A DNA stretch of 38,453 nucleotides from an uncultured archaeon (GCA_964508365.1 CAZDTP010000039.1:1-38453), one strand, 5' to 3'. Positions 1-38,453 are shown, numbered from the stretch's first letter. Translations and numbers: made by a program. Notes: generated from the sequence alone by a model not told the origin.

Positions 1-873
1 TTCTTCTTTAGTATCCCTTGATGGAAGGTCTAATAGGCTTGTGCCCACCTTTTTTGTATCCTCTGTGCGACCATGTGTAGTTGCATATGTACCTTTGAAG
101 AAATTATTCGCAAAATCAAACGCAAGTATATCCACAAGCATTGCCGCCTTAGTCGAGGTATCATTATCTTGAGCAAATTCCACTAAGTTTAATATTGCCA
201 TTAAATCTTGATTGAAATAGATATTTGAATGCCATTCAGCAAATCCAAATCGTGCTCTCCAGTTTATCCACCTGTTGACTAAAGGAAGTGCATGATTAAT
301 ATGGTCTGTTCCATTCATTCCTGAATTTGTGTAAGTCTCATTAGGGTAGAGTTGCCCTGCTAATAATTCAGCAGTATGAAAGAGAATCATATGATTTTCT
401 GTACACATTATCATGTCATCTTCCCCTGGTTCTGTGAACCAATATTTAAAGTCAAGAATTACATCTTTTGCTTGAGATTTGAAAGTCGAATTTAGGGCGT
501 GACTAACATTATCTAGATACATAGTCCTTAGCAATGAAACTATCCTAAAATCAGCAGTATCTTCTCTATTGTTAATCTTATCAAAAGAACTTAGAAAAGA
601 AGCTTCGTTCACGGACTCGTTTAAATAAACTCTTGTAGATTGAGCATAAAATCCGTTACTATTGTTACTGTCAATTAAATATACATTTTTCCGTGCATCA
701 TACCCTATTGAAGCGTTGTAGGAATTTCTTAAGAGATTATAGTTATCAGGAAGATTATTGACCCATCTTCTGCTTTGATTTATTTTTGATGGAATAGAGA
801 CTATCGAAGGAATAATGAGCAGAACTGCAACTATTATTAATGCTTTAAAATGTTTTTTAAGTTCGATTTTCAT
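1..873 (-). CDS. Secreted/membrane-anchored hypothetical protein, partial (3' end runs off the window); possibly heparinase/lyase-like alpha-toroid family
   Basis: Hand-translated open frame from ATG at 873 to position 1 (291 codons): MKIELKKHFKALIIVAVLLIIPSIVSIP (signal/TM), then FKYWFTEPGEDDMIMCTENHMILFHTAELLAGQLYP...WRARFGFAEWHSNIY...THGR. Not in the supplied ORF track because its stop is outside the window. Confidence 0.75.
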   Translation of the reverse strand, partial: MKIELKKHFKALIIVAVLLIIPSIVSIPSKINQSRRWVNNLPDNYNLLRNSYNASIGYDARKNVYLIDSNNSNGFYAQSTRVYLNESVNEASFLSSFDKINNREDTADFRIVSLLRTMYLDNVSHALNSTFKSQAKDVILDFKYWFTEPGEDDMIMCTENHMILFHTAELLAGQLYPNETYTNSGMNGTDHINHALPLVNRWINWRARFGFAEWHSNIYFNQDLMAILNLVEFAQDNDTSTKAAMLVDILAFDFANNFFKGTYATTHGRTEDTKKVGTSLLDLPSRDTKEE

Positions 874-1048
874 ATTCAACAATCTTAATTTTTATAAAAT
901 TTAAATTATAATTGAGTTTAATATCAACCGTTTAACTTTTAAAACTTTATGCTGATGCATTTTCATAAATAGACCACTTCCTTAAATCAAGATTTATTTT
1001 CTTTAAAAATTAAAATAGCATACCCTCTTTTAATAATTTGATACACAG

Positions 1049-2101
1049 ATGTTGTCTGGCAATGAGGACTTTCCTACTCTTTTAATCAATGCCGTAAAGA
1101 AGTATAAAGTCATATCAATTATTGGTTTGTCTAAAAATGTGAGCAAAACCACCACACTAAATCATATAATTAATTTATTAAAGGATAACCATATAATTGG
1201 AGTCACATCCATAGGTCGAGATGGAGAACCTTACGATACGATTACAGAACTCCCAAAACCTAAGATTATAGTTGAAGAAGGAACAATCTTTGCTACAGCG
1301 GTAGATTCTTTAAAGAATAGCGATATAGAGACCGAACTTATTAAAGGCACTGATTTCACTACGCCACTCGGGATTATCAATATTTATAGAGCAAAAATTA
1401 AAGGATATGTTGAATTAGCAGGCCCTTCGATGAATAAACAACTAAAAGTCTTATGTAACGAGATGTTAAAGATAGGTTGCGATGTGATTTTTATTGATGG
1501 TGCATTTGATAGAAAATCCTTCGCAACACCGCTTATATCTGATGCAACAATATTATCCACAGGAGCATCTGTATCCCGAAACATGGAAAGGGTTGTTGAA
1601 CTAACTTCCCATATTTACAATTTATTTAACATAGAGAGAATTAATGACGATAAAATCCCGAAAATTAGCAAGGAGATATTCCTCAATGCTCAAGTAGGAA
1701 TTATTAACGAAGATTATTCATCTATTAAATTAGAAGAACCTACGGCTTTAGGATACTCTAAAGTAATTTTTGACCAATTAACTAAAGATGCTAAATATCT
1801 GGTAATTAAAGGAGCGATAACTGATAGCATTTTAGATGAATATGTAACCAATAAAAGAATAAAATCTATAATTATTATCACTACAGATCCTACTAAAATA
1901 TTTATTAGCAAGCAAGCTTTTCATAAATTTATAAAAAAAGGAGGGCACTTAAAGGTGCTAGATCAAATTAATTTAATTGCGATTACAGTTAATCACACAT
2001 CACCACTAGGGTATGAATTTGAAAATAACAAGTTCATGAGGTTGTTACAAGAGAGAATTAAAGTTCCTATATTCAATCTTGGTCCTTGTGACAACTTATA
2101 A
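1049..2101 (+). CDS. kamB: Lysine-fermentation cluster accessory protein, KamB-like (putative lysine 5,6-aminomutase reactivase subunit)
   Basis: N-terminal SIIGLSKNVSKTTTLN P-loop-like motif, TSIGRDGE, ELAGPS and IDGAFDRKS motifs; lies directly upstream of kamDE. Confidence 0.6.
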   Translation: MLSGNEDFPTLLINAVKKYKVISIIGLSKNVSKTTTLNHIINLLKDNHIIGVTSIGRDGEPYDTITELPKPKIIVEEGTIFATAVDSLKNSDIETELIKGTDFTTPLGIINIYRAKIKGYVELAGPSMNKQLKVLCNEMLKIGCDVIFIDGAFDRKSFATPLISDATILSTGASVSRNMERVVELTSHIYNLFNIERINDDKIPKISKEIFLNAQVGIINEDYSSIKLEEPTALGYSKVIFDQLTKDAKYLVIKGAITDSILDEYVTNKRIKSIIIITTDPTKIFISKQAFHKFIKKGGHLKVLDQINLIAITVNHTSPLGYEFENNKFMRLLQERIKVPIFNLGPCDNL

Positions 2102-2146
2102 CTTAAATTTTAGATTAATACAATTATCTTTTGAGATGAAACTCAC

Positions 2147-3715
2147 ATGAATAAATTAAATTTGGATTTTACATTAGTGGAAAATGCGAGAAAAATAGCG
2201 AGAATTATTGCAAATGATACTCAAAAGTTCATTGATAAACACACCACTACTTCGATTGAAAGAACTATTTGTAGATTATTAGGGATCGATGGGGTAGATG
2301 AGTTTGGAGTTCCATTACCTAATGTAGTAGTAAATCATGTTCAAAAATCAGGGCTAATCAATAATGGCATTGCATTATACCTTGGGAATACCATTTTGCA
2401 TACTAATTTATCTCCCCAGAATATTGCAGGAAAAGTTTCTCAAGAACAATTAATATTGACAGAGTTTCCTTTAAGCAACATATCTGAGATAAAAGAAGTA
2501 TTAAACTCATTAACACAGAAAAGTTTGGAAACAATTAAACGAAACAAGCAAGATAGAGAAGAGTTAATTAATAGATATGGGGAAAAAACGGAACCACTAA
2601 TATATTTAATTGTTGCTACAGGAAATATTTTTGAGGATATTGTTCAAGCACAAGCAGCAGCAAGACAAGGGGCCGATGTTATAGCAGTAATACGCTCTAC
2701 TGGACAAAGTTTATTAGATTATGTACCTTACGGTGCCACAACTGAAGGTTTTGGAGGAACCTATGCAACACAAGAAAATTTCCGTCTTATGAGGTCAGCT
2801 TTAGATAAGGTTAGTGAGGAAGAAGGTAGATATATCAGACTTACTAACTATTGTTCAGGACTTTGTATGCCAGAGATTGCTGCGATGGGAGCATTTGAAA
2901 GATTAGACATGATGTTAAACGATGCTCTATATGGCATTTTATTTAGGGATATAAACATGCAAAGAACGATAATTGATCAATATTTTTCAAGAATGATAAA
3001 TGCGTATGCAGGTGTAATCATCAATACAGGGGAGGATAATTATCTTACTACTGATGACGCTTATGATGCAGCTCATACTGTGCTAGCATCACAATTTATT
3101 AATGAACAATTTGCGAAATTAGCAGGTTTAAGTGAAGAGCAAATGGGTTTAGGACATGCGTTTGAAATGAACCCTGATTTGGAAAATGGATTCGTTTACG
3201 AACTTGCTCAAGCACAAATGGCTCGCGAGATTTTTCCAAATGCTCCTTTGAAATACATGCCCCCGACTAAATATATGACTGGAAATATTTTCAAAGGTCA
3301 GGTCCAAGACGCATTATTTAACATTATTACAATTCTTACAAATCAAAGAATTCACTTATTAGGAATGTTAACGGAAGCAATCCACACTCCATTCATGTCA
3401 GATCGGGCTTTGTCCATTGAAAATGCACAATATATTTTTAAAAATATGAAAGATTTAGGAGACGAAATCATATTTAAGGAAGGGGGGATAATGCAACGAC
3501 GCGCAAACGAAGTATTAAATAAAGCTCTTGAACTTCTAACTAATATAGAAAAAGAAGGTTTATTTAAGACAATTGAAAAAGGGATATTCGCACAGATTAA
3601 AAGACCCATAGATGGTGGGAAAGGATTAAACGGTGTAATTCTAAAAAGCAAAGATTATTTTAATCCCTTCCTAGAATTCATGTCAAAAGAATTACACTTA
3701 GGAGGTCAAAAATAA
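2147..3715 (+). CDS. kamD: D-lysine/beta-lysine 5,6-aminomutase alpha subunit
   Basis: TTTSIERTICRLLGIDGV, YLIVATGNIFEDIVQA, RSTGQSLLDYVPYGATTEGFGGTYATQENF, NYCSGLCMPEIA, KYMPPTKYMTGNIF motifs; 522 aa. Confidence 0.95.
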   Translation: MNKLNLDFTLVENARKIARIIANDTQKFIDKHTTTSIERTICRLLGIDGVDEFGVPLPNVVVNHVQKSGLINNGIALYLGNTILHTNLSPQNIAGKVSQEQLILTEFPLSNISEIKEVLNSLTQKSLETIKRNKQDREELINRYGEKTEPLIYLIVATGNIFEDIVQAQAAARQGADVIAVIRSTGQSLLDYVPYGATTEGFGGTYATQENFRLMRSALDKVSEEEGRYIRLTNYCSGLCMPEIAAMGAFERLDMMLNDALYGILFRDINMQRTIIDQYFSRMINAYAGVIINTGEDNYLTTDDAYDAAHTVLASQFINEQFAKLAGLSEEQMGLGHAFEMNPDLENGFVYELAQAQMAREIFPNAPLKYMPPTKYMTGNIFKGQVQDALFNIITILTNQRIHLLGMLTEAIHTPFMSDRALSIENAQYIFKNMKDLGDEIIFKEGGIMQRRANEVLNKALELLTNIEKEGLFKTIEKGIFAQIKRPIDGGKGLNGVILKSKDYFNPFLEFMSKELHLGGQK

Positions 3716-4503
3716 TGGGTGGTGGACTCTATTCTACAGAAAAGAAAGAATTTGACAAGAATTTTGATTTAACTAAAATCAAACCTTATGGAGACACAAT
3801 GAATGATGGAAAAGTTCAAGTTAGCTTTACTCTTCCTGTAGATGACGGAGAAAAAGCTATATTTGCAGCATTAGAACTGGGTAAAAAGATGGGGATAGAA
3901 GAACCTTCAGTAGCATATCATGTATCTTTAGATAAGGGATACACATATTTTGTGTTATATGGAAGTCTTAAACATTCTATCGATTATACTAAGATAAAAG
4001 TGGAATCTATAGAAATTGAGGCGATGACGATGGAAGAAATAAATGATTTCATTAAAACAAACTTAAAGCGAAAATTGATTGTTATAGGTGCTACAACGGG
4101 GACTGACGCTCACACAGTAGGTATCGACGCGATTATGAACAGAAAAGGTTTTGCTGGACATTATGGTTTAGAAGGGTACGAAATGATTGATGCTTATAGT
4201 CTTGGCAGTCAAGTATCAAACGAAACATTCGTAAAAAAAGCTATAGAACTTGAAGCTGATATACTTCTTGTTTCCCAAACTGTGACGCAGAAAGATATTC
4301 ATGTGAGAAATTTAAGCAATCTGGTCGATCTACTAGAAGCTGAAGAGATAAGAGATAAAGTCGTTTTAATCTGTGGTGGTCCAAGAATCTCGAATGAACT
4401 TGCGAAGGAATTAGGATTTGACGCGGGCTTTGGTCCTAACACTTTTTCTGAGAATGTAGCAACATATTTTGTAAAAGAAATTTATAAAAGAAAATCTAAA
4501 TGA
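3715..4503 (+). CDS. kamE: D-lysine/beta-lysine 5,6-aminomutase beta subunit (B12- and PLP-binding)
   Basis: KPYGDTMNDGKVQVSFTLP; cobalamin His-on motif DAHTVG; PLP lysine in MNRKGFAGHYGLE; TAATG stop/start overlap with kamD and GGAGGT RBS upstream. Confidence 0.95.
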   Translation: MGGGLYSTEKKEFDKNFDLTKIKPYGDTMNDGKVQVSFTLPVDDGEKAIFAALELGKKMGIEEPSVAYHVSLDKGYTYFVLYGSLKHSIDYTKIKVESIEIEAMTMEEINDFIKTNLKRKLIVIGATTGTDAHTVGIDAIMNRKGFAGHYGLEGYEMIDAYSLGSQVSNETFVKKAIELEADILLVSQTVTQKDIHVRNLSNLVDLLEAEEIRDKVVLICGGPRISNELAKELGFDAGFGPNTFSENVATYFVKEIYKRKSK

Positions 4504-4518
4504 GATTCATATAGGGTT

Positions 4519-5292
4519 ATGCCTCACTCAAGTGCTTATTCTGATGATGATTGGAAAAAAAGCAAACCGTATATACTCCCGGAATATGATAAAAAGGCTT
4601 ATAATTTGATTTATGATCATCATTCTCATACATACTTCAGTGATGGAGTACTTACAATTAAGCAAAATGTTGAATGGCATATTGCTATGGGGTTCAACGC
4701 ATTGACTATAACTGATCATAATAATATGCGGCATTTAGAAAAAATAAATAAAATTAAGGGAGAATACATAAAAAAAAAAATTCTTATTACTAGTGGAATT
4801 GAATGGACGACTACTAGAATCCATTTAAATTTTCTCGGGGTTTCAAAGTGGGACACAAGAGTATCCTATAAACCTAAAGATGAGAAAATTGTTGAAGCAA
4901 TTAATAAAGCTCACGATCAAGGGGGTATTGTTGTTTGTAATCATATTCCATGGAGTATAAAAGAAGCGAAATATAAAAATCATCCAACCCGGGAAACTCT
5001 ATTGGAATGGGGAATTGATTATATCGAGATTGTTAATGATGATTCTCAACCGGAAAATGTCTTTGATCAAGAATCCTATGATTTTTGTATGGAACACATG
5101 GGAGAAATTGGAATGCTTACTGGGACAGATATGCATAAACCAGATGGATTAGTAAGTGGAGGCGTTCACGGTTGGACATTATTAAATCTTAAAGAATTTA
5201 CCGAAGAAGTACTTTTTGAAGAATTAAATAAGAAAAAAACTAAAATTCTCTATTCTAAAAAACCCTATATAGATACAGGTATTCATAAATAG
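4519..5292 (+). CDS. PHP-domain metal-dependent phosphoesterase
   Basis: DHHSHTYFSDG, ITDHN, GIEWT, H-x-N, CNH and GTDMH metal ligands. Confidence 0.85.
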   Translation: MPHSSAYSDDDWKKSKPYILPEYDKKAYNLIYDHHSHTYFSDGVLTIKQNVEWHIAMGFNALTITDHNNMRHLEKINKIKGEYIKKKILITSGIEWTTTRIHLNFLGVSKWDTRVSYKPKDEKIVEAINKAHDQGGIVVCNHIPWSIKEAKYKNHPTRETLLEWGIDYIEIVNDDSQPENVFDQESYDFCMEHMGEIGMLTGTDMHKPDGLVSGGVHGWTLLNLKEFTEEVLFEELNKKKTKILYSKKPYIDTGIHK

Positions 5293-5408
5293 AACAATTC
5301 TAACAATTTGAACATATTTTACAATAAAAATTTATAACCGGTAATATACATAAGGTATATGATCCAGTTATGTTATTTAATTTCATAAATAATGAAATAA
5401 AAAAAAAT

Positions 5409-6224
5409 TTAGACAGGAATATCTCGCTTATTAAAAATAAACACTGATAAACCTACCATACAAGCTGAATATCCCGTTAGAATTAAAATATTTAGTAGCA
5501 CGTTATCCCACACATGATTTACGAGTAGATTCGAAGTTTCGAAATAGTAAAAGACACTTGCAAATTTCATGCCTTGTATTGCTTCTGGAAACGCTTCCCA
5601 AAATATTCCTACAATATAAAAAAATATTATAATTGCAAAGCTAAATGTAAGCGCTCGCCTGGGTCGGAGAAATGTCGAAAAGAATAATGAGGTACTTATT
5701 AAAGCCACTAAAAATACAAAGAGCCAAAGGAATACTGTGTATAGCTCGGTAAAGTATATTTCGCTAGGATTTATATTTGGAAAGCTGAAGACACCAATAA
5801 GAACTCCAAGAATTGAAAAAACAACAAGGATAAATGCAGTTATGACATGCTTTACATATTTACCTATAACAAATTTCCAACGCTTTATAGGTTTTGATAA
5901 AATAATGTCAATCGTTTTATCTTCGATTTCTTTTGGTATATCTTGTGCTGCTTTTATTATAAAATAAAAACCAAAATAAAACCAAGTCATTGAGAAAAGA
6001 TATACATTTAAGAATCCTCCAAATGTAGTTAACGCAATGTATTCACCCACCATTTGTACTATTGCTTCAGGATAACTCGCAAGTAATGCCTCCATATCTT
6101 CAAAGAGCGTAGGATCAAACATAGCCATAAATGCTAAAAAGAATAATCCAAAAAATAATCCCATAATTATAATAGCTTTAATGTTGTACTTTAATTCTTT
6201 TATAGTTGTTTGAATTAACTTCAA
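5409..6224 (-). CDS. ABC-2 type exporter permease
   Basis: About six hydrophobic segments; EIEDKTIDIILSKPIKRWKFVIGK motif; 4-nt overlap with the ATPase gene (TTG start). Confidence 0.9.
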   Translation of the reverse strand: MKLIQTTIKELKYNIKAIIIMGLFFGLFFLAFMAMFDPTLFEDMEALLASYPEAIVQMVGEYIALTTFGGFLNVYLFSMTWFYFGFYFIIKAAQDIPKEIEDKTIDIILSKPIKRWKFVIGKYVKHVITAFILVVFSILGVLIGVFSFPNINPSEIYFTELYTVFLWLFVFLVALISTSLFFSTFLRPRRALTFSFAIIIFFYIVGIFWEAFPEAIQGMKFASVFYYFETSNLLVNHVWDNVLLNILILTGYSACMVGLSVFIFNKRDIPV

Positions 6225-7177
6225 ATAACATCCCCTCCTTTAGAATTAGAATCCTTATAATATTCGAGAAATATATTATCCAAAGTTGAATGAGTAATGT
6301 CAAAGTCTTTAATAGGGATACCCGCCCATGTATTTTTACTTAAATACTGTAAAATTTCGCGAGACTGGCTGTAAGGGAGCAAGAATTCAATTCTTTGTTG
6401 ATATTTTTGTTTTACAATAGCTTCAGGGAAATCTGACAACAAAAATGAATTAAATTCAGTTAAACTTTTATTGTTTTCAAAATCTAGTTCAAATCGTTTT
6501 AAACTTTTTTTTTTAAGCTCTTGAACACTAGAAACTTCTACTATTTTGCCATTTTTAATAATAGCAACTCGATCGCAAAATTTCTCAATTTCTGGAAGCA
6601 CGTGACTAGATACAAATACAGTACAATTAGATTCGGCTTGGCGTTCTGAAATAATCCTATAAAATTCTGATTGCATCAAAGGATCAAGACCTGAAGTGGG
6701 TTCATCCATTATCAATATATCGAATTTACCCATTAGAGCGGTTAAAACACCTACTTTTTGTTTGTTTCCTTTACTAAGTACCCCCATTTTCCTATCCATT
6801 TCAATTTCAAGTCTTTCTGTGACATTTTTAATGAATTTCCAGTCTATTTCGATGTCAAATAGTTTGGCAAAATATTTAATCAACTGGTCAGCTGTCATAT
6901 ATTTATAAAGACCAAGCTCTCCTGGTAAGTACCCTATTTGGTTCTTAAACTTAACATCTTTTTTCGGGTTAATTTCTTCGCCATTAATTACGGTTATTCC
7001 ACTATCGGGATTGAGAAATCCTAAAATGCATCTAATCGTTGTTGTCTTTCCGGCACCGTTCGGACCCAAAAATCCAAATCTTGCTCCTTTTGGAACTTTA
7101 AGCGAAATTCCGTCAACTGCTTTGATCTTCCCTTTGTTATAATATTTTTTTAAATCTTTTATTTCGATAGCATTCAT
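6221..7177 (-). CDS. ABC exporter ATP-binding protein
   Basis: Walker A GPNGAGKTT, signature LSKGNKQK, Walker B ILIMDEPTSGLDP, H-loop SSH. Confidence 0.95.
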   Translation of the reverse strand: MNAIEIKDLKKYYNKGKIKAVDGISLKVPKGARFGFLGPNGAGKTTTIRCILGFLNPDSGITVINGEEINPKKDVKFKNQIGYLPGELGLYKYMTADQLIKYFAKLFDIEIDWKFIKNVTERLEIEMDRKMGVLSKGNKQKVGVLTALMGKFDILIMDEPTSGLDPLMQSEFYRIISERQAESNCTVFVSSHVLPEIEKFCDRVAIIKNGKIVEVSSVQELKKKSLKRFELDFENNKSLTEFNSFLLSDFPEAIVKQKYQQRIEFLLPYSQSREILQYLSKNTWAGIPIKDFDITHSTLDNIFLEYYKDSNSKGGDVI

Positions 7178-7245
7178 TTTTCTTTCACCTTTTTTGAAAA
7201 ATGTATTCTTACCATAATATTAAATATTTTTTGCGTATATAAATA

Positions 7246-7270
7246 TTTTCATTTTTAGTGAAAATGAAAA
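7246..7270. promoter_or_regulatory. Perfect inverted repeat, candidate operator between divergent ABC and regulator genes
   Basis: TTTTCATTTT-TAGTG-AAAATGAAAA (10-bp arms, 5-nt spacer), immediately 3' of TATATAAAT at about 7236-7244. Confidence 0.5.
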
Positions 7271-7370
7271 ATGGAAAGTTCATATAATTTGAAAAGACTT
7301 AATAATAAGTATTTCCATACCATAATTAAGGAACATAATTTGAAGTTGCTATATTTTATATCCACTATCA

Positions 7371-8153
7371 ATGAAAACAGATTCAGATGAGTTTAGACAT
7401 ATTTTAGAATTAACGAAGGCCATAACTCAAGAATATTTGAGTCAAAATATAGGAGGAAATATTAATTACCTTAAAGAGAAAATTAAAGATTTCCTCATTA
7501 ATCCATTATGGAACAATGATTCTTTACATCAATTAAAAAATAAAATTAAAGAATTCGATATTAACGATGACAAGGCTATCATTTTATGGAAAGCAATGGA
7601 AGAAACATTTGATCTCTGTCATGCTCAGCATTTAAAAAATAAATCGCATATTTATGAAGGGAAAGTGAGAGTTTATGAAAAGCGAGTAATAGATATATTG
7701 GTAGAAGCCGGTAAAATCAAAGGTCAGAATGCTGTATTTGGTTCAATTATAGGTTATTTACTACTTCATGGAAGCTTAACTCAATCACAACTTAGAGAGT
7801 TAACAGGTTTTTCAAAGGGGGCTATTTCCCAGACTTTAAAAATATTGTCGAGTACTCCTGCAATAAAAAAAGAACCTTTAGAAGGAACACGCGAATATAT
7901 CTACACTTTTGGAGCTAATATGGCAGATGTTGCTTCAAATATTGGATCTTATAAATCTGAATCTAATGAACTCGCAATTACATTCTTAAAAAGAAAAGTT
8001 CAAGAATTAGAAAAAAATAAAGATAAGAGTGGTTATGAAATTCTCTCAAAAAGAGTAATGCAAATGATTAACTTTTTTGAATACAATGTGAAATTGCTAG
8101 AAAAAATAAAAGAATCAAGTTTTATAAAAGAACTGAAAGGGGACAATACTTGA
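7371..8153 (+). CDS. MarR/GbsR-like winged-helix transcriptional regulator with N-terminal extension
   Basis: LLLHGSLTQSQLRELTGFSKGAISQTLKIL helix-turn-helix followed by wing TREYIY. Confidence 0.75.
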   Translation: MKTDSDEFRHILELTKAITQEYLSQNIGGNINYLKEKIKDFLINPLWNNDSLHQLKNKIKEFDINDDKAIILWKAMEETFDLCHAQHLKNKSHIYEGKVRVYEKRVIDILVEAGKIKGQNAVFGSIIGYLLLHGSLTQSQLRELTGFSKGAISQTLKILSSTPAIKKEPLEGTREYIYTFGANMADVASNIGSYKSESNELAITFLKRKVQELEKNKDKSGYEILSKRVMQMINFFEYNVKLLEKIKESSFIKELKGDNT

Positions 8154-8665
8154 ATATGATAGAAGAATTCAATGATGAAATAAGAGAGATTGAAAAGGAT
8201 ATTTTTAAATTCCTAATGTTCTACTCTCTTTTTATTGGACAAAAAACTACTTTCAAGACAATTAAAATTTATTTTATTACCCGAAAATCCTTGACTCAAG
8301 AAAAATTACAAGAATTAACGGGATTTTCGCGAGGAACGATATCACAAGAATTAAACGAATTAATTTCCATGAACCTTATCGAAAAAACTAGTATTTCTAC
8401 CACGGGAGAAATTACTTATTCAATGAGAAATCCCATAATAGCCTTTATTCATTCATTCAGCGACCTTACAAAAGGTATCTCAGGATTTGCTGATAGTATT
8501 AATGCTATCAAAGATGATATTGAAAAAGAAAAGGTTATGATAGAAAATTTACATGGTTTTGACAAAATTTATCAGTTTGTCAATGCTCTGGCGAATGCCG
8601 TCCCTTTTTCTCTCGAATTGATAAAAAAAATCGAAAATGAATTGCTCAATTATCAAGACGAATGA
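8150..8665 (+). CDS. MarR/GbsR-like winged-helix transcriptional regulator
   Basis: KSLTQEKLQELTGFSRGTISQELNELISMNLIEK; paralogous to the upstream regulator with a 4-nt overlap. Confidence 0.75.
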   Translation: MNMIEEFNDEIREIEKDIFKFLMFYSLFIGQKTTFKTIKIYFITRKSLTQEKLQELTGFSRGTISQELNELISMNLIEKTSISTTGEITYSMRNPIIAFIHSFSDLTKGISGFADSINAIKDDIEKEKVMIENLHGFDKIYQFVNALANAVPFSLELIKKIENELLNYQDE

Positions 8666-8733
8666 TAAAGATATTAATAGCTTTAGAAATTTAATCAATA
8701 AAAATATTCATAATTAAAAGTGTAAATTAAATT

Positions 8734-10326
8734 TTGAAAGAAAATTTTAAATGGGATTTCCCATATCCTTCTAGAAGAATGCCAGTGTTAGCAGAAAATA
8801 TTGTTTCTACATCTCAACCTCTTGCCTGCCAAGCCGGACTAAGCATGCTAAGAAAGGGGGGAAACGCCATAGATGCTGCCGTAGCATCTGCTATAACGCT
8901 TACGGTGGTTGAACCAGTTAATAATGGTATAGGAAGCGATGCATTTGCTATTTTATGGGATGGTAAAAATCTTGTTGGATTAAATGCTTCTGGAAGATCT
9001 CCAGCAACATGGACACCAGAGCACTTTTCGCATAAAAAATCTATGCCACTGTTAGGATGGGATTCTGTTACAATCCCTGGAGCAGTTTCAGCTTGGAAAG
9101 AATTATCAAAAAAATATGGAAGATTAGAATTTAAAGAGCTATTTGAACCTGCAATAAAATATGCTCGAGATGGATTTATCGTATCCCCTATTACTGCTCA
9201 AGTTTGGGAAATCCTTTCTAAAATGTATAAAAAGAAAAAGTTTCCAGACTTTCATAATTGTTTTATGCCAAATGAAAGGGCTCCAATTCCAGGTGAAGTT
9301 TTTAAATCACCTGAACAAGCAAAATCTTTACAACTTATAGCTGAAACAGAAGGAGATGCTTTTTATTTCGGAGAATTAGCAAAAAAAATAGTAGAGCATT
9401 CCGATAAAACCGGCGGGTCAATAACTTTAGAAGATTTAGAAAATCACTCCTCAACTTGGGAAAAAACGATTTCAATTGATTACAATGGATTCATGCTAAA
9501 TGAAATACCCCCTAATGGTCAAGGACTAACTGCCTTACTAACATTAGGTATACTTAAGAATTTTGAGATGTCTTCTTTCGATGTTGATTCTACAGAATCC
9601 ATACATCTCCAAGCTGAAGCGATGAAATTAGGTTTTGCGGATGCTTACCAATATATTTCTGATCCTTTATATCTTAAGTTCGATCCTAAACATTTACTTT
9701 CAGAAAAATATTTAGAAAAAAGAGCGAATTCGATTAATCTAGAAAAAGCTCAGAAATTTGAAGAGGGTATAACATCTAATAGTGATACAGTTTATCTAAC
9801 CACAGCGGATGAAGAAGGTATGATGGTATCTTATATTCAATCTAATTATATGGGATTCGGATCTGGAATTGTAATACCAAATACTGGGATTAGCCTTCAA
9901 AATCGAGGAAATGGATTTAATTTAATTGAAGGCCATCCCAATCAAGTAGGTCCAAAAAAGCGACCATATCATACTATCATTCCCGCGTTTATAACTAAAA
10001 ATGGATCTCCTGTTATGAGTTTTGGCGTAATGGGTGGGTCAATGCAACCACAAGGGCATGTGCAGATGATGTTACGTATCTTTGAATATGAACAGAATCC
10101 TCAAACCGCGGTCGATGCCCCTCGCTGGAGAGTACTTCAAGGATTAGATTTAGGATTAGAACCGGGATTCAAACCACAATTGTATCATCATCTGATTAAA
10201 TTAGGTCATCAAGTTACGAAAGGACATTATTTTGAATTTGGAGGCGCTCAAATCATTTATAAGCTTGAAAAAGGATATTTAGCAGCTTCTGATCCTAGAA
10301 AAGATGGACAGGCAGTTGGTTATTAA
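8734..10326 (+). CDS. ggt: Gamma-glutamyltransferase (Ntn hydrolase)
   Basis: GGNAIDAAVA, VVEPVNNGIGSDAF, catalytic Thr in SDTVYLTTAD, LQNRG, KRPYHTIIP, GVMGG, DPRKDG. Confidence 0.95.
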   Translation: MKENFKWDFPYPSRRMPVLAENIVSTSQPLACQAGLSMLRKGGNAIDAAVASAITLTVVEPVNNGIGSDAFAILWDGKNLVGLNASGRSPATWTPEHFSHKKSMPLLGWDSVTIPGAVSAWKELSKKYGRLEFKELFEPAIKYARDGFIVSPITAQVWEILSKMYKKKKFPDFHNCFMPNERAPIPGEVFKSPEQAKSLQLIAETEGDAFYFGELAKKIVEHSDKTGGSITLEDLENHSSTWEKTISIDYNGFMLNEIPPNGQGLTALLTLGILKNFEMSSFDVDSTESIHLQAEAMKLGFADAYQYISDPLYLKFDPKHLLSEKYLEKRANSINLEKAQKFEEGITSNSDTVYLTTADEEGMMVSYIQSNYMGFGSGIVIPNTGISLQNRGNGFNLIEGHPNQVGPKKRPYHTIIPAFITKNGSPVMSFGVMGGSMQPQGHVQMMLRIFEYEQNPQTAVDAPRWRVLQGLDLGLEPGFKPQLYHHLIKLGHQVTKGHYFEFGGAQIIYKLEKGYLAASDPRKDGQAVGY

Positions 10327-10618
10327 ATTATTTGGTAAAACATCAAATAAACATGTTATTAAGAGGGGTTCAACAAAGTTTTGAAGATGGTACATTCTAT
10401 AACAAAAGCGTTAAACGATAAAAAATAATTGAAAAAAAAGGGAAAGAGTAAAGAAATGGAAGATAATAAGGCTATTTATAATACTTCTTACAAGGACATC
10501 AAAGAACATAATATGAATATAACTTGGCGTTATATTTTAAACAGATAAAAGAAGAAGTATAAAATACCTTAGAAATTATAGTATATTTATAAATAATCAC
10601 AAAAAGTGAAAAAGCATT

Positions 10619-12181
10619 ATGACTACTCAATATATTTTGTCACATGATTTGGGAACAACAGGTGATAAAGCTGTTCTTTTCGATTTAGAATTGAATGCGA
10701 TTCATCATGAAAAAATATCCTATCCTATTTATTACCCAAAAGAAGGATGGGCAGAGCAAGAACCCGAAGATTTTTGGAATGCGGTAAAGAAATCTACAAA
10801 TGAGATTATGCAAAATACAAATATTAATAAACAAGACATTATCGCAATGGTTTTCGACTGTCAAATGAATTGCACAATTTCAATCAATCAAGAAGGAAAT
10901 GCATTGATGCGATGCATAAGTTGGCTCGATACAAGGGCATCGATCATGACTCATAAATTTACAAAAGGATTAATAAAAATTGCGGGATTTGGTTTGAGAA
11001 AGTTACTCCTGTTCATTAAGGTTACAGGAGGGGCTCCTGGTGTGAATGGTAAAGACCCAATTTCTCATATCTTATGGATTAAAGAGCATAAACCAGATGT
11101 TTATAAAAAAACATATAAGTTTTTGAGCGTGAAGGATTTTATTATTTATAAATGTACCAAAAAAGCAGTTACTTCCCGGGATTTGGGTCATACTTCTTGG
11201 ATGATGGATAGCAATCCCGGAAAGTTCGTGTGGTCTGATAAAATTCTAAAAAAATTTAATATCGATAAGGAAAAATTACCCGAGATCAGAAGGTCAGTTG
11301 AAAAAGCAGGAGATCTAACCAAGGATGCTGCAGAACTGTTCGGATTGGTGGAGGGAATCCCAGTATTCGTTGGCTCTGGAGATTTGACTTCAGCAGCAAT
11401 AGGATCTGGAGCGATTTTAGATAATCAACCAATCATTTGCTTAGGAACTTCTGACTGGGTTGCAGCACATACATCTGAAAGATTGAAGGACCTTGTACAT
11501 TATACTGGAAGCATTAGTTCGTCCCAAGATAACTATTTATGCATTTCCAAGCAGGAAACGGGCGCTGCTTGTCTTGATTGGATTGTAAATCAAATGTTTA
11601 AAGATAAAGTGGAAGCTTATACGGGAGATGTAAAAGGATTGTATGAATATTTGAATTCAATGGTTAAATCTAGCCCAGTGGGAGCGAAGAACCTAATTTT
11701 TACACCATGGATGTTTGGGGAAAGAAGTCCTCTGAACGATTCTAAGGTCAGGGCGGGTTTTTATAATCTAAGTCTCAACCATACGAGAGAAGATTTACTT
11801 CGTGCGATATATGAGGGAGTGGGCTATAACATTAAATGGGCCCTGCGAATTATTGAGAAGCTCGTGGGTGAAACTAAAAGGATCAACGTTATCGGTGGGG
11901 GAGCTAATTCTGAAATCTGGTGCCAAATTTTATCCGATATTTTAAATAGAAACATAGTGCAATTGTTAGAACCTGATTTAGCTGGAGCAAAGGGTTCAGC
12001 TATAGTTTCAATAGTAGGCTTGGGCATTTTCAAATCCTTCTCAGAAGCGATTCCTTTGATAAAAATTAAGAAAGAATATAAACCAAATTCCAATACTACC
12101 GAAACATATCAAAAACTCTTTGCTGAATATATGAAAGTGTATAAAAGAAATAAGCAAATGTTTGAACATTTGAATAAATAA
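10619..12181 (+). CDS. FGGY-family carbohydrate kinase (xylulokinase-like)
   Basis: HDLGTTGDKA, GWAEQEPEDFW, ISWLDTRA, GSGDLTSAAIGSG, PWMFGERSP, AIYEGV, IGGGANSEIWCQILSD. Confidence 0.9.
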   Translation: MTTQYILSHDLGTTGDKAVLFDLELNAIHHEKISYPIYYPKEGWAEQEPEDFWNAVKKSTNEIMQNTNINKQDIIAMVFDCQMNCTISINQEGNALMRCISWLDTRASIMTHKFTKGLIKIAGFGLRKLLLFIKVTGGAPGVNGKDPISHILWIKEHKPDVYKKTYKFLSVKDFIIYKCTKKAVTSRDLGHTSWMMDSNPGKFVWSDKILKKFNIDKEKLPEIRRSVEKAGDLTKDAAELFGLVEGIPVFVGSGDLTSAAIGSGAILDNQPIICLGTSDWVAAHTSERLKDLVHYTGSISSSQDNYLCISKQETGAACLDWIVNQMFKDKVEAYTGDVKGLYEYLNSMVKSSPVGAKNLIFTPWMFGERSPLNDSKVRAGFYNLSLNHTREDLLRAIYEGVGYNIKWALRIIEKLVGETKRINVIGGGANSEIWCQILSDILNRNIVQLLEPDLAGAKGSAIVSIVGLGIFKSFSEAIPLIKIKKEYKPNSNTTETYQKLFAEYMKVYKRNKQMFEHLNK

Positions 12182-12453
12182 GGTTTTCTCTAATAACTCA
12201 CTTTTTCTTTTCATTCTTATTTAAAAATTCTGATTAAAAATGCAATTTACCATAGCATAATTCCGTATCGTATTCTATTCTTACTATCCCGTTACTCTGG
12301 TACTTTTAAAATAAATTATTCTGTTCTAGGATGAATTGTTTAAACCAGAAATCCACTACGCCAAGAAGGGATATTTATGGCTCCTATAACTGCAAAATTA
12401 TGGAAGCAACTAACCATAATGAATAAATCATGATACTTCTCCATTACTTAAGA

Positions 12454-13746
12454 CTAGGGAATAAATAATGAAAATAAAATTAAGTAGATAATACTAACTC
12501 CAATATGTATTAAAGTCATCACAGAACCATATTTTAATAATGAGGTATAGTTAAAATCTTCTACGCCATTTTTTTCTGCTAGATTTAAGGTTACTAAATC
12601 ACATGCAGCTCCTTGTGGTAAAAAATTAGAGCCAATATTTATTCCAAGGAGGATTGCCATAATAACAAGGTTAGGAACTTCCCCTATACCATAAATATTT
12701 TCCATTAATGTGATAAATACAAGAGCTGTTGGAATTTGGGCTAAAAAACCTGATAATACGCTTATCATCATCAAAATGGTTATAGCAGCTATAAGAGGAT
12801 TATCCGAGATAAAGCCTTCTACTACATCACCAATAAATATAAAAGTTCCATTTATTTGCATTGTACCCATAAGGAGGAATATTCCTATAAAAAATGTAAT
12901 AACCTTTAGATCAGTTTTTAGAAGAATTTCTGTAAAGTTTTTTCTATTTATAAGACACATTATCACTGCACCAACAACAGCAACTATATAAGCTTCAGGA
13001 ATAATGATGAATCCCATAATTATACCCACAAAAAATATTGAATTGAAGATAAATTTCTTTTTATTAACAATAATCATGTTAGGATCCATGATATCAAGAA
13101 GAATTTTCCTATAACTCTCAGGAGGGGGTTCCTGTTTTCTAAGCATAGTAAAATCTATAAGGAAAAGGGTATAAATTAGGGTTGGAATAACAATTAGAGA
13201 AAAATTAGTTATGAAGTAAGCAAAATTAAGTGAAAAAGCGTTCGCTATAAGAATATTCTCAGCTGAACTAAAAGGAGTATAAATTGACCCGATATTAATC
13301 GTAAAACTTAGGCCAAAAAGATAAGGTGCTGGATTAATTTTCAATATTCTACATGCTCGTATGACAAGGGGTACAAAAATAATCCCTACTGTAATATCAG
13401 AGATAAATGCTGATGTCATACTTGCCATAATGCAGATTAAAAAGAAGAATTTTCTATGATCAGCTTTCGTCCAATGAAGGGTTTTCAAGATGATCCACCT
13501 AAATATTTTATGTTCTTCCAAAATAGCAACAATAATTTGCATACAGATTATAAAAAATAACGGTTCAAATTCGATATAGGTTATAAATTCTGTAAACCCA
13601 ACACCAAAGATTGTACCTGCAATAACACAAGCAATAACTGCTGACAGTAATGTAAATGAAATATAATCTATTCGCTCATTTGTAAAGATTATCATTATCG
13701 CTATAAATAGAACAGCTGATATAATAACTGATGCTATTTCATACAT
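12454..13746 (-). CDS. SLC13/ArsB/CitMHS-family ion transporter permease
   Basis: About 11 TM segments; TINIGSIYTPFSSAENILI and NIGSNFLPQGAACDLV hairpin motifs. Confidence 0.8.
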   Translation of the reverse strand: MYEIASVIISAVLFIAIMIIFTNERIDYISFTLLSAVIACVIAGTIFGVGFTEFITYIEFEPLFFIICMQIIVAILEEHKIFRWIILKTLHWTKADHRKFFFLICIMASMTSAFISDITVGIIFVPLVIRACRILKINPAPYLFGLSFTINIGSIYTPFSSAENILIANAFSLNFAYFITNFSLIVIPTLIYTLFLIDFTMLRKQEPPPESYRKILLDIMDPNMIIVNKKKFIFNSIFFVGIIMGFIIIPEAYIVAVVGAVIMCLINRKNFTEILLKTDLKVITFFIGIFLLMGTMQINGTFIFIGDVVEGFISDNPLIAAITILMMISVLSGFLAQIPTALVFITLMENIYGIGEVPNLVIMAILLGINIGSNFLPQGAACDLVTLNLAEKNGVEDFNYTSLLKYGSVMTLIHIGVSIIYLILFSLFIP

Positions 13747-13768
13747 CTTACCCTAATCCTCAATTATT

Positions 13769-14095
13769 TTAATTAGATCTAGCTAATTCATATTTCTTTA
13801 ACTTGCTTATTAAGTTTTGACAATTAAAGTCTGATAAAATAAACGTTCTAATGATATAAATTTTATTTAAAAATAATCCCTTTAGGCTAATTTTCTTCTC
13901 ACTATTCCGGTAATTGTTAACAAGCACCAGTGAAACTGCTATAACAAATAAAAATATCCCAGAAATGAAAAAACGAAGAAATATTATAGTCATAATTGAA
14001 ATCTCTGAAAATAAACCCTTTACAATTATAGGGATAAAACTCCATAGAAGGTTTGCGACAATCAGATTATATAGATATTTACTGGGAAGCTTCAT
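13769..14095 (-). pseudogene. Truncated DMT/EamA-family transporter (5' fragment)
   Basis: ANLLWSFIPIIVK...TIIFLRF is the first EamA repeat; the frame loses hydrophobic character after about 75 aa and stops at 108 aa. Confidence 0.6.
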
Positions 14096-14309
14096 TCCAC
14101 ATTCACAATTACTACATATTAATAGTAGAAATTAAATTTTCTTTCTCTTTTATTCTTATCTAAGAATATTTATACTTTCTTCCGAGTTCTTATACTATCT
14201 ATACCCACACATTTCCCAATTATATCCATCATAACAAAAATTACTATTTTATCAAAAAATAATATAAATTATCTGATATACATATAACTAAAATCAATTG
14301 TGAAGTTCT

Positions 14310-15569
14310 ATGCCAAATTCAAAAGATTATATAGAAATGGATAATGAATATTGTGCTCATAACTATCATCCTATCCCCGTAGTGATTTCTAAAGCAGATG
14401 GAGTATGGGTTTACGATCCTGAGGGTAAAAAATATTTGGATTGCCTATCTGCTTACTCTTCGCTAAATGCGGGACATTGTCACCCAGAAATTATTAAGGC
14501 CTTAAAAGAACAAGCTGAAAAAGTTACCTTAACTTCTCGAGCTTTTTATAACGATGTAATGGGTCCCTTTCTTAAACGCTTATGCGAAGTAATAGGACCT
14601 CATGTAAATGATCCTAATAAATCAGGTATTATGGCCCTTCCCATGAACACCGGTACTGAAGCGGTATCAACTGGGTTAAAGGTTGCCAGAGCTTGGGGCT
14701 ACATTAAAAAGAAAATACCTAAAAATGAAGCTAAAATAATTATCTGTAGAGGTAATTTTCATGGAAGATCTATAACAATTGTAGGATTTAGCACAGACAT
14801 AGAAGCAGTAAGATATTACGGTAATTTTGGACCTTACACTCCTGGTTTTATTACAATTCCTTATGGAGATGCTGAAGAATTGGAAAAAAATATATTGGAA
14901 TTAGGTCCTGAAAATGTAGCAGCTTTCTTATTCGAGCCAATTCAAGGAGAGGCAGGGGTTAAAGTTCCTCCAGAGGGATTTATTAAAAAAGTTCGAGAAA
15001 TTTGCATAAAATATAATGTTCTAATGATAGCTGACGAAATACAGACTGGTTTTGGGAGAACCGGAGAATTACTTGCGTGTGATCACGAAAATGTGAAACC
15101 TGATGTGATTTTACTTGGAAAAGCACTTGGAGGTGGCGTTTACCCCGTTTCTGCAGTAGTTTCTACTAAAGATGTCATTGGTCCTGATGTTATTAAACCT
15201 GGAACTCATGGAAGCACATTTGGTGGAAATCCTTTAGCTTCAGCTGTCGCTATGAAATCTTTAGAAGTCCATATCGATGATCATTTAGCGCAACGGTCCA
15301 AAGAATTCGGAACCTATTTCTTGGATGGTCTTCGCAAAATAGCAGAAAAGAAGACAATAGTACCTATAAAAGAGGTTAGAGGTAAAGGATTATTGATGGC
15401 GATCGAGTTTGAATCAGATGCAAGACATATAGTAGAATTATTTAAAGATAATGGAATATTAGCAAAACATACTCATTCTACTAGTATTCGTTTTGCCCCT
15501 CCGCTAATTATAACTAAGGATCAAATCGACTGGGCTCTTAAAATTATCGAAGATGTACTAGTAGTTTAA
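14310..15569 (+). CDS. rocD: Ornithine aminotransferase (class III PLP)
   Basis: AHNYHPIPVV, DCLSAYSSLNAGHCHP, TLTSRAF, MNTGTEAV, NFHGRS, EPIQGEAGV, DEIQTG, PLP Lys in LGKALGGG, HGSTFGGNPL. Confidence 0.92.
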   Translation: MPNSKDYIEMDNEYCAHNYHPIPVVISKADGVWVYDPEGKKYLDCLSAYSSLNAGHCHPEIIKALKEQAEKVTLTSRAFYNDVMGPFLKRLCEVIGPHVNDPNKSGIMALPMNTGTEAVSTGLKVARAWGYIKKKIPKNEAKIIICRGNFHGRSITIVGFSTDIEAVRYYGNFGPYTPGFITIPYGDAEELEKNILELGPENVAAFLFEPIQGEAGVKVPPEGFIKKVREICIKYNVLMIADEIQTGFGRTGELLACDHENVKPDVILLGKALGGGVYPVSAVVSTKDVIGPDVIKPGTHGSTFGGNPLASAVAMKSLEVHIDDHLAQRSKEFGTYFLDGLRKIAEKKTIVPIKEVRGKGLLMAIEFESDARHIVELFKDNGILAKHTHSTSIRFAPPLIITKDQIDWALKIIEDVLVV

Positions 15570-15592
15570 AAGTTTTAACATTCAATTATGTT

Positions 15593-16516
15593 CTATATTT
15601 TTTTATTATCTTCTATAAAGAAATGAGTACCTGCCTTACCTTCGAGAGCTTCTTTAATTTTTTCTATTGATGTAATAATAGCTTGCTCACCGCCTGATTC
15701 TAAGAAGTTAATAACTGCTTGAATTTTAGGACCCATGCTTCCCGGAGGAAAATGCCCTTGTTTTAAATAATTTTTAGCATCTGTAGTTGAAACCTTATCG
15801 AGGTATTTATAATCAACTCTTCCATAATTTAAAGCGACTTTTTCGACATCTGTAGCAATTAAGAGGATATCTGCATTTATCTGTTCTCCTAATTTTGCAC
15901 TAGCTAAATCTTTGTCGATAACCGCTTCAACACCTTGAAAACGAGATCCTTCTTTAATAACAGGAATTCCACCACCACCACATGATATAACGATAAAATT
16001 TTCCCGTATTAACTTCTGAATTTCTCGAGATTGAATTATCCTTATTGGTTTTGGTGAAGGGACAACGCGCCTCCATCCCTTTGAAGTTTTTACATACCCA
16101 GGGCGTTTTCTTTTGTATGTCGGCCCAATTGGTTTGGTAGGGCGAACAAAAGCTATATCATTAGGGTCAACTTCAACATAAGTTAAAACTGTTAAGAAAT
16201 ATTTTTCTAGATCCGTACCAAGTCGCATGAGTTCCTCGTCAAGAGTAGATTCAATTAAAAATCCTATTTGTCCTTGAGTTTCAGCGACTAATATCTGCAA
16301 AGGCATTTTCGTAATCTCATCAGACGCTTCTTGTTGAAGAAGTAGTGCACCTACTTGAGGTCCATTCCCATGTGTAATAATAATATGATATTTTTCTGAT
16401 AATTCAGCAATTTGCTTTATAGGCGCTTGTAGATTATTAATCATCTGTTCGGGTGTTCCTCTTTCTCCCGGTTTTATGAGAGCATTTCCTCCAAGCGCAA
16501 CAATTAGAGTTTTCAT
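15593..16516 (-). CDS. arcC: Carbamate kinase
   Basis: VALGGNAL, THGNGPQVG, TQGQIG, KPIGP, RRVVPSP, GGGGIPV, VIDKD, GSMGPKI. Confidence 0.95.
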   Translation of the reverse strand: MKTLIVALGGNALIKPGERGTPEQMINNLQAPIKQIAELSEKYHIIITHGNGPQVGALLLQQEASDEITKMPLQILVAETQGQIGFLIESTLDEELMRLGTDLEKYFLTVLTYVEVDPNDIAFVRPTKPIGPTYKRKRPGYVKTSKGWRRVVPSPKPIRIIQSREIQKLIRENFIVISCGGGGIPVIKEGSRFQGVEAVIDKDLASAKLGEQINADILLIATDVEKVALNYGRVDYKYLDKVSTTDAKNYLKQGHFPPGSMGPKIQAVINFLESGGEQAIITSIEKIKEALEGKAGTHFFIEDNKKI

Positions 16517-16581
16517 TCAAGAGAACCTTTACTACAAACAATATAAAAGCAAATGAAAAATAATAATATTTTACTTATTAT

Positions 16582-17514
16582 TTAAAACTTATCTCGTAAG
16601 AAGAGCATTATAGCTTTTTGAGCGTGTAATCTATTTTCCGCTTGATCGAATACAAATGATTGAGGACCATCTATAACTTCAGTAGTTTGTTCATAACCTC
16701 TTTTTGCTGGTAAGCAGTTCATAAAAATTGCGTCTGGTTTTGCTGTTTCCATTATTTTTGAGTTAACTTGGAATGGCGTGAATATTATCCGCCGCTCTTC
16801 TTCTTTTTCAGCTGGAATGCCGTAAGACATCCAAGAATCGGTATATATTACATCAGAGTCCTTCGCAGCCTTATAAGCATCGTGGATCACGCTTATTTTT
16901 GCTCCAGTTTTCTTTGATATTTGAGAAACTTCATCAAGAACGACTTGTTCAGGCGTGTATTCTGTTCCAATGGGACAAGCAACATCTAAAGTCAGCCCAA
17001 AAATCGCAGCAATCCGCATTAAATCGTAAGTTACATTATTATGGGCATCTCCGAAATAACCAATTTTAAGATTATCCAATCTTCCTTTTTTCTCTTTTAT
17101 TGTCAAGAAATCTCCCATCATTTGGCAAGGATGTGCGAAATCATCCAGCATGTTGATTACCGGCACTTCCGCGTATTTAGCTAAATCCCACATATCGTGT
17201 CTTTTAAACAATCTTGCTGCTATTAAATTTACATACCTTGAAGCCGCTTTTGCTGTATCCTGGATATTTTCTTTTTTACCAAGAGGAGAATCCTTAATTG
17301 AATAAAAAATAGCATGACCTCCTAATTGTTGCATTCCTACTTCAAAGGAGATTCTTGTTCTTAAGGAAGGCTTTTCAAATATCATTAAAAGCGTTTCTCC
17401 TTTAAGACTAGATCTAAAATCTTGTGGATTCCTCTTAATTTCTATTGCCTTTTTTATAATCTTCTCAATTTCCGCTTTAGAAAAATCAGAAATTTTTACT
17501 AAATGTCGAACCAT
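16582..17514 (-). CDS. arcB: Ornithine carbamoyltransferase
   Basis: FEKPSLRTR, HPCQ, GDAHNNV, YTDSWMSYG, NCLP, AENRLH; adjacent to carbamate kinase. Confidence 0.92.
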   Translation of the reverse strand: MVRHLVKISDFSKAEIEKIIKKAIEIKRNPQDFRSSLKGETLLMIFEKPSLRTRISFEVGMQQLGGHAIFYSIKDSPLGKKENIQDTAKAASRYVNLIAARLFKRHDMWDLAKYAEVPVINMLDDFAHPCQMMGDFLTIKEKKGRLDNLKIGYFGDAHNNVTYDLMRIAAIFGLTLDVACPIGTEYTPEQVVLDEVSQISKKTGAKISVIHDAYKAAKDSDVIYTDSWMSYGIPAEKEEERRIIFTPFQVNSKIMETAKPDAIFMNCLPAKRGYEQTTEVIDGPQSFVFDQAENRLHAQKAIMLFLRDKF

Positions 17515-17608
17515 TTTAACATCATTTTACTTTTTTTAAATAGATATTCAAGGATTAATAGCCTATATTGATCTATTAATAAATATATCAAATAATAATT
17601 TATTTTTT

Positions 17609-18775
17609 TTACTTTAAATCTTCTATTTTATAATAATCACGACCGTAAGCAAGTTCTCCTAACATTTGAAGATCTTTCGAACTTAACTTTTCTATGATTA
17701 CACGACTAAGAAGCTCGCCGAGTCCAGGTCCAAGCATAAAACCTTGGCCACACATACCGACAGCATTAATGTATCCATCAATGTCATCGATTTTACCAAT
17801 TATAGGGTTTCCATCAGGAGTCATAGGATATAATCCTCTCCAAGTCCTTCTAATTTTGATGTTTTTTAATCGTGGCAGTAAATTAACCATTCGCTTTGTG
17901 ATTTGTGGTAAAAATGAGCTAGTTTCGAAACGATTCAATCCGGGAATCTTAGGTTCTGGTGTAAGGCAAAATAGGATTTTTCCTTCTTTATTTTGATAGA
18001 AATAGTAATTTTTTGAGTTTCCAAATGTCTTATCTATAGCAGGTTTAATATCTATTATCATCGTAGAAAAGAATTTTTTTACGGGTTCAGTAATCCCTGC
18101 CTCATGGCTTTCTGGAACAACAGGTAAATCAATATTAATCATGTTACCAATATCTATAGCGTGAGCTCCTGTTGCGTTAATTACTGTTTGTGTTTTGTAT
18201 TCTGCTTTATTAGTTTTTACGCCTGTTACATTTTTATTCTGTATCGTGATAGCAATAACTTTTTCGTTAAAGTTATATTCTGCACCAAATTCTTTTGATT
18301 TACGATAAAATGCATGAAGTGCTAATAAAGGAGATGAATTTCCATCTTCAGGGCTATATGTACCACCTAATAAATTATCATCATTTATTCCTGGTACTAA
18401 TTCTTTGATCTTTTCTGCATCCAAATAGTCTATATTTAATCCATATTCTTTTTGCTGGCGAACTGAAGTCTTTAGCATTTGTTCGTGTTCAGTAGTAAAT
18501 GCAAGAAAGCAATAACCACCTTGTTCCCACCAAATATCGTCTCCATACAATTCTTTCCAAGAAGCAAAAATATCTATTGATCTCTGGCATAACCAAATCT
18601 TGCTTTTAAGTGAATGAGTTGCCCTAATTCCCCCAATAGCGTGTTTATTATCGCCTTGAGCGACAGAAGGTAAACTATCAATGACAAGTGTTTTAAGTCC
18701 ACTTTCTGCTGTGGCTAAAGCAGTTGGGACGCCTATACTTCCAGCTCCTACGATGATAACATCGTATTCCACCAA
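17609..18775 (-). CDS. FAD-dependent amino-acid oxidoreductase (DAO family; proline dehydrogenase/sarcosine oxidase beta-like)
   Basis: VIIVGAGSIG FAD motif, GYCFLA, PEDG, VINATGA, RTWRGLYPMTPDGNPIIG, GMCGQGFMLGP. Confidence 0.85.
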   Translation of the reverse strand: MVEYDVIIVGAGSIGVPTALATAESGLKTLVIDSLPSVAQGDNKHAIGGIRATHSLKSKIWLCQRSIDIFASWKELYGDDIWWEQGGYCFLAFTTEHEQMLKTSVRQQKEYGLNIDYLDAEKIKELVPGINDDNLLGGTYSPEDGNSSPLLALHAFYRKSKEFGAEYNFNEKVIAITIQNKNVTGVKTNKAEYKTQTVINATGAHAIDIGNMINIDLPVVPESHEAGITEPVKKFFSTMIIDIKPAIDKTFGNSKNYYFYQNKEGKILFCLTPEPKIPGLNRFETSSFLPQITKRMVNLLPRLKNIKIRRTWRGLYPMTPDGNPIIGKIDDIDGYINAVGMCGQGFMLGPGLGELLSRVIIEKLSSKDLQMLGELAYGRDYYKIEDLK

Positions 18776-18777
18776 AA

Positions 18778-20862
18778 CTATTTACCTCCTTTCTTTGTTT
18801 TTATTCCCGCGAAAGCGCCCATAGGAACTTCTACAAACATCGGTCGTTTTGTGCCTGGATTAATATTTTCTTGTTTTATCCCTTCTTCTCGGAAAATTCT
18901 ATTAATTAGCGAGGTGCAAGTTTTTCCACCACAGGCTCCCATCCCCGCCTTAGTTAATGCTTTCAACTCGTTAAAGTCATGCACTCCATAACGAATCCAT
19001 TTTCGTATCTCCCCTACCGAAACTCTTTCGCATCTACACACTATAATATCGTCATCGGTGTATGGTTGCTGAAAGAGATCTATTGCCTCAGTATAACTTG
19101 ATTTTATAAGTTTAATACCAACTGCAATTTTTGCAATTTTTGAAGGCAACTTAACTGAAACTAATTGAGTTTTGGGAAATTCATTAAGAAATCGTGCTCG
19201 TATAACTTCAAACTCTCCTAATTCCCCATCGTTACTAACAACCATGACTGTTCGACCAACTTCAATTTTTTCAGAAGTTAATTCTAAAGGAAAAGTAACT
19301 ACTGGAGAATTTTTGTCTTTTCTATAGTCAATTAAAGTTATAGCTAATCCCGGACAAACCGCTACGCATTTTCCACAGCCAATACAATCTTGGTCGTCGA
19401 TAAAATACGGCAATTGAGTAATTAAATCGTCAACCGTCTTGATTTGCTGCTGAGGACACACACTCGTACAAGGATTGCATGGTATTTCTTGATTACAATG
19501 AAATAGTGGAAAGATGCCTTCTTCCTTTCTTATCACTTCCGTTTGAACAGGATCTGGAGGTTTTGCTCTCATTATATTAGCGAAATCTTCTAACTCTTCA
19601 AGATTTTCCGTAATTGAAACTCCAATTTCTTTTAAGATTTTTAACGCTTCAATTTTGCCGGTAAAGATTGCGGCAGAAGCTTCAGCTATTTCTTGGGCGT
19701 CACCAGCAATCCATACCTTCATATTAAATTCCTGCGCTTTATGGTAAAACTCATTTACAGGATCTAATCCAACTGCGATTAATAGAGTATCACAAGCAAA
19801 TGTTTTTTCGGATCCAGGTTCAACATCCCAGCTATCCGTTAGCTTACCAATAGTAACGGATTCTAGGTTATCTTTCCCGTTTGCGGATATCACCGTGTGA
19901 TTCGTATAGATAGGAACACCTAATCGTTTTAATTTGTCTTCATGAACTTTATATCCTCCACATTGTGATAAAGCTTCAATTAAACCTACAACATTTATCC
20001 CAGCTTGTATCGCATGATATCCTGCTATTAACCCAACATTACCTCCTCCAACAATGAATACATTTTCCGCTGCTTTTATCAAATCTCGATTTACTAAGGT
20101 TTGAAAAGCACCAGCGCCATACACTCCAGGAAGCGTGTTACCGGGAAATACAAGCATCTTTTCTCTTGCGCCAGTTGCAATTAATAAGTACTTAGGTTTA
20201 ATCAAAACATATTCGTCCATATCTTTGATAATCCCTACTAAGCCATCACTAAAAATCGCTATAACTATACTATTGACCCAAATTTTTACTGATTTAAGAT
20301 TGGATACTATTTCTCCGAGTATCTTTCCTATCTCTATACCACGTGTACCTGCATATACATCTTCTTGAGACCCAAAAAATTTATGAGTTTGAAGTACTAA
20401 TTTGCCTCCTAATTTTGATTTATCATCGACTAAAATAACATCAATATTACTTTCTCCTAAAACTTTTGTAGCAGAAAGTCCTGCAGGACCTCCACCTATT
20501 ACTAAGACTTCAGTATTTATTACATTTATATCTCTGACTTCAACGCGATCATCTTCCGAAGGTAATTCTGGTAAACCATTACAGCTCTCAATTATCATAC
20601 CTTCAGTTAATGGCGTCATACATGCTTTAACTGGGACTCCATCGGCGATTACATTACATTGAGAACATTGGCCATTCGCGCAAAAAAGTCCCTGCGGGCT
20701 GCTATCTTTTATATGATGACCAAAAGTTTTAATTTTATTTAAAAATAGAGCGGAAGATATAACCATCCCCTCGAATCCGTTAAGAGGTTTTCCATCAAAT
20801 TTAAAACCTATTTTCTTCTTATCGGGAATTTCCAGAATGGGGTGTTTGGTTATATTTTCCAT
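18778..20862 (-). CDS. Fused 2Fe-2S / FAD-NAD(P) / 4Fe-4S / BFD-like oxidoreductase (proline dehydrogenase/sarcosine oxidase alpha-like)
   Basis: CANGQCSQC...KAC (2Fe-2S); GGGPAG and GGGNVG dinucleotide motifs; CNQEIPCNPCTSVCP and CIGCGKCVAVCPG (ferredoxin); CRCERV...GMGACGGKTC (BFD-like). Confidence 0.85.
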   Translation of the reverse strand: MENITKHPILEIPDKKKIGFKFDGKPLNGFEGMVISSALFLNKIKTFGHHIKDSSPQGLFCANGQCSQCNVIADGVPVKACMTPLTEGMIIESCNGLPELPSEDDRVEVRDINVINTEVLVIGGGPAGLSATKVLGESNIDVILVDDKSKLGGKLVLQTHKFFGSQEDVYAGTRGIEIGKILGEIVSNLKSVKIWVNSIVIAIFSDGLVGIIKDMDEYVLIKPKYLLIATGAREKMLVFPGNTLPGVYGAGAFQTLVNRDLIKAAENVFIVGGGNVGLIAGYHAIQAGINVVGLIEALSQCGGYKVHEDKLKRLGVPIYTNHTVISANGKDNLESVTIGKLTDSWDVEPGSEKTFACDTLLIAVGLDPVNEFYHKAQEFNMKVWIAGDAQEIAEASAAIFTGKIEALKILKEIGVSITENLEELEDFANIMRAKPPDPVQTEVIRKEEGIFPLFHCNQEIPCNPCTSVCPQQQIKTVDDLITQLPYFIDDQDCIGCGKCVAVCPGLAITLIDYRKDKNSPVVTFPLELTSEKIEVGRTVMVVSNDGELGEFEVIRARFLNEFPKTQLVSVKLPSKIAKIAVGIKLIKSSYTEAIDLFQQPYTDDDIIVCRCERVSVGEIRKWIRYGVHDFNELKALTKAGMGACGGKTCTSLINRIFREEGIKQENINPGTKRPMFVEVPMGAFAGIKTKKGGK

Positions 20863-20889
20863 CTAGAATCAAGTTTAAATAATATTTTA

Positions 20890-23070
20890 TTATTGATAAG
20901 GAGTTATAATATCAATTATTTTATGAAAATCAATTCCCAACCTTTTTACAATATCAATTGTGGGACAACCATTTTTATTCCAACCTCTTTCTAAGTAAAC
21001 CGCATCTTGGAGCTTTTTATACTGTTCTTCTCGATGTTTTCGGATAATTTTAATTTTTTCTTCAGTAGATTTGCCCTTAATATCGATTTTCAACTCTTTT
21101 AACTGAGTATCATATCTCTCTTCTCGACTCTCGTACTCAAGTGGGGTAACCGGTCCAACGGCTCTATATGGTAAATTAGAATCGTGTTCTCGCAGCCCTT
21201 TGCCCAATCTAATATTAAAAATCCTTTGAAATGTGTACACTCTTTCAGACATCTTTATAAGATCTTCAGATGTTGATTGATGTCCTGTAACTGCGGAATA
21301 GTATTTAACATAGTTTTCAACGTGATCAGGAATTTTTGCTCGAACTAGTTCTCCCGAAATAGGATCTTTGATGGGATAATCTGCTTGACTCGTTGGTTGG
21401 ATATCGTTCCATGGAAGTTTGCATAAACCGCATAAACTAAACCAAGTTCTCCAATATGGGAACCATCTTAGAGCTTTAGCTTTATCCTCAAATGTTGGAA
21501 TCGAATTTCTAATTACATCGTCAAAAATAAGCCAAGCTTCGTCGTGTTGTGGTCCTTTATTTGTTAACCCATATCCTCCTTGTTGAGCTAAAGATTCTTT
21601 AGTTACATACTCAGAAAATTCTAATCCCTTGTGTTCCATACCAATATCTTGCACAAATTGTGCATCTGCTCCATAATTTTCGATAAAATAATGTTTCATG
21701 TATTTAATACCCTTTCCAACAGTAACTCCAAAGCCCTCACCTCTAGCCATTTGATGAATCAACTCAACCGCAGCTTCAGCGTTTCCAAAATTGAGTTCCA
21801 AACCTCCTGTTCTTACTTTATTTAGAATGCCTACCTCATAGCACTCCATTACGAAGGCTATCCCTGTTCCTACTGAAATAGTGTCTAATCCATAAGTATC
21901 ACAATAGAAATTTACTTCTAAAACCCATTTGGGATCCCATACACCCCAATTTGAGCCACAACCCGCTATTGTTTCATATTCTGGACCATCAACGATTAAT
22001 TTTTGTCCCTTAAAAGGACCTGTTCGAACTTCATAGCCCTCTGAATAATGAGAACAACTAACTGTACATCCAATCCAACATCCATCTCCTCCCTCTTTTC
22101 CAGAGTATATACCTCTCATGATCTTTCTATTGTAAGGAATGTCCTTCCCTCGAATTTCTCGATGAGCTCCGAAGCGATAATTCTCTGTTGGTAAGAGATC
22201 TGTAACATTCATAATGTCTGGAAGGTGTCCAGTCCCAACTCTACGCATTTCGTTCTGGATAGGATCGAGTTTAATTATTTCTTGTGTGTGCGCGATCCCA
22301 ATTTTTCTTGCTTCTTCTAAATTAGCGGGATTGTTTGAACTAACCGTAACTTTTGGTGCTCGACAAACTAATGCTTTAATATTTTTATCGGTAAATACGG
22401 TGCCAATTCCCCCTCGTCCAGCTTGTTTACTAGACGCCCATTTTCGGCTAGGAACATACCACGAAAAGTTTAACAACCCCCAATTTGTATGTTTTGCAGC
22501 AGGGCCTGTACTTACTACAGAAATTCGTTGTTTTTCACGATCATCTTGTGCATACACCTCAGTAAGTTGCTGGGTCAATTCATGAGAATAATTAGATAAC
22601 TTTTCTGATTCCTCAACTTCTTTAATTTGAACAACTCCTTCTACGCCATCTATGTATACAATAACTTCTTGTTGAGACTTCCCTTGAATTTCAAGCGCAT
22701 CGAACCCTGAGAATTTTAAATACGGTCCGAAATATCCCCCCACATTTGAATCTATGATAATATCTGTTAGGGGAGAAATCGTTGTAACAATAGATTTTCC
22801 AGATCCGGGATAAAAGATATTCCCTCCTAAAGGTCCTGAAGAAATGCATATTTCGTTTTCAGGATCGTTCCACTTTACAATTTTATCTTGCGGGAGTCCA
22901 TTCCACATAAGCCAAAGATCGAAACCTTTACCTCCGATAAAATTCTCTTTCATTCCGTCGGTAACGGGTTTTATCTGAATCTCATTATTGGTAAGATTAA
23001 TGTAAAGAGTTCTGTTAGTATAACCTTTTTGGACTTCGTGAAGTTCGTATTTCTTTTCTGCTAATATCAA
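20890..23070 (-). CDS. aor: Aldehyde:ferredoxin oxidoreductase (W/Mo-pterin AOR family)
   Basis: FIGGKG, DSNVGG, KFSGFDAL, QAGRGGIG, CWIGCTVSC, GPEYET, DTIS, CGLCK; TTG start with GTGAG upstream. Confidence 0.9.
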   Translation of the reverse strand: MILAEKKYELHEVQKGYTNRTLYINLTNNEIQIKPVTDGMKENFIGGKGFDLWLMWNGLPQDKIVKWNDPENEICISSGPLGGNIFYPGSGKSIVTTISPLTDIIIDSNVGGYFGPYLKFSGFDALEIQGKSQQEVIVYIDGVEGVVQIKEVEESEKLSNYSHELTQQLTEVYAQDDREKQRISVVSTGPAAKHTNWGLLNFSWYVPSRKWASSKQAGRGGIGTVFTDKNIKALVCRAPKVTVSSNNPANLEEARKIGIAHTQEIIKLDPIQNEMRRVGTGHLPDIMNVTDLLPTENYRFGAHREIRGKDIPYNRKIMRGIYSGKEGGDGCWIGCTVSCSHYSEGYEVRTGPFKGQKLIVDGPEYETIAGCGSNWGVWDPKWVLEVNFYCDTYGLDTISVGTGIAFVMECYEVGILNKVRTGGLELNFGNAEAAVELIHQMARGEGFGVTVGKGIKYMKHYFIENYGADAQFVQDIGMEHKGLEFSEYVTKESLAQQGGYGLTNKGPQHDEAWLIFDDVIRNSIPTFEDKAKALRWFPYWRTWFSLCGLCKLPWNDIQPTSQADYPIKDPISGELVRAKIPDHVENYVKYYSAVTGHQSTSEDLIKMSERVYTFQRIFNIRLGKGLREHDSNLPYRAVGPVTPLEYESREERYDTQLKELKIDIKGKSTEEKIKIIRKHREEQYKKLQDAVYLERGWNKNGCPTIDIVKRLGIDFHKIIDIITPYQ

Positions 23071-23619
23071 AGAATCTCACTCTATTAAGTTCTAATTTTT
23101 AAAATAAAAACATAATTTTGAATTATGCTTGATTAAATGAGACTATTGAGTTAAATTTTATTTAAATCAATTTCAAATAAAGATTAAAGAAAAAAAAAAT
23201 AATTTTTTTTAGAATTTTATTTCATGGATTTAGAACGCTTTTTAATAATTAATGCCATGATTGAACCTAAAGTAGCAATAAGTAATAACACATTATATCC
23301 CGGAATACCAGGTGGCTCTGTTGTTGAAGTGTTTTCTATTTCAAAGTATTCGCTATAGGCTAGGATGGATGCATCAGATACATCAATAATTTTTATCTGA
23401 TAGTCGTCAGAACTCAAGAGTCCCGTGGAGACTACCCAGTAATATTCACCATCATTAGCAGTGCTTGAAATAATTTCCATAACGAACACATCATTTCTAT
23501 AGAGTTCAAGTTTAATATTCGAAATACTCCCTTTTGAGGACCAAGATATACTCTGAGAAGTACCACATTCCCACGAAGAGGAAATAGTTGGAGTAATAAT
23601 CGTTAACGATTGATTATCA

Positions 23620-24172
23620 ACGATTACACTAATACAGTTTGATGAAGTATTTCCCATTTGATTATGCGCAACAACGATAAAATAGTAGGTTCCGTTCGAA
23701 TATCCGCTTAATCCTGAGCTCAGATCGGTGATTTCGTCCGCTAAAAGGGTTAAACTACCGTTAATTTCCGTGATAAAACTGGAGTATTGATATACAGAAT
23801 AATTGCTTGCACTTGAAGATGTTGTCCAAGAAAGAGTAAAAAGTCCATCGTAATCGGGATCGCCCGCATTCGAAGATAACATGAAGCTTCCCGGAAGTAA
23901 GCCCACCACAACAGTAATGCAATTTGATAAGGTCGCACCGTAAGTGTTATTTGCAACGACAATGAAATAGTAGGTTCCATCTGAATATCCGTTCAAATAT
24001 GAACTTAGATCGGTGATTTCATCCGCTAGAAGGGTTAAACTGTCGTTGATTTCCGAGATGAAGCTGGAGTATTGATATACAGAGTAATTAGTTGCGCCAG
24101 AAGAAGCAGTCCAATTTAAAGAAAAAATACCATCCAAATCAGGAACATCGGCATCCGTAGACAATGTAAATG
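23620..24172 (-). repeat. Two tandem ~270-nt Fn3-like domain repeats
   Basis: NYSVYQYSSFI(S/T)EIN(D/G)SLTLLADEITDLSS...GYS(D/N)GTYYFIVVA duplicated with high DNA identity. Boundaries approximate. Confidence 0.85.
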
Positions 24173-24180
24173 GATAGGGC

Positions 24181-25184
24181 TCGTTATCAAAGAGATAGAC
24201 CTTGTTATCATGGCCTCCCGCGGCAATATACTGCCCATCGGACGAGATTGCTACCGAATTTACAGTACCTCCTGTAGTGTAGCTCCATAGGGGGGTAGAA
24301 CTGGCTTTATTGAAGAGATATACCTTATTATCCCCGCCTCCCGCGGTAATGTGCTGCCCGTCGGACGAGATTGCCACCGAATGTACATCATCTCCCGTAG
24401 TATAGTTCCATAGGGGGGTAGAACTGGCGTTATCAAAGAGATAGACCTTATCATCCGTGCCTCCCGCAGCAATGTAATGCCCGTCGGACGAGATTGCCAC
24501 CGAACGTACATCATCTCCCGTAGTATAGTTCCATAGGGGTGTCGAGCTGGCGTTATCAAAGAGATAGACCTTGTCATCATAGCTTCCCACGGCAACGTAC
24601 TGCCCGTCGGACGAGATTGCCACCGAATTTATTAGTCCTCCTGCAGTGTAGTTCCATAGTGGTATTCCATAGGAGTAGGCGGAGCTGTCTCTATTAAAAA
24701 GATAGATCTTGTCACCAAAACCTCCCGCGGCAATGTACTGCCCGTCGGAGGAGATTGCCACCGAAATTACTATATCTGCGCCACCTTCCATTTCGTAGCT
24801 CCATAGTGGGGTGGAGCTGGCTTTAGAAAAAAGATAGACCTTGTTGTAAAATCCCGCGACAATGTACTATCCGTCGGAGGAGATTGCCACCGTATATACA
24901 GTAGTTGTTCTAGTGAAGATCCATAGGGGGGTGGAGCTGGTTTTATTGAAGAGATACAGATTGCCATCATTAAAGGGAGTCCCGCTTCCCACGGCAATGT
25001 ACTGCCCATCGGAGGAGATTGCCACCGAACGTACCCAACCTCCCGTTGTGTAGTTCCATAGTGGGGTGGAGCTGTCTTTAGAAAAAAGATATGTCTTGTT
25101 ATCCCAGCCTCCCGCGGCAATGTACTGCCCGTCGGAGGAGATTGCCACCGAATATAGGCCATCTCCCGTAGTGTAGCTCCATAT
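24181..25184 (-). repeat. Eight tandem ~126-nt coding repeats (propeller blades)
   Basis: Consensus LWxYTTGxxVxSVAISSDGQYIAAGGxDxKVYLFxxxSSTP; DNA core GTGGCAATCTCsTCCGAyGGGCAG nearly invariant. Confidence 0.95.
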
Positions 25185-25415
25185 GCTATTAGCACTTCTG
25201 ATATCTCTCTCATTTACCGCTCTTGCTTCATTATGAGATAGGGTTGTCTCTAAAAATATAAAAGGACTTGAAAGAAAAATCGCCAGAATTAATAGTAATG
25301 CAATTCTTACATTGATTTTTTTATTTTTATACATTAATTTTTACCCAAATATAAACATTTTTGTATAGGTTTCCTTAGCTTTGTAGCTAATTCAATAGTT
25401 GAAAAGATAAATATT

Positions 25416-25429
25416 TTTGAGCATATAAA
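25416..25429 (-). promoter_or_regulatory. Candidate TATA-containing promoter element of the propeller gene
   Basis: TTTATATGCTCAAA on the minus strand, about 85 nt upstream of the ATG; the identical 14-mer occurs at 27237-27250. Confidence 0.45.
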
Positions 25430-25504
25430 CTTAGTATAATTTAGGTAAGATATAAGACGGGATACATTCATTAGAAAAGCAGAAAAGAACATGAAGAAAT
25501 TTAT

Positions 25505-25735
25505 ATGAAAAAACTACCTGAAGCTGATAGAAAAGTACTTGTTGATCCTCAAATTCTTTCTATGTTTCTTAAGAACAATGCTGAAACATTTCGCCAAGAT
25601 AGTAAAGGAGCATAACATGAAGGGAAAATATATGCAAGATCTTGGGGTTTTAACCTAAAAGATATATCTCCCAAACTTAAGGTATATATATGGAATGGAG
25701 ACCTTTTTCACCATCTGAAAAAAAATAACTTATGA
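25505..25735 (+). pseudogene. Alpha/beta hydrolase remnant
   Basis: MKKLPEADRKVLVDPQILSMFLKNNAETFRQDSKGA*HEGKIYARSWGFNLKDISPKLKVYIWNGD: internal TAA; WGFxLxDI...VxIWxG resembles the C-terminal half of alpha/beta hydrolases; no N-terminal half present. Confidence 0.6.
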
Positions 25736-25791
25736 AAAAAGAGGTTTTTGATATCTACCCTTTCTGCATAATAAACTTTAAAATATTATTT

Positions 25792-27135
25792 TTATAAAAA
25801 TTTTTCAATAAATGTGTCCAAAGTTTCTTCAATTGTCGGACTTTTGACAGATTCGATATCGTACGAAACTCTAATAATGGGTTTGTTGCTATTAATTAAT
25901 TTTGCAAGGTCTATCGGGCTACCATCAATTATAAATTCACATTCGGCTTTGTTGAGAGAATCTTCCATGTCTTTAATCTGTTGGTCGTTGTACCCCATAG
26001 CAGGAACTATCTGTGTGATCTGTGGAAATTCTTCAAATACTTTCTTCATTATACCTGTGATGTAAGGTTTAGGATTGACAATAATAGCACCACTATTGGT
26101 TGCTGCGACAAATCCTGCTCCATAAGACATACTTCCGTGAGTTAATGTTGGTCCATCTTCAACTACAATCACCTTTTTCCCCTTTAAATCGTGATTTCCT
26201 TCGATAGTTACGACCGAATTGGTATATATTTTAGTCGCGAGAGGATTTAACTCGTTTAGATTAGCTTCAACAATTTTTACATCTTCTGCTTTTGCGTTAT
26301 TCATCTTATTAATTACAAATGCGTCAGCTGATCGAGCGTTCACTTCACCGGGATGATATTTCATCTCGTGTCCGGGTCTCAATGGATCTACTACGATAAA
26401 GAGCAAATCTGGAACATAAAACGAGAGTTCGTTATTTCCACCGTCGAAAATTATAACATCTGCTTCTTTTTCTGCCTGTCTAACGATTTTTTCGTAATCC
26501 ACTCCAGAGTAAATTACCAGCCCCTGCTCAATGTAAGGTTCGTATTCCTCTCGCTCTTCAATTGTACAATTATATTTATCTAAATCTTCGTACTTCTCAA
26601 AACGCATTACATTTTGTTTAATCAAATCACCGTAAGGCATTGGTTCTCTTATTGCAACTACTTTATAGCCCTTTTTCATTAAATATCTGTAAGTTGCTCT
26701 AGACACTTGGCTTTTACCGCATCCAGTTCTCACCGCACATATAGCTACAACGGGTTTATTAGACTTGATTTGAGTAAATTTTCCAGATATTAATTTATAG
26801 TTTGCTCCCGCAGATAACACACGGGAAGCTTTATGCATTACTTCTTCGTGAGAAACATCAGAATACGCAAATACCACTTCATCTATTTGATGATGTTTAA
26901 TAATTTCTTCGAGATGTTCTTCGGGAAGCATTGGGATGCCTTTCGTATATAATTTACCTGCTAATTCCGCCGGATATTTCCTTTGGGTCTCTTCGGTCGT
27001 CCCAACATTCTGTTCTCCCGCGATAGTGAACGCGATAACTTCATATTCTTCATTGTCTCGAAAAACGGTGTTGAATAAGTGAAAATCCATTCCTAAAGCT
27101 CCAATAATAACAACTCTCTTTTTTTGCATAGACAC
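25792..27135 (-). CDS. arcE: COG2403 P-loop protein (cyclic 2,3-diphosphoglycerate synthetase-like); probable arginine synthetase ArcE homolog
   Basis: GALGMDFHLFN..FRDN, YPAELAGKLY..GIP, AVRTGCGKSQ, PMPYGDL, CTIEEREEYEP, DGGNN, PGHE..YHPGEVN, VEDGPTLTHG, PAMGY. Context with OTC and carbamate kinase. Family recognition is strong; the function is inferred. Confidence 0.75.
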   Translation of the reverse strand: MSMQKKRVVIIGALGMDFHLFNTVFRDNEEYEVIAFTIAGEQNVGTTEETQRKYPAELAGKLYTKGIPMLPEEHLEEIIKHHQIDEVVFAYSDVSHEEVMHKASRVLSAGANYKLISGKFTQIKSNKPVVAICAVRTGCGKSQVSRATYRYLMKKGYKVVAIREPMPYGDLIKQNVMRFEKYEDLDKYNCTIEEREEYEPYIEQGLVIYSGVDYEKIVRQAEKEADVIIFDGGNNELSFYVPDLLFIVVDPLRPGHEMKYHPGEVNARSADAFVINKMNNAKAEDVKIVEANLNELNPLATKIYTNSVVTIEGNHDLKGKKVIVVEDGPTLTHGSMSYGAGFVAATNSGAIIVNPKPYITGIMKKVFEEFPQITQIVPAMGYNDQQIKDMEDSLNKAECEFIIDGSPIDLAKLINSNKPIIRVSYDIESVKSPTIEETLDTFIEKFL

Positions 27136-27210
27136 AAACCATTCTAATAGTGTTCTTTATATTATTATAATAATTAATTTGGGATTTGTAATAATTGTTA
27201 TTGATAGTAT

Positions 27211-27250
27211 TATGGGAATGACAGCCCACCACTAAATTTGAGCATATAAA
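27211..27250 (-). promoter_or_regulatory. Candidate arcE promoter: TATA element plus TGGG-N8-CCCA inverted repeat
   Basis: TTTATATG at 27243-27250 (minus strand); TATGGG-aatgacag-CCCACC at 27211-27230, near the expected transcription start. Confidence 0.5.
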
Positions 27251-27560
27251 AAGTAGAAATTATCAAATATAATTTGAAAACAAATAATTTTTGATTTTAA
27301 TTTCTAAAAAATCTGAATATTCTAAATATCATAATAAAATTTTAGAGCTCGTTTACGCTTCATGCTGCGTCAATATTCAAGATTGGTTCATACTTGAAAA
27401 AGTGGATTACCGCTTGCCCTAACAATCAGTTTAACCACTTTATACCATGCTTTTTCTGATATTATGATAATTAATGGGTGTGAACTACTATATAACGATT
27501 ATTAAATTAATTTAGTTTAAATAAAATAATAATTAAAATCAAAAAAAAAAGGGAAAATAT

Positions 27561-28982
27561 TTATTTTTTTGCCTCTTTCTGGGCTCTAACATGTTCTAAA
27601 TACGACTTTTCCTTTTCCATATGAACCTCATGTAGTCGTTCTTTTTTCTTGCTCCATTCTGGGCCACTTAAAGTGAAAAATCTGATAAAGAATGCACTGA
27701 GTAAAATTAAGATTGCTGGTATGAGGGTAAAAGCAATCATGATACCCAATTTTGCGGAATCTGTTTGCACTGCTCCAGGGGCGTTATTAAATCCAAATAC
27801 GGTTATGACGGAAAGTAATATCCAGGGGCCTAATGAATTTGTGGGTTTGGTTAATAAAGCATTCATTCCAGCATAGCTGGTCTCTCTTCGTTTGCCTGTT
27901 AATATCTCATCATTATCTATAATTTCTGCCATGACTAATTGATTTGTTATAAAATAACCAGATATTCCGATCCCGATTAATATCATTGCGATAAAGGAAA
28001 AATAAAGATTCCAAGCTATTGCGAAGCTAACTAAAAATGAAATCCCTGTAAAAATCAGTATCAACATGAAGATTTTTTTCAGTCCGTATTTTATAATTAA
28101 TTTACTATATATAGGGAAGAATAGAAAGACAAATATAAAAAAGACCAGTAGTGGGATCATTGCCATCAAACCGGATAATCCGAGCACAAAATCTACCCAA
28201 TAGAGTACCCCATTTGTTAAAATAAATTGAGCGATTAAAAAGAAGAAATTTGACAGCTCGAATATCAAAAATGGTCGATTTTTAAATGTTTCTATAAAGC
28301 TGGCTTTAAAACCAAGTGGTTCCTCAAGTAGGGTGTATTTATTTTCCTTGATATAGTAACTACTCACAAATAATATGATCGCTCCGACTATCCCTAAAAT
28401 GAACATGGTAAAGAGAAATATCGGCATGTTTGGATCAGTACTAACTGGCTCATTTCCCGTTAGTAATAAAGTAGGGATCATAAAGGACAACAACAAGGCA
28501 AGCGCATTACCAATGGATCCAAATACGTTCAATTTCGAACGTGCGGCGCTCGTGATTGCCATTTCTGCAGGTAATGAATATGAGATTAAACCGACCATCG
28601 TAAACAATGTGTCAAACAAAAATAACATGACTAACATGTTGAAGAATAATGCTAATTGATTGCCGCTGCTAACAAAAGGGATCCAACTAAGGACGAATAA
28701 AGCTGCATAGATTAATCCTCCAAAACGAATATATGGGATTCTCCTTCCATATTTTTTTGACTTCGTGCGATCCTCAATAAAACCAAGTAGAGGATCATTC
28801 AATGTATTCCAAATGATAAATATTAACCACGCTAAACCCGTCCAAAACGCATCTAATCCAAGTTTCACATTATAAAAATAGGTAAAAGATGTAGCGATCA
28901 CTAAATTTGAGAAAATTCCACTTATTAAAGTGATTCCCCCAAAAGAAAGTTTTGAGCTAACAGGTACAAATTCCTCTGTCAT
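27561..28982 (-). CDS. MFS transporter, GPH/MelB (MFS_2) family
   Basis: WNTLNDPLLGFIEDRTKSKKYGRRIPYI, AEIIDNDEILTGKRRETSYAG; about 12 TM segments. Confidence 0.9.
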   Translation of the reverse strand: MTEEFVPVSSKLSFGGITLISGIFSNLVIATSFTYFYNVKLGLDAFWTGLAWLIFIIWNTLNDPLLGFIEDRTKSKKYGRRIPYIRFGGLIYAALFVLSWIPFVSSGNQLALFFNMLVMLFLFDTLFTMVGLISYSLPAEMAITSAARSKLNVFGSIGNALALLLSFMIPTLLLTGNEPVSTDPNMPIFLFTMFILGIVGAIILFVSSYYIKENKYTLLEEPLGFKASFIETFKNRPFLIFELSNFFFLIAQFILTNGVLYWVDFVLGLSGLMAMIPLLVFFIFVFLFFPIYSKLIIKYGLKKIFMLILIFTGISFLVSFAIAWNLYFSFIAMILIGIGISGYFITNQLVMAEIIDNDEILTGKRRETSYAGMNALLTKPTNSLGPWILLSVITVFGFNNAPGAVQTDSAKLGIMIAFTLIPAILILLSAFFIRFFTLSGPEWSKKKERLHEVHMEKEKSYLEHVRAQKEAKK

Positions 28983-29189
28983 GATCTATCAATCAAAATT
29001 TTAATAAAATTTAATTATCAATTAGAGTATTAGTTTCTAATTGATGTAATGTTATAAAAATTTTCTTCATTTCTAATTTTAAAAATAATTAATTATAGTC
29101 AATCGCCATATATCGGTGCGTGATTTGTATTTTAAAACATTATCTGCTTTAGTGTATACATTGATTCAACTTAAAATTAATGATAATCG

Positions 29190-29385
29190 TCAAGATTTAC
29201 TCCAAATTTTATAAAGTGGTCCTTTGTCGTTAAAGCCTCCAGTTTTAACAACTTTTTTTTCTGAATAAATACAAGCCATTCTAATAGTGTTCTTTACATT
29301 ATTATAATAATTAATTTGGGATTTGTAATCATAGTTATTGATATTCTTATGGGTAAGAGAACCCACCTCTGGATTTAAGTAAAAT
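29190..29385 (-). repeat. Second copy of the arcE leader plus decayed arcE 5' end
   Basis: 29276-29353 matches 27139-27216 with 5 mismatches in 78 nt (hand alignment). GTATTTATTCAGAAAAAAAAGTTGTTAAAACTGGAGGCTTTA resembles arcE GTGTCTATGCAAAAAAAGAGAGTTGTTATTATTGGAGCTTTA but lacks the start codons. Confidence 0.9.
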
Positions 29386-29418
29386 TTGGTAATAGTTTTT
29401 TTAATATAAGCAATTATT

Positions 29419-29826
29419 TTAGTAGTGGATTATCTCAAGATCTTCAATTCTTTCAAAATGATTTGTATTTTTTGTTATTATTTTCTTTATCCCATTTGAT
29501 AACATAATACCCGCAATAAGAATGTCGTTGTCATCAATTACAAGACCTTGGGATTCTAAATTATCATAAACCTTAGCTGCCATTTCAGCTTCTTTATATC
29601 CTAATGGAAAGATTTCCATGCTGCTAATAAATTCAGTCCATATTTTATAGAGTTCATTATATCTTTTTTTGGATATTTTTCTTTTAGTCCTTTCTAAGCC
29701 AATATTGATTTCATACACTGTAATTGATGTAATATGAATTAAATCTTCCTGTTTAGAGATACTTTTTTTAATTTCTTCATTACCATTGAGATAATCAATG
29801 CAGGCAGAAGTATCTAATATGATCAT
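29419..29826 (-). CDS. vapC: PIN-domain toxin (VapC)
   Basis: IILDTSACID, ITVYEI, IDDNDILIAG, ITKNTNHF acidic PIN motifs; 4-nt overlap with the antitoxin. Confidence 0.92.
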   Translation of the reverse strand: MIILDTSACIDYLNGNEEIKKSISKQEDLIHITSITVYEINIGLERTKRKISKKRYNELYKIWTEFISSMEIFPLGYKEAEMAAKVYDNLESQGLVIDDNDILIAGIMLSNGIKKIITKNTNHFERIEDLEIIHY

Positions 29827-30062
29827 TTAATCTCACCGATTTCGGAATCTTTCCAACTACGACCGGGACGATTTGAAATATCTTCCCAAATTTCATTTTT
29901 TTCTTTTGCTGAAAGGTTCCAAGTTCCAAAATTTTTTTCCATATTCAGCTTTTGAATTTTTAACAATCGTAAAAAAAGTTCAGAAAAACTCTCATTCTTC
30001 CTTTTAATCTTCATTAATTTTTTATATACTTCTTCGGTTATACTGATATTTTTTGAAGTCAT
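29823..30062 (-). CDS. vapB: VapB-type antitoxin (archaeal DUF217-like)
   Basis: MTSKNISITEEVYKKLMKIKRKNESFSELFLRLL; probable start is ATG 30062, not 30086. Confidence 0.85.
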   Translation of the reverse strand: MTSKNISITEEVYKKLMKIKRKNESFSELFLRLLKIQKLNMEKNFGTWNLSAKEKNEIWEDISNRPGRSWKDSEIGEIK

Positions 30063-30086
30063 ATGTATATATGTATACATACACAT
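30061..30086. promoter_or_regulatory. Palindromic candidate autoregulatory operator of vapBC
   Basis: Perfect 12-bp palindrome TATGTATACATA at 30070-30081, with an adjacent near-palindrome just upstream of the vapB start. Confidence 0.5.
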
Positions 30087-30222
30087 AAAAAGATTTTTTT
30101 AGAAAGCTAATAATTGATATTAGTCCATAAGAAAAAAAAAAGGGAATGATCAGGAAAACTCATCGTTGAAATTTAGTTTAAAAAATAAGCAACACATATC
30201 AATTGTAATTATAAAATAGATT

Positions 30223-31110
30223 TTAAGTTAATGAACTTTTGTTGGTGTTCGCAACTAAAGCTTCTATTATCTGTGGTATAACTTCACTGGGAAAACTATG
30301 TCCCATTCCATCCAAAATCAGCAGTTCTGCTCCGGGTATCGCTGCTGCAATCTCCTTTCCCGCTTCAATAGAGTTAAAGGGGTCTAATTCTCCATGAATA
30401 ACTAGCGTAGGCACTTGTATTGCAGAAATTCTGGGTTTAATATTACCAGGAACAGCCATTGCCGCTAATTGGCGTGCTATCCCTTCAGGATAATAACTAC
30501 GATCATATTCTTTTGTTCTATAATCTCTACCTTGTTTCTCGTCATAAGTATAAGTGCCGTAAATGAGACTATCGCGCTTGACCATTTCTTCGATATATGC
30601 CTCGCGTTCAGAAGGAACGGGTGCAAAGAATTGCGCCATGATTTCTGGTTTCGCTTGGGGTAGATCGGGATTTCCAGTTGTACTCATAATTACCGTGAGA
30701 GATAACACTCGAGAGGGATGCTTATATGCTAGAATCTGTGCGATCATTCCACCCATGGAAGCACCGCAGATGTGTGCTTTATCTACATTCAGAGCATCCA
30801 AGACACCAACGGCATCATCGGCCATTTCTTCTATAGTGTAAGGCACTTTGGGAATCTCTCCTCGAGCATAGGCAGTATTAATCTCCATAAAGTTCGGCAA
30901 ACCTGCATCTTCAAATTTTGTTGACAACCCTACATCCCTATTGTCGAACCTAATAACAAAAAAACCATGGCTTGCAAGATTTTCGCATATCTCATCTGAC
31001 CAAGCGAGTAACTGGCTTCCTAGTCCCGCTATCAATAACAATGGTTTTGAAGTCGGATCCCCAATTATCTCATATTCAATCTTTATATTATTTACATTCG
31101 CTTTTGGCAT
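30223..31110 (-). CDS. Alpha/beta hydrolase (esterase)
   Basis: IAGLG oxyanion motif, RFDNRDVGLS, nucleophile GASMGG, IHGELD, GMGH. Confidence 0.92.
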   Translation of the reverse strand: MPKANVNNIKIEYEIIGDPTSKPLLLIAGLGSQLLAWSDEICENLASHGFFVIRFDNRDVGLSTKFEDAGLPNFMEINTAYARGEIPKVPYTIEEMADDAVGVLDALNVDKAHICGASMGGMIAQILAYKHPSRVLSLTVIMSTTGNPDLPQAKPEIMAQFFAPVPSEREAYIEEMVKRDSLIYGTYTYDEKQGRDYRTKEYDRSYYPEGIARQLAAMAVPGNIKPRISAIQVPTLVIHGELDPFNSIEAGKEIAAAIPGAELLILDGMGHSFPSEVIPQIIEALVANTNKSSLT

Positions 31111-31203
31111 TATATATCTTCCTCATCATTGTTATAATTCATATTAAATATATGAAATGTGATAAATAATTAAAAAACATAAAGCTTTCTTTTATAAAAA
31201 ATC

Positions 31204-32475
31204 CTATTTGCTAAGATTTGATACCTTTAATTTAAGTCTGTTAACTTCGTTAAGAAATATATTTGAAGCAATAAATGATGATTCTTTCTCTTCTTTTTGT
31301 AGCAAAATTCTGATTTTTAGTTCATAGGCTTTTAGCAGAATTTCTGTATTGAGTCTATTAGTGGCATTAATAATTACATCGAGAATATGAAGGGCAAGTT
31401 GCAGCTTTCCTTCTTCAAAAAGGTTTGTAGCTCGTATTAAACACTCCTTCTCACCGCAAATTTTTAAGAATTCGTTTGCGATTTCACTTTTTTTCGCGGG
31501 AAAAAGGTCTGTAGGATTACCAGTGTTGTACCATCCATGATATAGTCTATAGACTGCATGTATTGCAAACCTATAGCATCCATACACCTGTGCTAAGATT
31601 TCGTGATTATATTTTTCAGGAAATATATCTAACATTTCGTGATATATCTGTTCAAACCACTTTCCTTCATTCATTCTTTTCACAACTTCGTCATGAACGA
31701 AATGCAATGCTTCAGCAGTTATTGTAAGAATTTCTTCTATTTTTTCCCTTCCTTCAATGAGAGGTCCTTGACCTGGAACCATATACTCGGGTTTTTTTTC
31801 TCTCATTTTATCTAATGCGTGAGCCCAATCCTTAGGATATCTCTGAACCTTATATGGGTTGCCTACATTAGGAAAGCAAGAAATTATAAAATCCCCCGTG
31901 AAAAGAACCTTTTCCTCAGGCACGAACATCCATATGTGATCATCTGTTTCGCCCTTATCGTGATATAATTCAAATTTGTATTCCCCACACTTAAACGTAT
32001 AGTTTTCATTTCCGCGTAGTAGGATTGTTGGATTAAGAATCTCCTGAGCTGAGTTATATTGTTTATTTTTTCCTATTACAGAACCGAATTGTTGATCATG
32101 CACCCAATTATTATATTTATCTAGCATCCTGTATTTTTCAAATCGAGTTACGGTGTTTTCATGCGCAATTATTTGAGGCATTTCCCACTTATTTTCTTTT
32201 ATTTCCTCAATTAAGGGTCCGTATCCGAAACAGTGATCATAATGTCCATGAGAAAATATGATATATTTAATGGGTTTGTCAGTTATTTCCCTAAGTGAAT
32301 TAAAGACTTTTGAACCGTTTATCCTTGAGGAGATATCGAATATAACTAAACCATCGCTCGTTTCAACAACTCCCACATTTGAAAAAGCACTGATTTTGTG
32401 GAAGTTGCCATTTGCGAAAGATCTAGGAGGATATAAACCAAATAGCATTTTTCTATATTTTTCAGTTAATTTCAT
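31204..32475 (-). CDS. Metallo-beta-lactamase-fold alkyl/aryl sulfatase-like protein
   Basis: SHGHYDH, GETDD, FTGD, PNVGNPYKVQRYP, YGCYRFA..AVYRLYHGWY dimerisation region. Confidence 0.85.
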   Translation of the reverse strand: MKLTEKYRKMLFGLYPPRSFANGNFHKISAFSNVGVVETSDGLVIFDISSRINGSKVFNSLREITDKPIKYIIFSHGHYDHCFGYGPLIEEIKENKWEMPQIIAHENTVTRFEKYRMLDKYNNWVHDQQFGSVIGKNKQYNSAQEILNPTILLRGNENYTFKCGEYKFELYHDKGETDDHIWMFVPEEKVLFTGDFIISCFPNVGNPYKVQRYPKDWAHALDKMREKKPEYMVPGQGPLIEGREKIEEILTITAEALHFVHDEVVKRMNEGKWFEQIYHEMLDIFPEKYNHEILAQVYGCYRFAIHAVYRLYHGWYNTGNPTDLFPAKKSEIANEFLKICGEKECLIRATNLFEEGKLQLALHILDVIINATNRLNTEILLKAYELKIRILLQKEEKESSFIASNIFLNEVNRLKLKVSNLSK

Positions 32476-32555
32476 AATAATTACTCTTAAATATTTTAAT
32501 TTCTATTGATTTTCTTTCTTTGAACGATTGTATAAATTTTTCGTAAATTACCATC

Positions 32556-33665
32556 TTAGCTTATAAACTGAAGGCAAAAGCGTATTGCAGGAAAAATATG
32601 ATAAGCGATTCCTAATATGTGTGGACTTAATGATATTTTAGGATCACCGTAAAACTCAAATTGATGTGGAATTTCAAATTCATTAAGGGTTTCATGAATT
32701 CCTTTTGTTGAAATTGCAGAACCCATCTCATCGCTTTGAGCACAATTAATCAATAATTTAATTTGTTTCAGTGCATCCGGGTGGTCTTTAATCAAATTAT
32801 TTATATTATATTTCATCCAGTTCTTTAACGCGTCCTCGTTCAAACTTATTATTTTTCCATTTTCGTCACGTTTAATTGACGGCAATAAAGGATTATCTTT
32901 TGAGAAGATGAGATCGCATGTGTCCAAAATGTCCGCCCATGTTTTCGCTCCCCTTTTTTTGCTTATAATTTCTCCAAAAAGTTCCTTCATGAGAGGAACC
33001 ACTAGTTTCCAATCTAATAATTCTGGAACTAAATTTCCTGGGCTTAAAGCAGCCGCTGCGATGAATTTTTCAGGAAAAGTAAGGCATATTCTCAAAGTTC
33101 CTGCACCACCCATTGAACCTCCTACCAAAACTCTATGTTGCCTATCAGGAATAGTTCTAAAAGAAGAGTCCATATATTCTACAACATCTTTAGCAATATA
33201 ATCCAAGTAATTTCCAGAGAAGGGAGAATTAATATAATAACTCCCTTTTGTGGCAGGTACACCACGTAAATTATTTGTCCGGTTTATATTAGGAATATGG
33301 AGACTTGCATCAGGTTGAGCTAATATAAAAGGTTTTGATTCTCCATTCGTAATTAACTCATCCAATTTTTCATAGGTAATGATTTTATCTAAATGAACTT
33401 TGTCTAATAGCTTTTTTGGAATGCGATCTAATGGTAAAACTCTTTCACTCTCAAGATTGGAAGTGATTGTCCAATTATGATTATTTCCTCCATATCCATG
33501 TAGAAAATAGATTACTGGATATCTTTTATCCTCAGAGTCAAAATAATTCGGAGGTAAATAAACACGTAAATCACGATCTACTGGACTATTAAGAGGATTA
33601 TCTTCTAGACTTGCTGATCTAAAATTATCTATAATATATCTTTTATTTTGTTGATTTTTAGACGT
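32556..33665 (-). CDS. Putative esterase (PF00756-like), probably starting at ACG 33665
   Basis: The frame is open 300 nt upstream of the track's TTG start and encodes SLEDNPLNSPVDRDLRVYLPPNY...RYPVIYFLHGYGG; nucleophile GGSMGG; GGTGA RBS 6 nt before ACG. Confidence 0.8.
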   Translation of the reverse strand, partial: TSKNQQNKRYIIDNFRSASLEDNPLNSPVDRDLRVYLPPNYFDSEDKRYPVIYFLHGYGGNNHNWTITSNLESERVLPLDRIPKKLLDKVHLDKIITYEKLDELITNGESKPFILAQPDASLHIPNINRTNNLRGVPATKGSYYINSPFSGNYLDYIAKDVVEYMDSSFRTIPDRQHRVLVGGSMGGAGTLRICLTFPEKFIAAAALSPGNLVPELLDWKLVVPLMKELFGEIISKKRGAKTWADILDTCDLIFSKDNPLLPSIKRDENGKIISLNEDALKNWMKYNINNLIKDHPDALKQIKLLINCAQSDEMGSAISTKGIHETLNEFEIPHQFEFYGDPKISLSPHILGIAYHIFPAIRFCLQFIS

Positions 33666-33723
33666 AAAAAATCACCAATTCATCAAACTATATATTAGTT
33701 TTATTTTAAATAAAAAAGTGAAG

Positions 33724-35160
33724 TTACAATCCTAATTGCTTTAATTTTTCTGAATTTTGTAGCGCTTCTTCTTTAGTTATAGTGTACATCAGAGTAAATG
33801 CAATCATTCCTATGATCACTATAAAGAATGGAATTAAACTGATTTGCATCAGTAATCCTATATATGCATCAGCATAGGTATTAGGGTCACTAGAAACATA
33901 GCCAGTGAAGCTAGAAACGATCGCAAATATAAAGGTTTGAATCGCATAAGAAAAAGCTGTAAATACCCTTAATATACCCGTGTAAGAGCCTTCTTCGCGC
34001 TTACCTGATTGAATAACTGCTTTATCAATTGCTTCGGCACCTATATAGATTCCAGTTACAATAACTGCTCCATAACCAAACCCTCCAAATATACACACGA
34101 AATTCAGGAGTGAAACGGGTAATAAAAATAACATTAGAAAAAACAGACTAAAAACTATTAAACTTATAATCCCACTTTTTCTTGCTCCATATTTCTTAAT
34201 AAATGGGATATAAAGCAATGATCCGATAAAGCTCATAATTAAAACTATTATTCTTGGAAGCATTGCCTCCAAAGAATCAACATCATAACCAAGTCCGTCA
34301 AAGAAGAAAAAAGGTAAACCATTCAAAAAGCAAACTCCTGCAATTGAATACAAAGAGAACATAATAACATACGCCATCCAATTCCTATTCGAAAAAATTC
34401 GAAATAAAGATTCTTTAGCTGAAGAAGAACTCTTGCGTTTTCGATCTAATTGCGCTCTGAATGCTCTTATCTCTTTATTTTCATAAGCCCCATAAGAAAA
34501 CGGAATTAACATAATGTAGGATAAAATTACACTTATTATTACGGTTCCTATATACGCATTTGGATCATCCTGTCCCCCCAAGCGCCCTAAAATTATTGGT
34601 ATCAAAATTGATACAATTAATACTTGATAAATAAAAGTAATAATCTGGCTCGCTCTTATGCTCTTAGTTCGCTGGCGTTGACTTCGGAATAAATCTGGAA
34701 ACAATGCAGATTGATTAACTTCGGATATCGTTGATAGTGTCTCGTAAATACACATCATGGCGATTAGCCAAACTATCGAAAGCAATAAATTATTTGGTTC
34801 ATTTACAACAAAAGAAATTGGGATAAAACATAGAATTAAAAATATTGGTTGTGTAAGATGACCGATTATTATCCAAGGAAATCTTTTTCCATATTTCTCA
34901 GTAAATCTAGTTGAACGATCTGCAAAATAACCAATTAGCGGATCGTTAAATGCGTCAACTATGGAATATATGAGATATATTATAAAAATAGTGGTCTGAG
35001 GGATTAATAAAATGCGAGCGCTAAAATATTGAATCCTTCCCCACATCCCTACTAATATTAATCCAACTGGACCACCCATTGCCCATGCCCAATATTTCAC
35101 TCCTTTATGGGGCGATCTCCGAATTAAATCGGTACCATTCTTCACTTCTGACTGAGACAT
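33724..35160 (-). CDS. MFS transporter, GPH/MelB (MFS_2) family
   Basis: DAFNDPLIGYFADRS...GKRFPWI, AEAIDKAVIQSGKREEGSYTG; about 12 TM segments; GGTGA RBS. Confidence 0.9.
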   Translation of the reverse strand: MSQSEVKNGTDLIRRSPHKGVKYWAWAMGGPVGLILVGMWGRIQYFSARILLIPQTTIFIIYLIYSIVDAFNDPLIGYFADRSTRFTEKYGKRFPWIIIGHLTQPIFLILCFIPISFVVNEPNNLLLSIVWLIAMMCIYETLSTISEVNQSALFPDLFRSQRQRTKSIRASQIITFIYQVLIVSILIPIILGRLGGQDDPNAYIGTVIISVILSYIMLIPFSYGAYENKEIRAFRAQLDRKRKSSSSAKESLFRIFSNRNWMAYVIMFSLYSIAGVCFLNGLPFFFFDGLGYDVDSLEAMLPRIIVLIMSFIGSLLYIPFIKKYGARKSGIISLIVFSLFFLMLFLLPVSLLNFVCIFGGFGYGAVIVTGIYIGAEAIDKAVIQSGKREEGSYTGILRVFTAFSYAIQTFIFAIVSSFTGYVSSDPNTYADAYIGLLMQISLIPFFIVIIGMIAFTLMYTITKEEALQNSEKLKQLGL

Positions 35161-35403
35161 TTTATTTTTTTCACCGAAATTAAATCGATTTTATAAAATT
35201 ATATCAATCTTAATTAAATATAAATCTTCAATTTTTTTTTTATCCTTTATTATAACACATAAAGAAAAAGGCTTTCAATTATTCAATTGTAGAAAAAGCT
35301 ATAAAAACCTCAGAGAACTCATTTTCTATAAAGTATAGCACAAAATAAACAAAATAAATTCAAAAAAAATAAAAATTGATTCTTAGTTGTTAAAACTATT
35401 CAT

Positions 35404-35727
35404 TTATTGAAATGCTTTCCATTTTTCTTCTAGTTTTGGATCCTACAAGGTACCCATGATATATTTACCGAACTCTTCACCTGTTGCCCCTGTATCTCTC
35501 CCAGTAACTTTTAACTTTTTCTCATATAAAGCACATATATCTAATGCCATTTCAAGCTTTTTAGCCTTTTCTATGAACCCAATATGATTTAAGAGCATAG
35601 CAGAGGCTTTAATTATACTAGTTGGGTCTGCATATTGAGTTCTTCCCGTGTCTACCATTCTAGGTGCCGTACCGTGGATAGCTTCAAACATCGCATATGG
35701 ATGATTTCCATCCATACCAGTTGCCAT
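35404..35727 (-). pseudogene. Decayed 3' fragment of isocitrate/isopropylmalate dehydrogenase
   Basis: YAMFEAIHGTAPRMV...ADPTSIIKASAMLLNHIG...VTGRDTGATGEEFGKYIMGTL*DPKLEEKWKAFQ*; no 5' part; internal TAG at 35443-35445. Confidence 0.85.
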
Positions 35728-35769
35728 AAAGCTCCACCCAAATGTCTTACTAAAAAGTTTTTTTGGAGG

Positions 35770-36177
35770 ATACGTTCTCAGCGTATTCCACTATTCTCTG
35801 AGGGCACTCAGAATATTGTGGATGTAATGAAAGAAAATGGGGTAAAGAGAATTATTATAATGTCTGAATATGCTTACGGTGAGCATTATAGGAATTTTGG
35901 ATTAATGATGAGAGGTTTAACAAAACTATACGAAAAATTTGGATGTTTTCAAATAGGTGAGCGTAAAAAACAAGATGAAGTAAAATACAATAGTGGATTA
36001 AATTGGACCACTAATTGGATTAGAGGAATGAATGATGATGAGGGGAGAGGTGATCTTAAGCTTACATTTGAACCCAAATCAAAATTTAAGGGCATTTATC
36101 GAGGAACGGCAGCAGAAAAGGTACTAAACGAATTCGAAACTCCTGAAAATTACTTGCATAAAAATGTTTATTTCTAA
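35770..36177 (+). pseudogene. 3' fragment of an NAD(P)H-binding (atypical SDR/flavin reductase-like) gene
   Basis: LFSEGTQNIVDVMKENGVKRIIIMS...SGLNWT...IYRG; the N-terminal GxxGxxG Rossmann part is missing. Left boundary approximate. Confidence 0.6.
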
Positions 36178-36296
36178 ATTTTTTTCTATTACTTTTAAAA
36201 CTTATAAAATTTGATATCTAAACCAAATTTAAATAAAAACAATAGGAAATTTTAGTAAAACCTAAAGAAATATTAAAATAGATTACCTTATTTTTA

Positions 36297-36710
36297 TTGG
36301 AAGCAATGTCAAATAATGAAAGATATGCGAGTCTATGGTTTAAACAAGCAAAATTTGATCTAGATGCAGCTGAATCAAGTAAAAAAAATGGGAGCTATGA
36401 ATGGACTTGTTTTCAATGTCAGCAATCAGCAGAAAAAGCTTTAAAGGCATTTCTTTTTTACAATAGAAAGAGAAATATTATATCTCACTCAATTAGAAGA
36501 CTCATTGAACAATGTGGAGCTATTGATAAAGATTTCATAGATTTAAGAAAAGTTAAGGCTTTAGATCAATATTATATTCCTACTCGATATCCAAATGGAC
36601 TTCCTGATGAAGTGCCACATGAATTTTATACTGTGGAGGATGCTGAATTATGTGTAAATTATGCTCAAATGGTAATTCAATTGGTTCAAGCAAAGTTAAA
36701 GAATCTTTAA
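36297..36710 (+). CDS. HEPN-domain protein
   Basis: WFKQAKFDL..A, CFQCQQSAEKALKA, SHSI, LDQYYIPTRYP; start may be ATG 36306. Confidence 0.9.
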   Translation: MEAMSNNERYASLWFKQAKFDLDAAESSKKNGSYEWTCFQCQQSAEKALKAFLFYNRKRNIISHSIRRLIEQCGAIDKDFIDLRKVKALDQYYIPTRYPNGLPDEVPHEFYTVEDAELCVNYAQMVIQLVQAKLKNL

Positions 36711-36994
36711 TAAATTTTTTACATAAACTAACTGATCAGTTCCAAATTGATCAAATAATTCTTTTTGGAAGCTTTGCTCGGGGTGATTATCATGAAAACA
36801 GTGATATCGATTTGATTATTGTAGGAACATTTAAGGAACGTTTTTTTGATAGAATTGGGAAGGTTTTGGAGTTTGCACCTAAGGAGCTTGATGTCGAACC
36901 TTTTGTCTACACAAGGGAAGAATTCAATAAAATGAAGCAATATGAAAACCCCTTCTTGTTAAATGCCCTTTCAGAGGGAATATCTCTTATTTGA
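36650..36994 (+). CDS. Minimal nucleotidyltransferase (MNT)
   Basis: ILFGSFARGDYHENSDIDLIIV, DVEPFVYT; overlaps the HEPN gene. Confidence 0.9.
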   Translation: MCKLCSNGNSIGSSKVKESLINFLHKLTDQFQIDQIILFGSFARGDYHENSDIDLIIVGTFKERFFDRIGKVLEFAPKELDVEPFVYTREEFNKMKQYENPFLLNALSEGISLI

Positions 36995-37033
36995 TTCAAG
37001 TTTGATCAATTTTTTTGTTACTCATAATTATTT

Positions 37034-38287
37034 CTAGAAAATGTTATTAACTATTGAGATTGCTTTTTCAATTCCATTTTCGGTTTGAATTTCAGAACCG
37101 AGTCTGGCGGCATGTTCGCTCATCTCTTTATCATTTATAACTTCCTCAATAGCTTTCTTAAGTCTCATTACTGATAACTTCTTGCGGGGAATTGGATTTG
37201 GTCCAACGCCAAGTTTTCTAATTATGTGCCCCCAAAAAGGCTGGTCTCCATGAAAAGGAACAATAATTGCTGGTACACCTGCTGTAAGGCCAGCTGCAGT
37301 TGTGCCAGCACCTCCGTGATGAATAACAGCTCGAACTCGCGGAAAAAGCCATGAATGTGGTACTGACTCTACCATTAAAATATTATCGGGTAGCTCAGTT
37401 TTACTTAATCCACCCCAACCTGAATATACGACTGCACGTTGGTCAGTTTTGTTTAAAGCTTGAAATACCAAATTTGCCGTTTCTTCTGGTGCTTTACTGC
37501 TCATACTCCCAAATCCGATATAAAATGGAATGGGCTCGTTTTGTATAAATTCAATTAACTCTGAAGGAGGAATCCACTGATCTGGAGGATCCAATGACCA
37601 AAATCCCGTGATGTGAATATTTTCAGTCCAATCATTTGGTCGAGGAAAGACTGATGGACTTATTCCATAAATAATTAGCCCCTTTTTTAAGGAATCAGAC
37701 TTAAATGGGCCAAAAAAAGAAGACTTAGACAACCCAAGCACTTGTTCTCGAACAACTTTATCAGTTGGGCGGTAAGCCTGCCAAACAATCTGTTGTGTAA
37801 GACGATGTGATAGTCGATAACCCCCATGCCATCTTGGAAATTTAGGGAGTAAAGCTCCAGCAAAGGCTTTAGTGGGTGTAAAAGGAATATTCAAAGCCTG
37901 TATGAATGGTAAATCCAACTTCTCTGCTATAGAATTAGCTGTGAACAAACCGCTTATTCCTGCCATAATTATATCCATTTCACGGCAAGCTTCAAGACTT
38001 CTCTTAGCTAATAATATAGCGTTTTCCCTCAATTCATTTCCCATTCGTGCCATGGATTTGAGAAGCTTTCCGCTTTCTAAAACTTCTCGCATTTTTTCAC
38101 TTCTGATAATATCTTCCATGTTAACCTCAATTGGCCAGAATTCTAATCCATGAGATTCGACTTGTTTTTCATAATTCTGATTGGTTACCAATCTCACTGT
38201 ATTTCCAGCTTTTACCAAACCCTTTCCAAGGGCGAGAAATGGTTGAACATCACCTTGACTTCCTGGTGCAATAATAACAATGCGCAT
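37034..38287 (-). CDS. GT1-family glycosyltransferase (sterol 3-beta-glucosyltransferase-like)
   Basis: GSQGDVQPFLALG, YIGFGSM, VPHSWLFPRV..VIHHGGAGTTAAGL.AGVP.IIVPFHGDQPFWG. Confidence 0.9.
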   Translation of the reverse strand: MRIVIIAPGSQGDVQPFLALGKGLVKAGNTVRLVTNQNYEKQVESHGLEFWPIEVNMEDIIRSEKMREVLESGKLLKSMARMGNELRENAILLAKRSLEACREMDIIMAGISGLFTANSIAEKLDLPFIQALNIPFTPTKAFAGALLPKFPRWHGGYRLSHRLTQQIVWQAYRPTDKVVREQVLGLSKSSFFGPFKSDSLKKGLIIYGISPSVFPRPNDWTENIHITGFWSLDPPDQWIPPSELIEFIQNEPIPFYIGFGSMSSKAPEETANLVFQALNKTDQRAVVYSGWGGLSKTELPDNILMVESVPHSWLFPRVRAVIHHGGAGTTAAGLTAGVPAIIVPFHGDQPFWGHIIRKLGVGPNPIPRKKLSVMRLKKAIEEVINDKEMSEHAARLGSEIQTENGIEKAISIVNNIF

Positions 38288-38366
38288 AATTAATTACTTC
38301 TCATAACTTCGATTAAAAAATAAATAAAAAAATAAATAATTGAATCTAAATGTCAAACTTAAATAT

Positions 38367-38453
38367 CTATTGAAATCCTTTCCATTTTTCTTCAAGTTTT
38401 GGATCCTTTAGCGTATCCATAATATATTTACCGAAATCTTCCCCTGTCGTTCC
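38367..38453 (-). CDS. 3' end of an isocitrate/isopropylmalate dehydrogenase gene (rest outside the window)
   Basis: GTTGEDFGKYIMDTLKDPKLEEKWKGFQ*; 73/87 nt identical to 35404-35490 by hand alignment. Confidence 0.75.
   Translation of the reverse strand, partial: GTTGEDFGKYIMDTLKDPKLEEKWKGFQ

Follow-up and report, generated by a model that had tools for sequence, protein, structure and literature searches.

The gene cluster at positions 14310-27135 of the window, the whole 38,453-nucleotide stretch of uncultured archaeal DNA that was analyzed, appears on balance to be an accessory island for the catabolism of arginine, and probably also of proline. The first-pass annotation had described a deiminase-free arginine cluster here in a probable Asgard archaeon, and each gene that it named was recovered at the coordinates listed below. 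The Asgard origin is supported by the Loki-CTERM domain encoded in the region and by the source names of close homologs; the host is a Loki-type Asgard archaeon. The genes and the matches that identify them are as follows.

14310-15569, plus strand: rocD, ornithine--oxo-acid aminotransferase (OAT, RocD); TIGR01885, 533 bits against a cut-off of 378
15593-16516, minus strand: arcC, carbamate kinase (CK); TIGR00746, 368 bits against a cut-off of 358
16582-17514, minus strand: arcB/argF, ornithine carbamoyltransferase (OTC); TIGR00658, 367 bits against a cut-off of 281
17609-18775, minus strand: DAO-family beta-like flavoprotein (DAO), 388 aa; PF01266, 198 bits
18778-20862, minus strand: fused alpha-like Fe-S flavoprotein, 694 aa; Fer2_4, Pyr_redox_2, 2x[4Fe-4S] and BFD (Pfam)
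20890-23070, minus strand: AOR-family tungsten/molybdopterin aldehyde:ferredoxin oxidoreductase (AOR), 726 aa; AFOR_N and AFOR_C
23217-25334, minus strand: WD40/Ig-like/Loki-CTERM surface-protein gene, broken by a TAG codon; Pfam WD40 and Kre9_KNH, NCBIfam Loki-CTERM
25792-27135, minus strand: arcE, COG2403-type P-loop protein, 447 aa; assigned by ArcE homology, with no Pfam or NCBIfam match

The six co-oriented cluster genes on the minus strand (arcE, AOR, Fe-S flavoprotein, DAO, OTC and CK) are met by rocD, which converges on arcC across a gap of 23 nt, and 2 nt separate the DAO and 694-aa flavoprotein genes. The clustering noted in the window extends to relatives: in a synteny survey all 10 loci of the host's own family showed the order arcE-AOR-flavoFeS-DAO-OTC(-CK-OAT), so the arrangement is not due to chance. 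In every one of these ten loci AOR adjoins arcE, and the three redox genes (AOR, Fe-S flavoprotein and DAO) form a module flanked by arcE and arcB. Within this family the island is either present or missing as a block, and the sister family carries a shorter form, arcE-OTC-CK-OAT. The full cluster occurs in only one Asgard family, with the shorter form in its sister family, and is not general to Asgard archaea. Among 80 diverse genomes, a CK gene was located within 8 kb of an ArcE-family gene in 15 and an OTC gene in nine, and a CK-ArcE fusion protein exists (P0129).

A WD40/Loki-CTERM gene of ~2.1 kb, unmentioned in the first-pass annotation, sits between arcE and the AOR gene in the window. 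It is broken by an in-frame TAG at 24867-24869, at the position where the other repeats of the gene read SSDGQY. The gene is missing between arcE and AOR in locus L007 and most other loci of family f1, and the arcE-AOR gap is ~0.1 kb in the f1 loci that lack it. The gene is a lineage-specific insertion outside the pathway.

The ATP-yielding arginine synthetase route through ArcE, OTC and carbamate kinase is already known, having been described in 2024; in Thermococcus kodakarensis it comprises ArcE TK2200, ArcB TK0871 and ArcC TK2158 (Michimori et al. 2024, PMC11032458; 2026, PMC13260591). By analogy with the Thermococcus enzymes, ArcE of the window would convert arginine, ADP and Pi to citrulline, NH3 and ATP, OTC would cleave citrulline phosphorolytically to ornithine and carbamoyl phosphate, and carbamate kinase would furnish a second ATP. 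RocD, if acting in the catabolic direction, would transaminate ornithine and so yield glutamate-5-semialdehyde, a compound that equilibrates with P5C. It is quite likely that the ArcE/OTC/CK/RocD part of the pathway, with these predicted activities, works as proposed. The DAO and the fused Fe-S flavoprotein would most likely oxidize L-proline, or a related cyclic or secondary amine, into the same P5C/semialdehyde pool. The tungsten-type AOR would most likely oxidize the semialdehyde to glutamate, and its electrons would pass to ferredoxin or to the Fe-S flavoprotein.

The proposed proline step draws on comparisons of the flavoprotein pair with proteins of known structure. The best PDB match of DAO was the beta subunit of Pyrococcus horikoshii proline dehydrogenase (1Y56_B; 1.3e-52, 182 bits), with the runner-up at 89 bits and sarcosine oxidase beta subunits at ≤78 bits. 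The 694-aa partner matched both SoxA alpha (2GAG_A, 2e-22) and 1Y56_A, the alpha subunit of the same P. horikoshii enzyme (2.2e-19). It is built from an N-terminal 2Fe-2S domain (Fer2_4), FAD/NAD(P) Rossmann domains, a 2x[4Fe-4S] ferredoxin and a BFD-type 2Fe-2S domain, and every cluster cysteine is invariant across seven orthologs. NCBIfam equivalog models for the proline dehydrogenase-type pair all scored under their cut-offs. DAO always adjoins the 694-aa protein, also in other Asgard families and in bacteria. Overall, a new finding is that the flavo/Fe-S pair most closely resembles Pyrococcus L-proline dehydrogenase, which is its predicted function.

The AOR protein possesses both family domains (PF02730, AFOR_N, 161 bits; PF01314, AFOR_C, 310 bits) and is closest in the PDB to 1AOR (8e-51), with FOR 1B25 at 4e-41. 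Cys331, Cys335, Cys339 and Cys550 are invariant in 22 orthologs and are the putative ligands of the [4Fe-4S] cluster. The protein belongs to a distinct clade that includes several Asgard families, a Bathyarchaeota MAG and some bacteria. In Asgard family f7 an AOR ortholog is present in 23 of 26 genomes, and OAT and flavoprotein orthologs in 0 of 26; genera g3 and g6 of the host's own family likewise keep the AOR ortholog without arcE, OAT or the flavoprotein. No conserved neighbors of the AOR ortholog were found in f7, g3 or g6. Glutamate semialdehyde is a tentative candidate for the AOR substrate, at somewhat less than even expectation; FOR of P. furiosus binds glutarate and prefers a C5 dialdehyde or semialdehyde (PMC12096430). 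Neither a P5C-dehydrogenase equivalog nor a PutA-type Pro_dh protein was found in the host genome. Two generic ALDH genes are present and could oxidize glutamate semialdehyde instead of AOR. ProC is also encoded, so that OAT could serve proline synthesis.

The triad of AOR, fused flavoprotein and DAO recurs without arc genes in a bacterial phylum, a second new observation, being found in this form in 4-5 of 10 bacterial loci. It is conceivable, albeit speculative, that the three proteins of the triad form a tungsten-dependent, ferredoxin-linked functional analog of PutA. The module would have been transferred as a unit between Asgard archaea and anaerobic bacteria and, in one Loki-type family, would have been joined to an arginine synthetase pathway of the variant, eukaryote-related type. 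If true, this analog would make glutamate from proline and from ornithine-derived semialdehyde with no need for an NAD-dependent aldehyde dehydrogenase. A rather unlikely alternative accepts the arc genes as proposed, but takes AOR, flavoprotein and DAO as an independent mobile unit that acts on another amine and is co-located through shared regulation only. The module would then oxidize sarcosine or other N-methyl amino acids to formaldehyde, with a FOR-like enzyme producing formate, or would convert D-proline or hydroxyproline to alpha-ketoglutarate semialdehyde. The bacterial triads devoid of any arc gene are consistent with such a module, as are the flavoprotein pair standing alone in five other Asgard families, the retention of AOR in f7 without OAT or the pair, and the features of the 694-aa protein, which matches sarcosine oxidase alpha no less well than 1Y56_A and has no folate-binding domain in Pfam. 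However, the bit scores of DAO favor the proline dehydrogenase beta subunit over sarcosine oxidase beta, and the position of the module between arcE and arcB is constant in the own-family loci. Moreover, the bacterial loci examined have no genes for betaine, sarcosine or hydroxyproline next to the triad, and one of these loci has a class-III aminotransferase gene just upstream.

The window ArcE aligns over its full length (~442 aa) with Thermococcales homologs, including those of P. furiosus, P. horikoshii, T. litoralis and others, with 53-56% identity and ~515 bits. These homologs are treated as orthologs of the assayed TK2200, and Lokiarchaeota were already among the arcE carriers reported (PMC11032458). 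A Walker A motif, GCGKS, occupies residues 138-142, and the P-loop matches the Thermococcales proteins exactly. Nevertheless, the nearly invariant family residues R16, H164 and D236 are replaced by M, E and E, respectively, in the window protein; elsewhere in the family their conservation is 97-99%, and all Thermococcales homologs have them. The R-H-W-D pattern is found in 126 of 157 other ArcE family members and, again, in all Thermococcales homologs. The correlated three-residue replacement marks an entire subclade that comprises the host's own family, the sister family, Creolimax, P0122 and P0123. This subclade is separate from other Asgard ArcE proteins and groups with a eukaryote, and monophyly of Asgard ArcE was rejected in an AU test (p = 7e-5) for a group defined post hoc, after the first tree had been seen. 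The placement of the window ArcE in a separate subclade, with three nearly invariant residues replaced, is a third new finding. Due to these replacements, the exact reaction of the protein is putative.

It is improbable that the enzyme of this subclade has changed its substrate or reaction, for example to another guanidino or ureido compound, such that the first step is not arginine to citrulline. The correlated replacements across the whole subclade and its separation from other Asgard ArcE proteins are in keeping with such a change. In contrast, the window protein retains 113 of 131 conserved family columns along with the Thermococcales P-loop, and the variant gene adjoins OTC, CK and OAT in the sister family and is part of the arc cluster in the window. 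By its model scores, the OTC is a genuine ornithine carbamoyltransferase rather than a putrescine carbamoyltransferase.

The catabolic reading is supported further by the arginine genes elsewhere in the host genome, whose 100% completeness is the basis of the genome-wide absences. No arginine deiminase (ArcA, PF02274) was found in this genome, whereas control genomes gave matches, and the sole arginase-family gene encodes an agmatinase. Thus, the deiminase-free character noted in the window holds genome-wide. A search for argG and argH, which the first-pass annotation had considered dispensable if the cluster ran in reverse, located both genes in a complete argH-argJ-argB-argD-argC-argG operon away from the cluster; carB is also elsewhere in the genome. 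The argD gene of this operon (contig C2) is distinct from rocD. As the canonical argG/argH route is available, ArcE is dispensable for arginine biosynthesis, and the operon and carB together make a catabolic role the best reading of the cluster. A biosynthetic role, in which ArcE uses citrulline, NH3 and ATP to make arginine by a route that bypasses ArgG/ArgH, is very improbable. The Thermococcus enzyme is reversible in vitro and supports T. kodakarensis growth on citrulline (PMC11032458), and the only OTC of the host genome lies in the cluster, another match (142 bits) being under the TIGR00658 cut-off; this OTC consequently serves biosynthesis too. Nevertheless, alongside the separate biosynthetic genes, the cluster itself holds carbamate kinase and an ornithine aminotransferase of catabolic type, which argue for degradation.

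The AF2 model of the window ArcE (pLDDT 92) had cyclic 2,3-diphosphoglycerate (cDPG) synthetase of M. fervidus (8ORU) as its best fold match, followed by LpxK (4EHY), a match also reported for TK2200 (PMC11032458). A Pfam and NCBIfam scan of the 25792-27135 product returned no match, and close homologs bear the public names 'predicted GTPase' or 'cDPG synthase'. Despite these names and the fold match, identity as a cDPG synthetase can effectively be dismissed, as the fold match has just 16-17% identity compared to 53-56% with the Thermococcales proteins, phmmer gave no match to the M. fervidus enzyme at E ≤ 1, and the ArcE family profile scores cDPG synthetase at only 54-74 bits, in alignments that cover just parts of the sequence. 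The COG2403 protein belongs to the ArcE family, as first proposed.

The cluster shares with the T. kodakarensis pathway the three enzyme families, the absence of arcA, the clustering of arcE with arcB and arcC, and an expected yield of two ATP per arginine. It differs in uniting these genes with rocD, AOR and the proline dehydrogenase-like pair in one cluster, in the variant subclade of its ArcE with R16, H164 and D236 replaced, and in belonging to a host with CPS and a full arginine biosynthesis operon. The arginine deiminase pathway (arcA-arcB-arcC-arcD) likewise employs OTC and carbamate kinase to convert citrulline to ornithine, CO2, NH3 and ATP, but the host genome lacks the deiminase, the cluster has no recognized arcD-type antiporter, and extra ATP is expected from the first step. 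The M. fervidus cDPG synthetase (8ORU/8ORK) has the overall fold and the remote superfamily COG2403 in common with ArcE, but is undetected by single-sequence search at this low identity and occurs in a different genomic context.

Among redox systems, P. horikoshii PDH1 (1Y56, alpha4beta4), heterotetrameric sarcosine oxidase and HcnABC/opine oxidase also have side-by-side genes for a DAO-type beta and a Pyr_redox_2 alpha subunit. In the window, by contrast, one 694-aa fusion protein is the alpha-like partner and has the N-terminal 2Fe-2S, 2x[4Fe-4S] and BFD 2Fe-2S domains in addition. The AFOR_N/AFOR_C architecture and four-cysteine [4Fe-4S] set are shared with P. furiosus AOR (1AOR) and FOR (1B25/1B4N), whose presumed substrates in the case of FOR are C5 semi- or dialdehydes, and with Aromatoleum aromaticum AorABC (8C0Z), which passes electrons to an FAD subunit; the window AOR is ~120 residues longer than these proteins and forms a distinct clade. 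Finally, PutA, which combines proline dehydrogenase and P5C dehydrogenase, performs the chemistry proposed here, from proline via P5C/glutamate semialdehyde to glutamate, although the likeness is one of analogy only. The families are unrelated: the DAO/Fe-S flavoprotein and AOR would take the places of the Pro_dh barrel and ALDH, and ferredoxin or Fe-S centers, instead of quinone and NAD+, are the proposed electron acceptors.

ORF listing and Pfam/NCBIfam scans of the window recovered all of the named genes of the arginine cluster proposed in the first-pass annotation, and a further gene was located between arcE and the AOR gene:

14310-15569, plus strand: ornithine--oxo-acid aminotransferase (OAT/RocD; TIGR01885, 533 bits)
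15593-16516, minus strand: carbamate kinase (CK; Pfam/NCBIfam scan)
16582-17514, minus strand: ornithine carbamoyltransferase (OTC; Pfam/NCBIfam scan)
17609-18775, minus strand: DAO-family flavoprotein (Pfam/NCBIfam scan)
18778-20862, minus strand: 694-aa flavoprotein with N-terminal 2Fe-2S, Pyr_redox_2, two [4Fe-4S] motifs and BFD 2Fe-2S
20890-23070, minus strand: AOR-family enzyme, 726 aa (Pfam/NCBIfam scan)
23217-25334, minus strand: secreted WD40 beta-propeller with two Ig-like repeats, Kre9_KNH and a Loki-CTERM sorting signal
25792-27135, minus strand: P-loop protein of 447 aa (ArcE homologue) without a Pfam or NCBIfam match

The minus-strand genes from AOR through CK are separated by 2-94 nt, and OAT and CK are convergent with 23 nt between them. 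The WD40/Loki-CTERM gene is missing from between arcE and AOR in relatives, comprising locus L007 and most other loci of the host's own Asgard family (f1), and therefore is an insertion. The gene is broken by a single in-frame TAG (24867-24869) at the position of a Gln codon in the sister repeats, and probably represents either a sequencing error or a pseudogene of recent origin. Assignment of the host as a Loki-type Asgard archaeon is supported by the Loki-CTERM domain and by the names of the sources of close homologues. A gamma-glutamyltranspeptidase gene (8734-10326, plus strand) is located upstream of the cluster and is followed by genes for an FGGY kinase and a CitMHS-family transporter. 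An arginine/ornithine antiporter of the arcD type was not recognised in the vicinity of the cluster. Positions 29419-30086 (minus strand) encode a 135-aa PIN-domain protein with an overlapping 87-aa ORF ahead of it, which resemble a VapBC-type toxin-antitoxin pair.

Relatives of the 25792-27135 protein are labelled 'predicted GTPase' or 'cDPG synthase' in public sources. The window protein aligned with Thermococcales homologues (P. furiosus, P. horikoshii, T. litoralis and others) across ~442 residues at ~515 bits, and these proteins are counted among the arcE orthologues of TK2200, the protein that was assayed (PMC11032458). The best fold match of an AF2 model of the protein (pLDDT 92) was the cyclic 2,3-diphosphoglycerate (cDPG) synthetase of M. 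fervidus followed by LpxK (4EHY), which also is a fold match for TK2200 according to its authors (PMC11032458). However, the solved M. fervidus enzyme was not found by a single-sequence PDB search with the window protein, its identity in the fold match was only 16-17% compared to 53-56% with the Thermococcales homologues, and the ArcE-family profile matched cDPG synthetases in partial stretches at only 54-74 bits. Thus, identity as a cDPG synthetase is rejected and the COG2403 protein is ArcE-like, as the annotation had proposed. A link to arc genes extends across the ArcE family: in a survey of 80 diverse bacterial and archaeal genomes or loci, with no Thermococcus among them, CK was located ≤8 kb from the ArcE homologue in 15 cases and OTC in nine. 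Moreover, a 766-aa protein from a Logan metagenome contig (P0129) is CK-like in its N-terminal part and contains an ArcE homologue at residues 328-753, a Rosetta-stone fusion that supports a functional link between ArcE and CK.

The window ArcE keeps 113 of 131 conserved columns and has an unchanged P-loop. In phylogenetic trees, ArcE from f1 and its sister family f2 grouped with two metagenomic proteins and a homologue from the ichthyosporean eukaryote Creolimax (SH-like support 99), separate from ArcE of other Asgard families which was placed with Thermococcales and many bacteria. A single Asgard ArcE clade was rejected by the AU test (p = 7e-5), although the tested group was chosen with knowledge of the first tree. 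Residues R16, H164 and D236 (ArcE numbering) are 97-99% conserved elsewhere in the family and are present in every Thermococcales homologue, but are replaced by M/Y/F, E and E, respectively, in the variant subclade. In addition, W230 is changed to F in f1 and f2. The Creolimax fragrantissima protein (P0133) has the M-E-E signature in common with the Asgard subclade and keeps W230. Homologues from the green algae Pseudoscourfieldia and Pycnococcus (P0409/P0410) keep R-H-D and branch elsewhere. Eukaryotic ArcE homologues thus exist, and a unicellular eukaryote is among the nearest relatives of an ArcE subclade in which conserved residues are altered.

Of the 151 genomes sampled from the phylum, 127 were found to have an ArcE homologue, whereas the cluster has only a local distribution. 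The arcE-AOR-flavoprotein-DAO-OTC order was kept in all ten f1 loci examined, with CK and OAT next where the contig allows, and f2 possesses a shorter arcE-OTC-CK-OAT form without the redox genes. In other sampled families ArcE (40-57% identity) occurs without the other cluster genes, apart from a single neighbouring CK gene and a single weak match to the OTC family ~6 kb away. The expectation that the cluster is syntenic in relatives holds for the host's family and in part for f2, but not for the other Asgard families sampled. Within f1, arcE, the flavoprotein and OAT are either co-present or co-absent, which fits an accessory island.

The host genome (4.07 Mb, 100% complete) contains no detectable arginine deiminase gene, extending to the whole genome the absence noted previously in the window. 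The sole arginase-family (PF00491) gene is an agmatinase beside deoxyhypusine synthase, which rules out its reading as an arginase. The biosynthetic genes argG and argH, whose presence bears on the direction of the pathway, both were found in a complete argH-argJ-argB-argD-argC-argG operon on another contig (C2; locus L172, 4674-12274) that is without argF. As carB also is present, ArcE is dispensable for making arginine. The genome has no OTC besides that of the cluster, so this enzyme must serve biosynthesis too. Applied here, the reasoning of the 2024 study favours a catabolic role for ArcE (PMC11032458), which is likelier than the biosynthetic one. Sequence, genome content and synteny give good support to the core proposal of the first-pass annotation, namely that this Asgard archaeon catabolises arginine through ArcE and without a deiminase. 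Neither a PutA-type proline dehydrogenase nor a P5C-dehydrogenase equivalog was found in the host genome, which has two generic ALDH genes and ProC.

Among solved structures, the DAO subunit is closest to 1Y56_B, the P. horikoshii L-proline dehydrogenase beta subunit (182 bits, compared to 89 for the next). The 694-aa protein, which possesses invariant cysteines for four Fe-S clusters, matches both 1Y56_A and sarcosine oxidase alpha, and the pair may instead act on a different amine, whether sarcosine, D-proline or hydroxyproline. The pair also occurs in five other Asgard families, as a stable, stand-alone two-gene unit whose neighbours are uninformative except for one Pro_dh gene in one genome. 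This PutA-type gene (PF01619; L134 in f18, 4735-5661) is ~3 kb upstream of the pair and may hint at proline metabolism or at another substrate for the pair there.

Families f1, f2, f5, f7 and f22 each have a single copy of the AOR orthologue. Outside f1, 20 loci from other Asgard families and genera revealed no conserved neighbours indicative of a substrate. Some f5 loci have genes for an Arf GTPase and Ldh_2. In several f7 genomes (L149, 14289-17837; L150, 2912-3850), genes close to AOR encode a 929-aa HdrA/NfnB-like flavoprotein, a ferredoxin resembling HdrC and an HdrB-like protein with a CCG domain, which may be an alternative electron-transfer partner for AOR. Family f7 retains AOR in 23 of 26 genomes, in which search neither the OAT orthologue (0 of 26) nor the flavoprotein (0 of 26) was found, and two f1 genera retain AOR without arcE, OAT or the pair. 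Thus, the AOR clade is not strictly pathway-specific. A long AOR orthologue (59-62% identity to the window protein) in a MAG from outside Asgard, labelled Candidatus Bathyarchaeota archaeon A05DMB-4 (L193, 8946-11048), has neither the pair nor arc genes nearby. Among 301 genomes of the bacterial phylum reached via locus L050 (NCBI label: delta proteobacterium), 13 carry an AOR 55-61% identical to that of the window. In four to five of ten such loci examined, AOR is accompanied by counterparts of the fused flavoprotein (56-60% identity) and DAO protein (47-52%), without arc genes. The three genes thus form a unit, or triad, found repeatedly in two domains, and this association links AOR to the flavoenzyme product.

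If the pair is proline-dehydrogenase-like, its product would be P5C/glutamate semialdehyde, the compound that RocD would make from ornithine. AOR might then convert glutamate semialdehyde to glutamate, a plausible candidate extension of the arginine route. The accessory island could carry arginine, and perhaps proline, fully to glutamate with a yield of two substrate-level ATP and low-potential reducing equivalents, which bears on the amino-acid lifestyle of energy-limited, syntrophic Asgard archaea.

Arginine synthetase was first described in 2024, and both the ArcE pathway and its carriage by Lokiarchaeota already are published (PMC11032458). Literature searches retrieved no description of the cluster architecture, the AOR-flavoprotein triad or the ArcE variant, and nothing that joins arginine synthetase with Asgard archaea, or Lokiarchaeota with AOR and ornithine. 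The cluster suggests a concrete candidate substrate for an orphan tungsten-type oxidoreductase clade, for which P. furiosus FOR is a precedent as a tungsten enzyme that acts on C5 semialdehydes and Aromatoleum AOR is a precedent for coupling to an FAD subunit (PMC12096430).
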